Source of the DNA: Thermoflexus sp.
GTDB lineage: Bacteria > Chloroflexota > Anaerolineae > B4-G1 > SLSP01
Assembly (NCBI GenBank): GCA_020722365.1
Contig: DYKY01000002.1
Span: forward strand, 8,266-55,251
Reading direction: 5' to 3'
Length of the DNA: 46,986 nucleotides
Part shown: positions 1 to 46,986 of the stretch, one piece after another
Layout of the letters: the number at the start of each line of letters is the position of its first letter
Position numbering within the stretch: position 1 is the first letter of the stretch
The notes under the pieces: generated by a model
Told to the model about the DNA's origin: nothing
The model's database searches: none
Seen by the model: the letters and a program-made list of their open reading frames with translations, nothing else
Made by a program: the position numbers and the translations under genes

Positions 1-32
1 TCTTGATTCTTGATTCTTGATTCTTGATTCTT
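1..32. repeat. Heptamer tandem repeat (TCTTGAT)x4+TCTT, possibly truncated by the window edge
   Basis: Read directly; ends just before the GGAGAG RBS of the first CDS. Confidence 0.9.
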
Positions 33-46
33 TTGGAGAGTGAACT

Positions 47-541
47 ATGGTAACTTCAACATCCAGATATGCTTATATCGCGTGTGATGCAACGAAATGT
101 ATCGGTTGCCAGTTGTGCGAGTACATCTGTTCCTACACCAAGACGGGCGAGTACAATTCCTATCGTAGCCGCATCCGCACCGTGCGCGTGGATGAAATCC
201 TGATCACGGCGGTGGCGTGCCGCACGTGTGAAGATGCGCCGTGCGTCATCGCCTGCACGCGCGATGCGCTGTCACAGGACCCGGAGACGGGCATTATCCA
301 CGTGGACGCGGAGCGTTGTGATGGCTGCGCCTGGTGTATCGAAGCCTGCGATTTCGGTGCAATCTCCATCAACCCGGCGACCAAGATGGCCGAAATCTGC
401 GATCTGTGCGAGGGTGAGGAGGATGGCCCGCAGTGTGTGAAGTGGTGTCCGAAGGACGCGCTCGAACTGACGACCCCCGATCAACGCGCGCAGAAAGCGC
501 GGCATAAGTTGATTCATGAAGAGGTACATGGGCCACGGTAG
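47..541 (+). CDS. 4Fe-4S dicluster electron-transfer protein (DmsB/CooF/HycB-like)
   Basis: CIGCQLCEYIC, CRTCEDAPCVIAC, CDGCAWCIEAC, CDLC..CVKWCP motifs; GGAGAG RBS. Confidence 0.85.
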   Translation: MVTSTSRYAYIACDATKCIGCQLCEYICSYTKTGEYNSYRSRIRTVRVDEILITAVACRTCEDAPCVIACTRDALSQDPETGIIHVDAERCDGCAWCIEACDFGAISINPATKMAEICDLCEGEEDGPQCVKWCPKDALELTTPDQRAQKARHKLIHEEVHGPR

Positions 542-549
542 GGAGCTTT

Positions 550-3084
550 ATGACTGAAAACAACGAAGAACTACGCATCGGCGTGTATGTCTGCCACTGC
601 GGGTCGAACATCGGCAGTGTGGTCAATGTGCCTGAAGTCGCGGAGTACGCGGCAACGCTGCCCAACGTGGTGGTGGCGAAGGAGCACCACTATATGTGCT
701 CCGATCCCGGCCAGAATTTGATTAAGCAAGACATCCGGAAGTACAAGCTCAACCGCGTGGTTGTCGGTGCGTGTACGATTTCGATGCACGAGCCGACCTT
801 CCGTGCGGTGCTCTCGGACGAGGGGCTTAACCCCTTCTTCTTCGAGATGGCGAACATCCGCGAACATTCCTCGTGGGTTCACGCCCACGAGAAGCCAGAG
901 GCAACGCTGAAGGCCAAAGAGCTGGTCGCGGCGGCGGTGTCCAAGGTGAGCTTCAGCCGCCCGTTGGACATGTTCGAAGTGCCGGTGACGCGCAAGGCGC
1001 TTGTCATCGGCGGCGGCATTGCCGGGATCAGCGCCGCGCTGGATTTGGCCGATATGCACATCCCCACTTACCTGGTGGATAAGTCCCCGTCCATCGGCGG
1101 GCGGATGGCACAATTGGACAAAACTTTCCCCACGATGGACTGCTCCATCTGTATCGAGGCCCCGAAAATGGTGGACGTGGGCAAGAGCAAGTACATCACC
1201 CTGATGAGCTATTCCGAAGTCAAAGAGGTTGAGGGCTACATCGGCAACTTCAAGGTGAAGGTGGAGCGCAAGCCACGTTACGTCCTCGAAGATCGCTGCA
1301 CCGGCTGCGGCCTCTGTTCCGAAGTCTGCCCAATTTCTGTGCCCAATTTCGAGTTCGAGGAGGGACTGGGGCCGCGCAAGGCCATCTACGTGCCGCTCGT
1401 GCAGGCCGTCCCGGCGATCTATACAATCGACATGGATGCTTGTATCGAGTGTTTCAAATGTGTTGAGGCGTGCGGCAGCTTGCAGGCGATCAGCTTCTTC
1501 CAGGAGCCAGAAATTGAGGAACTGGAAGTCGGCGCGATTATTGTGGCCACAGGCCAGGATATGTGGGACCCCACGCCAATGGAAGAGTACGGTTTTGGCG
1601 TCTACGACAACGTGATGACGATGATGGAAATCGAGCGCCTGCACTGCGCCGGTGGGCCAACGGTGGGTGAATTTATCCGTCCCTCCGATGGCAAAACGCC
1701 CAAGACGCTGGGTCTGATCCAGTGCGTCGGCTCGCGTGACAAACGCTATCACGAGTATTGCTCCGGCTTCTGCTGCATGTACACGATCAAGAACGCGATG
1801 TTGCTCAAGTGGCTCTACCCGGAGATGGACATCACGATCTTCCGCATTGACATCCGCACGCCGGGCAAGACCTACGAGGAATTCTACGCGCGCGCGCGGC
1901 AGGCGGGCATCCACTTCGTCCAGGGCCGCCCCGCCGAAATCCGCGAGGACCCGGCGACGAAAAACCTTATTGTACACGTCCATAATGCTGCGCTCGACCG
2001 GCAGATGGCGTACGAATTCGAGATGGTGGGGCTGGCGACGGCGGCGATTCCCTCGGCAGGCGTCGAAGAGTTGGCGCGTACGCTGACCGTCCCCCTCGAC
2101 ACATACGGCTGGTTTCTGGAATCGCACCCCAAGCTCAAGCCGATTGACTCCTCGACAGAGGGCGTCTACCTGGCCGGGTCGGCGCAGGGGCCGAAGGACA
2201 TCCCGCAGAGTGTGGCGCAGGGGAGCGCCGCTGCCGGGCGCGCCGCGCGCGTGCTCAACGCCGGGAAGTGGGAGATCGACCCCATCGTCGCCTATGTGGA
2301 TCCGAATCGCTGCCTCAACACCAATCCCAAAAGCAAGTGTACGCAGTGTGCGCAGGCGTGTCCCTATGGTGCGGTGATCAACTTGCCGGGGACGGGCCAG
2401 CCGAGCCAGATTATCCCGGCGAAGTGTCACGGCTGCGGGACGTGTGTGGCGGAGTGTCCGGCCAACGCCATCACGCAGTGGCACTTCACCGACGGGCAAA
2501 TCCTGGCGCAGGTGCATTCGTTGTTGGCCGACAGGCCCGAAGAGAAGGTCTTGGCTTTCACCTGCCGCTGGTGCAGTGGCCTGGGTGCGGACAATGCCGG
2601 CGTGAGCCATTTCCAGTATCCGGCCAACACCCGCAACATCATGGTGATGTGCTCCGGGCGCGTGGATCCGGATTTTGTGCTGGAAGCGTTCAAATTGGGC
2701 GCGGGGGCGGTGCTCGTGTCGGGCTGTCACGTCCAGGACTGCCACTACATCACCGGGCGGCAAAAGGCGGATATCCGCATGGAAAAATTGATGACGCAAT
2801 TGGAACGCATGGGGATGACGGCGGGCCGTTTCCGCATGGAGGAAGTCTCGGCGACCGAGGGGGCAAAGTGGGCGCGCATTATGACCGAGATGAGTGAGAC
2901 CGTCACGGGGATGGGACCGGAAGGCGTCAAGGCTGAAAATGCGAAACTGCTGCCGCAACTGGAAAAGCGACTGGCGCGCGTCCGCGAGGGGCTGGATGCC
3001 GCGCGGGTGCTCGACATCTTCGAGGCGCGGCTGCAAGGTGTCAAGACGGAAGTGCAGCAGGCGTATGAACGGGAGAAGGGCTAA
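550..3084 (+). CDS. hdrA: Heterodisulfide reductase subunit A fused to a C-terminal MvhD/FlpD [2Fe-2S] domain
   Basis: N-terminal GVYVCHCGSNI, FAD motif GGGIAG, LDKTFPTMDCSIC, CSGFCCMY, ferredoxin inserts; C-terminal FTCRWCS..GAD, CSGRVD, GCH..DCHY typical of MvhD. Confidence 0.92.
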   Translation: MTENNEELRIGVYVCHCGSNIGSVVNVPEVAEYAATLPNVVVAKEHHYMCSDPGQNLIKQDIRKYKLNRVVVGACTISMHEPTFRAVLSDEGLNPFFFEMANIREHSSWVHAHEKPEATLKAKELVAAAVSKVSFSRPLDMFEVPVTRKALVIGGGIAGISAALDLADMHIPTYLVDKSPSIGGRMAQLDKTFPTMDCSICIEAPKMVDVGKSKYITLMSYSEVKEVEGYIGNFKVKVERKPRYVLEDRCTGCGLCSEVCPISVPNFEFEEGLGPRKAIYVPLVQAVPAIYTIDMDACIECFKCVEACGSLQAISFFQEPEIEELEVGAIIVATGQDMWDPTPMEEYGFGVYDNVMTMMEIERLHCAGGPTVGEFIRPSDGKTPKTLGLIQCVGSRDKRYHEYCSGFCCMYTIKNAMLLKWLYPEMDITIFRIDIRTPGKTYEEFYARARQAGIHFVQGRPAEIREDPATKNLIVHVHNAALDRQMAYEFEMVGLATAAIPSAGVEELARTLTVPLDTYGWFLESHPKLKPIDSSTEGVYLAGSAQGPKDIPQSVAQGSAAAGRAARVLNAGKWEIDPIVAYVDPNRCLNTNPKSKCTQCAQACPYGAVINLPGTGQPSQIIPAKCHGCGTCVAECPANAITQWHFTDGQILAQVHSLLADRPEEKVLAFTCRWCSGLGADNAGVSHFQYPANTRNIMVMCSGRVDPDFVLEAFKLGAGAVLVSGCHVQDCHYITGRQKADIRMEKLMTQLERMGMTAGRFRMEEVSATEGAKWARIMTEMSETVTGMGPEGVKAENAKLLPQLEKRLARVREGLDAARVLDIFEARLQGVKTEVQQAYEREKG

Positions 3085-3296
3085 TGCAAGCTATTCGCGA
3101 AATCCGGACGGTCGAACAGGGACAGATCGTACTCAATTTACCTTCTACACTTTGGGGGCAGCAGGTTGAGGTGATTGTGTTACCCATATCGGCGCAAGAG
3201 GCACAACCTTTTCGGAAGAAGAGTTTGCGGGGTTGTTTACAAGAATACGCTCGACCAGACATAGACCCGGGAACAGAGGAGATAGGAGATGACTGA
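3084..3296 (+). CDS. Small antitoxin-like protein, probably C-terminally truncated orphan
   Basis: 70 aa; VEQGQIVLNLP..VEVIVLP..KKSLRGCLQEYA resembles small antitoxins usually preceding PIN toxins; TAATG overlap with hdrA stop. Confidence 0.5.
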   Translation: MQAIREIRTVEQGQIVLNLPSTLWGQQVEVIVLPISAQEAQPFRKKSLRGCLQEYARPDIDPGTEEIGDD

Positions 3297-3552
3297 GACG
3301 GTAGTCGTAGATGAAGTCATTGTGCCCATCACTGTAGATTATCTGGAAGAAGACGCCGTCTATAAAATCAGTTGTCCGGCGTTGCCTGGATGTCATGCCT
3401 GGGGAGAAACTTTAGACGAAGCCATGCGTCTTATTCCGGCTAACATCCGGGCGCTGTTGGAAGCACGTAAGAGCAAGAACTCCCCTATTCCATCCTTGTT
3501 TGCGCCGCTCCAACCAGAAACGTATCTTGTTCTCAGGATGGTGCCTGCATGA
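3289..3552 (+). CDS. hicB: HicB-family antitoxin
   Basis: YKISCPALPGCHAWGETLDEA motif; GGAG RBS. Confidence 0.85.
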   Translation: MTETVVVDEVIVPITVDYLEEDAVYKISCPALPGCHAWGETLDEAMRLIPANIRALLEARKSKNSPIPSLFAPLQPETYLVLRMVPA

Positions 3553-3761
3553 AATGTCGGGAACTGGTCAAGCGGTTGCGGAAGTCAGGCTGCGAATTTG
3601 TCCGCAACGCGGCCGGTTCACATTGAATCTGGTGGAACCCTGCCAATGGACAATACACGACTATCCCCGATTGGGGAAGTAAGGATTTAAAGATGGGCAC
3701 ATTGCGCAGTATTCTATCCGATCTCGGCTTAACAACGGATGAAATTCTTGGAAAAAGGTAA
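3549..3761 (+). pseudogene. hicA: HicA-family toxin with in-frame TGA at 3624-3626
   Basis: Manual translation MKCRELVKRLRKSGCEFVRNAAGSH*IWWNPANGQYTTIPDWGSKDLKMGTLRSILSDLGL; ATGA overlap with hicB; absent from the ORF track. Confidence 0.85.
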
Positions 3762-3766
3762 AGATT

Positions 3767-4426
3767 ATGACCTCTGAACTGCATCCTTTTCTCACTGAAG
3801 TCATGAAGTTGCGGGGCGGCAAAGACGTGCTGGAATGTTACCAGTGCGGCACGTGTTCCGCCTCGTGTCCCGCGCTACAGGATATGGAGCACGGGCCGCG
3901 CCGTTTAATGTACATGATCCAAAACGGGATGGAGGAAGAAGTGCTCTCCAGCCCCGATATCTGGCGCTGCGTTTCGTGTTACTCATGCATGAACCGTTGT
4001 CCACGCGGGATCGAAATCACGGTTTTGTTCTCCGAACTGCGCCGTCTTGCTGTACAAAAAGGCTACGTGGCGGATAAGGAAGCGCAGTTCGGGCAGGTGT
4101 TTACTGTGACGTTGGCGCAGCACGGGCGGATGTTCGAGCCGGAACTGTTGATACGCTACTATCTGCGCACTTGGGACGTGAAGGGCATGCTAGGGATGAT
4201 CGTCCCGGGCTTGAAGATGCTGTTGAAAGGCAAAGTGGCGTTCTCCCCGGAGAATATCCCCGCGTCCCAGGAGTTGCGCGATGCCGGCGTTGTTCCGCAA
4301 GTCGATCCTTTCCCCCGCCGGAAATTCAATGACCGCGTTGTTGCTATCGTGACCAGGATATTAGGCCTTGTCGCTGCCAGTGGCAGGTTATTCTCGGGTG
4401 GCAAGAAGGAGACACTCCATGGCTAA
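3767..4426 (+). CDS. hdrC: Heterodisulfide reductase subunit C
   Basis: CYQCGTCSASCP and WRCVSCYSCMNRCPRGI motifs; lies between hdrA and hdrB. Confidence 0.9.
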   Translation: MTSELHPFLTEVMKLRGGKDVLECYQCGTCSASCPALQDMEHGPRRLMYMIQNGMEEEVLSSPDIWRCVSCYSCMNRCPRGIEITVLFSELRRLAVQKGYVADKEAQFGQVFTVTLAQHGRMFEPELLIRYYLRTWDVKGMLGMIVPGLKMLLKGKVAFSPENIPASQELRDAGVVPQVDPFPRRKFNDRVVAIVTRILGLVAASGRLFSGGKKETLHG

Positions 4427-5294
4427 AACTTACGCTTACTATCCCGGATGCAGCCTGAAGTCCACCGCGAAAGAGTACGATATATCTGTGCGTGCCGTCT
4501 TCGCCAAGCTGGACATTGAATTGCACGAGCTTGAGGGATGGACGTGCTGCGGCGCGACCCATTCCGCCATCTATAACGATGACTCGCGTTTCCTGCTCTC
4601 CCTGCGCAACGTGGCGTTGGCGGAGATGCAAGGGTACGATACCATCGTCGCGCCGTGCAGCGCGTGCTATAAGAACCTGCGCCGCGCGGCTAAGCTGGCT
4701 GAAGCCGACAAAACAATCTGTGCCCGGGTGAACGCCGAAATGGAAGAGACCTTCAGTTGTTCCGGTAAGGTCGAAGTGTTACATCCGCTGTATCTCATTT
4801 TGCGGGATTATGGCCTGGACGCTTTGAAGAAGCGGGTGGTGCGCCCGTTGACCGGCCTGAAAGTTGCTTGCTATTACGGGTGTATGCTTACCCGCCCGGC
4901 GGACGAGTTCGACAGCCCAGAGCGCCCCACGGGGATGGACCGGTTGGTCGAGGCGCTGGGCGCTGAGCCGGTGGAGTACGACTACAAGGCCAAGTGCTGC
5001 GGCGGCGCGATGGCGCTTTCGCATGGGGGAACGACCGCACGTATGGCGGGCAATGTGTTAGCCTCGGCCAAGGAGCGCGGTGCGGAAGTGGTGACGTTGG
5101 GGTGTCCGATGTGTCATATGGCGCTCGATCTATACCAGTCGAAGGCCGAGAAGGTGGTGCAGCGTGATCTGGACTTGCCGGTGGTGTTCTTCACGCAGTT
5201 GATGGGCCTGGCGCTCGGCCTCGAACCGGCGCAGTTGGGCTTGCAGCGGCACATTGTCCCGACGGCAAGCGTCGTCGCGCGAGTTGTGGGATGA
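4419..5294 (+). CDS. hdrB: Heterodisulfide reductase subunit B (two CCG domains)
   Basis: YYPGCS, WTCCGA, PCSACY, YYGC, KCCGG, CPMCH; start set at ATG 4419 after AAGGAG RBS. Confidence 0.92.
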   Translation: MAKTYAYYPGCSLKSTAKEYDISVRAVFAKLDIELHELEGWTCCGATHSAIYNDDSRFLLSLRNVALAEMQGYDTIVAPCSACYKNLRRAAKLAEADKTICARVNAEMEETFSCSGKVEVLHPLYLILRDYGLDALKKRVVRPLTGLKVACYYGCMLTRPADEFDSPERPTGMDRLVEALGAEPVEYDYKAKCCGGAMALSHGGTTARMAGNVLASAKERGAEVVTLGCPMCHMALDLYQSKAEKVVQRDLDLPVVFFTQLMGLALGLEPAQLGLQRHIVPTASVVARVVG

Positions 5295-5557
5295 GTAAGC
5301 GCCTGACTTCGAAACATCAAAAAACCTTGCAAGCTGTCTTTGCCAATCCAGTCCGCAGCAATATCCACTGGTCAGACATAGAAAGTTTGCTGGCGGCATG
5401 TGGGGCAGAGATCAGCGAAGGGAATGGCTCCAGAGTGCGTATTGCATTGAATGGTGTGCGGGCGGTGTTTCACCGGCCTCATCCACAAAAAGAAACAGAC
5501 AAAGGGACTGTAGCTTCGCTGCGTCGATTTCTGACTGAAGCAGGGGTAGAACTATGA
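5291..5557 (+). CDS. hicA: HicA-family toxin (mRNA interferase), intact
   Basis: WSDIESLL..GAEISEGNGSRV..FHRPHPQKE pattern; ATGA overlap with hdrB. Confidence 0.88.
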   Translation: MSKRLTSKHQKTLQAVFANPVRSNIHWSDIESLLAACGAEISEGNGSRVRIALNGVRAVFHRPHPQKETDKGTVASLRRFLTEAGVEL

Positions 5558-5880
5558 TGGAATACAAAGGATATGTCGCACACGTTAAGTTTGATGATGA
5601 GGCCCGTATTTTTCACGGTGAAGTCGTCAATATACGGGATGTAATCACTTTTCAGGGCCAGTCTGTGAGCGAGTTATATCAAGCCTTTCAAGATTCCGTG
5701 AATGATTATCTAGACTTTTGTGTGGAGCGTCATGAGGAGCCGGACACGCCTTTTTCAGGGCGTTTCCTCGTACAACTGCCGCCAGAACAGTATCGCAAGG
5801 TAATCTTTGCGGCTGAAAAAGTGGGTATGGGGGTGGATTCCTGGATCACCGACATTATCGCTCAGGCAGTGAGGGCTTGA
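5554..5880 (+). CDS. hicB: HicB-family antitoxin
   Basis: MEYKGY..FHGEVVNIRDVITFQG.SV.EL..AF..SV.DYL..C, FSGRF; ATGA overlap with hicA. Confidence 0.9.
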   Translation: MMEYKGYVAHVKFDDEARIFHGEVVNIRDVITFQGQSVSELYQAFQDSVNDYLDFCVERHEEPDTPFSGRFLVQLPPEQYRKVIFAAEKVGMGVDSWITDIIAQAVRA

Positions 5881-5897
5881 CTACAAGGAGATAGAGC

Positions 5898-6866
5898 GTG
5901 AAACGTGGAACAACTTTGAAACACCGCACTGAATCATCGCTCACCTTAGAGCGTAAAATGGTCACGCACCATGACGTCTTGACCTGGGATTTGGACCGCT
6001 GCGTGGGCTGTCAGATCGGACCGCTGGTATGTCCCAAAGAAGCCATCAGCCACATCGATGGTGTCGTCGAGAACGGGCACATGGTGACGAAGCTGTTGGT
6101 GGATGTCGATCCCGACAAGTGTATCTTTTGCGGCATGTGTGTGGAGATGTGCCCGATGCGGGCGATTACGTTGACGCTCAACGGTGAACCCTACAATCCC
6201 GTCATCGAGCATGAAGCGTTTCCCAAGCTGCTGAAATCCACCAAATTCAACAAGGACGCATTTGATTTTGGCTTGAAGGACTTTGTCATTGAGAACTGCT
6301 CCGCGGGCGTCATCAGCTACGATGAAGAACATGACACGATGAAGGTAGACCAGGAGCACTGCATTCGCTGCCGTCAGTGTGAGGTCGCCAGCGATGGTGC
6401 TTTCGAGGTACAACAACCCTGGCAGGGTACGGTGCTGCTACGCCGCGAGCTGTGCGTCGAAGGCTGTTTTGCCTGCGCCGACGTCTGCCCGACGCGCGCG
6501 TTGCACATCGACGAAAACGGCCAACTGGTTCACGCGGATTACTTTTGCATCAAGTGCGGCGCATGTATGCAAATTTGCCCGATCAAACCGGAGTGGGAAG
6601 AGTACGACGTGCATTTCGAGTCCCAAGGCGTCGTCTACACGCGGACGCATCGCCGGATAAAGAATGTCGACGAATTGCCGGTGCTTGTGGAACGCTGGCG
6701 CGTGCGCCATACGCCCGTCGAGAGCGCCGCGTGGCTTGAGGCCCTGGCGAAGCTTGCCGATGACAAGGCCAGCCAGGTCGAAATTGACCGCAAGCGCGCT
6801 GTGCGTCGCCGAGACTTAATCCTTGCGCTGAAGGGCGGCAAATCACGCGTCAAGGAACTCGAATAA
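5898..6866 (+). CDS. Polyferredoxin, FwdF/MvhB-like
   Basis: Several CxxCxxCxxxCP motifs (some degenerate); C-terminal HTPVESAAWLEALAKL resembles archaeal FwdF-type tails; AAGGAG RBS, GTG start. Confidence 0.75.
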   Translation: MKRGTTLKHRTESSLTLERKMVTHHDVLTWDLDRCVGCQIGPLVCPKEAISHIDGVVENGHMVTKLLVDVDPDKCIFCGMCVEMCPMRAITLTLNGEPYNPVIEHEAFPKLLKSTKFNKDAFDFGLKDFVIENCSAGVISYDEEHDTMKVDQEHCIRCRQCEVASDGAFEVQQPWQGTVLLRRELCVEGCFACADVCPTRALHIDENGQLVHADYFCIKCGACMQICPIKPEWEEYDVHFESQGVVYTRTHRRIKNVDELPVLVERWRVRHTPVESAAWLEALAKLADDKASQVEIDRKRAVRRRDLILALKGGKSRVKELE

Positions 6867-6885
6867 GCCTTGCTAACCGATCTTT

Positions 6886-6924
6886 GCCGCGCCCCGCACA
6901 CGTCATCGCGGGGCGCGGTGGTTT
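6886..6924 (+). terminator. GC-rich hairpin, probable terminator of the hdr operon
   Basis: CCGCGCCCCGC (6887-6897) / GCGGGGCGCGG (6908-6918) perfect 11-bp stem; only a weak T tail. Confidence 0.55.
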
Positions 6925-7037
6925 AGACGCGAGGTGCGCTTTTAGGGCCTAACCCCACAAATTCTTGCCCAACGAGCAAGAAACGGGCGTCGCAGGCCTT
7001 TTTGGTTCCGGTTTATCCGGGTTAGGAGGGAACGGAA

Positions 7038-8612
7038 ATGCTGCTGCGTCAGTTGTTGACGGCTGTGTCGGAGTCGGCGATGCCGGTTGTGCTGGAAATT
7101 AGCGACAGTGCGACGCCGGGTGATACGCCGATTGCGGGGATCACCGACGATTCCCGGCAGGTTCGGCCCGGCTTTCTGTTTGTTGCGGTGCGCGGTGTGC
7201 ATGTGGACGGTCACCGTTTTGTTCCGGCGGCTGTCGCTGCCGGCGCGGCTGCCGTCGTTGGCGAGGAGCCTGCTGCCACCCTGAATCTGCCATTTGGTTT
7301 ACCCTATTTGCGCGTAGTCGATGCTCGTACGGCGCTGGGCTGGCTGCACGCGGCCTGGCACGGCTTCCCCTCGCGTCGCCTGGCGCTGACCGGCGTCACC
7401 GGCACCGACGGCAAGACGACGACGACGAACCTCCTCTACGCGATCCTGCGCGCTGCCGGGCACGAGACGGGGATGATCAGCACCGTCAACGCGCGGATCG
7501 GCGCGCTGAACCTGGATACCGGCCTGCACACCACCACGCCGCATCCCGCTGACGTGCAGCGTTACCTGGCCGACATGGTCGCCGCAGGCGCGACGCACGC
7601 CGTTCTGGAGACGACGTCGGAGGGGCTGGCGCAGCAGCGCCTCGCCGGGTGCGACTTCGACGTGGCGGTCGTCACCAACATCACGCACGAGCATGTAACC
7701 GCCCACGGCACGTGGGAGGCCTACCGCGAGGCGAAAGCGACACTCTTCCGTGGGCTGGCGACGGCAGCGCGCAAACCCGATGTGCCGAAAGTCGCTGTGC
7801 TCAACCGTGACGATTCCCGTTCGTTCGACTATCTCCGCGCGATTCCTGTGGAACAGCAGGTGGTTTACGGCATTGAGACGGCGGATGTTGACGTGACGGC
7901 CTGCGATATCGATTACTCGCCGCAGGGCATCCGCGCGACACTGCACAGTCCGTGGGGAAAGGTGGAAGTGGTTTCGCCGCTGGTGGGCGCGTTCAACGTG
8001 AGCAACATCCTGGCGGCAGCCTCGGCGGCGCTGGCGCTCGGTGCGCCGCTCGACGCGGTGGTTGAAGGGATTGCGGCGGTGCAAGGTGTGCCGGGGCGCA
8101 TGGAGCGCATCGACGAGGGCCAGCCGTTCACCGCGATTGTGGATTTCGCGCACACGCCCAACGCGCTGCGCGTGGCGCTGTTGGCGGCGCGGCAGTGGGT
8201 GGCGGGACAGGGGCGCGTCATTGTCGCCTTTGGGTCCGCCGGGTTGCGGGATCGCGAGAAGCGCCGCATGATGGGCGAAGTCGCCGGAGAACTGGCCGAC
8301 CTGATCGTGCTGACCGCCGAAGATCCCCGCACCGAACCCCTGGATGACATCCTTGCGGAGATGGCTGAGGGGGTGAAGCGCCATTCGCGTGTGGAAGGTG
8401 TGGATTTCTGGCGCGTACCGGATCGCGGCGCAGCCCTGCTGCACGCCGTCAGGCTTGCGCGGCCCGGTGACATTGTTCTCGCGTGTGGCAAAGGACACGA
8501 GCAGAGCATGTGCTTCGGGACGGTCGAATATCCCTGGGACGACCGTAAGGCCTTACGGCGCGCCCTCCATGGTGAAACGTTGGACACATTACCTACTCAT
8601 TCGGGGACGTGA
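7038..8612 (+). CDS. murE: UDP-MurNAc-dipeptide:diamino acid ligase MurE
   Basis: DSRQV, GVTGTDGKTT P-loop, HTTTP, PGRME, VDFAHTP, EDPR, GKGHE; AGGAGG RBS. Confidence 0.93.
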   Translation: MLLRQLLTAVSESAMPVVLEISDSATPGDTPIAGITDDSRQVRPGFLFVAVRGVHVDGHRFVPAAVAAGAAAVVGEEPAATLNLPFGLPYLRVVDARTALGWLHAAWHGFPSRRLALTGVTGTDGKTTTTNLLYAILRAAGHETGMISTVNARIGALNLDTGLHTTTPHPADVQRYLADMVAAGATHAVLETTSEGLAQQRLAGCDFDVAVVTNITHEHVTAHGTWEAYREAKATLFRGLATAARKPDVPKVAVLNRDDSRSFDYLRAIPVEQQVVYGIETADVDVTACDIDYSPQGIRATLHSPWGKVEVVSPLVGAFNVSNILAAASAALALGAPLDAVVEGIAAVQGVPGRMERIDEGQPFTAIVDFAHTPNALRVALLAARQWVAGQGRVIVAFGSAGLRDREKRRMMGEVAGELADLIVLTAEDPRTEPLDDILAEMAEGVKRHSRVEGVDFWRVPDRGAALLHAVRLARPGDIVLACGKGHEQSMCFGTVEYPWDDRKALRRALHGETLDTLPTHSGT

Positions 8613-8621
8613 ATTGCCCAT

Positions 8622-8703
8622 CACGAATGTTTGCATTTGCCGAATCTTCACGAATTCACACTAGTTTCTGCATATATTCGTGACGATTCGTGTAAATTCG
8701 TGG
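8622..8703. repeat. Inverted-repeat element of three CGAAT and three ATTCG units
   Basis: CACGAAT 8622, CGAAT 8641, TCACGAAT 8648 vs ATTCGTGA 8676, ATTCGTG 8686, ATTCGTGG 8696. Confidence 0.75.
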
Positions 8704-8729
8704 TTAGTATTGAAGCGGTTGATGCCTAT

Positions 8730-8757
8730 GCTGATAGCTGGCGGCTGAAAGCTGAAT
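8730..8757. repeat. Heptamer tandem GCTGATA-GCTGGCG-GCTGAAA-GCTGAAT
   Basis: Read directly; reverse complement of the unit family at 35674-35827. Confidence 0.7.
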
Positions 8758-8772
8758 GTTTTGGAGTGACTC

Positions 8773-9861
8773 ATGCGGATTGCGTTGGTGCATGATTGGC
8801 TGAACCAGTACGGCGGTGCAGAGCGGGTTTTGGAGCACCTCGTCGAGCAGTTTCCGGACGCGCCGGTCTACACGAGCATGTACTGGCGCGAGAAGATGCC
8901 CGCTGCATACCAAACCTGGGATATCCGCACGACGTGGATGGATCGCTTGCCGGGCGTGTACCGGCGGCATCAGTGGTATTTCCCCTTGTACGCGCTGGCT
9001 TTTGCCACGCTTGATGTGCGTCATCAAGGCTACGACGTGATCCTCAGCAACAAAAGCGGCTTCTGTCACGGCGTCCGTGCGGGCGAGACACCGCAGGTGT
9101 GCTACTGCCTCGCGCCGACGCGCTATGTGTGGGAGTTCGACGCTTACGCGGCCCGCGAGAACCTGCCGGGCGCGCTCAAAGTGTTGCTCAAGCCAGTTGT
9201 TGCTCTGCTGAAGCGTTGGGACTATCGCGTTGCTCAGCGCCCGACGACACACTTCGTCGCCATCTCCACAGAAATTCAGGAGCGCATCCGGAGCTACTAT
9301 CACCGCGATTCGAGTATTATCTATCCGCCGGTGGATGTGGAACGCTTCAGCCCGGCTCCGCAGCACGAGGATTACTACCTGATCGTTTCGCGGTTGATTC
9401 CCTACAAGCGCATCGATCTGGCCGTGGAAGCGTTCAACCGGCTTGGTTTGCCGCTGCGGGTTGTCGGCAGCGGGCGCGACCGCGAAGCCTTGGAGACGCT
9501 GGCGAAGCCAAACATCACGTTTATGGGCTACGTCCCCGATGCAGATTTGCCGGATTTGTTGGCGCGCTGCAAGGCATTTATCTTTCCGGGGCGTGAGGAT
9601 TTCGGGATCGCGCCATTGGAAGCGCAGGCTTCCGGACGTCCGGTGATTGCTTACGGCGCTGGGGGCGCGTTGGATTCGATCGTCGAGGGTGAGACGGGGG
9701 CATTCTTCCGTGAGGCGACGGCAGAATCCCTTGCGCAGGCTGTGCTGTCCTTCGACGCTGACCGCGTGGATCCGCTGGCTTGTCGCTCCAACGCCGAACG
9801 TTTCTCCGTCCCGCGTTTCCAGCAAGAGCTGTTGGCCACCCTCACGTGCGTTTTAGAATGA
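8773..9861 (+). CDS. Glycosyltransferase family 4 (GT-B)
   Basis: MRIALVHDWL..GGAERV, SRLIPYKRIDL, EDFGIAPLEAQASGRPVI. Confidence 0.92.
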   Translation: MRIALVHDWLNQYGGAERVLEHLVEQFPDAPVYTSMYWREKMPAAYQTWDIRTTWMDRLPGVYRRHQWYFPLYALAFATLDVRHQGYDVILSNKSGFCHGVRAGETPQVCYCLAPTRYVWEFDAYAARENLPGALKVLLKPVVALLKRWDYRVAQRPTTHFVAISTEIQERIRSYYHRDSSIIYPPVDVERFSPAPQHEDYYLIVSRLIPYKRIDLAVEAFNRLGLPLRVVGSGRDREALETLAKPNITFMGYVPDADLPDLLARCKAFIFPGREDFGIAPLEAQASGRPVIAYGAGGALDSIVEGETGAFFREATAESLAQAVLSFDADRVDPLACRSNAERFSVPRFQQELLATLTCVLE

Positions 9862-9920
9862 GCGAGTGGGCGAATCAGCGAATGGGCGAATTTGCCTGAT
9901 TACTCGTTACCCATTACTCA
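9856..9920. repeat. Two abutting short tandem repeats between convergent genes: five GAATNNGC-like octamers and three TTACYCR heptamers
   Basis: GAATGAGC GAGTGGGC GAATCAGC GAATGGGC GAATTTGC (9856-9895); TTACTCG TTACCCA TTACTCA (9900-9920). Confidence 0.75.
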
Positions 9921-11783
9921 CCACGGCATCGACTGAACTTCCCACTCCGGTCGTTTCGTCCACCAGGGCAAGATACCGTAGGACTCCGAGATGGCATCCG
10001 TGGTGTATAGTTCTTCCATGCACTCGTACCAACTCATGCCCTCGGTTTTCTGGAAATGCCACCACTCCACATCGTAGTAGGAGGCTCGCCAGTTGGAGAG
10101 TGCGTTGCGTCGCTCCCACCCGTAATCGGCGGCGATGGTGGTGAAGTCGACGTAGTAGCCTTCGGGAATTGTCGCCTTGAGTTCGCCCCCCTGGGCTGTC
10201 GCCAGCCCGCCGTCGGACCGCGCCGAGAGGTCCCAGGGCGCAACGCGCAGCGGCTCGCCCAGGCTGCCGTCCTGCTCTTTGGCTTTGATGTACACGCGCC
10301 AGTAGGTGACGCCGCCGATGTCCTCGCGCACCAGTTCTATCAGTCCGGTGCTCAGATACCCCTGGTTGATGTCCACGGCGCGCCCGCAGACGTGCCAGGA
10401 GATGCGCCCTTGCCCGGGGCGGGGCGTGTAATTCATCGTCCGCGATGAGTCGCCGAGGATGGATAGGTAGTCCCAGCCTGTTTGTTCTTCCACTGCCTTA
10501 CGTAGCGCGTTGTAGCTGTCATTGACTTTGTCGCTCAATTTCTCCGCACTGTCGCTATGATTGACGTTTGGCAGGTTGACCAACTGATATTTTTCGGGGC
10601 TCTCGGAAAGCAAAAGTTCGGTGTAAAGGGGGGATTCTTCTTCTCCCATACGTTGTACGAGCCGCGCTTCCAGTTCGGGATTGAGAGGTGTCAGCGTCCA
10701 CGAGGGCGTGTCCATCCAATCCATCGTACTGTAGCCCTCCTGGGCCAGTCCCCATCCTGTTGTGTCGGCCGCGATCAGGTACGACGTTGCCTGCTGGCGG
10801 AAGATGAAGGCTAACGCGCTCCCGCCGGGCGACCATGTGGGCTGTCCGCCCACGCCGAAGAGACTTGGGCGCAGCATCCCGGTTGCCAGAGCTTCTTTGT
10901 CGAAGGGGATTTTCCAGATCGTTTCGTTGCCGGGCACGCCGGCAGAGTAAACGATATAGCGTCCGTCGGGCGACCATTCGGCGTAATCCTCGTTTTGGTC
11001 GGGTGTGTTGGTCACGTTGACGGTGATACCATCGTCCAGTGAGATGACGTACAAATCCTTGTTACCGTTGCGATAGGCCGTAAATGCGATGTGCCGTCCA
11101 TCAGGCGACCAGGCCGGGGAATACTCCGGGGCGGATTCCGAGGTTAACCGCTGGCTGTCGCCACGCTCCACATTGAGGATGTAGATATCGAAATTCCCAT
11201 CCACATAGGCTTCATAGGCCAACCATTTGCCATCGGGTGACCACGTCGGCGCAGCCTGATAATCCGGCGTGCGTGTCAGCCGTATCACGGTGCCGGCTGT
11301 CATCTCGATGAGATAGAGGTCCCAGCCGCCGCTGCGTTGCGAGGCAAACGCAAGGTGTTGTCCATCGGGGGACCAGACCGGATTGCGATCTTCGCCGGGA
11401 TCGAAGGTGAGCCGCAGCAGATTGCCGGTGTTCTGCGAGAGCAGGTAGATGTCGCTGTTCCCGTTGTGCCGCATTGAAAACGCTAGCGTCCCACCGCTGC
11501 CGACCGGGGTGGGGGTGAGCGGTGGCGCGCCAGGGACCGGTGTGGGAATGTACCATGTGGATGCCGGTGGTGTAGCTGTGACGACGACCGTGCGTTCAAC
11601 CTCACGCTCTATGGCGGGTGGGGCCGGGCGGACGATGAGCGCCAGCGCGCCAATGAGCAGAATAATCCAGACGACTAGTGGAACCTTGACCTGCCGGGGT
11701 TTGAAAAAATAGCTTAATATTTGTTTTAATGCTTTGCTGTACGCCACAGTATGCTTTCTCCCACCTCTAAACATAGCCGACAA
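9918..11783 (-). CDS. Membrane-anchored TolB-like (PD40) beta-propeller with a C-terminal M15-like Zn-peptidase domain; start uncertain (TTG 11783 or ATG 11774)
   Basis: N-terminal TM helix, Pro/Thr linker, repeated WSPDG; SWHVCGRAVD and EWWH motifs. Confidence 0.8.
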   Translation of the reverse strand: MSAMFRGGRKHTVAYSKALKQILSYFFKPRQVKVPLVVWIILLIGALALIVRPAPPAIEREVERTVVVTATPPASTWYIPTPVPGAPPLTPTPVGSGGTLAFSMRHNGNSDIYLLSQNTGNLLRLTFDPGEDRNPVWSPDGQHLAFASQRSGGWDLYLIEMTAGTVIRLTRTPDYQAAPTWSPDGKWLAYEAYVDGNFDIYILNVERGDSQRLTSESAPEYSPAWSPDGRHIAFTAYRNGNKDLYVISLDDGITVNVTNTPDQNEDYAEWSPDGRYIVYSAGVPGNETIWKIPFDKEALATGMLRPSLFGVGGQPTWSPGGSALAFIFRQQATSYLIAADTTGWGLAQEGYSTMDWMDTPSWTLTPLNPELEARLVQRMGEEESPLYTELLLSESPEKYQLVNLPNVNHSDSAEKLSDKVNDSYNALRKAVEEQTGWDYLSILGDSSRTMNYTPRPGQGRISWHVCGRAVDINQGYLSTGLIELVREDIGGVTYWRVYIKAKEQDGSLGEPLRVAPWDLSARSDGGLATAQGGELKATIPEGYYVDFTTIAADYGWERRNALSNWRASYYDVEWWHFQKTEGMSWYECMEELYTTDAISESYGILPWWTKRPEWEVQSMPW

Positions 11784-11864
11784 CGGGAGAATGTCAAACT
11801 TGGTATAAAAAAGTCCAGGCGAGTTCTGTGTTGGCTCGCCTGGACTGTTGAACGGTTGTGCGTG

Positions 11865-12635
11865 TTAGTCTGCTTCGAGGGTGGCTTTGGCTTCGGCTGC
11901 ACGGCGTGCGCGTTGTCTGGCAGCTACGTGCGCCAGCAGGATGCCGAAAAAGTAGAGCACAACGAATGGCCCGGTGACCAACAGCATGGTGAGCATATCT
12001 GTAGTCGGTGTGATGACCGCGGCGAAGATTGCAGCGACAAAGACGACTACCCGCCAGGCCTGAGCAAGCTGTTTGGGCGTCACGACGCCTAACAAGGCGA
12101 TCACGTAAATGACCAAGGGTGTTTGAAAAACGAGGCCCATCCATAACAAGAGCATTGAAACAAAGGCGAGGTATTTCTCCAGGGAGTACTGTGTTGTGAC
12201 GACCGAGCCAAAAAAGCCCATCAAAACGGGCATGCTGATGGGGACTAAAACCTGCAAAGTAAATAACGCTCCCAGAACGAAAAAGATGATGACCGTGGGG
12301 AGAACCAGCAGGACGGTTTTTCGTTCGTTGCTGAACAGACCCGGCCTTATAAAAGCATAAATCTGATACAGAAGGTAGGGTAGCGCAGCGCCGAAACCGA
12401 GTGTCAGTGCGATTTTGAAGTACGTCATCGGCGCTTCGGTTGGACTGAGCACAACAACTGGGGCGCCGCCTAGTGGTTTGACGAGCCATGCGACTACGTA
12501 ATCGGTAACGAGCATCGCTATGATAGTCGTGATGATGACAGCCGCTACGGAGCGGAAGAGCCGCACGCGCAGTTCTCTAATGTGTTCGAGAAGATCCATG
12601 CCATTTTCTTCCGTCATCTTATTTATCCTCGTCAC
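11865..12635 (-). CDS. tatC: Twin-arginine translocase subunit TatC
   Basis: LLEHIRELRVRL, PTE, FIRPGL..NE, FQTP, AAVITPTTD; multi-TM. Confidence 0.95.
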   Translation of the reverse strand: MTRINKMTEENGMDLLEHIRELRVRLFRSVAAVIITTIIAMLVTDYVVAWLVKPLGGAPVVVLSPTEAPMTYFKIALTLGFGAALPYLLYQIYAFIRPGLFSNERKTVLLVLPTVIIFFVLGALFTLQVLVPISMPVLMGFFGSVVTTQYSLEKYLAFVSMLLLWMGLVFQTPLVIYVIALLGVVTPKQLAQAWRVVVFVAAIFAAVITPTTDMLTMLLVTGPFVVLYFFGILLAHVAARQRARRAAEAKATLEAD

Positions 12636-13158
12636 CTGGGCCTGCAGATACTGAAGTGGGAGCGCCTTTTGTGGCAGTAGCGACTGCAGAGGGGGGTGTT
12701 TTTCCGAGCCGTTCAGCTTCAGAAGTCACCCGTGATGGAGCGCTTGGCTTTGTCGCCATGGGGGTGATTGCTCCCGGCGCGGGTTCATTCAGCGTGGCTT
12801 CAAGCGCCTTGGGGACTTCGCTCACGCCGGTAGCAACGGACGTTGACACATCTTCCAGCGTGGTTTTGACGTCTTCGACCGCCGCTATGGCTTCGCTGAG
12901 ATCGGCTTTGGTTATAGCTTTGACATTTGCTACGGTTTTCTGAAGCTCGGCAACCGATGCTTGCGTTTCTTTGATGGTTTCTTTTATTTCTTCGGGCACG
13001 TAATCGCCCTTGAGAACGCTCGCTGACATTTGCTGTATTTTGCGTACATATCCTCCCATTGTCTGCATAATTTTCAGAATATCTTCAGGACCAAAAAGGA
13101 TAATCGCCAACAGCACAATGATAAGGAGCTCACCACCTCCGATATTTAAAAACTCCAT
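12619..13158 (-). CDS. tatB: Twin-arginine translocase TatB-like subunit
   Basis: MEFLNIGGGELLIIVLLAIILFGPE, amphipathic helix and long charged tail; start set at ATG 13158 with GGAG RBS. Confidence 0.85.
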   Translation of the reverse strand: MEFLNIGGGELLIIVLLAIILFGPEDILKIMQTMGGYVRKIQQMSASVLKGDYVPEEIKETIKETQASVAELQKTVANVKAITKADLSEAIAAVEDVKTTLEDVSTSVATGVSEVPKALEATLNEPAPGAITPMATKPSAPSRVTSEAERLGKTPPSAVATATKGAPTSVSAGPGDEDK

Positions 13159-13191
13159 CCCGCATCTCCGTGGCAGTTGTGTTAGACCATA

Positions 13192-13232
13192 GATCAAACC
13201 GCCGGTGGGGAAAAGCCGGCGGCGACTTGATC
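13192..13232 (-). terminator. Stem-loop between tatA and tatB (partial terminator or mRNA stabiliser)
   Basis: CCGCCGG (13199-13205) / CCGGCGG (13216-13222) plus outer GATCAA/TTGATC. Confidence 0.45.
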
Positions 13233-13249
13233 GGGGTGTTTATGCTGCG

Positions 13250-13453
13250 TTAGGCTTCGTTCGAAGCGTTCTCAGAGTCAGTTGTATCAGTGTTTTCTTT
13301 GGGTTTGTTGGGCTGTAGGCCCTCCTTGAACCCGCGGATTCCTTTGCCCAGCTCTGCTCCAAGGCGCGCGACCCGTCCAGGCCCAAAGATGATCAAGGCT
13401 AACACAATAACCAAAACCAGCTCCAACGGACCGAATTGTTTGAACAGTGGCAT
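13250..13453 (-). CDS. tatA: Twin-arginine translocase subunit TatA
   Basis: GPLELVLVIVLALIIFGPGR..LGKGIRGFK; GGAGGT RBS before ATG 13453. Confidence 0.93.
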   Translation of the reverse strand: MPLFKQFGPLELVLVIVLALIIFGPGRVARLGAELGKGIRGFKEGLQPNKPKENTDTTDSENASNEA

Positions 13454-13602
13454 TTCAACCTCCAAAACAAGATTTTTCTGAGTGCGTCTCTTGTGGGCAC
13501 ATAGCCCTCTTCGATAACGCTCGTCTTACACAAGTTCTATCATACTATGGTTTAGCAGATACGCAAACACGAGGAAAATCGCGGGGTCCTGGTTTCACAT
13601 AG

Positions 13603-13675
13603 AGTCCCCGGTGAGACTCGAACTCACAACCCCCTGGTTCGAAGCCAGGTGCGCTGTCCATTGCGCCACGGGGAC
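13603..13675 (-). tRNA. tRNA-Arg (anticodon UCG), CCA not encoded
   Basis: GTCCCCG/CGGGGAC acceptor stem, anticodon arm CCTGG-CTTCGAA-CCAGG, T-loop GTTCGAGT. Confidence 0.93.
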
Positions 13676-13697
13676 TGGAAGACATATCCTCAAGGAT

Positions 13698-13727
13698 ATA
13701 AAAAGCCGGACACACTGGCCCGGCTTC
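13698..13727 (-). terminator. Hairpin plus T-run between tRNA-His and tRNA-Arg
   Basis: Minus strand GAAGCCGGGCCAGTGTGTCCGGCTTTTTAT. Confidence 0.5.
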
Positions 13728-13730
13728 TAG

Positions 13731-13804
13731 GGTGACTGGTGGGACTCGAACCCACAGTTGCCTGAGTCACAGTCAGGAGCCTTAACCATTAGGCCACAGC
13801 CACC
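13731..13804 (-). tRNA. tRNA-His (anticodon GUG) with encoded G-1
   Basis: G-GTGGCTG/CAGTCAC-C acceptor, CCTGA-CTGTGAC-TCAGG anticodon arm, GTTCGAGT T-loop. Confidence 0.94.
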
Positions 13805-13818
13805 ATGCTACGGGCGAG

Positions 13819-13846
13819 ATTGTACCACAGAAGGAGAAATGGGCAA
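13819..13846 (-). promoter_or_regulatory. Putative sigma70 promoter of tRNA-His
   Basis: Minus strand TTGCCC-16 bp-TACAAT with extended -10 TG. Confidence 0.5.
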
Positions 13847-13882
13847 ATGTCTCACGACTGTGCGACCGTTGTAAGCTCGAGG

Positions 13883-15145
13883 TTATTTTCCCCCCTCTTC
13901 CGTTGTGGCAAACGGGTTTCCGATGGGCAGCAAAATATGAAAGGTGCTACCGGGGAATTTCTCCTCATCGTAGCCGGGACTTTCTGCCCACACTTTGCCG
14001 TTGTGGGCTTCGATAATGCCTTTGGATACGACTAATCCCAGTCCCAAACCGCCCCCCTTGAACGCCGTCTTGCTGGAACGGTGCAATGCCACATCCTCCA
14101 GGACATAGAAGCGCTCAAAGATGTGGATAAGTTCCTGGGGCGGGATGCCGACGCCGGTATCCTTAATCCAGATATGCACGACATCCTCCAGGGTTTCAGC
14201 ATCGATTGTTACTTTCCCATTATCAGGCGTGTATTTAATGGAATTGCTGATGAGGTTACCGATAGCCTGGTGCAATCGTCGCGGGTCGCCCTCGATAACC
14301 GGCGCTTTCTTGATGCCCTGTCCAAGTTCGAGGGTGAGATTGCGTTGTGGACCGAAGCTGCGCAGGTTGTGCAACACTGATTGAATAACCGAATGGATGA
14401 AGACCGGCTCGTGTGAGAGGTCGAGACGATTGGCGTCAATCAGCGAGACGTTGAGGATATCTTGAATGACCTCACTCAATCGTTTGACGGCATCGGAGAC
14501 TTTCGACAAGAGGTGGCGCGGACTGCCTTCGGTTTCTTCTTCGCCGGGAATAGCAGGATTGGAGCGGAGAATTTGCAGATAGCCGTAGATGACGGTGAGC
14601 GGTGTCCGCAACTCGTGCCCGGCCAGTATGACGAAATCGGATTTCATCTTCTCGACGCGTTGTAGTTCGGCGTTGGCATTTTCCAGCTCTCGGATTTTCT
14701 CCTCAAGCCGGTTCACCAGACGTTGATTGTACTCTAGCAGATATTCGGCCTTTTCTTCCGGTGTGCCAACTTCATCCTCCAGGCCTACCATATAGGCGCG
14801 AATCTGGTCGCCAAAGCGATCTACATCGATGGGTTTAGGGATGTAACCATTGCACCCGGCCACCAACGCGCGCTCCCGGTCGCCGCGCAGCGTCGCGGCT
14901 GTGACGGCGATGATGGGGACTTCTCTCAGGCCCTCAAGGGTACGCAGGCGCGTGGTTACCTCGTAGCCATCAAGCCCGCTGATGTTGATATCCATCAGAA
15001 TAAGGTCCGGTTTTTCGCGTCGTGCGGCTTCGATGGCGCCTAGCCCATTGTCGGCTAGCGCGACTTCGAATCCCTCGGCGGTGAGGATGCGTTGGACTAA
15101 CCGCTGACTGGCGAGATCATCTTCAACGTATAGAATCTTCGTCAT
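13883..15145 (-). CDS. Hybrid histidine kinase, REC-HisKA-HATPase, soluble
   Basis: YVEDD/LMDI/KP receiver; GHELRTPL H-box, NLISNSIKY, DTGVGI, GLGLGL; no TM or sensor domain. Confidence 0.92.
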   Translation of the reverse strand: MTKILYVEDDLASQRLVQRILTAEGFEVALADNGLGAIEAARREKPDLILMDINISGLDGYEVTTRLRTLEGLREVPIIAVTAATLRGDRERALVAGCNGYIPKPIDVDRFGDQIRAYMVGLEDEVGTPEEKAEYLLEYNQRLVNRLEEKIRELENANAELQRVEKMKSDFVILAGHELRTPLTVIYGYLQILRSNPAIPGEEETEGSPRHLLSKVSDAVKRLSEVIQDILNVSLIDANRLDLSHEPVFIHSVIQSVLHNLRSFGPQRNLTLELGQGIKKAPVIEGDPRRLHQAIGNLISNSIKYTPDNGKVTIDAETLEDVVHIWIKDTGVGIPPQELIHIFERFYVLEDVALHRSSKTAFKGGGLGLGLVVSKGIIEAHNGKVWAESPGYDEEKFPGSTFHILLPIGNPFATTEEGGK

Positions 15146-16875
15146 TTCTCCTCGTCATTTTTGCCCAGAAGAGCACTGATCTCCTGTAAAAGATCCTCAT
15201 CCATAAACGCCCCTTTTTGTAAGAGCATTTGAATCTGGCCCTGAAGACGTTCGCGGTCTTTCAGGGTCAACTCTTTCGCAGTAATCACGATGACCGGGAT
15301 GTCTTTCAGTTTTGGATCGGCTTTGAGATGGTCGATCACGGCGAACCCGTTCATATCCGGCATCATCAGATCAAGCAGGATCAGATCGGGATGCATTGCG
15401 CGGATCATATCGAGGCCTTCTTTGCCCGTGTGTGCCTCGCCAATTTGGAATTCGCCATGCGTTTGCAGGATGCGTCGCAGTAGCCGGGCAGCCTCTGGAT
15501 TGTCTTCCACAATCATAATCTGTTGCACGCGCTTGTCGAGTTGGTCGAGCGCCCCCAACAATCCTCCTTGAGCCGGCGGAGCGGGAGCCGGCGTTACAGG
15601 CGCGGCCGGCGTGAGCGTCTCTGCGCTTGCCGGCAAAACTTTAAACCAATCTTCCTCAAGCAGGAATTTTTCCACAGGGAAGGTGTGACCAGAACAACAA
15701 ACAACCACCGTCTCATTACGGTTGATGACACCCATATTGAGCAGCTTGAATAGACCTGCAAAGGCTACTGCTGCCGCCGGCTCGATGGATAGGCCCTCCA
15801 TCTTTGCCATCACGTGCAACGCCCGGAAGGCCTCCTCATCGGTGACGGATTCGAAGACACCGCCATAATCCTGCATAACGCGGTACAGATACTCGTAGGC
15901 CGGGCCTGGTGCACCGGTGGCGATGGTAATCACTCGCGTTGTGGGGTCTGTCACCACCTCGGCTTGGGGTAGGTTTTTGCGGAAAGCATTGGTCATTGGG
16001 GCGCAACCGTCGGCCTGGACCAAAGCCAGTTTGGGCAGGCGATTGACCAATCCCATCTGGTACATTTCCTCGTAACCTTTCCAGAAGCCGATAGGCCCCA
16101 TCCCGCCGCTCACGGACTGGATGTACCAATCCGGTGTGCGCCAGGGAACGCCGGGCTGCGGCGGCCCCAGTTCGGCGGCAAGTTGCTCGGCGACCTCAAA
16201 AGCGATGGTTTTCATGCTTTCGCGAGTTCCGGTGTTGCGAATGCCGCGATCCACGAGAATCCCCCGGTGTTCGGCAAACTGCGCTGCCACCTTCTTTGTC
16301 ACGTCGTAGTTGGCGGTCACTTTAACCACCTCGCTACCGTAGATGGCAATCTCGCGCATCTTTTCGGGCGGAACCAGACTCGGCAGGAAAGTCCACAGTT
16401 TAATGCCCGCATGAGCTGAATAGGCGGAGTACGAAATGGCGACATTGCCCGTCGAGGCGACGACGAGTTCAGTGATGCCGGCCTCTTTCATCATCGAGAT
16501 GACCATGGCTGCCTGGCGGTCTTTGAAGGAGTTAGTGGGGTTCTGACGTTCATCTTTGATGAAGAGATTCGGCGTGCCGAGCATCATGCCGAGGTTGTTG
16601 GCGCGCATGAGTGTCGTGCCACCTTCGCCCATTGTGATCTGGAAGTCATCGCGTCTGAGCGGCAGAAGTTCGCGATAGCGCCACATCTTAAAAGGTCGTT
16701 GGCGTAGGATATCGGGCCAGAGCCGTGCGATGCGGTTATAATCGTACCGGACTTCCATCCAATCGTGTCCACATGCGCTACAGATGTGTGTGGGCAGGAC
16801 AAATGGCTGGCGATGACCGCATTTACCACATTCGAGTTCAATATCCATTGGGATGGCGGCTGGAATAACTTGCAT
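15142..16875 (-). CDS. Threonine-synthase-like PLP enzyme with N-terminal Zn ribbon and C-terminal receiver domain
   Basis: CGKC..CSAC; GEGGT, NPTNSFKDR (PLP Lys), ASTGN; Pro/Ala linker; IVEDN..LLDLMMPDMNG..ITAK receiver. Confidence 0.88.
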   Translation of the reverse strand: MQVIPAAIPMDIELECGKCGHRQPFVLPTHICSACGHDWMEVRYDYNRIARLWPDILRQRPFKMWRYRELLPLRRDDFQITMGEGGTTLMRANNLGMMLGTPNLFIKDERQNPTNSFKDRQAAMVISMMKEAGITELVVASTGNVAISYSAYSAHAGIKLWTFLPSLVPPEKMREIAIYGSEVVKVTANYDVTKKVAAQFAEHRGILVDRGIRNTGTRESMKTIAFEVAEQLAAELGPPQPGVPWRTPDWYIQSVSGGMGPIGFWKGYEEMYQMGLVNRLPKLALVQADGCAPMTNAFRKNLPQAEVVTDPTTRVITIATGAPGPAYEYLYRVMQDYGGVFESVTDEEAFRALHVMAKMEGLSIEPAAAVAFAGLFKLLNMGVINRNETVVVCCSGHTFPVEKFLLEEDWFKVLPASAETLTPAAPVTPAPAPPAQGGLLGALDQLDKRVQQIMIVEDNPEAARLLRRILQTHGEFQIGEAHTGKEGLDMIRAMHPDLILLDLMMPDMNGFAVIDHLKADPKLKDIPVIVITAKELTLKDRERLQGQIQMLLQKGAFMDEDLLQEISALLGKNDEEK

Positions 16876-16996
16876 GATTGCCTCTATCGTTAAATGCTGT
16901 TAAGTGGTATCCTGGTTAATGAATTGGCATATCAAGAATAGCACAAGTTTTTATAAGAACAAGCGTAAGGGGATTGGCGAACGGTTCACTAGAGTT

Positions 16997-17051
16997 TTGC
17001 ACTTTCAGTAGTTCTGTTGTACAATTCAGACAGCCAACAACCGTTGGCTGT
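16997..17051 (+). promoter_or_regulatory. Putative sigma70 promoter followed by a perfect 9-bp inverted repeat
   Basis: TTGCAC (16997)-17 bp-TACAAT (17020); ACAGCCAAC-aacc-GTTGGCTGT (17030-17051). Confidence 0.6.
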
Positions 17052-17142
17052 TTGGAGAATGGATAGGCATAGATGGCGCTTCCTGCTTATTCTCGTATAA
17101 TGTGGTTGTATTTGCTCTTATGCTAACAGAAGGTTTTCAGGG

Positions 17143-19263
17143 ATGAGTGATCGTAAATCAGAGCCTGCACCCGAACAAAAGGGCGGGTCTGCTGTCAATC
17201 TGGAGACGCGGCGAATGCGTGGCCTTTCGCAGCGGTTGCGGCAGCCACTATTCCCGCGACCAGAACCCTCGGTGGCGCCGAAATCCTCAGCGTCGCCACA
17301 AACGCATCTGGTGGAGGAGCCGCTTTCGGGAACGCCGGCCGGTGTGCCTGCTGCTAAACCTGACGGTTCAGTATCAGGTGCAGCGGCATCGGCAGAAACG
17401 CAGCAAATTGCCGGGAAGCCTCAGGTCTCGTATGAAGGCTTGCTTTCGGCGGGGGTGCAATTGCAAGGTCGCTACAAGATCCTGGGGGTCATCGGGATCG
17501 GTGGTATGGGGGCAGTTTACAAGGCTCAAGACTTGCGTTTTCCGGGCGTATTGCGTTTGTGCGCGGTGAAGGAGATGATCAACACGGCATTGGACTCGCA
17601 AGTGCGACAGATGATCGTGCGCAACTTCGAGCGCGAGGCGAGTATTCTGGCGACACTGGGGCATCCCGCGATCCCACAGGTTTACGACTACTTTACCGAA
17701 GGCTCGCGCTGTTATCTGGTCGAAGAGTTCGTGACGGGCAAGGACCTCGAGGCGCGCCTGGCAGAGGCGGAAGGCTTTTTCTCCGAGGGCATGGTCGCCG
17801 ATTGGGCTGTGCAGCTCTGTGAGGTGCTTTCGTATTTGCATAACCACAAACCGCGTCCGATCATCTTTCGAGACTTGAAGCCCTCCAACATTATGTTGGA
17901 CGATCATGACCGGATCCGTCTAGTTGATTTTGGCATTGCTAAGCTTTTTCAGAGTGGCGAGAAGGGCACGATGATTGGCACCGAGGGCTATTCTCCCCCG
18001 GAGCAGTATCGCGGTATCGCCGAACCACGCGGTGATATCTATGCGCTCGGCGCCACGTTACACCATCTCTTGAGCAAACAGGATCCACGCCTGGAGCCGC
18101 CTTTCTCTTTTCATGAGCGTCCTATCCATAAGACAAATCCTACCGTTTCCCGCGAATTGATCGGGGTGATCGACAAAGCGCTGGAGTATGACATTAACAA
18201 GCGTTGGGGGTCGGCGGAAGAATTCCGGCGCGCTCTCGCCGCCAGCCTTTCGATCAAGATCGGCAGCGGATCGTTGGGTGACAAAACGGCAACTTTTGAT
18301 ACGGGCGTTGTCAAACCGCTGTGGAAGTTTGCCTGTGAAGATGAAATCCGCGGCTCGGTGACGGTAGCTGACGGTATGGTTTTTGTGCCTTCGTATGACC
18401 ACAATGTGTACGCTTTAGCTGAGGATAACGGTAAATTCTTGTGGAAGTATCCGACCGAAGGCGGCATTGCCTGCAAACCCTGGGTCTCCGAAGGGATGGT
18501 AATTTTTGGTTCGATCGACAAAGTGATTTATTCCGTGGATGTTAGAACCGGACATTTGCTGTGGACGGCGCCGACACAAGGGCGGATTTTCTCGTCGCCC
18601 TTTGGCGAGTTAGGGCACATTTTCATCGGTTCTGACGATCGACAAATCTATGCCATCCACCAGATGTCTGGTCGGCGCGCGTGGACCTATGCGGCAGATG
18701 GCGAAATCCGTTCGCGGCCGCTGGTGGCAGAGAGTTTGATTCTGTTTGCATGCCAGATGGGTATGGTGTACGCGTTGAGCTTAAACCGCGAACAACGCTG
18801 GCGTTTCCGCGCGCGACGCGGCTTTCTAGCCTCACCGGTGATGCACAATGGATTGGTATTCATTGGATCGCTGGACAATCATTTCTATGCCCTGGATGTG
18901 CGCTCCGGTTGGGCTGCCTGGAAGTACCGATCTGGCGGAAGCATTGTCTCGACGGCGGTGATTTGGAAAAACATGGTCTTTTTTGGATCCAGCGATGGCT
19001 TCGTATATGCTTTGGATGCTGACGACGGGCGTGTCGTCTGGCGTTATCAAACCGATAACCAGATCACCGCTGCCGCGAACGTCGCCGAGGGCAATCTCTA
19101 CATTGGTGGTGTGGACGGCAATCTGTATTGCTTCGATGCGCTTACCGGGGCTGTGCGTTGGCATTATCAGACCGATGGCCCGATCACCGGCGCACCACAG
19201 ATTGCCGATGGCATTGTCTATATAGGTTCTGCGGATCATTACGTGTATGCGATTCCGATGTGA
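17143..19263 (+). CDS. Ser/Thr protein kinase with C-terminal PQQ-like beta-propeller (AfsK-like architecture)
   Basis: GIGGMGAVY, AVKE, FRDLKPSN, DFG, SPPEQ; repeated GS.D..YAL....G...W.Y; no TM. Confidence 0.93.
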   Translation: MSDRKSEPAPEQKGGSAVNLETRRMRGLSQRLRQPLFPRPEPSVAPKSSASPQTHLVEEPLSGTPAGVPAAKPDGSVSGAAASAETQQIAGKPQVSYEGLLSAGVQLQGRYKILGVIGIGGMGAVYKAQDLRFPGVLRLCAVKEMINTALDSQVRQMIVRNFEREASILATLGHPAIPQVYDYFTEGSRCYLVEEFVTGKDLEARLAEAEGFFSEGMVADWAVQLCEVLSYLHNHKPRPIIFRDLKPSNIMLDDHDRIRLVDFGIAKLFQSGEKGTMIGTEGYSPPEQYRGIAEPRGDIYALGATLHHLLSKQDPRLEPPFSFHERPIHKTNPTVSRELIGVIDKALEYDINKRWGSAEEFRRALAASLSIKIGSGSLGDKTATFDTGVVKPLWKFACEDEIRGSVTVADGMVFVPSYDHNVYALAEDNGKFLWKYPTEGGIACKPWVSEGMVIFGSIDKVIYSVDVRTGHLLWTAPTQGRIFSSPFGELGHIFIGSDDRQIYAIHQMSGRRAWTYAADGEIRSRPLVAESLILFACQMGMVYALSLNREQRWRFRARRGFLASPVMHNGLVFIGSLDNHFYALDVRSGWAAWKYRSGGSIVSTAVIWKNMVFFGSSDGFVYALDADDGRVVWRYQTDNQITAAANVAEGNLYIGGVDGNLYCFDALTGAVRWHYQTDGPITGAPQIADGIVYIGSADHYVYAIPM

Positions 19264-19283
19264 CCTGGAACTGTGGGGGAAGA

Positions 19284-20246
19284 ATGGCGGATATCAAGGC
19301 TTGGTTGCGTAATAGATTTGGTAAGTCAGCGCGGCGTGCGCAAGAGGAAAGTGCCGCCGCGAGTCTGTTCAAAAAGCCCGAAACGGCCCCGATTGAAGGG
19401 GCGGAGGCTGAACGTGCTCTGGCAGAGAGAGGGCGGCGCGCCTGGGAGGCTTCGGGCGTTTTCTCCGTCGGGTGGTGTACCGACGTGGGACGTGTACGCA
19501 ACCATAACGAAGACGCGCTTTTTATCCTGTCTAGCGAACAGGAGGCGAACAATGCCGCCCCCCCGTTTGGGCTTTTTATGTTAGCCGATGGGATGGGCGG
19601 GCACCAATCCGGTGAGGTTGCCAGCGCGCTGGCGCTGCGGGCGGCTGCCGGCTGGTTGCTTTCTCATGTTTATTTCCCTCTGGTGGATGGTACGGATCGT
19701 GGAGCCGATCAGCCTTCGTTAACCGACATGGTTCGTGAGGCCATCTCGCATGCTAACCGGGTTGTTACGCGCGACTACCCCGGCAGCGGCAGTACTTTAA
19801 CGTGTGGCATGATCCTCGGAGATCGTCTTTTTGTGGGGCATGTTGGGGACAGCCGCGCCTACCTGTTGCGTGTGGGTCAACCTGCCAGACAATTGACCAA
19901 GGATCATTCGCTGGTCAATCGCTTGATAGAAATGGGGCAGTTAACTGAGGAAGAAGCAGCAGTCCATCCGCAACGCAATGTGTTGTATCGGGCGATCGGG
20001 CAAGGCGCAACGCTGGAAGTCGATGTTTTCACCTATGCGCTCGAACCTGGAGATCGCCTGCTTCTGTGCAGCGATGGCTTGTGGGGAGCGGTAGACGAAG
20101 CAGAAATCTGGCGCTTGATCCAAGAAGCGCCGACACCACAGCAGGCTTGCGTACAGTTAGTCGCAGCAGCCAATGCGGCTGGTGGCAACGACAATATCTC
20201 AGTCGTATTGGTTGAAACCTGGCGTGGGCAAAGCCAGGGGGTGTGA
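19284..20246 (+). CDS. PP2C-family Ser/Thr phosphatase
   Basis: [37 protein letters not shown]; start set at ATG 19284. Confidence 0.92.
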
Positions 20247-21715
20247 TGACAACGATTGACTCCCAGAAAGACTATTACGCGGCCCTAAATGTCTCCCTGA
20301 ATGCGGACGACGATGAAATCAAACAGGCCTATCGCGAAAAAGCACGTGAGTATCATCCCGACAGCGGACATGGTGATGCGGAGCGTTTCCGGGAAGTCCA
20401 GGAAGCCTACGAAGTTTTGCGCGACGAGGTCTTGCGGCGTGCCTATGACCGGCAGCGGGAGAAGCGGGGACTTTCTGAGGATGCGCTGGTGGGCTTGGCC
20501 TTGTCGCAGAGCCGCACCGAAGCATACCCTCTAAATGAACCCCAAGTGTTCTATGTTCTGGTTGATATTGCGCCGCACACTGAGGAACAAAAGGAAGTTA
20601 CGCGCCAACATTTGAACGTTGCCCTGGTGGTCGATTGCAGTACCTCAATGAGTGGCGTGCGGATGCAGAATATCAAGATCGCCGCTACGGACCTGATCGA
20701 ATCTCTCGACTCTCACGATCGTCTGGCGCTCGTCGCGTTCAGCGATCGCGCTGAGGTGTTGGCGTCGACGCATCTGATGGACAACCCGCGCATCTTTAAA
20801 TCTGCGTTGGCTGCGTTGATTCCCAGTGGGGGCACCGAGATCTACCAGGGTTTATTGGCTGGACTGGAAGAAGTGCGCCGGTATGCTTCTCCGGAGATGG
20901 TTAACCATGTCATTTTATTGACGGATGGTCGCACCTATGGAGATGAGATGCGCGCGCTGACTGAGGCGCGGCGTGCTGCCGCTGAAGGGATCGGTATCTC
21001 CGCTTTCGGGATCGGCGAAGACTGGAACGATGAATTCCTGGACGATCTGGCACGGAGTGCAGGCGGCGTCTCGCGTTATATTCGCGTTCCCTCGGATGTG
21101 CGCGCTGCTCTTAAGCGGCAAATCCAGGGATTGAGCACTATGCTGCTGCAAAATGTGAAGCTGGAAGTGAATGTGGCTCCGTACGTCCATATCCAGGCGG
21201 TTTATCGAGCGGCACCCTATTTGGAAATTCTGGAACATTCGGAAAACAACGTCATTGCTCTCGGCAATGTGATGGCGGATGAACCGGTATCGGTGGTGTT
21301 GGAAATCGTTGTTGCTCAAGCCGTTACAGGTGAGCGTCGCATCGCACGGTTGGATATGGTCGGTGAGCCGATCACTGCTTCTGAACCAATTCGTCTGCGT
21401 CAGGACGTTACTGTGACGTTTACGCTGGAACCTAAAGAGGAATCGGCGCCGACCAATTTACTCAACCGCCTGGCCCGGCTGAGTGTTTTTAGTCTCCAGG
21501 AAAAAGCCTGGAGAGCACTGGGTGTAGGAGATGTGCACCAGGCGACTACCTATTTGGAATATGCTGCAACCCGGTTGTTCGATATGGGCCATCGAGATCT
21601 GGGTCAGGCTGCGATGTTGGAAGTCAGCCGGCTTATGCATGGCGGCGATCCAACCAAGGAAGGCCGCAAGAAATTACGCTATGGCACTCGAAGTCTAACA
21701 TCCCCTGTGCGATAG
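20243..21715 (+). CDS. DnaJ-domain + vWA-domain protein
   Basis: DYYAAL..IKQAYR..YHPD J-domain; MIDAS DCSTS, GGT, LLTDG. Confidence 0.9.
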
Positions 21716-21740
21716 TTTGGGGCAAGTGGGAGGAGAAAAT

Positions 21741-22268
21741 ATGACACAGAAAGCAAACAAAGTCGTTTGTCCCTCGTGTGGGGCGGAAAACCTGCCCGGA
21801 ACACTCTTCTGCATTCAGTGCGGCACCTACCTGCCATCGGGCGGCCCTTTGCGTACGGAGCCGCTTCCAGAGCAGGAAGACGGTCGCCCTGCTCGTCCTC
21901 GTCAGGAGGGCCAGGAGGGTGAAGAAGCGTGGGCGCTGAACATTGAAGTCGAGGTGCTGAACACCGGCCGAAAAGTGTTGCTCTCGGCAGACCGCGAAAT
22001 CCTGGTGGGACGCCTGGACGCGGCCCACGGTGTTTTCCCGGAACTGGACATGACAACCGATGGTGGCCTGGAACAGGGCGTTTCACGACGCCATGCCCGG
22101 ATATATACGCGGGAAGGAACGTGCTTTGTCGAAGACCTCGACAGTACCAATGGCACATTTTTGAATGAAGAGCGAATTACGCCTTATTTGCCCTATGCTT
22201 TTCGTGATGGCGACCTGTTGATGTTTGGCACGATGCGCTCGAAAGTGCATATCTACCCCAATCATTAG
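21741..22268 (+). CDS. Zinc-ribbon + FHA domain protein
   Basis: CPSCG..FCIQCG; LVGR, VSRRHA, DLDSTNGTFLN; AGGAG RBS before ATG 21741. Confidence 0.9.
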   Translation: MTQKANKVVCPSCGAENLPGTLFCIQCGTYLPSGGPLRTEPLPEQEDGRPARPRQEGQEGEEAWALNIEVEVLNTGRKVLLSADREILVGRLDAAHGVFPELDMTTDGGLEQGVSRRHARIYTREGTCFVEDLDSTNGTFLNEERITPYLPYAFRDGDLLMFGTMRSKVHIYPNH

Positions 22269-22286
22269 CGGAATAGAGGAGTCACT

Positions 22287-22529
22287 ATGGCACAAACCGT
22301 TTTGATACATGTCATGAACGAAGATGCGATTGTCGGAGAGATTGAGGAACTTCCCGATCAAAACGCACCGTTTCTCAAAGTCTCCAGTCCGCGTCTGCGA
22401 GATGGGCGTGATGTCTCCTATTTCTTGCCGGAGACAAACATTGTACTTATCCCCTGGACCCGCATCCATAGCATCGAAATCATGCCGACCGAGGGAGAGG
22501 AAAAGCTTGTTACCTTTATCCGCGAGTAA
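22287..22529 (+). CDS. Small hypothetical protein
   Basis: 80 aa, GAGGAG RBS, operonic spacing, beta-rich pattern. Confidence 0.7.
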
Positions 22530-22560
22530 TCCAGAAACGACGATTCGCGACGTTCACCCA

Positions 22561-23262
22561 TTGGTATTGGTAGTGGATGACGAACCTCGAATCATCCGCT
22601 TTGTGCGCATCAACCTGGAAATGGAAGGTTTCCGCGTTATCGAAGCCGCCAATGGGTTGGAGGCCGTGGATCAAGTCCGCGAGAAAATGCCCGATGCAGT
22701 GCTGTTGGACGTTTCGATGCCGGAGATGGACGGCTTCGAGACTTTGAGGATGATCCGTGAGATATCCAGCGTGCCGGTGGTCATGTTGACCGTGCGCAGT
22801 TCTGAAGAGGATAAAGTGCGCGGGCTGGATCTCGGCGCTGATGATTATATCACCAAACCATTTAGCCCCCGCGAGTTGGTAAGTCGCTTGCGCGCCGTCT
22901 TGCGCCGGGTGCAAGCCGCGTCACCCACCAGCGCCTCCGTTTTGGAGATTGACGACCACCTCAGCCTGGATTTCAATACCGGCGAAGTGCTGGTGGAAGG
23001 GGAGCGCATCAAATTGCGTCCCATCGAGTTCCGGCTACTGCGTCATTTGATTGAAAACGCCGGATGGACTGTCCCATACAGCACGTTGCTTTCCAAAGTG
23101 TGGGGGTATGAATACAAAGACGCGGTCTCCTATCTGCGTCTGTACGTCAATTACTTACGGAAGAAGATCGAGCCTGATCCGGCAAACCCACGTTATATCT
23201 TCACGGAGCGGGGGATGGGCTACCGTTTTGCTGATTTTCGTCGCCAACAAGTTGAAGAATGA
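22561..23262 (+). CDS. OmpR/KdpE-family response regulator (start uncertain; TTG 22561 chosen)
   Basis: [26 protein letters not shown], w[26 protein letters not shown]. Confidence 0.9.
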
Positions 23263-23271
23263 GAGGGCTAT

Positions 23272-23790
23272 GTGAAGTCTTACAAAATCGTGATCACCGG
23301 CCCATTTAATGCCGGCAAGACAGCTTTTATTCACACCATTAGCGACATCGCAATGGTCACCACCGAGCGCCGGATTTCCGATCCTGGCGTGGCGACTGCC
23401 GGCAAGTCTGAGACAACCGTGGCGATGGATTATGGTCAAAAACGACTTGGCGATGCGCTGTTGCACCTGTACGGCACGCCAGGGCAGGCCCGCTTCGAGT
23501 TTATGTGGTCGATTTTGGCGAGAGAGATGGATGCGTTTGTGTTGCTTGTGGACAGCACTGATAAGGTCAGCTTGCTGGACGCCAAGCAAGTGATGTGGCA
23601 ATTCCGCAAACAAGCCAAAGTGCCATACGTGGTAGCCGCCAATAAACAGGATCACCGTGCTGCCCTACCGCCGGCAGAAATCCGGCGGCTGTTGGCTGTG
23701 TCGAAGGATGTGACAGTTATGCCGTGTGTCGCTCATGAAAAGGAATCGGTCTTGCGAATTCTGGAGCATGTGCGCCGGTTGTTAAGATAG
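23272..23790 (+). CDS. Small Ras-like GTPase (MglA/conservon CvnD-type)
   Basis: GPFNAGKT, TTVAMDYG, GTPGQARF, ANKQD. Confidence 0.88.
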   Translation: MKSYKIVITGPFNAGKTAFIHTISDIAMVTTERRISDPGVATAGKSETTVAMDYGQKRLGDALLHLYGTPGQARFEFMWSILAREMDAFVLLVDSTDKVSLLDAKQVMWQFRKQAKVPYVVAANKQDHRAALPPAEIRRLLAVSKDVTVMPCVAHEKESVLRILEHVRRLLR

Positions 23791-23909
23791 CCGGGCGGCG
23801 CCAGGGCAAGCGCGCTCGACACTGTTATATTCGATTTTGCCTTTAAGCGGCGGGCGTTGTTGCCGTATCTGAGTTTGGTCTCTCTCATCTGTCGACCGAA
23901 AGTCTGATT

Positions 23910-24359
23910 ATGCGTTGGAAGTTCGATCCGTTTCTGAATTGCGCTGCCGTGCGTGAGGCGCTGGCGCGGTTGATGCACGACCCGCGCTTTACACCCGCGC
24001 GTGTGGTGCAGGCTCTTCGCCGCGACACAGTTGTCGAAACCCCCTTGATGGTCGATGTGCACACGACGGCGGATGAAATCGTGGTGCAAGCATCGCTTCC
24101 TGGACTCAAGCCCAAAGATGTGGAAATCAAGCTCGAACGTGAGCGGCTGACGATCCGCGGCAAGTTCCCCGCGCCCATGACCAACGTCGCGTATGTCTTG
24201 CAGGAACGCCAGACTGGATATTTTTGCCGGATGCTCGCACTGAATGTGCCGGTGGATGGCACTCGCGCTGAAGCCCGGCTGGTGGATGGTGTGCTGACGT
24301 TGGTTCTGCCGAAGGTCCAGGAGCCGCAAACCAGGGTGACGTACGTACGTCCCAAATAA
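23910..24359 (+). CDS. Hsp20/alpha-crystallin family protein
   Basis: VDV..ASLPGL..DVEI..LTIRG..ER..G.F.R..A.L.DGVLTLVLPK. Confidence 0.88.
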   Translation: MRWKFDPFLNCAAVREALARLMHDPRFTPARVVQALRRDTVVETPLMVDVHTTADEIVVQASLPGLKPKDVEIKLERERLTIRGKFPAPMTNVAYVLQERQTGYFCRMLALNVPVDGTRAEARLVDGVLTLVLPKVQEPQTRVTYVRPK

Positions 24360-24560
24360 TGTGCTCCGAACGGTGTTCAAATTAAGCGCAGACCTTGCGT
24401 AAATTTTTGCGCCGCGAAACTCGCGCCGCGAAGAACCGCGCTTTGTCTGCGCTTGCTTTTTGCGTTTCCTAAGCTAAGATGAAGTCGTATCTCTTTGATT
24501 GCAAAGCGGCTGCGGTTTCTGCGATGAGGCCGGGAGCTGTTTGGTTTCTTTGGGGGAATT

Positions 24561-27500
24561 ATGCATAAATCGTCTTCGTGGTGGTTGTGGGCCACATTTC
24601 TGATCCTCATCATACTCGGATTGACAGGTTGCGAGCAGATACTTGTCAGCCTACCTGCATCTACCGCAACGTCCACGCCGGAACCCACGGCAACAATCGC
24701 GGCGACCCCTACGGCGACGCCAGAGCTGCCCGAGGGACCTTATCCGCCGGTTTTGCTCGGCTATGAACCACGTTTAGGTCAGGAAGTCGCTGCCGATGCG
24801 GCTACAATCAAGCTCTATTTCGATCAGCCGATGGATCAGGCAAGCGTCGCTGCGGCGTTGCGCGTGATGCCGCCTCTTGAAGGCGACTTTGAGTGGCCGG
24901 ATGATGCGACACTCGTTTTTCGTCCACGTGTCGTCGCGGCATCCACTCGCTACCGGGTGACATTGGCGGGCAATATGCGTTCGGCGGCGGGATTGCCCTT
25001 GTCCACAGAACTCTCTTTCGCCTTTTCGACGCTCGCGCCTTTGGCAGTTACGCGGGTGACACCGGCTGCTGGTTCACTCGACGCACGCGTTGATGCGCCG
25101 GCCCTGATCGTTTTTAATCGCGCCATCGTTCCACTCGCCTGCGTGGGGAAACCGGCGCAAGCGGGCGGCGAATGTCCCGCCCTTTCCTTGAGCTTTGAAC
25201 CTGCCGTTTTGGGTACGGGGATGTGGGTGGAAACGCCCGTTTACCGTTTCGATTCGTTGCGTGGGTGGGCTGCCGGCCGGGCGTACACCGCTACCCTGGC
25301 GGCGAATGTGGTGAGCGTGGAAGGGGTGGCGCTCTGCGATCCGGTGACCTGGTCTTTCAACACCGCATCCCCCGTGATTCAGGCAAGCATCCCGGCCGAG
25401 GGACAATCGGAAACTCCCCTGGAGACGGACATCCGCGTGATCTTCAATACACCGATGGATCAGGAAATTACCGGTAGCGTTTTCAGCATTGTCAATGAGG
25501 CGGGCGAGGCCGTTCCTGGTGCGATCACGTGGGAGGACAACGGAGCCGAGTTAGTCTTTACCCCCTTGACACGCTTGGACCTGGGGATGCGCTATACCGT
25601 GCAGGTCGGTGCGCGCGCGCGCGCGGCTACCAGCGCTCCTCTGGAGAACCCTCACAGTTGGACCTTCACTACCGTACCGTATCCGGCCCTCGTGGTCACT
25701 GCCCCTCAAGATGGGGCGGAGGACGTAGACGTCGCCGAGCCGGTGCGTCTGGCGTTTTCCGGCGCACTCGATGCGGCGACGCTGGCGCGACGCATCACCA
25801 TTACGCCGACGGTGGAAAATCCATACACCTATTTCGACGTAGCCGCGAATGTGTACAATCTTTCCTGGGAGAAACAACCGCAAACAGAGTATTGCGTGCA
25901 GCTTAAGCCGGGCATTGCCGATGTGTATGGCAACGTGATTACAACAAGCTATAGATCGTGTTTCGTGACCGGTGATTTACCGGCCTTCATCGCTCCGGCA
26001 AGCGCGGACAGTGCGGTAACGCTCGATGCGTCACAACCATCACAGCTTTACTTTTTGTTGCAGAATCGTGCTCGCGTTTCCTTCACGCTTTCTGAAGTGG
26101 CCGAGGCGGATTTTGTGCGTGGGCAGGATGTCGAAGGTGTTGTGGTTCGCAAGTGGCGGGAGACATTCACCGTACCGCGCAACACACCCTCGGTTGTCAC
26201 GCTGTTTTTGCGACGTCTCGCTAGCGCGCTGCCGACGGGTTATTATCACCTCGCGTGGGAGAATCCGCCATGGGGAAGGCAATCCCTCAACTTTGCAGTG
26301 GTAGATCGTCACCTGACGTTGAAACTGTCGGCGGAAGAGGCGCTGGTTTGGGTCACAGATTTGCGCAGCGCCGAACCCATCAGCCGCACCGCTGTGCGCC
26401 TGGTGGATCGCGCGGGGCTGCTTATCGCCGCCGGTACGACGGATGAGGATGGTTTGGCGCACATCCCTATCAGCCCGCGCGAAGATTTGTGGGAGAACGT
26501 AGCGGCAGTTGTCGGTGAACCCGGCGCGGCGGAATTTGGCGTGGCGCTGACTTCGTGGATGGGTGAGGCGGCACCGTCCGCCCTCGGGATTGCGCTCGAT
26601 GGCAGCATACTGTCGCCCTTTGTCGTCCACGTGTATACCGACCGGACGAGCTATGAGCGGGGGGAGGTGGTCCACTTCCGGGGGATACTGCGGGAAGAGG
26701 AAGGCCGTTATCTGCTGCCTTCGCTCGATGTGCCCATGCGGGTGATTTTACGCGAGGCCGTGGGGCGGGGAGTTTATTCGACCACGGTTGCACTGTCGGA
26801 TATGGGGACGTTTTCCGGCGCGTTGACGCTCTCAGAGAGCCTGGGGGTGGGAGACTATGTGCTTGAGGCATCCTTGTCCGGTGACGGCAATAACAGCCGG
26901 GGAACGGCCACCTTTGCTGTTGTCGCCCCCCGCGAGACCGCGTTGACCGTCGCTGTTTTGCCGGAGACGGCGGATTTGTTAAGCGGCGATCTAGTACGCG
27001 CCGTTATCACTGTCGATGATGTCTCCGGCGTCCCGGTAGCTGCCGCGCAGTTGACATGGACCGTTTACGCCCAAAGTTATCCGCTGTCGGTAGTCCCCTC
27101 TGAGGCGTGGCAGTGGCCTGAGGGCGCATTGGGCGATCCCGTTCTGGTTGCCTCGGGAGAAGCCGAGACGGATGCGGACGGCTGTTTTGCCCTCGAATTG
27201 CCGGCGGAGATACGGTCGTTCGGCCCGCAGCGCTGGATCATTGAGGCCACCGTGCATGGTGCAGCCACACGCGATACGCGCTTTCTGCCGGTCAGTGGGC
27301 AGGGGCAGGTGATCGTTCACCCGTCGCATTTTTACCTGGGCATGCGGCCGCGAGAGTGGGTGGCGCGTGCCGGTATGCGAACCGAAATCAGCCTCCTGGC
27401 GCACGACTGGGCGCAGCAACCGGTCGCCGGACAAGAGATCGCCGTCTCGTTGACCCACCGCGAGTGGTACCGTCTTCCTGGGGAGGATGCGCCCACGTGG

Positions 27501-30500
27501 GGCTACACCGACACCGTCGTCTCCACCGTTCGCGTGACAACGGATTCTGAGGGCCAGGCCGTGGCGACGCTCGTTCCACCGCACAGCGGCACTTACATCG
27601 TCGCAGCGGATACGCTGGATGCGGACGACCATCCCGTACATACCGAGATTATGGTGTGGGTGAGTGGTACGGAGACGGCATCCTGGCCGGTGGAAGCGAA
27701 CCAGGTCACGCCCGTTGCCGACGCGCGCGTGTATGATGTGGGTGACCGGGCCAGAATCCTGTTGCCGGTGGCGTTCGACGGTCCATATCAAATGTTGATG
27801 ACGGTAGAACGCGACGGCATCCTCGCCGTCGAGCGGCAGGTCTTAGACACGCCGAACCCTGTGGTGGAGATACCGATTATCGAGGATTACGTCCCGAATG
27901 TCTACGTCTCGTTTGTGCTGATTCACGGCGTCACCGAGACGCTGGCTGCGCCTGAGGTGCGAGCCGGTTACGTGATGGTGAAGGTTGCCCCCACTGCCCA
28001 GACATTGAAAGTCACCGCACTGCCTGACAAGACGGCGTACCGACCGGGGGACACTGTGACTCTGACCGTGCATACGGTCGATGCCGCCGATCGCCCGGCA
28101 GACGCGGAGGTAGGCGTGGCATTGGTGGATAAGGCGCTGCTGTCACGCGGAGTCAGCGTTCCCTCCCTGGTCGAGGCGTTCTACGGCGTGCGTCCCTTGC
28201 AGGTGATGACGGGCGATGGGCTGCTGGCGCTCTCCGGTCGCCAGGATGAGCTTATGTCGGCCGAGGAGGCTGCGTATCGTATGGTTCGCTTTGGCGAAGG
28301 CGTAACCTCACCTGTTTCAGCCGGCGCACGCTTCGCCGATGCTGTGGTGTGGGAGGGCGACAGGCGTACCAGTGCAAGCGGCGAGACGAAGCTTACCTTT
28401 GTCCTGCCTGATACGCCTGCGACGTGGGTAGCGGTGGTTTACGCGCTTACCGCCAACACAAAAGTTGGCGAGGCGCAGGTGGAGATTGTCGCCGCCCAGC
28501 CGCTGCGCATCCAACCCGTGACGCCGCGCTTTCTGGTGATGGGGGATCAGGCGGAAGTCGCCGCCTTGTTGTACAATCACACGGACAAGCCTTACTCGGG
28601 TGCCGTGCAGTTGACGGCGGGGGCGGGAGCGCGAGTGGATACATTGATACGCATGGTTGATCTGCCTGCGGGCGGGCGGGCGCGCGTGGTGTGGACAGTT
28701 TCCGTCACACCGAGCAACGCTGAGACACTGGCGTTGGCTTTCACGGCTACAGGGGGCGGATATCGGGACGGGATTTCCGTCGAGTTACCCCTTTATCGCT
28801 ATGTGATGCCGGACGTGATAGGGACTGCCGGTGTGCTTGACGAGGCCGGGACACGTCTGGAAACGGTGCTGGTTCCGCCAGAGGGTGGGGATGATAGTGT
28901 GTTAATTGTGCGCGTCGCTTCTTCCCCGGTCGGGGCGCTGGTAGACACGCTGACGTACCTGGACCAATATCCTTACGCCTCTACGGATGTGTTGATCGAG
29001 CGTTTTGCATCCTATGTCTTCACCTACCGCGCGCTTCAGGAGTTGGGTGTTTCGGATGCTGTCCTGCTGGCGCGCCTGCAAACTTCAATTGTTCAAGCCC
29101 TGGAGAAACTCTATGCGCGCCAAAACGCGGACGGTAGTTGGGATTGGTGGGAAGGACAAAGCGCGCGCGAAGATTTCGCGCGCGAAGATTTCGCACGCGA
29201 AGACTTCGCACGCGAAGACTTCGCGCTGCATCTTACGGCATTTGCAACCCTGGGATTAATCAGGGCAGAACGCGCAGGCTTTGACGTGCGCCAGGAAGTC
29301 CTGGAGCGGGCACTTGATTACATTTACGACAATCTCATGCTGAGCTTGTCCGGCGCGGCGCGCCGGCCACATCATGCTTTGGGGCTGTACGTATTGTCGG
29401 ATGCGGGGATTCCCTGGCCTTCCGGCGCCGGCGGAGCGCTGTACGCCGGGCGTGACTCATTGGGTGTCGTGGGACGTGCCTATCTGGCGCTGGCGGTAGG
29501 AACATCCGATCCTTCGGACTCGCGGCTGTTGGTTCTGCTGGATGGATTGCGGAGCGAAGCCAAGTTGTCGACAACAGGTGCGCACTGGGCAGGTGCGGGT
29601 GATACGATTGCCGGTGACGGCGGCAGCATGTACGGGGATACCGATGTCGTTGTTACCAGCATCGCCGTGGACGCATTAGCGCGTTTTGCGCCCAATGATC
29701 CACTGTTGGCCCAGGCCGCGCGTTGGTTGATGGTCACGCAGCGTGGCGGACGGTGGCAGACAACGTATGAGACAGCCTGGGCTATCGCCGGTCTGTCTGA
29801 TGTGTTGCGCGCTTCTGGCAATCTGGCGTCGGACTATGATTGGAGTGTTGCACTGAACGGTGTGACGTTGACGGAGTCTACGGTGCAAGCTGGTGCGAGC
29901 GATGCCGTGGTTGCCGTCCCATGGCAGTTGAAGGCCGGGCTTTTGACCGAGAACGGCGCAGGTGAAAGCCCTCTTCCAATTTTGTTGCGGGATCGCCCCA
30001 ACATTCTGGAGATTGCCCGTGGCAGTGGGATAGGTCAACTGTACTACACCGCACATCTGGAATTATCCGCTCCGGTGGCGCAGATTGCGGCGGAAAGCCG
30101 CGGATTGATGCTGCGCCGGGAGTACTGCGCTGTTGAGGATGGTACGTCTGTAAACCGGGTGGTCGCCCTGGCGGATTGCCGTCCGCTGACCGAATTACGT
30201 GTCGGTGAACAGGTGATGGTCCGCCTGACCCTGATTGCTCCGCAGGCGCGCGCCTACGTGCGCCTGGAAGTCCCGCATCCGGCGGGGTTTGTTCCGGTTG
30301 ATATGACCTCCGGTGTGACAACGGACTGCGCGCTGGATCAAGGCACAGGTTGGTGGGCGGCGCCCTTCGAGTGGTGTGAGGTGGTGGACGATGGGCGGGA
30401 ATCCTCGCGCGTGGTCTTTTTCGCCTCTGAAGTGGCGGCGGGGACATACCAGGTGGTGTACCTGTTGCGCGCGGTCATACCGGGAACTTACGGAGCGCTG

Positions 30501-30590
30501 CCGGCCGTCGTTTCCGAAGTCCATTTTCCCGAAGTGTGGGGGCGCAGCGCAGGTGATGTGTTGTACATTGTTCCGCAATCTCAAGATTGA
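24561..30590 (+). CDS. Alpha-2-macroglobulin-family lipoprotein with N-terminal Ig-like (Big_5) repeats, lacking the thioester motif
   Basis: LTGC lipobox; four F-x-x-x-M/L/I-D/V Ig repeats; YTDRTSYERGE, LPDT.ATW, PRFL..GD, RQNADGSW, WQTTYET, YFPE-like HFPEVWGRS. Confidence 0.87.
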   Translation: MHKSSSWWLWATFLILIILGLTGCEQILVSLPASTATSTPEPTATIAATPTATPELPEGPYPPVLLGYEPRLGQEVAADAATIKLYFDQPMDQASVAAALRVMPPLEGDFEWPDDATLVFRPRVVAASTRYRVTLAGNMRSAAGLPLSTELSFAFSTLAPLAVTRVTPAAGSLDARVDAPALIVFNRAIVPLACVGKPAQAGGECPALSLSFEPAVLGTGMWVETPVYRFDSLRGWAAGRAYTATLAANVVSVEGVALCDPVTWSFNTASPVIQASIPAEGQSETPLETDIRVIFNTPMDQEITGSVFSIVNEAGEAVPGAITWEDNGAELVFTPLTRLDLGMRYTVQVGARARAATSAPLENPHSWTFTTVPYPALVVTAPQDGAEDVDVAEPVRLAFSGALDAATLARRITITPTVENPYTYFDVAANVYNLSWEKQPQTEYCVQLKPGIADVYGNVITTSYRSCFVTGDLPAFIAPASADSAVTLDASQPSQLYFLLQNRARVSFTLSEVAEADFVRGQDVEGVVVRKWRETFTVPRNTPSVVTLFLRRLASALPTGYYHLAWENPPWGRQSLNFAVVDRHLTLKLSAEEALVWVTDLRSAEPISRTAVRLVDRAGLLIAAGTTDEDGLAHIPISPREDLWENVAAVVGEPGAAEFGVALTSWMGEAAPSALGIALDGSILSPFVVHVYTDRTSYERGEVVHFRGILREEEGRYLLPSLDVPMRVILREAVGRGVYSTTVALSDMGTFSGALTLSESLGVGDYVLEASLSGDGNNSRGTATFAVVAPRETALTVAVLPETADLLSGDLVRAVITVDDVSGVPVAAAQLTWTVYAQSYPLSVVPSEAWQWPEGALGDPVLVASGEAETDADGCFALELPAEIRSFGPQRWIIEATVHGAATRDTRFLPVSGQGQVIVHPSHFYLGMRPREWVARAGMRTEISLLAHDWAQQPVAGQEIAVSLTHREWYRLPGEDAPTWGYTDTVVSTVRVTTDSEGQAVATLVPPHSGTYIVAADTLDADDHPVHTEIMVWVSGTETASWPVEANQVTPVADARVYDVGDRARILLPVAFDGPYQMLMTVERDGILAVERQVLDTPNPVVEIPIIEDYVPNVYVSFVLIHGVTETLAAPEVRAGYVMVKVAPTAQTLKVTALPDKTAYRPGDTVTLTVHTVDAADRPADAEVGVALVDKALLSRGVSVPSLVEAFYGVRPLQVMTGDGLLALSGRQDELMSAEEAAYRMVRFGEGVTSPVSAGARFADAVVWEGDRRTSASGETKLTFVLPDTPATWVAVVYALTANTKVGEAQVEIVAAQPLRIQPVTPRFLVMGDQAEVAALLYNHTDKPYSGAVQLTAGAGARVDTLIRMVDLPAGGRARVVWTVSVTPSNAETLALAFTATGGGYRDGISVELPLYRYVMPDVIGTAGVLDEAGTRLETVLVPPEGGDDSVLIVRVASSPVGALVDTLTYLDQYPYASTDVLIERFASYVFTYRALQELGVSDAVLLARLQTSIVQALEKLYARQNADGSWDWWEGQSAREDFAREDFAREDFAREDFALHLTAFATLGLIRAERAGFDVRQEVLERALDYIYDNLMLSLSGAARRPHHALGLYVLSDAGIPWPSGAGGALYAGRDSLGVVGRAYLALAVGTSDPSDSRLLVLLDGLRSEAKLSTTGAHWAGAGDTIAGDGGSMYGDTDVVVTSIAVDALARFAPNDPLLAQAARWLMVTQRGGRWQTTYETAWAIAGLSDVLRASGNLASDYDWSVALNGVTLTESTVQAGASDAVVAVPWQLKAGLLTENGAGESPLPILLRDRPNILEIARGSGIGQLYYTAHLELSAPVAQIAAESRGLMLRREYCAVEDGTSVNRVVALADCRPLTELRVGEQVMVRLTLIAPQARAYVRLEVPHPAGFVPVDMTSGVTTDCALDQGTGWWAAPFEWCEVVDDGRESSRVVFFASEVAAGTYQVVYLLRAVIPGTYGALPAVVSEVHFPEVWGRSAGDVLYIVPQSQD
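29166..29225 (+). repeat. In-frame 15-bp tandem repeat x4 (REDFA)
   Basis: CGCGAAGATTTCGCG CGCGAAGATTTCGCA CGCGAAGACTTCGCA CGCGAAGACTTCGCG. Confidence 0.95.
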
Positions 30591-30640
30591 ACGTATGACT
30601 TGCAACTGACAACCTGTAATTTTGCTCAGGGGAGGTATTT

Positions 30641-31945
30641 ATGGTTCAGCAGCAACGAGGTATTATCAGCGGCGTTTTCTCACCGCCGGCTCCCCGTTCA
30701 GTTGCCGATACCGGTCTGAATATGGGGTTACTCAGCGATCTGGCGCTGAAAACGATGTACTTCGAGAGCTATCTCGCCGGGCGCGACCTCGCTGACAGGA
30801 TGGGATTGCCCTTTGCGGGTGTGGTTGCGAGCATCCTGGAGTTCCTCAAGCGCGAACAACTCTGCGAGGTGCGCAGCGCCTCAGGTCGGGGCGGGCTTTC
30901 GGAGGCGATGTACGAGTACGTCCTCACGGCGCGAGGGCGCGAGAACGCTCGTGATGCGTTGGAGCGTTCGCAGTATACCGGTCTTTCACCGGTCCCCCTG
31001 ACGGACTACGTCCAATCGATTCGCGTACAGGGCCTGAAAGATGTGGTGGTGAATCAACCACACCTGCGCAAGGCGTTATCGCATTTGGTCTTTAACCCGA
31101 AGACCTTCGAGCAGATCGGTCCGGCCGTGAACTCGGGGCGCTCCATCTTTCTCTTTGGCAGTCCCGGCAACGGCAAGACGTCGATCGCGGAAGCCATCGG
31201 CACCCTGCTGATGGAGGGCGATATGTATATTCCTTACGCTGTAGAAATCGAGGGGCAGATCATCAAAGTTTTCGACGATGTGAATCACAGACTGATCAAA
31301 GAAGAAGGGCAGCGCAACGTGGATGCGCGTTGGCTCAAGGTCAAGCGCCCCTTTATCGTTGTCGGCGGCGAGCTGACCCTGGAGGGATTGGACCTGGTCT
31401 ATGATACCAACAACAAGTACTACGAAGCGCCCTTCCAGATGAAGGCCAACGGCGGCATCTTCCTGATCGACGACTTTGGGCGGCAGCAGGTGCGCCCTAC
31501 GGATTTGCTCAACCGCTGGATTGTCCCGCTCGAAAAGCGTGTCGATTACCTGACACTGCACACGGGCCGCAAGTTCGAGATCCCCTTCGAAGTGCTGATC
31601 GTCTTTTCGACGAACCTGGAGCCGCGCGATTTGGTGGATGAGGCTTTTCTGCGGCGCATTCGTCACAAGATTGAGGTGCACGATCCGAGTTGGGAAGAAT
31701 TCGCCGAAATCTTCAAGCGCGTTGCCAGTGCCAAGAAGGTGCCTTTCTCGGAACAGGCCTTTGCTTATATCGTTCGCGAGCATTACCTCAAGCCGAACCG
31801 CCCACCACGCGCGTGCCATGCCCGCGACCTGTTGGATCAGATTATCGATATTGCCAAGTATCTCAACGTCCAGCCGGTTCTAAGCAAGGAACTCATTGAC
31901 CGCGCGGCTGAAGCTTACTTTGTGGAGTTCGAGGAGCACAAATGA
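30641..31945 (+). CDS. AAA+ ATPase of unknown function
   Basis: Walker A GSPGNGKT, Walker B FLIDD, STNL, AFLRRI; GGAGG RBS. Confidence 0.85.
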   Translation: MVQQQRGIISGVFSPPAPRSVADTGLNMGLLSDLALKTMYFESYLAGRDLADRMGLPFAGVVASILEFLKREQLCEVRSASGRGGLSEAMYEYVLTARGRENARDALERSQYTGLSPVPLTDYVQSIRVQGLKDVVVNQPHLRKALSHLVFNPKTFEQIGPAVNSGRSIFLFGSPGNGKTSIAEAIGTLLMEGDMYIPYAVEIEGQIIKVFDDVNHRLIKEEGQRNVDARWLKVKRPFIVVGGELTLEGLDLVYDTNNKYYEAPFQMKANGGIFLIDDFGRQQVRPTDLLNRWIVPLEKRVDYLTLHTGRKFEIPFEVLIVFSTNLEPRDLVDEAFLRRIRHKIEVHDPSWEEFAEIFKRVASAKKVPFSEQAFAYIVREHYLKPNRPPRACHARDLLDQIIDIAKYLNVQPVLSKELIDRAAEAYFVEFEEHK

Positions 31946-32706
31946 TATCACGATTTCCTGATTTATGGCAACGCGAACGGCCTTTGGGGCGCCCGTTCGT
32001 TTTGGGTCATCGTGGAGCCAGCCACGCCGCACCGCAGAATACGTTAGCGGCATTTCGCAAGGCGGCGGATGTGGGAGCTGACGGTATCGAACTGGACGTG
32101 CATCTCTCGCGGGATGGTGTGCCGGTGGTGATCCACAACGACAGCGTCGACGCCACCACCGATGGCCATGGCCTGGTGCGCGAGATGACGCTGGCGCAGC
32201 TCAAAGCGCTGGATGCCGGCGTGCATTTCGCTGCTGCTCCCTTTCCTGGCGAGCGCATTCCCACGCTGGAAGAGGTGCTGGCAGAAGTCGGCGCACGGCT
32301 GTTGACCAACATTGAGCTGAAAGCCGGTCAGACGGCGGCGTTGGCGCCTGCCGTCGTGGACCTGGTCAGGCGTATGGGTATGGCGAACCGCGTGTGGTTC
32401 TCGTCTTTCAAGCCCTATGCGCTTTACCGGGCGCGCGCTTTGGCTCCCGAGATCCCTTGTGGCTTGTTGTACGGTCCGCTGAACCCGGGAACATGGCTGC
32501 TGAGGCCGTTTACGCCGCACGAGGCGCTGCACCCACACAAGGATTTGCTCACCGAACATGCTGTCCGCCGGGCGCATGAGCGCGGACTGCGCATCTTCAC
32601 GTGGACGCTCGACGATCCCGCCGTGGCGCGGAAGTTTGCCGCGTGGGGCGTCGATGGCATTATCACCAACGAACCGGCGGAAATCCTGGCGGCTCTGAGA
32701 GTTTAG
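31942..32706 (+). CDS. Glycerophosphodiester phosphodiesterase (GDPD)
   Basis: GHRGAS..PQNT, IELDV, HND, NIELK, GVDGIITN. Confidence 0.92.
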   Translation: MISRFPDLWQRERPLGRPFVLGHRGASHAAPQNTLAAFRKAADVGADGIELDVHLSRDGVPVVIHNDSVDATTDGHGLVREMTLAQLKALDAGVHFAAAPFPGERIPTLEEVLAEVGARLLTNIELKAGQTAALAPAVVDLVRRMGMANRVWFSSFKPYALYRARALAPEIPCGLLYGPLNPGTWLLRPFTPHEALHPHKDLLTEHAVRRAHERGLRIFTWTLDDPAVARKFAAWGVDGIITNEPAEILAALRV

Positions 32707-32708
32707 AA

Positions 32709-32769
32709 TCTATCCGAAAATTCGCCGTTGACGCACCCGGAACGCTCGCCAGCATAATTTCTGGATAGA
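32709..32769. repeat. Short element with 14-bp imperfect terminal inverted repeats between convergent genes
   Basis: TCTATCCGAAAATT ... AATTTCTGGATAGA (12/14 complementary). Confidence 0.65.
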
Positions 32770-32772
32770 GAC

Positions 32773-33288
32773 TTAATCCTGTCGAGCCTGAACCGTCTGC
32801 CGGAAGTGGGATTGCGCGGCCAGGTTTTCTTCAGACAACGTCCCTGCCATCCACGCGGTGACGTCCTGGCCCGCGAGTTGGGCGAGGTACTGCACGGTTT
32901 CCGCGTTCCCGTGGGCTGTGAGCGCGATGATGATCGTTTCCGGCGTATAGCAACCGCTTTTTAACACCACCGCCATTTCATCCAGCGCCGTCCACAAGAG
33001 TTGGGCGCTGTCCGAGGGTGGTGTTGCCGTGGGGTAGGCGGCATGCAACGTGATGTAGAGTTGTGTGGTGTCCCAGGCCACGGTCGCTGTTTCGCTGAAA
33101 GGTGCGGGTAGCGCGTTGCAGGACTCCAGCATCCTTTGAACGCAAGGAGAAACGTGCGCCTGGACGATGCTGGGAGGCGCTGCCGGGGTAGCGGTCATTG
33201 TGCGGACGACGATAATGGCCAACGCACCGACAACGACAAGGTCCAGTACACCCAGGATGATCAAAATGTGTTTTTGTTTACGGGTCAT
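32773..33288 (-). CDS. Hypothetical protein with N-terminal TM anchor
   Basis: MTRKQKHILIILGVLDLVVVGALAIIVV; ATG 33288. Confidence 0.7.
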   Translation of the reverse strand: MTRKQKHILIILGVLDLVVVGALAIIVVRTMTATPAAPPSIVQAHVSPCVQRMLESCNALPAPFSETATVAWDTTQLYITLHAAYPTATPPSDSAQLLWTALDEMAVVLKSGCYTPETIIIALTAHGNAETVQYLAQLAGQDVTAWMAGTLSEENLAAQSHFRQTVQARQD

Positions 33289-33296
33289 TGCGTCAC

Positions 33297-33324
33297 AGTA
33301 TAACACAGCGCGCTATACCTGCAA
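33297..33324 (-). promoter_or_regulatory. Putative promoter for a leaderless transcript
   Basis: Minus strand TTGCAG-16 bp-TATACT with extended TG, 8 nt before ATG 33288; no RBS. Confidence 0.45.
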
Positions 33325-33373
33325 TAGAATGATGAGACCCTAGTAGACGCAGTCTGCCGCAGCGTATGACTCT

Positions 33374-34339
33374 ATGACTAACGACTATCCGACGACCGAC
33401 GACGTGACCGCCACACGTGCAAGCCAGGGGCAAAAGGGCCTATCGGGATTCTCCAGTGGCCTGTTAGCCTCATTTTTGCTTGGATGGGCGCCGATTTTGG
33501 GCAAGTTTGCTTATCGCGCCAAGGTCGATCCTATGACTTTGGCTGCGTTGCGCACAGCGGTAGCGGCGCTCTTTTTGTGGGCCATCTATCTGATCTTTTG
33601 GCGCAAGCGCATTCTCATCAGTTGGTCCGCTGTATTGAACTGTCTTCTCGTCGGCGTCATCAATGGCATTGGGTCTTTGTTCTATTACAGTGGATTGAGC
33701 CGCCTCAATGCCTCGCGTGCGTCATTGCTTGGCGCACTGTATCCTGTCTGGGCCGTCATTTTTTTGATCGCTTCCGGGCAGACAATCCGGCGGATGACGT
33801 TGGGGCGTTTGTTGATTTCACTGTGCGGTGCGGTGCTGGTGACATCGCCATGGTTGATGAGCACCCTGACTGACTATCTGGGGGTGATGTTGATGTTGGC
33901 TTACGCCGGGCTGACCGGCTGGTACCTGGTGATGGGCCAGTGGGTGTTGGCCGACGTTCCTTCCCGTTCGGGAACGCTGTACATCCTCACCGGTATGGCG
34001 GCCACAGTAGCGATTGCGCGCGCTGTGGGTGGAGGACCTGCCATTGCGCCGATTGCCGCCTCGGGCTGGGCAGCGATCATTGCACTGGGGCTGACCACGG
34101 CCTTTTCGCGACTGGCAATGTTCTTCAGTCTCGAAAAACTCGGCGGCGTACAGACGGCGATCATCAGCCTGATGGAATTGGCCGTCAGCCTGACGCTGGC
34201 GTTTATCTTCTTAAACGAACGTCTGGCCTGGTATCAGTGGGTCGGCGCGATCTTGCTCCTTGGCGGCGGTGTTTTTGCCCGCATGGACATCGAGTCCGGC
34301 GCTGTGCCGCCACAAGCTTTCAATCCGATGGATGGCTAG
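33374..34339 (+). CDS. EamA/DMT family transporter
   Basis: About ten hydrophobic segments in two EamA halves; FLNERL..QWVGAILLLGG. Confidence 0.88.
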   Translation: MTNDYPTTDDVTATRASQGQKGLSGFSSGLLASFLLGWAPILGKFAYRAKVDPMTLAALRTAVAALFLWAIYLIFWRKRILISWSAVLNCLLVGVINGIGSLFYYSGLSRLNASRASLLGALYPVWAVIFLIASGQTIRRMTLGRLLISLCGAVLVTSPWLMSTLTDYLGVMLMLAYAGLTGWYLVMGQWVLADVPSRSGTLYILTGMAATVAIARAVGGGPAIAPIAASGWAAIIALGLTTAFSRLAMFFSLEKLGGVQTAIISLMELAVSLTLAFIFLNERLAWYQWVGAILLLGGGVFARMDIESGAVPPQAFNPMDG

Positions 34340-34475
34340 AGAGTGTGGATCAGATATCCACCCAACAGCACGACCCCATTGGCACACAAGCGGATGATCG
34401 TGCCTGCGCTGACGGCTTTTGGATGTCCGAGAAGACGCTGCCGCCCCAGGCCGCCAAGTAGAGAATTTATAGTGA

Positions 34476-34502
34476 CTCAGCGTTCTCGGCGGCCTCTGCG
34501 GT
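34476..34502. repeat. Nonamer tandem CTCAGCGTT CTCGGCGGC CTCTGCGGT
   Basis: Read directly; between convergent genes. Confidence 0.55.
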
Positions 34503-34532
34503 AAAAAAGGCTGCCCTTGCGTAAGTCCCGAT

Positions 34533-35573
34533 CTATTTACTTGCTGACCACGCGCGCGCCGCAGCCAGCAACGCATCGATGTTTTCTGGGCGTGTTCCCG
34601 GTGAAACGCCGCCGCCGAACGAGAGGATCATCCCCCCGCCCGGTGCAGCTTTATCCAGGCATTCCTTCGCCCACTGTGCGACCTCTTCTGGCGTTCCGCG
34701 CACGCCCATATCCAGCGGGGGCACGTTGCCCATCAGCGCAACCCGGTGTCCCATTGCTTCTTTGACCTTGGCGATGTCCACCTCGTGGCTGAAGTTAAAG
34801 ACGTCGAAATTCGCGTCGGCCAGGCTTTCCAGCAGGTGGGGACAAGGGGTGTCGTTGTGATAGATACGGATCAGACCCTCGAATTCATCGAAGATGCGGC
34901 GGAGATGCGGATGGACCATCTTCCCGTAATGGCGCTTCGACACCATGCCGACGAGGTCGTCCAACACCATGATGCCCTCCGGCGCCTTGAGCACGTCCAG
35001 TTGCGCGTGGAGCCAGCGGATGATGGATTCGGTCACCGTCTCCAAAAGTTTACTCGTCTTTTCCGGTTCGGTGACCAGCCCCATCATCAAAGGGGATATG
35101 CCCAATAACCACGAAGCCACCGTCATTGGCCCACGGGCACAGACCATCTTGATGCCCAGGCCTTCGGCCTGCAAACGCGCGTCCATCACTTCGTAGAGGC
35201 GCAATACCAACGGCATGAGGCCATCCTCTTGTGGATTCGCGGGTTTGGCAGTTGCCCAAAAATCCAGGTCCGGTATTAGCGGCTCGATCGAGGGCGGTCG
35301 ATTGTTGAAAAAACGCACCTTGGTGCCAAAGGCTGAAGGCTCGGCCGCCATGCCAAACTCGACCCAAAAGCCGGGAATCCACACAGCGCCGGGGAAACGC
35401 TCCAACAGCCCTTTGTTGATCGTCAACCACTTCTCTGGGAAAAGAAAATAATCCCGCGTATCGATGCCCGCGTAGCCGGGTAGCCATGGGCTGTCCACAA
35501 TCAACCCTACCGGAACCTGTTCCGGCTCACCCAACCGCGCCGCGACTTTGAAATTGTCCCACACTGTGCTCAT
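34533..35573 (-). CDS. Uroporphyrinogen decarboxylase / MtaA-CmuA family protein
   Basis: GPMTVA..G, DD..G.VS, IYHND, LMGNVPP..GTPEEV, GGMILSFGGGV.PGT..ENI; AGGAGG RBS. Confidence 0.85.
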   Translation of the reverse strand: MSTVWDNFKVAARLGEPEQVPVGLIVDSPWLPGYAGIDTRDYFLFPEKWLTINKGLLERFPGAVWIPGFWVEFGMAAEPSAFGTKVRFFNNRPPSIEPLIPDLDFWATAKPANPQEDGLMPLVLRLYEVMDARLQAEGLGIKMVCARGPMTVASWLLGISPLMMGLVTEPEKTSKLLETVTESIIRWLHAQLDVLKAPEGIMVLDDLVGMVSKRHYGKMVHPHLRRIFDEFEGLIRIYHNDTPCPHLLESLADANFDVFNFSHEVDIAKVKEAMGHRVALMGNVPPLDMGVRGTPEEVAQWAKECLDKAAPGGGMILSFGGGVSPGTRPENIDALLAAARAWSASK

Positions 35574-35593
35574 TTTGCTCCTCCTTCCTTCGA

Positions 35594-35625
35594 AAATCGG
35601 CGAATCGACGAATCAGCGAATTAAG
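35594..35625. repeat. Octamer tandem AAATCGGC GAATCGAC GAATCAGC GAATTAAG
   Basis: Same GAATCAGC unit family as 9856-9895. Confidence 0.6.
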
Positions 35626-35673
35626 AAATCCGGTACGACAGAGTATAAGTTCTCTTTGGTGAGATGTCAAAAA

Positions 35674-35946
35674 AGCAATCAGCTATCAGCAATCAGCTAT
35701 CAGCAGTCAGCTATCAGCAGTCAGCTATCAGCAGTCAGCTATCAGCAGTCAGCTATCAGCAATCAGCAATCAGCTATCAGCAGTCAGCTATCAGCAATCA
35801 GCAATCAGCTATCAGCATCCAGCAACCCGTAACCCACAATCCGTAACCCACAACCCACAATCCGTAACCCACAACCCACAACCCGTAACCCACAACCCGT
35901 AACCCACACCCCACAACCCGTAACTCGCAACTCATAACCCGCAACT
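35674..35946. repeat. Compound heptamer array: 20 AGCTATC/AGCARTC units plus 2 degenerate units, then about 17 CGTAACC/CACAACC-type units
   Basis: Counted directly; located between divergent genes. Confidence 0.95.
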
Positions 35947-35951
35947 ATTTC

Positions 35952-35979
35952 TTGCATATCTCCTGCTTTTGCCTATACT
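35952..35979 (+). promoter_or_regulatory. Putative promoter for a leaderless transcript heading the cassette array
   Basis: TTGCAT (35952)-16 bp-TATACT (35974), 6 nt before ATG 35986; no RBS. Confidence 0.55.
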
Positions 35980-35985
35980 CAAAGT

Positions 35986-36826
35986 ATGATTCATCCGCAG
36001 CTTGAGAACAAAGTCATCCTGATTACCGGCGCGAACCACGGCATTGGCGCGGCGACGGCGCGGGCGTTAGCGGCGCAAGGGGCGAAAGTCTTCATTACCT
36101 TCTACCGCGTTCCGTGTCGCTACACGGAACAAGAACTGGTGCAGGCGCTCGACGCCGGGACCGGTGGGGACGCGCTGTACTGCGCGATCCAGCAGCGGAC
36201 CGCCGACGCGCTCGTGGACGACATCCGGGCGCAGGGCGGGCCGCCGTGGCGCTTGAGGCCGACCTTGCTGATCCCGCCACCGTCCCGTTGCTCTTCGACC
36301 GCTGCGAAGCCGAACTCGGTCCGGTGGACGTACTCGTCAACAACCACACCTACTGCGTCCTCGAAACCTTCGACCCGGCCCGCGTCACGGATGAAGAGAG
36401 CGGCGTCCGTTTGCTCACCGCGCCCGTCATCGACGCGCACTTCGCGGTCAATGCGCGCGCCTACGCCCTGCTGATGGCCGAGTATGTCCAACGCTACCTG
36501 AAACGGAACGCGCGCTCAGGCCGCATCATCAACCTGAGCACCGATGCCGCGCACGCCCACGAGTCCAACGTCAGCTACGCCGCCAGCAAGCACGCGATTG
36601 AATCGTACAGCCGTTCGGCGGCTTCGGAACTGGGGCAGTATACGGCATCACCGTCAACATCGTGGCTCCTGGTCCGATCCAGACCGGCTACATCACGCCG
36701 CAGTCGGAAGCGGAGATTGCCGCCGGGACCCCGCTTGGCCGCATCGGCGAACCTGAAGACGTGGCGGACGTCATCGTCTTCTTCGCCTCCGAGCAGGCGC
36801 GATGGCTGACGGGGCAACTGCTGTAG
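35986..36826 (+). pseudogene. SDR-family oxidoreductase with two frameshifts and a truncated 3' end
   Basis: TGANHGIG in frame 1; VLVNN and YAASK in frame 2 after ~36241; GITVNIVAPGPIQT..WLTGQLL* in frame 3 after a TA duplication at ~36640. Confidence 0.88.
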
Positions 36827-36963
36827 AATCCGAAGAAGTCCAGCCGGGGGTGATTCTGGACTTTGACGCTAATGGGCGTGTGGTGAGGGTAGAGATGCTG
36901 ACGCTAAGTTTGCGCGTTGAGCCGGAAAAATTGCGAATGTTGCAGTTTGAAACGGTTGGGTAA
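36823..36963 (+). pseudogene. 3' fragment of a DUF2283-like gene
   Basis: Manual translation VESEEVQPGVILDFDANGRVVRVEMLTLSLRVEPEKLRMLQFETVG*; no start codon or N-terminus. Confidence 0.7.
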
Positions 36964-36986
36964 GAGGGTCTAAAGGAGTCACCAGG

Positions 36987-37268
36987 GTGGAATCGCAATA
37001 TGAAATAATCTGGACTGACTATATGCGTTATAGGGCAGAATTGCGTGGTTTTGAGCTTGCCAGGATTGAAGCTATTGTCAGGTATTCAAATGAGTGGTAT
37101 ATGGATGTCGAGACTGGACGCTCGATCGTAGTTGGACGCATAAATGATATACTGGTGATGGTTCCGTGTGATATTGCACCGGAGGCGATCACGCCCGTCA
37201 CGATTCATGCCACAACGCGCCAGCAGATTAATTTTCGGCTTAAAACAGGGAGATTTACCCATGAGTGA
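36987..37268 (+). CDS. Putative toxin (DUF4258/RelE-like) of a two-gene TA-like module
   Basis: 93 aa, WTDYMRYRAELRG..VTIHATTRQQ; AAGGAG RBS; overlaps the downstream DUF2283 gene. Confidence 0.6.
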   Translation: MESQYEIIWTDYMRYRAELRGFELARIEAIVRYSNEWYMDVETGRSIVVGRINDILVMVPCDIAPEAITPVTIHATTRQQINFRLKTGRFTHE

Positions 37269-37497
37269 AACGCGAATGATGTATTTTGAGAAAGAGGATG
37301 TTTTACATTTAAGTATTTCGGATGAACCCGAAATGGGTAGCGTTGAGTTGGGGCCTAATATCACCGTAGAATTAAATGCCAAGGGGGAAATTATTGGCGT
37401 TGAAATTCTAGCCGCCAGTCATTTCATTCGAGACTCGATTATGGAATCCGTGCAGGCTAAAGTTTTGCGTATCCCCGAACTGCAACCGGCTTGGTGA
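37261..37497 (+). CDS. DUF2283-family protein (putative antitoxin)
   Basis: YFEKEDVLHL..SVELGPNITVELNAKGEIIGVEILAAS; start ATG 37261. Confidence 0.8.
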   Translation: MSETRMMYFEKEDVLHLSISDEPEMGSVELGPNITVELNAKGEIIGVEILAASHFIRDSIMESVQAKVLRIPELQPAW

Positions 37498-37500
37498 TTT

Positions 37501-37971
37501 ATGAACATCGGCATCATCGTCTATTCCCTCACCAACCATACCCTGACGGCGGCTACGCGCCTGAAAGAAAAACTGTCCGCGGATGAGCACGAAGTGACCC
37601 TGGAACGGGCGGAAACCGTCGGCCCGGCGAAGCCGCAGTTCGAGAACGCTGAACTGAAGACAAAGCCCCCGGTTGATGGCTACGACGCGCTGGTGTTTGC
37701 CTGCCCCGTGCGGGGAGGCACGATTCCATCGCCGATGAAGCGCTATCTGGAGCAGATTCCGTCGTTGCAGGATAAGAAAGTGGCGTGTCTGGTCACGCAC
37801 TTCTTCCGGCGGGAGTGGGGGGCCAACCAGGTGCTCGCGGCAATGCAGGCACTCTGCGAATCCAAAGGCGCGACCGTCCGCGGAACGGGCGATGTGCGAT
37901 GGTTCAGCCTGCATCGCAAGCAGCAGATTGCACAGGTTGTTGAGAACGTGAGTCAGTTATATGGCAGTTAA
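37501..37971 (+). CDS. Flavodoxin-like protein
   Basis: IIVYSLTNHT FMN loop, YDALVFACPV, LQDKKVACLVT. Confidence 0.85.
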   Translation: MNIGIIVYSLTNHTLTAATRLKEKLSADEHEVTLERAETVGPAKPQFENAELKTKPPVDGYDALVFACPVRGGTIPSPMKRYLEQIPSLQDKKVACLVTHFFRREWGANQVLAAMQALCESKGATVRGTGDVRWFSLHRKQQIAQVVENVSQLYGS

Positions 37972-38923
37972 CAGAGATAAGCCGGATAGATGGAAAGACG
38001 ATATGGCGCAGTCGGTGGATATGTACAACGACTGGTTTATGCGCTTTGCGCCTGAGGCCTATCGAACTACGCGTGTGCAGACAACCAACGATGTCGAGGC
38101 GACGCTCAAAGCAACCAGGAACCTGATGGATGTCGGGGTGGAGCTACTGAAGACGCGCCCGTCGGTGTTGCCATCACTGCGAATGTGCACTTGTCCACCG
38201 CTGGCTGTGGACCGGTTGATCGGACTCGCCGGTGTATCGGGAAACCTCGTCAAGGTTATGGAAAAGCACAATAGGTTGCCGTTGCGCATGTCTCAGGTTG
38301 AGCTAGACCGTGATCTTGAAAAGATTGGAGCGACTATCGAGAGGATGGCCGACCCAGATATATTCGTCTGGCTGGAACGCGGCAATGATCCGTCGGAACT
38401 GGAGTTGTATCGCGCCGCAACGATTGTCGCAGACCGCTTGTGCGGCGCTGTCGCCAATCCGATCATCCGCAATGCACAGGAAAAGCGCCAGCTTGCCGCA
38501 ATCGGTGAGTGGCTCACGGCTTTGGGCTACCGGAATTTGCCGGCAGGCGAGGGGACGAAGTTCGACGCGATGCAGCCGGGGACATTTTCATTCCGATTGA
38601 ACGTGCCTGTTGAACAGGAAGGCACGGGCAAGACGATCAATATTCCGGTAGATGCCGTTGTTATGCCGAAGACGGCGCGACCAGGCGACCTGCCGTTGCT
38701 GATCGAGGCGAAGTCGGCAGGGGATTTTACGAATGTCAACAAGCGCCGCAAGGAAGAAGCCACGAAGATGAACCAGTTGCGCCGGACTTACGGAAAGGAC
38801 GTGCGGTTCATCCTGTTCCTGTGCGGGTATTTCGACAGCGGGTATCTCGGCTACGAGGCGGCAGAAGGCATCGACTGGGTATGGGAGCACCGTATCGACG
38901 ATCTCCGGGAGTTTGGCCTGTAG
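37961..38923 (+). CDS. Type II restriction endonuclease, XamI family
   Basis: PVD..IEAKSAGD PD-(D/E)XK core; NVNKRRKEEA, GYFDSGYLGYEAAEGIDWVWEHR. Confidence 0.85.
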   Translation: MAVNRDKPDRWKDDMAQSVDMYNDWFMRFAPEAYRTTRVQTTNDVEATLKATRNLMDVGVELLKTRPSVLPSLRMCTCPPLAVDRLIGLAGVSGNLVKVMEKHNRLPLRMSQVELDRDLEKIGATIERMADPDIFVWLERGNDPSELELYRAATIVADRLCGAVANPIIRNAQEKRQLAAIGEWLTALGYRNLPAGEGTKFDAMQPGTFSFRLNVPVEQEGTGKTINIPVDAVVMPKTARPGDLPLLIEAKSAGDFTNVNKRRKEEATKMNQLRRTYGKDVRFILFLCGYFDSGYLGYEAAEGIDWVWEHRIDDLREFGL

Positions 38924-40510
38924 ATGATGACAACAGCGATTGCCGAACTTGAGGCGCGACGACTGGCCTTGCAAGATGCGTTGGACGCGAAGAAAGAAGC
39001 GGCCGAACGGAATAGGATGGGGCAATTTGCGACACCCACTCAATTGGCCGTTGACATTCTGCGGTATGCCAGGGCGCAACTCGGCAAGAGCGAGAACGTG
39101 CGTTTCATTGACCCAGCAATCGGTACGGGAGCGTTCTATTCGGCCCTGCTCGACGTGTTCTCGAAGGAGCGTATCGGTGCGGCGGTCGGGTACGAGATCG
39201 ATCCATACTACGGTGCGCCAGCAGCAGAATTGTGGCGCGACACGGGACTGGATATCCGTCTCGAAGACTTTACACGGGCCGAAGCGCCGGCGGATACCGA
39301 AAAGTTTGATCTGCTGATCTGCAATCCGCCCTATGTACGACATCACCACCTCATCAACGGCGAGAAACAGCGCTTGAAGCTGCGCGCGCAGGATGTCTGC
39401 GGCGTCGAGATCAGCGGGCTGGCCGGGCTGTATTGCTATTTCCTCGGTCTGAGCCACGCGTGGTTGAAAGATGGCGGATTGGCCGGATGGCTTATCCCGA
39501 GCGAATTTATGGATGTGAACTACGGTGTTGCGGTGAAGCGGTATCTGCTCGACAAGGTGACGTTCCTGCACATTCACCGGTTCGACCCCAACGACGTGCA
39601 GTTCAATGATGCGCTTGTATCGTCAGCCGTGGTGTGGTTTCGCAAGGAGCCGCCGTCGCCGGAGCAGCAAGTACGGTTCACTTACGGCGGTTCGCTGCAA
39701 CGGCCGAAGTTGGAACGCCTGGTGCCGGTCGAGACGTTGCGTCGCGATCCGAAGTGGACGCGCTACCCGCTGAAGGAGAGCTACGAACCCACTGAAGGAC
39801 CGGTTCTGAGCGATTTCTTCAAGATCAAGCGTGGCCTGGTTACGGGAAACAACGATTACTTCATCCTGCCGGTCGAGGAAATCGCGCGGCGCGGATTGCC
39901 GATGGAGGCATTCAAGCCGATACTGCCGAGTCCCAGGGACTTGCCGGATGACGAGGTCAAAGCGGACAAAGCAGGCAATCCCATTCTTGAGAAGCAGTTG
40001 TTCCTTCTGGATCCCCCGTGGACCGAAGAGAAAATTAGAAACCATTACCCGAAGTTGTGGGCGTATCTCGAAGAGGGTAAAGCGCAGGGGGTCGCGGAAA
40101 GCTATCTGTGCAGGCATAGAAATCCCTGGTATGCCCAGGAAGATCGCCCGCCGGCGCCATTTGTATGTACTTATCTTGGCCGGAGCGACAAAAAGAACGG
40201 GCGGCCGTTCCGCTTCATCCTGAACCACTCGCAGGCGACGGCCGCGAATGTGTATTTGATGCTCTATCCAAAGTCGCCGCTTGCGCGCGCTCTACAGGAT
40301 AGCCCGGAACTGAAACGGCGGGTTTGGCTGTGTCTGAACGAGATTTCCACGAAGGCGCTGCTCGCTGAAGGCCGCGTCTACGGCGGCGGGCTGCACAAGC
40401 TCGAACCGCGCGAACTTGGCAATGTACCCGCCAGGTTTATACTGGACTTGTTGCCGGATGTTCGCGCGCCAAAGGTCCCTAAACAACTTGGACTCTTTGC
40501 CGGGGCATGA
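38924..40510 (+). CDS. N6-adenine DNA methyltransferase (gamma class), cognate to the XamI-like REase
   Basis: GQFATP, DPAIGTGAF (SAM), CNPPYVRHH, GRVYGGGLHKLEPREL. Confidence 0.9.
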   Translation: MMTTAIAELEARRLALQDALDAKKEAAERNRMGQFATPTQLAVDILRYARAQLGKSENVRFIDPAIGTGAFYSALLDVFSKERIGAAVGYEIDPYYGAPAAELWRDTGLDIRLEDFTRAEAPADTEKFDLLICNPPYVRHHHLINGEKQRLKLRAQDVCGVEISGLAGLYCYFLGLSHAWLKDGGLAGWLIPSEFMDVNYGVAVKRYLLDKVTFLHIHRFDPNDVQFNDALVSSAVVWFRKEPPSPEQQVRFTYGGSLQRPKLERLVPVETLRRDPKWTRYPLKESYEPTEGPVLSDFFKIKRGLVTGNNDYFILPVEEIARRGLPMEAFKPILPSPRDLPDDEVKADKAGNPILEKQLFLLDPPWTEEKIRNHYPKLWAYLEEGKAQGVAESYLCRHRNPWYAQEDRPPAPFVCTYLGRSDKKNGRPFRFILNHSQATAANVYLMLYPKSPLARALQDSPELKRRVWLCLNEISTKALLAEGRVYGGGLHKLEPRELGNVPARFILDLLPDVRAPKVPKQLGLFAGA

Positions 40511-40536
40511 GAGCTTGCTAACAATGGCTTACCGCC

Positions 40537-40713
40537 GTGGTCACGCATTTCTTCCAGCGAGAGTGGGGGGCCAACCAGGTGCTTGCGTCGATGCAGACGC
40601 TTTGTGAATCCAAGGGCGCGACTGTCCGCGGCGTGGGCGATATGCGCTGGTTCAGCTTGCATCGTGAGCAGCAGATCGCGCTGGTTGTTGAGGACTTGAG
40701 TAGGTTGTTTTGA
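40537..40713 (+). pseudogene. Second, diverged copy of the flavodoxin 3' end (58 codons)
   Basis: Gap-free manual alignment to 37789-37962: 144/174 nt identical. Confidence 0.92.
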
Positions 40714-40730
40714 GTTAAGGACTGGTTTTT

Positions 40731-41825
40731 ATGACGACAAGACTGTTTGAGCAAGCCAAAAAGAATAAAGCGGACGAGTTTTACACGCAACTGCCGGATA
40801 TCGAGGCGGAAATGCGCCATTATCGCGAGCAGTTTCGTGGTAAGGTCATTTTTTGCAATTGCGACGATCCGTACGAGAGCAATTTTTTCAAATACTTTGC
40901 GATGAATTTCAATTTCTTGGGTCTCAAAAAGCTGATCGCGACGTGCTATACCGAATCCCCTGTTGTGGGTGAGCAATTGTCGTTGTTTGACGTAAAAAGT
41001 CTCGACATGCCAAACGGAGATGCTAAACTTCCTTACAAAATTGAGATTACTGAAGTCAGGGATGAAAACGCTGACGGTGCGGTTGATCTGGCAGACGTTG
41101 AGTATCTGCTCAAAAACAGAAGAAACACGCTCACGTTGTTGCAGGGCAACGGCGATTTTCGTTCCCCCGAATGTATCGAATTGCTGCAAGAAGCCGATAT
41201 CGTGGCAACCAATCCGCCGTTTTCGTTGTTCCGTGAGTATGTGGCGCAGTTGGTTGAGTATGACAAGAAATTTATCATTATTGGCAGCAAAAACGCTATA
41301 ACGTATAGAGAGATTTTCAAGCTGATACAAGAAAACAGACTTTGGCTCGGTAATGGTTTTCCAAATGGAAATGCTTTTTTTAGAATCCCTGCGGAATATT
41401 CACGCGAATGGGCAAACGGGGTATATGATCCAGAGACAGGGTTAGTGAAATTTCGTAACGTTGGCTGGTTCACGAATTTGGATTTTGAGAAACGCCACGA
41501 ATCCATAACTTTATACAAGCCCTATACTCCCGAAGAATACCCGCGCTATGTCAATTACGACGCTATCGAAGTGTCGAAAACCGCCGAAATCCCCTACGAT
41601 TATGACGGAGAAATGGGCGTTCCAATTACATTCCTCGATAAATACAATCCTGAACAGTTTGAGATTATTGGGTCAAGCAGGCTTGTTGGAAAGCCGATGT
41701 CTCAATTTGCCCAAAAAGGAGCCTATGTAGAGGGTGGCATGAGGTTCTATCTTCGGAATGGGGATGGCACTTATCAACGTCTTTACGACAGGATTGTGAT
41801 CAAGCGGAAAGGCAGTCAACAATGA
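40731..41825 (+). CDS. Adenine-specific DNA methyltransferase, EcoRI family
   Basis: AKKNKADEFYT, CNCDDP.ESNF, GDFRS.EC, TNPPFSLFREY, MGVPITFLDKYNPEQF. Confidence 0.9.
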   Translation: MTTRLFEQAKKNKADEFYTQLPDIEAEMRHYREQFRGKVIFCNCDDPYESNFFKYFAMNFNFLGLKKLIATCYTESPVVGEQLSLFDVKSLDMPNGDAKLPYKIEITEVRDENADGAVDLADVEYLLKNRRNTLTLLQGNGDFRSPECIELLQEADIVATNPPFSLFREYVAQLVEYDKKFIIIGSKNAITYREIFKLIQENRLWLGNGFPNGNAFFRIPAEYSREWANGVYDPETGLVKFRNVGWFTNLDFEKRHESITLYKPYTPEEYPRYVNYDAIEVSKTAEIPYDYDGEMGVPITFLDKYNPEQFEIIGSSRLVGKPMSQFAQKGAYVEGGMRFYLRNGDGTYQRLYDRIVIKRKGSQQ

Positions 41826-42904
41826 AAATCGAATTGCACGAAATCACCGTCCGCGACGTAGCGGGAAACTACGTTGATAACGCCGAAGAAGGCGTCGTAG
41901 GTTATAACGGCAGGCTCAATATCCGCCCGAAATACCAGCGCGAGTTTGTCTATGATGAGAAGAAGCGCAACGCCGTGATGGATACGATTTGCAAAGAATT
42001 TCCGCTCAATGTGATGTATTGGGTAAAAAACGAAGACGGGACTTTTGAAGTTTTGGACGGGCAACAACGGACGATCAGTTTTTGCCAGTACGTCAAAGGC
42101 GATTTTTCCGTAGACAATCGCGCCTTTCACAACCTCACGAACACCGAACAAGAGCAGATATTAAACTATAAGCTGATGGTCTATTTCTGCGAGGGCAACG
42201 ATAAGGAGAAACTGGATTGGTTCAGAATCATCAATATTGCCGGCGAAAGGCTCACCGACCAGGAATTAAGGAACGCTGTCTATACCGGAACCTGGCTGAC
42301 CAGCGCCAAATCCATCTTCAGCAAAAGCAACTGCGCGGCGTATCTTTTAGCCAAAGACTATGTGAATGGCTCGCCGATACGTCAAGAAATCCTCGAAACG
42401 GCTTTAGGTTGGATTTCAAACGGCGAGATTGAAAAATACATGTCCATTCACCAACACGACCCCAATGCGAATGAGTTATGGATATATTTCAGGAATGTGA
42501 TTGAATGGGTCAAACTCACCTTTACGACCTACCGCCGGGAAATGAAGGGCATTAACTGGGGCAGTCTGTATGGTCAATTCAAAGGTGATATGTTTGACAC
42601 GCAACAGTTAGAGCGGGAAATACAAGCTCTGATGACGGATGATGATGTCACAGCCAAGAAGGGCATCTATCCGTATGTACTGACTCGCAACGAAAAATAC
42701 TTGAATGTTCGCGCTTTTACCGACAGTCAAAAAAGAGCGGCATACGAAAGGCAGAAAGGCATCTGTGTAAGATGCGGCAAACACTTTGAATTGCGCGACA
42801 TGGAAGCAGACCATATTACTCCCTGGCATCTTGGCGGAAAAACAGTACCAGAGAACTGTCAAATGCTTTGCATGGAGTGCAATCGGACAAAGTCTGGCAA
42901 ATAA
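41822..42904 (+). CDS. DUF262 (ParB/Srx-like, GmrSD-type) + HNH endonuclease
   Basis: PKYQREFVY, LDGQQR, F..IN..G..L; C-terminal CVRC..EADHITPW..GGKT..NCQMLCMECN. Confidence 0.88.
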   Translation: MKIELHEITVRDVAGNYVDNAEEGVVGYNGRLNIRPKYQREFVYDEKKRNAVMDTICKEFPLNVMYWVKNEDGTFEVLDGQQRTISFCQYVKGDFSVDNRAFHNLTNTEQEQILNYKLMVYFCEGNDKEKLDWFRIINIAGERLTDQELRNAVYTGTWLTSAKSIFSKSNCAAYLLAKDYVNGSPIRQEILETALGWISNGEIEKYMSIHQHDPNANELWIYFRNVIEWVKLTFTTYRREMKGINWGSLYGQFKGDMFDTQQLEREIQALMTDDDVTAKKGIYPYVLTRNEKYLNVRAFTDSQKRAAYERQKGICVRCGKHFELRDMEADHITPWHLGGKTVPENCQMLCMECNRTKSGK

Positions 42905-42925
42905 AGAGTGCCGCTGAGTTATTAA

Positions 42926-43087
42926 GCTCTCGCAGCCGTGCTCAGGGATTTCAACCACCTCGTTCTGGAAGATGTTCCCATCCCTGAACCGAAATTGGGG
43001 GAAGTCGTTGTCTGCATCAAGGCGTGCGGCATTTGCGCTACCGATTACAAAGCGATTAATGGAATTTGGTGTAGTGTGGATTGTTAA
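42926..43087 (+). pseudogene. 5' fragment of a Zn-dependent (MDR) alcohol dehydrogenase
   Basis: Manual translation LAAVLRDFNHLVLEDVPIPEPKLGEVVVCIKACGICATDYKAING then unrelated sequence and a stop; no ATG. Confidence 0.8.
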
Positions 43088-43115
43088 TCTGTAGAAATTC
43101 GCTTCAGGAGGTACA

Positions 43116-43493
43116 ATGAGCGTTGAGTTGAAAGAACCCCGCTTGTTGGCGCGTGTCGAGCGATTGGCTGCCGACTGCACACAACCGGCAGAACGTATTG
43201 TGGAAATGGCCGTGCAACTCTATTTGGACAAGCTGGACGCGGACGCCATTCACGCAGAAACCGAAGCCTTTTGGACGATGCACGCGGAGTTGGTCGCCCA
43301 GTACGCCAACCACCACGTAGCGATTTATGAGGGTGAAATCGTAGATCATGACCAGGATGCGCGACGTTTGGAAGCACGTATCCGGGAGCGATTCGGCGCT
43401 GCGCCAGTGTTGATCGCGCAGGTGACCCCGCACGCGCGGCGTGACTTGCGGTGGCGCGGCGGACGATTGGAAAGACTTGGAGCAACGCTATGA
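43116..43493 (+). CDS. Small antitoxin-like protein (DUF5678-like C-terminus)
   Basis: AGGAGG RBS; ELVAQYANHHVAIYEGEIVDHD; ATGA overlap with the protease gene. Confidence 0.6.
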   Translation: MSVELKEPRLLARVERLAADCTQPAERIVEMAVQLYLDKLDADAIHAETEAFWTMHAELVAQYANHHVAIYEGEIVDHDQDARRLEARIRERFGAAPVLIAQVTPHARRDLRWRGGRLERLGATL

Positions 43494-43867
43494 CGGTGAC
43501 GCCCTATAACACAACGTATGATCCCCTTGTGCCGGTGTGTGATATCACTTTGGAATCAGCAGAGGGCGCACGGGTAACGCTTGTGGCTTTGATCGATACC
43601 GGCGCAGATGCCACTTTGATACCTGTCCCCCATCTGCGTGCTATCGGTGCGCGGCGGGTGTTTGAAATGGGATTGCGGAGACAATGGGGCGAACGGCGCA
43701 TGGTGTACTTGTATCTGGTGGATGTCCATGTCGGCGGGGTGACGTTACCCGGTGTCTATGTGGTGGGTGATGAAATGGGCGATGAGGTGATTTTGGGACG
43801 CGATGTGCTGAATCGTTTGCGCATCACACTTGACGGCCCGGCGTTGTTGACCCGATGGTTGGAGTGA
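43490..43867 (+). CDS. Retroviral-like (clan AA) aspartyl protease
   Basis: ALIDTGADATLIP and ILGRDVL motifs. Confidence 0.85.
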   Translation: MTVTPYNTTYDPLVPVCDITLESAEGARVTLVALIDTGADATLIPVPHLRAIGARRVFEMGLRRQWGERRMVYLYLVDVHVGGVTLPGVYVVGDEMGDEVILGRDVLNRLRITLDGPALLTRWLE

Positions 43868-43875
43868 GAGATAGT

Positions 43876-45507
43876 GTGACACAATCTAGCGAATTCCCTC
43901 CACTTTTGATAGAAAACTTGTCCTTCCAATACCGGACGCGCGAGCAACCGGCAATTGAGGATGTGTCGTTCACGCTGCATGCGGGCGAGCTGCTGCTCGT
44001 GGCCGGGTCCAGCGGCTGCGGCAAGACGACGCTCATCCGCTGCATCAACGGGCTGGTTCCCCGCAGTTACAAGGGCAACCTGCAGGGGCAAGTGTTGCTC
44101 CACGGGCAAGATATTTCCGACATGCCGTTGTCGCGCATCTCGCAGATCGTCGGCACGGTGCTGCAAGACCCGGAACGCCAAATCCTGGGGGCGCACGTCT
44201 TCACCGAGGTCGCCTTCGGCCTGGAGAACCTGGGCCTGCCGCGCGACGAAATCCGCCAGCGGGTGGATGAGACGCTCGACTACCTGGGGATTGCCCATCT
44301 GCGCGACCGCGAGACCTTCTACCTCTCCGGCGGCGAGAAACAGAAGGTGAGCCTCGCCGGGGTGTTGGCGATGCGGCCCGACATCCTCTTGCTCGATGAA
44401 CCGCTCGCCAGCCTCGATCCGGCGAGCGCGCGGGAGGCGCTGGCGCTCTTCCGCCGTCTGGCCGACGAGGGCGTGAGTATCCTCCTGGTTGAACACCGGG
44501 TCGAGGATGCGTTGGGCATCCGCCCCGACCGGGTGCTCTTTATGCAGGATGCCAGGATCGTCCACGCCGGCCCGCTGGACGAGGTGATGGGGTTGATGGA
44601 TTACCGCCAGGTCAAGCTGCCTGCGCCAGTTGTGATGGAGCGCGCGGCCAAAGTGCCGCTTCCGCCCTTCGAGCCGGCGATCAAGCCCAACGGACGCGAT
44701 CCGCTGGTGACGTTCGAGGATGTTGCGTTTTCCTACGAAAGCGGCGCGGAGGTCATCCATGGCGTCAATCTCACGCTGCGTCACGGCGACATCACGGCGA
44801 TCCTCGGCCCGAACGGTGCGGGGAAGACGACGCTGGTCAAACACGCCATCGGCCTGCTGAAACCCAGCCAGGGTCGCGTGCTGGTCGAAGGAACCGACAC
44901 CCGCAAAATGAGCGTCGCGCAGATCGCGCACACGTTGGGCTACGTGTTCCAAAGCCCCAGTCACATGCTTTACGCGCCGACCGTGCGCGAGGAGCTGGCC
45001 TTTGGGCCAAAAAACCTGGGCTTCAGCAAAGAGGCCATCGAAGCCGGCGTCGGCGAGGCGCTCGATGCCGTCAACGTGCGCGCGTTGGCGGATTATCCGC
45101 CGCTTTCGCTCTCCTTCGGGCAGCAGAAGCGGGTCAGCATCGCGGCGGTGTTGGCGATGCGCTCCAAAATCCTGGTGATGGATGAGCCGACCGCCGGGCA
45201 GGATTACTGGAATTATATCGCCTTTATGGATTCCATCCTGCAGACGCCGGGATTTGCGGCCATCCTCTTCATCACGCACGATCTCGATCTGGCGATTTGC
45301 TACGCCAACCGGGTCGTGCTGATGCATGGGGGCCAAGTCGTCGGCGACGGGGCGCCATCCGAGGTTCTGGCCGATCTTGACTTGCTGGAGCGCTGCCGCC
45401 TGGTACCGACGTCGCTGTTGAAGGCGAATTTGGCGCATCTGCCGGAGACGGGACGCTTTATGTCGGCGGAAGCGTTGGCGCATGCTCTAGTAGACAGTAG
45501 ACGGTAG
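43876..45507 (+). CDS. ECF transporter fused double ATPase (A-A')
   Basis: GSSGCGKTT, QDPE.Q, LSGGEKQK, LLDEP; second GPNGAGKTT, LSFGQQKR, VMDEPT. Confidence 0.92.
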   Translation: MTQSSEFPPLLIENLSFQYRTREQPAIEDVSFTLHAGELLLVAGSSGCGKTTLIRCINGLVPRSYKGNLQGQVLLHGQDISDMPLSRISQIVGTVLQDPERQILGAHVFTEVAFGLENLGLPRDEIRQRVDETLDYLGIAHLRDRETFYLSGGEKQKVSLAGVLAMRPDILLLDEPLASLDPASAREALALFRRLADEGVSILLVEHRVEDALGIRPDRVLFMQDARIVHAGPLDEVMGLMDYRQVKLPAPVVMERAAKVPLPPFEPAIKPNGRDPLVTFEDVAFSYESGAEVIHGVNLTLRHGDITAILGPNGAGKTTLVKHAIGLLKPSQGRVLVEGTDTRKMSVAQIAHTLGYVFQSPSHMLYAPTVREELAFGPKNLGFSKEAIEAGVGEALDAVNVRALADYPPLSLSFGQQKRVSIAAVLAMRSKILVMDEPTAGQDYWNYIAFMDSILQTPGFAAILFITHDLDLAICYANRVVLMHGGQVVGDGAPSEVLADLDLLERCRLVPTSLLKANLAHLPETGRFMSAEALAHALVDSRR

Positions 45508-45533
45508 ACAGTAGACGGGTGAAGGGTAAAGGG
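45490..45533. repeat. Heptamer tandem (GTAGACA GTAGACG)x2 then GGTGAAG GGTAAAG; supplies the ATPase stop codon
   Basis: Read directly; TAG 45505-45507 lies inside the third unit. Confidence 0.8.
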
Positions 45534-45670
45534 AGCGAAAGCCTTTTCATGACTTGGGATGTAGCCCGAAAGGCAGCTCAAAGGGCTTTGCTCTTTTGGC
45601 GTGGGGGGTTCAACCCCACGTTTGGTAAGGATGCGTGCAGGGGACGCGCCGGGGGAGGGACGTGTTCTGC
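45528..45670. other. Cluster of hairpins (structured leader or REP-like elements) before the S component
   Basis: 45528-45547 pairs with 45580-45597 around CCGAAAGG; CGTGGGG/CCCCACG (45600-45620); imperfect GCAGGGGACG/CGTGTTCTGC. Confidence 0.5.
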
Positions 45671-45726
45671 TGCTCGATCGTTGAAGGTATCGTATTTTAG
45701 TATTTCTCACGAAAGGAGATGAACGT

Positions 45727-46629
45727 ATGACTGAACAACCAAAAACCAATCGCGCAGTCACCTGGCTCGTTGTGTTGGCCGCCTTTGTGGTGTTATTAGC
45801 CCTGGCCAGCATCCTCACCAGCGGCGACAAGATTCGCGGCGTAGCCCCGATCGGGGTCACCGCTCTTGGTCTCATCGCTGTTTTCGCCGTCTATCTTGTC
45901 ACGGCCAAGAGCGACGCCTGGAAGGTCGAGACCCGGCAGGTTGTCTATATGGCGATTGGCGCGGCGCTTTATGGCGTCTTCAACTACATCTTCAACACGA
46001 TCCCGATGCCGTCCGTCAGCCAGGTATCGCTGCGCCCTTCGATCTGCATCCCGGTGTTCTTCGGCTACGTCTTCGGCCCCGTGGTCGGGTTCTTCACCGG
46101 GGCCGTGGGCAACATCCTCGGTGACTTCATCACCGGCTGGGGCGTGTATCCGGCATGGGATCTCGGCAACGGCTTGATGGGGTTGGTTCCGGGACTGGTG
46201 ATGCTCTTTGTCGACAAGAAGCGCAGCCTCAACTTTCTCACCATCCTGGTCGGTGTGCTGATGGTCATCGCCGTAGCGTTGATCTTCATCAATCCAGAAG
46301 TGCCCGGCCCGTGGACCGGCGAGATCGAGGACTTTTCCTTCTGGGCCTGGGCTTTCCTCATCGGTGGCGCGGTGGTGATCGCCGGACGGTTTATCCTGGA
46401 GCGATTCAGCGTAGACCTGGCGGCGGTGAACCTGTGGGGCACGTTGGCCATCATCATCGGCATCGGCTTCGCCGCCCTCGCCGACATCTGGGTCAACGGC
46501 TACAGCTTCGCCACGGCCATCATCGGCGAGTTCGCGCCGGCGGCCGGCCCCAACATCCTCAACTCGATGATCCTGACGCCGATTTTGTTGGCCGCTTACG
46601 AGGCTGTACAAGGCCGGATTGGCCGGTAA
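45727..46629 (+). CDS. ECF transporter substrate-binding S component, extended with extra TM helices
   Basis: VVYMAIGAALY, FGPVVGFFTGAVGNILGD, W.LGNGLMG; AAGGAG RBS. Confidence 0.85.
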   Translation: MTEQPKTNRAVTWLVVLAAFVVLLALASILTSGDKIRGVAPIGVTALGLIAVFAVYLVTAKSDAWKVETRQVVYMAIGAALYGVFNYIFNTIPMPSVSQVSLRPSICIPVFFGYVFGPVVGFFTGAVGNILGDFITGWGVYPAWDLGNGLMGLVPGLVMLFVDKKRSLNFLTILVGVLMVIAVALIFINPEVPGPWTGEIEDFSFWAWAFLIGGAVVIAGRFILERFSVDLAAVNLWGTLAIIIGIGFAALADIWVNGYSFATAIIGEFAPAAGPNILNSMILTPILLAAYEAVQGRIGR

Positions 46630-46636
46630 TGTGAGA

Positions 46637-46748
46637 TGCCGACCACGAATGTTAGCACGAATAAACGAATAGGCGCCTTCGCTTGTGCGGATTTGCGTTG
46701 AGCGGACGGTTTGAATTCGTTTATTCGTTTCGTCATTCGTGGTCGGCA
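46637..46748. repeat. 112-bp palindromic element with nested perfect inverted repeats
   Basis: TGCCGACCACGAATG/CATTCGTGGTCGGCA (15 bp) and ACGAATAAACGAAT/ATTCGTTTATTCGT (14 bp). Confidence 0.9.
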
Positions 46749-46778
46749 AGCCAACTCAAACCATAAAGGGACAATGAT

Positions 46779-46986
46779 ATGCTGATCGCCTGGCGTTATC
46801 GTGAACGGAACACCATCATCCAGCGTCTTGATCCACGGGCGCGGATAATCTTCATGCTACTGATGTTGTTCTCCGTCATCCAGTTTTGGGATTTGCGCAT
46901 TTTGCTCATCTTCCTGGGCATCGCTCTGCTCCAGTTCTTTTTGGCGAAGCTCACCTGGCGCGAGACACGCCGGGCGTGGATTTTGA
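46779..46986 (+). CDS. ecfT: ECF transporter T component, 5' part (runs off the window)
   Basis: Manual translation MLIAWRYRERNTIIQRLDPRARIIFMLL..; LDPR motif; follows the A-A' and S genes. Confidence 0.85.
   Translation, partial: MLIAWRYRERNTIIQRLDPRARIIFMLLMLFSVIQFWDLRILLIFLGIALLQFFLAKLTWRETRRAWIL

Follow-up and report, generated by a model that had tools for sequence, protein, structure and literature searches.

The window analysed here, a stretch of 46,986 nucleotides, lies on a 67.7-kb contig (C149) of a 249-contig MAG of an uncultured member of Anaerolineae, Chloroflexota (source genome G000), and the array described below occupies its positions 35986-43867. A sequence-only reading of this region had described it as a co-oriented series of tightly joined modules that includes an SDR pseudogene and fragments of other genes and contains no integrase, transposase or attC-like repeat, and all these observations are borne out by the results given below. 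HMM searches reproduced every gene call in the proposed order, all on the plus strand, and 16 of the 18 array-region ORFs searched with Pfam profiles gave a match. The array genes overlap or are separated by spacers of 0-33 nt. The HMM matches show that the array holds two complete type II restriction-modification (R-M) systems and two toxin-antitoxin (TA)-like pairs.

The first gene of the array is preceded by a putative promoter (35950-35985, plus strand) that was read from the sequence and consists of TTGCAT and TATACT separated by 16 nt, with 7 nt between the end of the -10 element and the SDR ATG. The alignments of relatives begin 37-97 nt upstream of this ATG (35889-35949), and the putative promoter stretch is thus conserved; a consensus promoter scan did not list TTGCAT-16-TATACT upstream of SDR. 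The SDR gene (35986-36825) is a pseudogene, in which adh_short matches fall in two frames (ORFs 35986-36474 and 36114-36809). Its alignment to five intact relatives reveals two frameshifts, namely a 1-nt deletion after 36239 and a 2-nt insertion at 36639-36640, as well as a 3' truncation at 36825/36826, where the last ~31 nt were lost or replaced and the remaining part became fused to a 3' stub of a DUF2283 gene (36826-36963, ORF 36802-36963; PF10049 positions 19-47 of 49). This stub is 80% identical in nucleotide and 84% in amino acid sequence to a complete DUF2283 gene that the genome carries on contig C151. The first TA-like pair, which follows, probably consists of a DUF4258-like putative toxin of 93 aa (36987-37268) and a DUF2283 putative antitoxin (37261-37497; PF10049, 2.2e-12), the start of which is overlapped by the last 8 nt of the toxin ORF. 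The 93-aa ORF has no match in Pfam, NCBIfam or PADLOC, and its assignment comes from language-model features, whose scores against DUF4258 clusters (0.91-0.95) are a lead only. In G007, the orthologue of this DUF2283 gene (87% nt identity) comes after a gene for a DUF6036 nucleotidyltransferase instead.

The flavodoxin-like gene that serves as the upstream anchor (37501-37971; Pfam FMN_red/Flavodoxin_5) ends with SQLYGS and not with the usual LSRLF, because the start of the next gene overlaps it. The latter encodes a XamI-family type II restriction endonuclease (37961-38923; RE_XamI PF09572, 7.7e-119; PADLOC REase_II PDLC03552, 5.9e-110), and its predicted partner is the adjacent Eco57I/N6_Mtase-type adenine methyltransferase (38924-40510; Pfam; PADLOC MTase_II PDLC03328, 1.6e-139). 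Downstream of them, a 3' stub of the flavodoxin gene (40538-40718, codons ~97-157) is 83% identical in nucleotide sequence to 37790-37971. The second R-M system comprises an EcoRI-family adenine methyltransferase (40731-41825; EcoRI_methylase PF13651, 7.6e-141; PADLOC MTase_II PDLC03297) and a type II restriction endonuclease with DUF262 (GmrSD_N) and HNH domains (41822-42904; Pfam; PADLOC REase_II PDLC03418, 1.1e-140, full length). This EcoRI-type module has a foreign GC content, 45-46% versus 52-65% in the adjoining genes.

A 5' stub of a Zn-dependent alcohol dehydrogenase gene (42929-43087, ORF 42938-43087), recognized by a weak ADH_N match (E=0.0036), comes next. A stub with 89% nucleotide identity occupies the corresponding position in G007, and the product of the array stub is 70-81% identical to the N-termini of Zn-dependent alcohol dehydrogenases of two genomes of another genus (G076 and G077), the G077 gene being full-length (347 aa); a search of the source genome revealed no full-length parent. 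The second TA-like pair, as predicted from sequence, is formed by a DUF5678 protein as the antitoxin-like partner (43116-43493; PF18929) and a retropepsin-like clan AA aspartic protease, AspP (43451-43867; PF13975/PF13650/PF00077, with a TIGR03698 match below its cut-off). A paralogous pair resides on contig C119, and in L021 and L026 a DUF5678 gene is followed by a gene for a TumE toxin instead of the protease. The AspP gene overlaps the start of the downstream anchor, a gene for the double-ATPase of an ECF transporter (43855-45507; ABC_tran x2; TIGR04520/TIGR04521), behind which a riboflavin/folate-type S component is encoded (45727-46629; PF07155; NF010182 match below its cut-off). The gene fragments are true stubs, derived from neighbouring genes: flavodoxin 3', Zn-dependent alcohol dehydrogenase 5' and DUF2283 3' in the array, and ECF-ATPase 5' in relatives. 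The SDR, flavodoxin, alcohol dehydrogenase and ECF genes had also been taken for a metabolic operon, but this is not supported; outside the genus the flavodoxin gene is unlinked to SDR or ECF genes.

The division of the MAG into 249 contigs and the flavodoxin repeat, which could in principle confuse an assembler, raise the question of whether strain variants were joined end to end by the assembler. This is extremely improbable. In a second assembly of the probable source run, which represents the same sample as the MAG and is independent at the assembly level only, one contig of 9731 nt spans positions 35788-45518, and thus the whole array, with 0 differences and an even depth of 12.6. Moreover, the junctions of the methyltransferase gene, the flavodoxin stub and the EcoRI methyltransferase gene were found again in another species (G011, 86% identity), and other array junctions in G001, G002, G005, G007, and L021.

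The 45 ORFs of the window and the 14 ORFs of the rest of its contig include no integrase or transposase, nor do 102 ORFs scanned in the relatives' loci. The three matches to the tyrosine recombinase family PF00589 in the genome are all on other contigs. There is no tRNA/tmRNA or Rfam match near the array, and neither a repeated junction motif, flanking att-like repeats nor attC-like repeats occur in it; the 0-33 nt spacers are too short for attC sites. These results make it very improbable that the modules were brought by a conventional mobile element (integron, ICE/IME, transposon, or prophage remnant) the recombinase of which was lost or lies outside the sampled DNA, even though MAG contigs are fragmentary and those of G005, G007, and G011 end inside the locus. 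In G011, a ~105-nt palindromic insert, accompanied by a short target duplication, separates the stub from the EcoRI methyltransferase gene, which shows that the locus does receive small mobile elements.

The comparison with 10 congeneric genomes (G-numbered) and with metagenome contigs of relatives showed that every relative examined has a different cassette content, whereas SDR, flavodoxin and ECF genes are met with repeatedly, and that homology ends in short spacers or at stub edges. None of the 10 congeners shares the array content of the source genome, and the metagenome contigs add at least four further arrangements. Among the genomes and contigs examined, the slot after the full-length flavodoxin gene is occupied by at least eight different, unrelated genes, and seven states were found between SDR and flavodoxin. 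The flavodoxin-like gene itself is present in 5 of the 10 congeners and on 8 metagenome contigs; a 5' stub of SDR is present in G003 and L024. Homology at the downstream edge begins at 43875-43884 (about codon 7-10 of the ECF ATPase gene) in 8 of 11 relatives' alignments and earlier in the other three, at 43858 in G006 and, inside the AspP gene, at 43713 in G001 and 43733 in G002. That breakpoints coincide with gene boundaries may be due to selection among the surviving variants and not to the mechanism. Elsewhere in the window, an Hdr-like operon likewise contains in-line TA modules whose presence or absence varies among congeners; in one case, the insertion runs exactly from one start codon to the next.

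Part of this variation consists of losses. Besides the decayed SDR gene, remnants of the AspP 3' end lie immediately upstream of the ECF ATPase gene in G001 and G002, the G002 copy carrying an internal deletion; a truncated XamI gene lies beside an intact methyltransferase gene on an X2 contig from a hot-spring metagenome; and the flavodoxin stub is reduced to a 13-nt relic in G002. It could be proposed that an ancestor had all modules and that the variants are deletions, with stubs as deletion scars and no ongoing gain. We consider this improbable: stubs that accompany a full copy duplicate parts of a gene and so cannot be produced by deletion alone. Also at odds with it are the number of unrelated genes in the slot after flavodoxin, the GC content of the EcoRI-type module, about 10 points lower than that of its neighbours, and the coexistence of two ECF-ATPase allele classes in the genus (~70% vs. 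80-91% nt).

The right-hand neighbour of the flavodoxin stub is a DUF5678 gene in X2 and G002 and the EcoRI methyltransferase gene in the source genome, and one X2 contig carries the methyltransferase gene together with a piece matching a part of the stub (40609-40685). The junction in which the flavodoxin stop codon is followed after 17 nt by the EcoRI methyltransferase gene is identical after the full-length gene in G005 and after the stub in the source genome. In X3, flavodoxin is joined straight to DUF5678 (only 33 matching letters on the shorter side, 90% likeness threshold). Additionally, the stub of G011 shares 91-92% identity with the full-length gene of its lineage (L020) but 81% with the stub of the source genome; these identities cover 156-182 nt only. 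The two right-hand contexts and the likeness to the full copy of the own lineage fit recombination within the stub. Of the earlier proposal that modules are swapped by recombination at pieces of flanking genes, the role of the flavodoxin stub as a recombination patch is supported, while the view of these pieces as cargo that travels with the cassettes does not gain support from the ECF-ATPase stubs.

In L022 and L023, 5' stubs of the ECF ATPase gene precede a 776-aa gene, and in L026 two such stubs follow one another, each ahead of a module. Every one of these stubs begins with the RBS and start codon that belong to the ATPase gene itself. Their identity is 75-76% with the full copy that shares their contig but 81-82% with the alleles of other genomes; hence, they look like scars of a resident allele at least as much as like travelling pieces. 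Together with the 83% identity of the flavodoxin stub, these values indicate that stubs derive from diverged alleles.

It could still be argued that promoterless, stub-carrying cassettes loop out as circles and re-insert by a single crossover, which would make the locus a distinct, self-perpetuating, integron-like platform without IntI or attC and a selected property. The XamI R-M system is bracketed by direct repeats of 182 bp (the 3' end of the full flavodoxin gene and the stub, 83% identical), which RecA could use for loop-out followed by re-insertion of the Campbell type; stubs mark several junctions in several lineages, including the two in succession in L026; and the Hdr-like operon has variable modules as well. 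Furthermore, the flavodoxin stub retains an open 58-aa frame (40537-40713) that ends with LSRLF and has no Pfam match, with dN/dS of 0.28 relative to the G011 stub, which a pure scar would not predict. However, the XamI R-M system of L026 has no downstream stub, and the ECF stubs are closer to other alleles than to the adjacent full copy, as resident scars would be. No circular or excised form was found among the contigs of the source sample, which is a weak argument since contigs drop rare variants. As general recombination suffices for all data, and the same architecture is known for T6SS immunity arrays and, according to the paper on those arrays, for Rhs/CDI orphan modules (PMC5361080), we regard such a platform as unlikely.

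Results of our analysis indicate that 35986-43867 is probably one allele of a genus-wide chromosomal defence/TA hotspot that is diversified by homologous recombination at the anchors and by occasional illegitimate joins, without a dedicated recombinase, each step being deduced from the end states that MAGs and metagenome contigs preserve. RecA-type recombination in the anchor genes (SDR, flavodoxin, and ECF ATPase) would exchange DNA between related lineages and thereby swap whatever sits between them; the common strand and tight junctions of all modules could be explained by exchange that always takes place between homologous loci. Occasionally, one end of the incoming DNA would join illegitimately inside an anchor gene or, alternatively, a looped-out circle would integrate by a single crossover, so that a module is added and not substituted and a partial anchor copy stays at the junction as a stub, which may become a further homology patch. 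Small deletions would wear modules down, as in the SDR pseudogene, the DUF2283 stub and the relatives' AspP remnants, and the modules presumably also rely on read-through transcription. Campbell-type integration, homology-facilitated illegitimate recombination (HFIR) and insertion with long target duplication are indistinguishable on these end states, and homologous exchange does not account for how each module first came into the locus. With regard to natural competence, the genome encodes a ComEC homologue, but so do 10 of 14 control genomes.

Integrons comprise IntI, attI and attC cassettes, and TA modules are among the cargo of chromosomal integrons. The Anaerolineae array resembles them in its stacked, co-oriented and apparently promoterless modules behind a possible common promoter and in its TA cargo. 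It differs in the absence of IntI, attI, attC and of any room for attC, its cassette boundaries being gene stubs or plain spacers.

The sequence-only reading had proposed an undescribed system, but the pattern is already covered by three published accounts (PMC5635113, PMC2853133, and PMC5361080). Many hotspots are free of mobile genetic elements (MGEs) and undergo recombination at flanking core genes (Oliveira et al. 2017, PMC5635113). In that work and in the study on core defence hotspots (Johnson et al. 2023, PMC10250203), as here, variable accessory or defence genes lie between conserved flanking genes, no integrase or recognisable mobile element is present, and diversification is ascribed to homologous recombination at the flanks. 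The Anaerolineae locus differs from them in its small size (about 2-8 kb), in modules co-oriented with the flanking genes, with junctions that overlap or span at most 33 nt, in the partial duplicates of flanking genes that mark several junctions, and in its host, an uncultured Anaerolineae genus.

The account of "insertion with long target duplication" for R-M systems describes a complete pair of restriction and modification genes without mobility genes between direct repeats of >30 bp (e.g., 46 bp, 43-45/46 identical), which are single copy in genomes without the insert (Furuta, Abe & Kobayashi 2010, PMC2853133). The flavodoxin repeat is, in contrast, 182 bp long, 83% identical and located inside a coding gene, consistent with exchange between alleles that had diverged, or with an old event and later gene conversion. 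Sequential displacement of HFIR type, proposed for the T6SS effector-immunity arrays of V. cholerae and requiring no integrase, leaves remnants and arrays, which the authors compare explicitly with integrons (Kirchberger et al. 2017, PMC5361080). There too, a conserved anchor is followed by strain-variable modules, new ones push older ones along, and remnants of anchor or effector genes stay behind. Those arrays consist of toxin-immunity genes behind a single upstream anchor, whereas the Anaerolineae locus holds R-M and TA modules between anchors on both sides, the upstream gene being represented by 3' stubs and the downstream gene by 5' stubs. The array is therefore a clean new example in Chloroflexota and not a new kind of system.

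All gene calls of the sequence-only reading of this locus, as well as their order, were reproduced in our Pfam searches, with every gene on the plus strand. The array (35986-43867) starts with an SDR gene that lies in two frames, contains two frameshifts and lacks its final ~31 nt at the joint with a 3' piece of a DUF2283 gene (36826-36963). It continues with a 93-aa ORF that has no family match and is DUF4258-like by language-model features only, a DUF2283 gene (37261-37497), and a flavodoxin-like gene. The two R-M modules that follow are separated by a 58-aa ORF (40538-40718) that is 83% identical to the final 182 nt of the flavodoxin gene. The first of them (37961-40510) comprises the genes of RE_XamI (PADLOC PDLC03552) and an Eco57I-type MTase (PDLC03328), and the second (40731-42904) those of an EcoRI_methylase (PDLC03297) and a GmrSD_N+HNH protein (PDLC03418). 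Further downstream are an ADH_N piece, which matches Zn-ADH N-termini of a sister genus at 70-81% (amino acids; the matching gene of genome G077 is full-length, 347 aa), a DUF5678 gene together with a clan-AA aspartic protease gene (AspP; 43116-43867), and the genes of ECF ATPase and S component (43855-46629). At the array junctions, the genes overlap or are separated by spacers of 0-33 nt. The numbers of promoter-like sites (11 vs. 7.4+/-2.8 in shuffled sequences) and terminator-like sites (17 vs. 13.9+/-3.9) do not exceed expectation, and the putative common upstream promoter is read off the sequence only.

Both nuclease/methylase pairs were recognized by PADLOC as full-length type II R-M components (E 5.9e-110 to 1.1e-140). 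The adjoining position of REase and MTase genes and their full-length family matches assign both modules to type II R-M systems of predicted activity and specificity. The low GC content of the EcoRI-type module (45-46%) marks it as a presumably later arrival. Avoidance of the sequences GTCGAC and GAATTC, which we take from the family names to be XamI- and EcoRI-type specificities, was considered as a proxy of R-M activity. GTCGAC ranks 18th among 64 palindromes with an observed/expected ratio of 0.43, and the ratio of GAATTC is 0.94; the proxy was rejected, as many palindromes are avoided in this genome and the specificities are assumed. Strongly avoided 6-bp palindromes include GGGCCC (0.09 of Markov expectation), GAGCTC (0.11), and CAGCTG (0.16), which hints at other restriction systems, active or past.

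The array is not an assembly artefact. When the probable source run was assembled separately, the region 35788-45518 came out with zero differences on a single 9731-nt contig; this assembly represents the same sample and is thus independent as an assembly only. Several array junctions were seen again in assemblies of other species. Neither integrase nor transposase genes are present among the 45 ORFs of the window, the 14 ORFs of the remaining part of the contig (67.7 kb in total), or the 102 ORFs scanned in the loci of relatives. Three matches to the PF00589 tyrosine recombinase family in this genome are on contigs C129, C150, and C228, and none is on the contig of the array. No tRNA or ncRNA that could serve as an integration target was found near the array, the only two tRNA genes being at 13.6-13.8 kb. 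The absence of attC sites was likewise confirmed: no attC-like sequence and no recurrent direct or inverted repeat was detected at the junctions (35500-44100), and the spacers are too short to accommodate attC sites. A search for excised or looped-out forms in contigs of the source sample, a type of data that drops rare variants, revealed no joints inside the array.

Repeats of other kinds do occur in the vicinity. In the intergenic region that separates the SDR promoter from the divergently oriented URO-D gene, there are two adjoining heptamer tandem-repeat arrays (35674-35945; ~21 copies of AGCAATC/AGCTATC followed by ~17 copies of CAACCCG/CAACCCA), and similar repeats match numerous contigs from related genomes. 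Behind the ECF S gene, the region 46637-46760, with a 34-nt inverted repeat (46637-46670 and 46715-46748), is associated with many loose ends and small indels in contigs from four metagenomes, and may be a further variable boundary or a repeat element. In the congeneric genome G011 (contig C50, ~2555-2665 of locus L014), a palindromic, MITE-like insert of ~105 nt with a predicted hairpin of -46 kcal/mol separates a flavodoxin 3' remnant from the EcoRI MTase gene; a short target resembling the flavodoxin stop region is duplicated at its ends, and the insert is missing from the present genome and the other loci compared.

The prediction that cassettes would vary among relatives was borne out, as none of the 10 congeners examined (of 11, with G008 left out) is identical at this locus to the genome under study. 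In G010, an EamA gene and intact SDR are followed by GNAT, flavodoxin, a 746-aa methylase fusion, and ECF genes, while G007 encodes SDR, two small ORFs, DUF6036, DUF2283, flavodoxin, 467-aa and 276-aa proteins, and an ADH fragment upstream of ECF. The G005 contig ends after SDR, a 146-aa gene, HNH, full flavodoxin, and EcoRI MTase. In G011, the order is XamI R-M, flavodoxin fragment, EcoRI MTase, HNH REase, a 76-aa gene, and ECF, and in G002 it is the EamA end, a decayed flavodoxin, XamI R-M, DUF5678, an internally deleted protease, and ECF. G003 contains a 77-nt SDR fragment, flavodoxin, a 94-aa gene, and ECF. Other genes are present in G001, G006, and G009, with protease or DUF5678 remnants 5' of ECF, and the G004 contig includes only the ECF genes and ~550 nt upstream. 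A flavodoxin-anchored scan of metagenomes provided 79 loci, of which eight (L020-L027) are of the same genus; L022 and L023 share one arrangement, L024 corresponds to G003, the overlap between L026 and L027 is 100% identical, and L020 shows ~97% identity to G011. These loci add a SAM methyltransferase, Mrr-like nucleases, a RecA/KaiC-like ATPase with DUF3788, TumE, and a family-less 776-aa gene, and taken together, relatives carry MTases other than those of this genome, nucleases of Mrr-like and HNH type, and modules with TumE, DUF6036, and PIN-type proteins.

The anchor genes mark the boundaries of this variation. The flavodoxin gene has eight different neighbours on its 3' side. In one metagenome contig (X3), flavodoxin is joined at 37940 directly to DUF5678 (43103), although the shorter side of this joint has only 33 matching letters. 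A contig of another metagenome (X2) lacks 2430 nt corresponding to the EcoRI-type R-M and the ADH fragment, and its MTase gene is followed by a 77-nt piece of the flavodoxin fragment (40609-40685) and DUF5678. On the opposite side, homology of the ECF ATPase gene starts at about codon 7-10 in alignments of 8 of 11 relatives, with unrelated DNA upstream; it starts earlier in G006 (43858), G001 (43713), and G002 (43733), in the latter two inside AspP. The ECF ATPase and S genes themselves fall into two allele classes when compared with 43855-46629, of ~70% nucleotide identity (G011, L021, L022/L023, and L026) and of 80-92% (other congeners), which suggests that the anchor operon may itself have been replaced by diverged DNA. 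We also considered a conserved ancestral metabolic operon, and dropped it: in nine flavodoxin loci from outside the genus (55-69% identity), there is no SDR or ECF linkage. Since flavodoxin is unlinked there, the SDR/flavodoxin/ECF "operon" is specific to this genus and does not represent an old metabolic unit.

Genes of the two TA-like pairs change partners. The DUF2283 gene is preceded by the DUF4258-like gene in this genome and by a DUF6036 nucleotidyltransferase gene in G007 (L013:7869-8591), while DUF5678 is followed here by the aspartic protease and in L021 (13445-14488, via a 94-aa ORF) and L026 (4394-5516) by TumE. The 776-aa protein (L022:3964-6294 and L026:5707-8037) and the 276-aa protein (L013:10635-11465) have no Pfam or PADLOC match, and the 467-aa protein (L013:9110-10513) matches PGPGW (E=6.6e-4, below the cut-off) and PADLOC PDC-M01B (E=2.4e-5 to 6.3e-4) only weakly. 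Judged by their position, the three genes are candidates for defence functions.

Partial copies of anchor or neighbour genes (stubs) recur at module junctions in two orientations, representing either the 3' end of the upstream anchor or the 5' end of the downstream anchor. The flavodoxin 3' stub (codons ~97-157) is present in this genome and in G011, in part in X2, and as a 13-nt relic in G002. The ECF-ATPase 5' stubs begin at the RBS and start codon of the gene and stop near codon 27 or 62; L022/L023 have one, which precedes the 776-aa gene, and L026 has two. ADH 5' stubs occur in this genome and in G007, and SDR 5' stubs in G003 and L024. The only full-length parent of a stub found within this genome is that of DUF2283, on contig C151, and the full-length ADH and SDR parents looked for there were not found. 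The parent-like DUF2283 gene belongs to a second co-oriented array (L101:329-3479), composed of a 91-aa ORF, a PIN (VapC-like) gene, a 214-aa gene, a truncated DUF4258-like ORF, DUF2283, an N6_N4 methylase gene, and a 132-aa gene. Because the pieces are duplicated, the stubs could not have arisen by deletion alone. The divergence of stubs from full copies (83% identity for flavodoxin in this genome; 75-76% for ECF, vs. 81-82% to ECF alleles of other genomes) speaks against a recent duplication of the target.

Comparisons of the flavodoxin stub point to recombination within it. The junction consisting of the flavodoxin stop, 17 nt, and the EcoRI MTase gene is shared by G005, where flavodoxin is full, and this genome, where it is a stub; the MTase-stub joint is homologous in this genome and G011, and the stub precedes DUF5678 in X2 and G002. 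Yet in G011, the stub resembles the full-length flavodoxin of the same lineage (L020; 91-92% identity) more than the stub of this genome (81%), figures based on 156-182 nt. Gene conversion or crossing-over within this 180-bp patch fits the pattern. The stub frame is open, with dN/dS of 0.28 relative to that of G011 (13 synonymous vs. 16 non-synonymous differences). An apparent common breakpoint of the G002 remnant and the stub of this genome at flavodoxin ~287-290 was discounted, as the G002 spacer is a heavily deleted-looking flavodoxin 3' end in which the alignment is unreliable.

We propose that the locus would be diversified by homologous recombination of the ordinary kind in the anchor genes, and that an occasional one-end illegitimate joint inside an anchor would bring in a further module and leave a stub behind. 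Alternatively, a looped-out circle inserted by a single crossover would have the same two effects. The data, which show end products, do not discriminate between homology-facilitated illegitimate recombination (HFIR), Campbell-type integration, and an old duplication with conversion. If exchange always takes place between homologous loci, the co-orientation of modules would follow. A ComEC homologue is encoded in this genome, although it is not diagnostic of DNA uptake. The interpretation of the array as an integrase-free, stub-marked, stacking hotspot stands, while its proposal as an undescribed system does not: known processes and published analogues suffice, and a new mechanism is not required by this locus.

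The habit of in-line modules is wider than this array, because TA modules in an Hdr/Mvh-like operon (Fer4, HdrA/FlpD, HdrC-like, HdrB-like CCG, and Fer4) also vary among congeners. The first insert (3078-3763), with a HicB-like gene (3289-3552), has precise boundaries, the overlap of HdrA stop and HdrC start (TAATG) on one side and a re-created ATG of the HdrC-like gene on the other; its slot is empty in G007, G010, and G002 and contains other DNA in G011. The second (5291-5880) consists of HicA (5291-5557) and HicB (5554-5880) genes, and its slot is empty in G010 and G011 and contains other DNA in G002. It is conceivable, though we regard it as improbable, that defence and TA modules of this genus reside in line within the transcription units of several loci, with translational coupling kept and with stubs acting as portable homology arms for loop-out and re-insertion by host recombination alone, which would make them a recombinase-free functional analogue of the integron for immune genes. 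The coupling in question is that of the Hdr-like operon insert, which runs from start codon to start codon, and of the ECF-ATPase stubs, which begin at the RBS.

The locus provides a natural and well-resolved record of immune and addiction modules gained, stacked, and eroded without mobile-element machinery, in a lineage without a cultured representative. Its stubs make single events readable by indicating the anchor used and the site of the illegitimate joint. Additionally, the flavodoxin 3' end and the ECF-ATPase 5' end are usable as baits for defence candidates in metagenomes, such as the 776-, 467-, and 276-aa genes.

Integrons depend on an IntI-type tyrosine recombinase, and their cassettes are expressed from a common upstream promoter and separated by attC sites, which are imperfect inverted repeats of roughly 55-140 nt. 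The array differs from them in having neither an IntI-type recombinase gene adjacent to it nor attC sites between cassettes. The similarity to R-M "insertion with long target duplication", as described in PMC2853133, is partial. The XamI REase and MTase (2.55 kb) agree with its definition of R and M genes within less than 20 kb and without mobility genes, and are flanked by direct repeats of more than 30 bp (37790-37971 and 40538-40718) that are single-copy in a genome free of the insert, namely G005, where a single flavodoxin 3' end is followed by EcoRI MTase. The X3 joint of 37940 to 43103, with its 33 letters on the shorter side, is a further form of this kind. However, the repeats in that description are short and nearly identical (43-45 of 46), whereas those studied here are 83% identical over 182 nt in this genome and, in the lineage of G011 and L020, 91% identical (177 nt). 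With its two clustered type II R-M systems, content variable among close relatives, and conserved flanks, the array corresponds to a defence hotspot; for hotspots free of mobile elements, homologous exchange at flanking genes has been proposed (PMC5635113 and PMC10250203). The paper on T6SS arrays of V. cholerae (PMC5361080) describes sequential displacement with HFIR, and cites HFIR work in Acinetobacter, Streptococcus, and Pseudomonas, as well as Rhs/CDI orphan modules. The features of sequential displacement outlined there are found in our locus: a conserved anchor beside modules that differ among relatives, and anchor remnants accompanying modules that are "primary" elsewhere (stub and EcoRI MTase in this genome and G011, full flavodoxin in G005), to which the ECF-ATPase 5' stubs of L022/L023 and L026 can be added. 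The hotspot and displacement models, based mostly on Proteobacteria, are thereby extended to Chloroflexota.

Follow-up and report, generated by a model that had tools for sequence, protein, structure and literature searches.

Restriction-modification (R-M) genes can reportedly insert with a long duplication of their target, as Nobusato et al. are said to have described in 2000. e14 and phage 21 integrate in E. coli icd and bring a substitute 3' end, and elements of this type have an integrase gene and an attP that contains the gene end. Integron gene cassettes insert at secondary G/TT sites (the slash marks the point of joining). In the three rows concerned in Table 2 of PMC2853133, R-M insertions with long target duplication have repeats of 46–47 bp with identities from 44/46 to 47/47. 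Defence systems as cassettes of sedentary chromosomal integrons are described in the part of bioRxiv 10.1101/2024.07.02.601686 drawn on here.

Here we analyse a stretch of 46,986 nucleotides from a Thermoflexus sp. genome (the window), in which an R-M cassette (X) lies between two diverged copies of the 3' end of a flavodoxin-like gene (flav). As with e14 and phage 21 in icd, a diverged in-frame second 3' end is located beyond the insert and the gene stays whole, but the insert has no recombinase and the cassette occurs elsewhere without flav sequence. Cassette X resembles integron cassettes in that it starts with G/TTAGCGGGC and ends in an imperfect hairpin of the form TAAC to GTT (in three metagenome contigs), that integrases are common in the genus, and that the right junction in the sister genome G002 is at a target G/TT. 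Unlike integron cassettes, the X of the window lies outside an array, with its hairpin cut after the first arm and its start lost, in a genome without an integron integrase. The arrangement is an unusual variant of the known R-M insertion with long target duplication. It shares with such insertions, as covered by the part of PMC2853133 drawn on here, only R and M between long direct repeats of the target, the lack of a mobility gene, and related genomes that hold the target once without the insert. In contrast to the Table 2 rows of that source, the repeats of the window are 174 bp long, 83% identical, inside a coding frame and different alleles, and in contrast to the systems in that part of the source the insert has the ends of an integron cassette and the reciprocal deletion occurs in a sister species.

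Results

The flav gene (37501–37971, forward strand) is intact and encodes a flavodoxin-like protein of 156 amino acids with matches to Pfam FMN_red (1.6e-6) and Flavodoxin_5 (3.3e-5). Its 397 homologues at E<=1e-20 are named in their sources as flavodoxin family or NAD(P)H-dependent oxidoreductase proteins of Anaerolineae. The 3' end is present twice on the forward strand, as copy 1 (37789–37962, codons 97–154 of the working gene) and as copy 2 (40537–40713, including the stop codon), which is out of frame with the preceding methyltransferase. Copy 2, on the right, is displaced and non-functional, whereas copy 1, on the left, completes the working gene. Alignment of 37789–37962 with 40537–40710 is gapless, with 144 of 174 nucleotides identical (82.8%) and 30 mismatches, of which 10 are at first, 5 at second and 15 at third codon positions. 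Both copies keep the flavodoxin frame; 14 codons differ only synonymously, 12 alter the residue, and 46 of the 58 amino acids are identical. The frame of copy 2 is open to the TGA at 40711–40713. Our recount agrees with the initial annotation on the gapless match, the mismatches, the synonymous codons and the open frame. The extent that it gave for the repeat also holds, with the exception of the first base, which differs (C versus G), so that the likeness begins at 37790/40538. In the left copy the likeness fades at about 37957–37960, and a stretch of 23 nt is identical in the two copies. The 60-base flanks on either side of the copies are unrelated (14/60 and 16/60 matches), 19,847 random pairs of 174-nt segments from the window gave a mean of 44.4 matches (s.d. 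6.2, maximum 70), and a repeat scan ranked the copy 1/copy 2 pair first with 169 nt, followed by a family of 33 nt. By the Nei-Gojobori method the copies differ with a dS of 0.61 and a dN of 0.11, giving a dN/dS of 0.18.

A different restriction module follows each copy, as had been noticed at the outset. After copy 1 comes a XamI-family type II restriction endonuclease of 320 amino acids (37961–38923, forward strand; Pfam RE_XamI 7.7e-119, profile positions 2–256 of 256; PADLOC REase_II 5.9e-110), the ATG of which, at 37961, overlaps the flavodoxin stop. It is followed by an N6-adenine DNA methyltransferase of the Eco57I/N6_Mtase type with 528 amino acids (38924–40510, forward strand; Pfam Eco57I 6.6e-13, N6_Mtase 1.1e-5; PADLOC MTase_II 1.6e-139), in the translation of which DPAIGTGAF and NPPY can be read directly. 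The genes of cassette X form a complete XamI-family type II R-M pair, with a full-length endonuclease and an adjacent adenine methyltransferase, and they are the only long frames matching a family in the 2.57-kb insert. The insert has no mobile-element gene, no recombinase gene was found within 37958–40536 or beside it, and the three tyrosine recombinases of the genome sit on other contigs. XamI itself cleaves GTCGAC, a sequence that occurs 7 times in the window and 0 times in flav. What follows copy 2 is a second type II R-M pair (module 2), composed of an EcoRI-type adenine methyltransferase of 364 amino acids (40731–41825, forward strand; Pfam EcoRI_methylase 7.6e-141; PADLOC MTase_II 1.4e-116), with a GC content of 45% compared with 57% for the window, and a partner endonuclease of 360 amino acids with DUF262 (GmrSD_N) and HNH nuclease domains (41822–42904, forward strand; Pfam GmrSD_N 6.2e-20, HNH 7.2e-14), which matches PADLOC REase_II PDLC03418 (1.1e-140) over its whole length.

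The continuity of the locus was examined in the Logan assembly of the probable source run, where 37400–40900 lies in one 9,731-nt contig with 0 differences; this assembly comes from the same data and is not independent. An assembly chimera would have been made across the 2.5-kb cassette from two co-occurring strains with near-identical cassettes, one strain having it downstream of a complete flav and the other upstream of a flav remnant. Such a chimera would be in keeping with a genome that is a metagenome bin of 249 contigs, with a cassette longer than the short-read insert, and with a minor strain in the source run that has another copy 2 allele. We nevertheless regard a chimera as very improbable: the Logan assembly yields the same 9.7-kb contig, its contigs from the probable source run contain no alternative left or right junction at a cassette end, the right half alone is present in G011, and in a near-identical strain from another study's run the 5' part, the start of copy 1 and the methyltransferase are on one 614-nt contig that spans a deletion of ~980 nt. 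Contigs of 4 runs contained no joint skipping ~2,748 nt (an empty site) and no backward joint (a circle), a result that is silent on excision because contigs drop rare forms.

Six genomes of the same Anaerolineae genus were compared with that of the window (G000) at this locus. The interval between flav and ecfA, an ecfA-type ATPase gene, is a variable, R-M-rich spot in the genus. In G003, flav is followed by a gene of 94 amino acids and then ecfA; G007 and G010 hold different cargo, that of G010 being a 746-amino-acid methyltransferase fusion; in G005 flav runs directly onto module 2, after which the contig ends, and copy 2 of the window joins module 2 exactly like this intact flav. These four genomes have a single flav and no XamI_R, which occurs in 3 of the 12 genus genomes (that of the window included) and in 6 of 71 at family level. 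In G011 the order is X, copy 2, module 2 and ecfA; the left side of its cassette was not found with protein or DNA queries in a bin that is 81% complete. G002 has a flav fragment, X, DUF5678 and ecfA in order, and is the reciprocal form, with the cassette in place of the same ~165 nt. X is also followed by a flav 3' end in another strain of the source run and in a relative with 91% identity from a different study's run. By blastn, cassette X (37958–40536, forward strand) is common to G002 (37958–40521, 85.0%), G011 (38166–40718, 85.7%) and the metagenome contig L038 (37959–40537, 77.4%). The copies of X in the window, G002 and G011 are equidistant (86.1, 84.6, and 84.3%), which puts the events at about the age of the species. 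A search for crossover or mosaic signal inside the cassette gave no breakpoint and a star in which site patterns are mixed, the three pairings having 51, 42, and 39 informative sites.

The junctions in these genomes involve two points in flav. The first, P1 (flav nt 288–290), lies in the loop of a 5-bp inverted repeat found in a terminator scan, GCGTG-TCTGGT-CACGC (37783–37798), which is also seen in the folds of G010 and G003. The second, P2, is at flav nt ~453–459, at a G/TT in codons 152/153. In the window, X begins within the last codons of flav: the left junction reads ..AGTCAG followed by TTATATGG, with no clean G/TT cassette start, and ~25 nt of the leader present in G002 and L038 are absent, so that only a few bases of it stand ahead of the ATG. 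Counted by eye, the terminal 19 nt of copy 1 match the flav end at 14/19 positions and the leader at 13/18. The final flav codons encode ..ENVSQLYGS in the window compared with ..SRLF or ..SQLF ends in relatives, and the YGS tail is unique to the flav of the window among the 31 closest sequences read. On the right side, a junction of the X trailer with flav nt 290 is common to the window's genome and G011. In G002, the left junction consists of flav nt 288, 4 nt and the complete cassette start TTAGCGGGCAAGG, and at the right junction ..AAGCAAG is followed by TTGTTTTGAGTT, the final 12–14 nt of flav; this junction is at a target G/TT. Taken together, the three genomes show P1 and P2 each used once per side, within 1–5 nt, and the copies were probably brought together by recombination at these two fixed breakpoints. 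No recognition site common to P1 and P2 is evident. Folds of the repeat in 8 working alleles gave z values of +0.3 to -3.7 for the top strand and +1.3 to -3.3 for the bottom strand; an attC-like fold of the repeat with P1 paired to P2 was rejected, there being no P1–P2 pairing shared by these folds.

The ends of X were compared among metagenome loci. The cassette ends GTTAGCGGGC and GCCCGCTAAC are present in the contigs L038, L044, and L073 (3 of 47 evaluable loci); among 300 mismatched pairs used as a control for the match of the ends, 3 reached 10 nt and none was longer. In these three contigs the methyltransferase gene is followed by an imperfect hairpin of 65–75 nt running from ..TAAC to GTT.., and the bottom-strand folds of full attC-like sites have z values of -4.4, -3.5, -3.7, -3.0, and -1.4; attC-likeness was judged here by comparison with a consensus of ..AAC and GTT.. 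boxes and bulged bases. The window retains an attC-like remnant (40516–40536, forward strand), GCTAAC plus AATGGCTTACCGCCG (R'' and L''), as aligned with the full sites of the three contigs. It ends where the hairpin loop would begin, leaving only the first arm, and is unfolded (z +1.28), compared with -3.0 to -4.4 in 4 of 5 full sites. A G/TT cassette start complementary to the cassette's own 3' box is present in L038, L044, L073, and G002 and is lost in the window, in which we recognised no full attC-like site. With strict settings, our own scan for such hairpins, which combined AAC..GTT boxes with a DNA fold, had 0 hits in the window; it proved unusable, as loose settings hit much coding DNA and the L038 sites were missed. 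G000 has no integron integrase (best score 73.6 bits against a cut-off of 265), and integrases above the NCBIfam cut-off are found in 6 of 11 other genomes of the genus, including G002, and in 18 of 71 of the family.

The nucleotide identity of the two copies (82.8%) is in the range of orthologues from different species of the genus (77–89%), which bears out the initial view that they are not a fresh target-site duplication. They also differ from near-identical target copies made at insertion, with 144/174 matches and greater likeness to other working alleles. In the protein collection the best working allele matches copy 1 at 50/58 residues and copy 2 at 51/58, compared with 46/58 between the copies. 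Because each resembles some working allele more than the other copy, they are clearly different alleles, probably drawn from a pool of flav alleles that recombine. In both, the variation is that of working alleles, which bears out the initial annotation on this point. Across 19 residues invariant in 9 working proteins, copy 2 has 1 change (V36M). The copy 2 of G011 matches the working allele P0004 at 52/58. In a tree of the 174 nt, which is a star, one clade for copy 1, copy 2, and the copy 2 of G011 is disfavoured (AU p 0.019, the groups having been named after seeing the data), whereas sister pairs of copy 1 with copy 2 (p 0.21) or of the two copy 2s (p 0.18) are not rejected. Terminal branches carry 4 nonsynonymous and 2–3 synonymous changes in the dead copies and 1–7 and 2–5, respectively, in working genes, counts too small for dN/dS.

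These comparisons bear on an old insertion in situ with a long target duplication of the Kobayashi type, in which a single entry with staggered breaks at P1 and P2 gave initially identical copies that later diverged and were patched by allele exchange. The features set out by Furuta et al. 2010, in the part of PMC2853133 drawn on here, all occur at this locus (R and M inside, less than 20 kb, a repeat longer than 30 bp, no mobility gene, a target that is single-copy in relatives), the copies have diverged (17%) roughly as far as the cassettes of different species (14–16%), and the tree allows copy 1 and copy 2 as sisters. However, a useless copy 2 should drift at the silent rate (dS ~0.5–0.6 between species), and the unique states among its 174 nt number only 6 (7 each in copy 1 and the copy 2 of G011), it has no indel or stop, and its dN/dS against working alleles is 0.09–0.26. 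The copy 2s of the window and G011, which share one junction, differ at 33 sites with a dN/dS of 0.30, mostly at sites polymorphic among working alleles. The disfavoured single clade of all three copies also speaks against it, and such an event gives no account of the cassette ends of G002 that are absent in G000, and vice versa. We therefore consider an insertion in situ unlikely, while giving it some weight.

The initial annotation had proposed that incoming DNA replaced the end of flav, as in an integrative island that restores its target gene. In such an event a mobile unit of the flav 3' end plus the cassette, passing between species as a circle or an ends-in fragment, would integrate by RecA-type recombination in the 174-nt homology, copy 1 being the new end and copy 2 the resident end pushed downstream; in the strict version there is also a site-specific recombinase, and the gene end is part of an attP. 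The geometry fits, as does the shared 23-nt run, and the junction of X with flav nt 290 is identical in G000, G011, and the minor strain of the source run despite different copy 2 alleles, a pattern that would follow if copy 2 came largely from the recipient itself. The island does not account for the absence of a recombinase gene in or beside the insert, for the lack of flav sequence next to the cassette in the metagenome loci (0 of 80) and in loci from other genera (0 of 3), or for the G002 deletion form, which cannot arise by such integration. The breakpoint predicted near 37790 gave no signal either: the 5' part of flav and copy 1 rank relatives alike, with G007 nearest to both (84.4 and 83.3%), and the fused tail is confined to the window's protein among the 31 closest read. 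For copy 2 the closest is G005 (85.1%), where flav abuts module 2 directly. This pattern of nearest relatives leans, by 1–3 bases only, against an incoming copy 1 that displaced the resident end; pairwise identities, the 174-nt tree and protein comparisons lack the resolution to tell which copy is native. A cassette-borne recombinase did not bring the copies together, and we regard integration of a mobile unit as improbable.

Discussion

The origin that we propose is an integron-type gene cassette with a XamI-family R-M pair, caught outside an integron in the last third of flav, and two flav alleles joined by recombination at the fixed points P1 and P2. The cassette is probably without a promoter of its own, and the R-M genes are probably read from the flav transcript, since the left copy runs straight into the endonuclease start codon. 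Copy 2 would still abut the older, low-GC module 2, as the whole flav does in G005. We infer a crossover within the cassette between chromosomes holding it at P1 and at P2, the products of which would be a duplication, seen in the window and in G011 at least on the right, and a deletion, seen in G002; because G002 carries the reciprocal product, this is the simplest single scheme. Insertion at P2 may have been carried out by an integron integrase. This crossover scheme is demanding, in that one cassette would have had to insert twice, separately, within 170 nt of a single gene, and the parental forms, with the cassette at P1 only or P2 only, were not seen among the genomes examined. The junctions would be explained equally well by a single insertion at P2 combined with repeated breaks at the P1 hairpin. 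For the whole scheme, from cassette to crossover, we put the chances at about even.

It is conceivable, though doubtful, that the flav end serves as a landing pad, with the G/TT of codon 152/153 as a recurrent secondary site for defence cassettes dropped by integrases, and that the resulting heteroallelic repeats make an integrase-free R-M unit that spreads by homologous recombination. If so, the G/TT would be in use in G002, next to a solo attC-like hairpin in G011 and probably in the window, and the R-M unit could spread between species while the host gene stays whole.

The individual parts of the locus are ordinary, namely a type II R-M pair, cassette ends and a variable hot spot, and no principle is changed. 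Long direct repeats around R-M genes have so far been read as insertion duplications made by an unknown, break-dependent process. Here, the repeats clearly represent two alleles, the duplication and reciprocal deletion forms both survive in sister species, and the inserted unit can be traced to integron-type cassettes. The arrangement would thus link integron cassette pools, the mobility of R-M systems that lack mobility genes and homologous exchange in defence hot spots, and flav–ecfA offers a concrete locus at which these steps may be tested.

Gene organization of the locus

The flavodoxin-like gene (flav, 37501–37971, plus strand) has weak Pfam scores for FMN_red and Flavodoxin_5, and its 397 homologues at E ≤ 1e-20 carry source names of the flavodoxin family of Anaerolineae. 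It lies downstream of a DUF2283 gene, and its stop codon is overlapped by the ATG of a XamI-family restriction endonuclease (REase) gene (37961–38923), which is followed on the same strand by an N6-adenine methyltransferase (MTase) gene (38924–40510), a second copy of the flav 3′ end with its stop (40537–40713), an EcoRI-type MTase gene (40731–41825), a DUF262+HNH gene (41822–42904; full-length match to a PADLOC type II REase model, 1.1e-140) and genes for DUF5678, an aspartyl-protease-like protein and a fused ECF-type ATPase. The locus thus has two complete type II restriction-modification (R-M) pairs in tandem, the first matching its surroundings in GC content (57%) and the second having 45%.

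Several other features were observed nearby. A short-chain dehydrogenase gene (35986–36826) is broken into three overlapping frames of 162, 231 and 54 aa and is a single 289-aa frame in the same-genus relative G005; it is either a two-frameshift pseudogene or a product of assembly errors. Between it and a uroporphyrinogen-decarboxylase-like gene is a tandem repeat (35548–35960) of low GC and strong skew; one strand carries repeated frames of the SAIS(Y/N)QQ type, and the opposite strand those of the GCGLRVVG type. A 93-aa frame without family match (36987–37268) lies upstream of the DUF2283 gene and overlaps it, and the two are possibly a toxin-antitoxin-like pair. The DUF2283 protein is 98.7% identical over 78 aa to that of relative G007 (window 37168–37497 against L018 8355–8588), with neighbouring genes at 84–92%, suggesting recent exchange or strong constraint. 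An orphan 49-codon frame (42929–43087; MLRDFNHLVLEDVPIPEPKLGEVVVCIKACGICATDYK..), which matched no Pfam family and resembles the N-terminus of zinc alcohol dehydrogenases, is 89% identical over 123 nt to the stretch immediately upstream of the G007 ATPase gene; it is what remains of a gene on the right-hand border of the variable spot.

The two flav 3′ ends

The initial annotation had observed two related stretches, and pairwise alignment of 37789–37962 (copy 1) with 40537–40710 (copy 2) bore this out, with 144 of 174 nt identical without gaps, the flavodoxin frame kept in both, 14 codons differing only synonymously and 12 changing the residue (dN 0.11, dS 0.61, dN/dS 0.18). The likeness begins at 37790/40538, one base later than first placed, its longest run without mismatch is 23 nt, and the flanking sequences are unrelated to each other. 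Among 19,847 random pairs of 174-nt stretches from the window, the number of matches averaged 44.4 ± 6.2 and never rose above 70.

At 82.8% nucleotide identity the copies fall within the 77–89% seen among working genus orthologues across this region of 174 nt, and dN/dS was 0.09–0.42 throughout these comparisons. Among the 30 closest collection proteins, the best matches were 50/58 for copy 1, 51/58 for copy 2 and 52/58 (P0004) for copy 2 of relative G011, compared with 46/58 between copies 1 and 2. Judged by their sequences, copies 1 and 2 are alleles, and the earlier view that this is no fresh duplication stands. The 174-nt tree is a star in which a single clade for all three copies is disfavoured (p 0.019) and neither pairing is rejected (p 0.21 and 0.18). 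A chimeric flav with a breakpoint near 37790 had also been suspected; comparison of the 174 nt and the 5′ part with relatives gave no such signal. The database protein P0061 has the same first 102 residues as P0004 and, past LVTHFF, a few codons beyond breakpoint P1 (described below), continues into the flav 3′ end in a different frame; either this allele is frameshifted or its sequence contains an error.

The dead second copies of the window and G011 contain 6 and 7 unique states in 174 nt, one change each at a residue invariant among nine working proteins, and no indel or stop. They differ from each other at 33 positions, most of them variable among working alleles, and the cassette copies are 14–16% apart. 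The dead copies have therefore not been drifting for as long as the cassettes have been apart, and were either displaced late or are still exchanging with incoming flav DNA.

The flav-ATPase spot in relatives

The interval from flav to the ATPase gene is variable within the genus, containing only one 94-aa gene in G003, two unknown genes in G007 and a 746-aa MTase fusion in G010. In G005, flav directly abuts the EcoRI-type MTase gene with the same 18-nt spacer as behind copy 2 of the window, after which the contig ends. The order in G011 is cassette, copy 2, second R-M module and ATPase gene, and its cassette–copy 2 junction matches that of the window base for base; the left side of its cassette was not found, the contig beginning within the REase gene. 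In G002, a decayed internal flav fragment (codons ~57–96) is followed by the cassette, the last 12–14 nt of flav with its stop, and DUF5678. XamI_R is present in 3 of 12 genus and 6 of 71 family genomes, and does not adjoin flav in the other genera.

Ends of the inserted cassette

No flav sequence was found at any of 80 metagenome loci with REase relatives. The closest locus, L038 (87% aa, 77% nt), has a leader, TTAGCGGGCAAGG, in common with G002, and shares with the genus copies the 15 nt that come after the region of the MTase stop. In the window these nucleotides, at first mistaken for filler, form the trailer of the cassette itself (40516–40536). Three of 47 loci with enough flank (L038, L044 and L073) have the cassette start G|TTAGCGGGC and the end GCCCGCTAAC, the latter followed by an imperfect hairpin of 65–75 nt closing in GTT. 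Among 300 mismatched control pairs, 10 nt of complementarity was reached by only 3 and exceeded by none. Bottom-strand folding of the hairpin sites gave z values of −4.4, −3.5, −3.7, −3.0 and −1.4; the equivalent window site does not fold (z +1.3) because it is cut after the first arm. These features are attC-like, resembling the consensus of integron attC sites, and on sequence grounds the insert is probably a gene cassette. An integron integrase above the NCBIfam cut-off occurs in 18 of 71 family genomes and in 6 of the 11 other genomes of the genus, including G002. The window's own genome, a bin of 249 contigs in which the window is contig 149, yielded none.

The R-M cassette of L038 is flanked on both sides by small overlapping gene pairs (860–1430 and 4385–5121), with an 86-nt repeat at 4169 and 5201 and a third partial repeat copy at ~5145, surroundings that have the look of a cassette array.

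Breakpoints P1 and P2

P1 (flav nt 288–290) is part of the loop between the arms of a 5-bp inverted repeat. The flav fragment of G002 stops here and is followed by the intact cassette start, and in the window and G011 the truncated cassette end is followed by copy 2 starting at P1. P2 (flav nt ~453–459) is the G|TT of codons 152/153, where copy 1 passes into the cassette in the window (..AGTCAG|TTATATGG) and TTGTTTTGA is joined to a remnant of the cassette hairpin in G002. The two breakpoints are used reciprocally, the P1–P2 stretch being present twice in the window and absent from G002. The cassette start is kept in G002 and lost in the window, and the hairpin arm is kept in the window and G011 and lost in G002. 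Homologous recombination alone cannot convert either form into the other. If one chromosome had carried the cassette at P1 and another at P2, a crossover inside the cassette would give exactly the window and G002 products; neither parental form was seen among the genomes examined. Alternatively, the cassette may have been inserted only once, at P2, and the fragile hairpin at P1 may then have undergone two illegitimate events.

In G011, a hairpin element of ~106 nt (L022, C50 ~2546–2660; GGTAAC TATTCAGG... ...CTGAATA GTTGCG; −24.4 kcal/mol) lies between the copy 2 stop and the EcoRI-type MTase start, bordered by two flav-end copies, TTGTTTTGAG and TTGCGTTTTGAG. It is missing from the window and G005 and has the appearance of a solitary attC-like site placed at the G|TT that also forms P2.

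The locus in other samples

The probable source run is a biofilm metagenome; in its Logan assembly one contig covers the whole stretch with no differences, and a minor contig has the same cassette trailer followed by a different flav allele. A near-identical strain from a hot-spring metagenome of another study (2 differences in 89 nt, none in 336 nt) keeps the MTase gene and has a deletion of ~980 nt that removes the remainder of copy 1 together with most of the REase gene (run X2, record 12, on window 37730–39160), with the joint at a microhomology patch; it looks like a strain that shed the restriction gene and retained the methylase. The same run contains a 91%-identical relative with the MTase gene followed by a flav 3′ end. 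Among the joints listed for the contigs of these runs, in which rare forms are not visible, none pointed to an empty site or a circle.

Relation to known systems

The window structure shows all the formal features of "insertion with long target duplication" as set out by Furuta et al. (2010; PMC2853133); it departs from that type in its repeats, which are long, lie in coding sequence, differ by 17% and represent alleles. An integrase-type island was rejected as a reading of the structure, and with it the integrative-island mechanism first proposed. The structure fits a wider picture in which R-M genes occur as cassettes and recombination, both homologous and illegitimate, reshapes defence hot spots.
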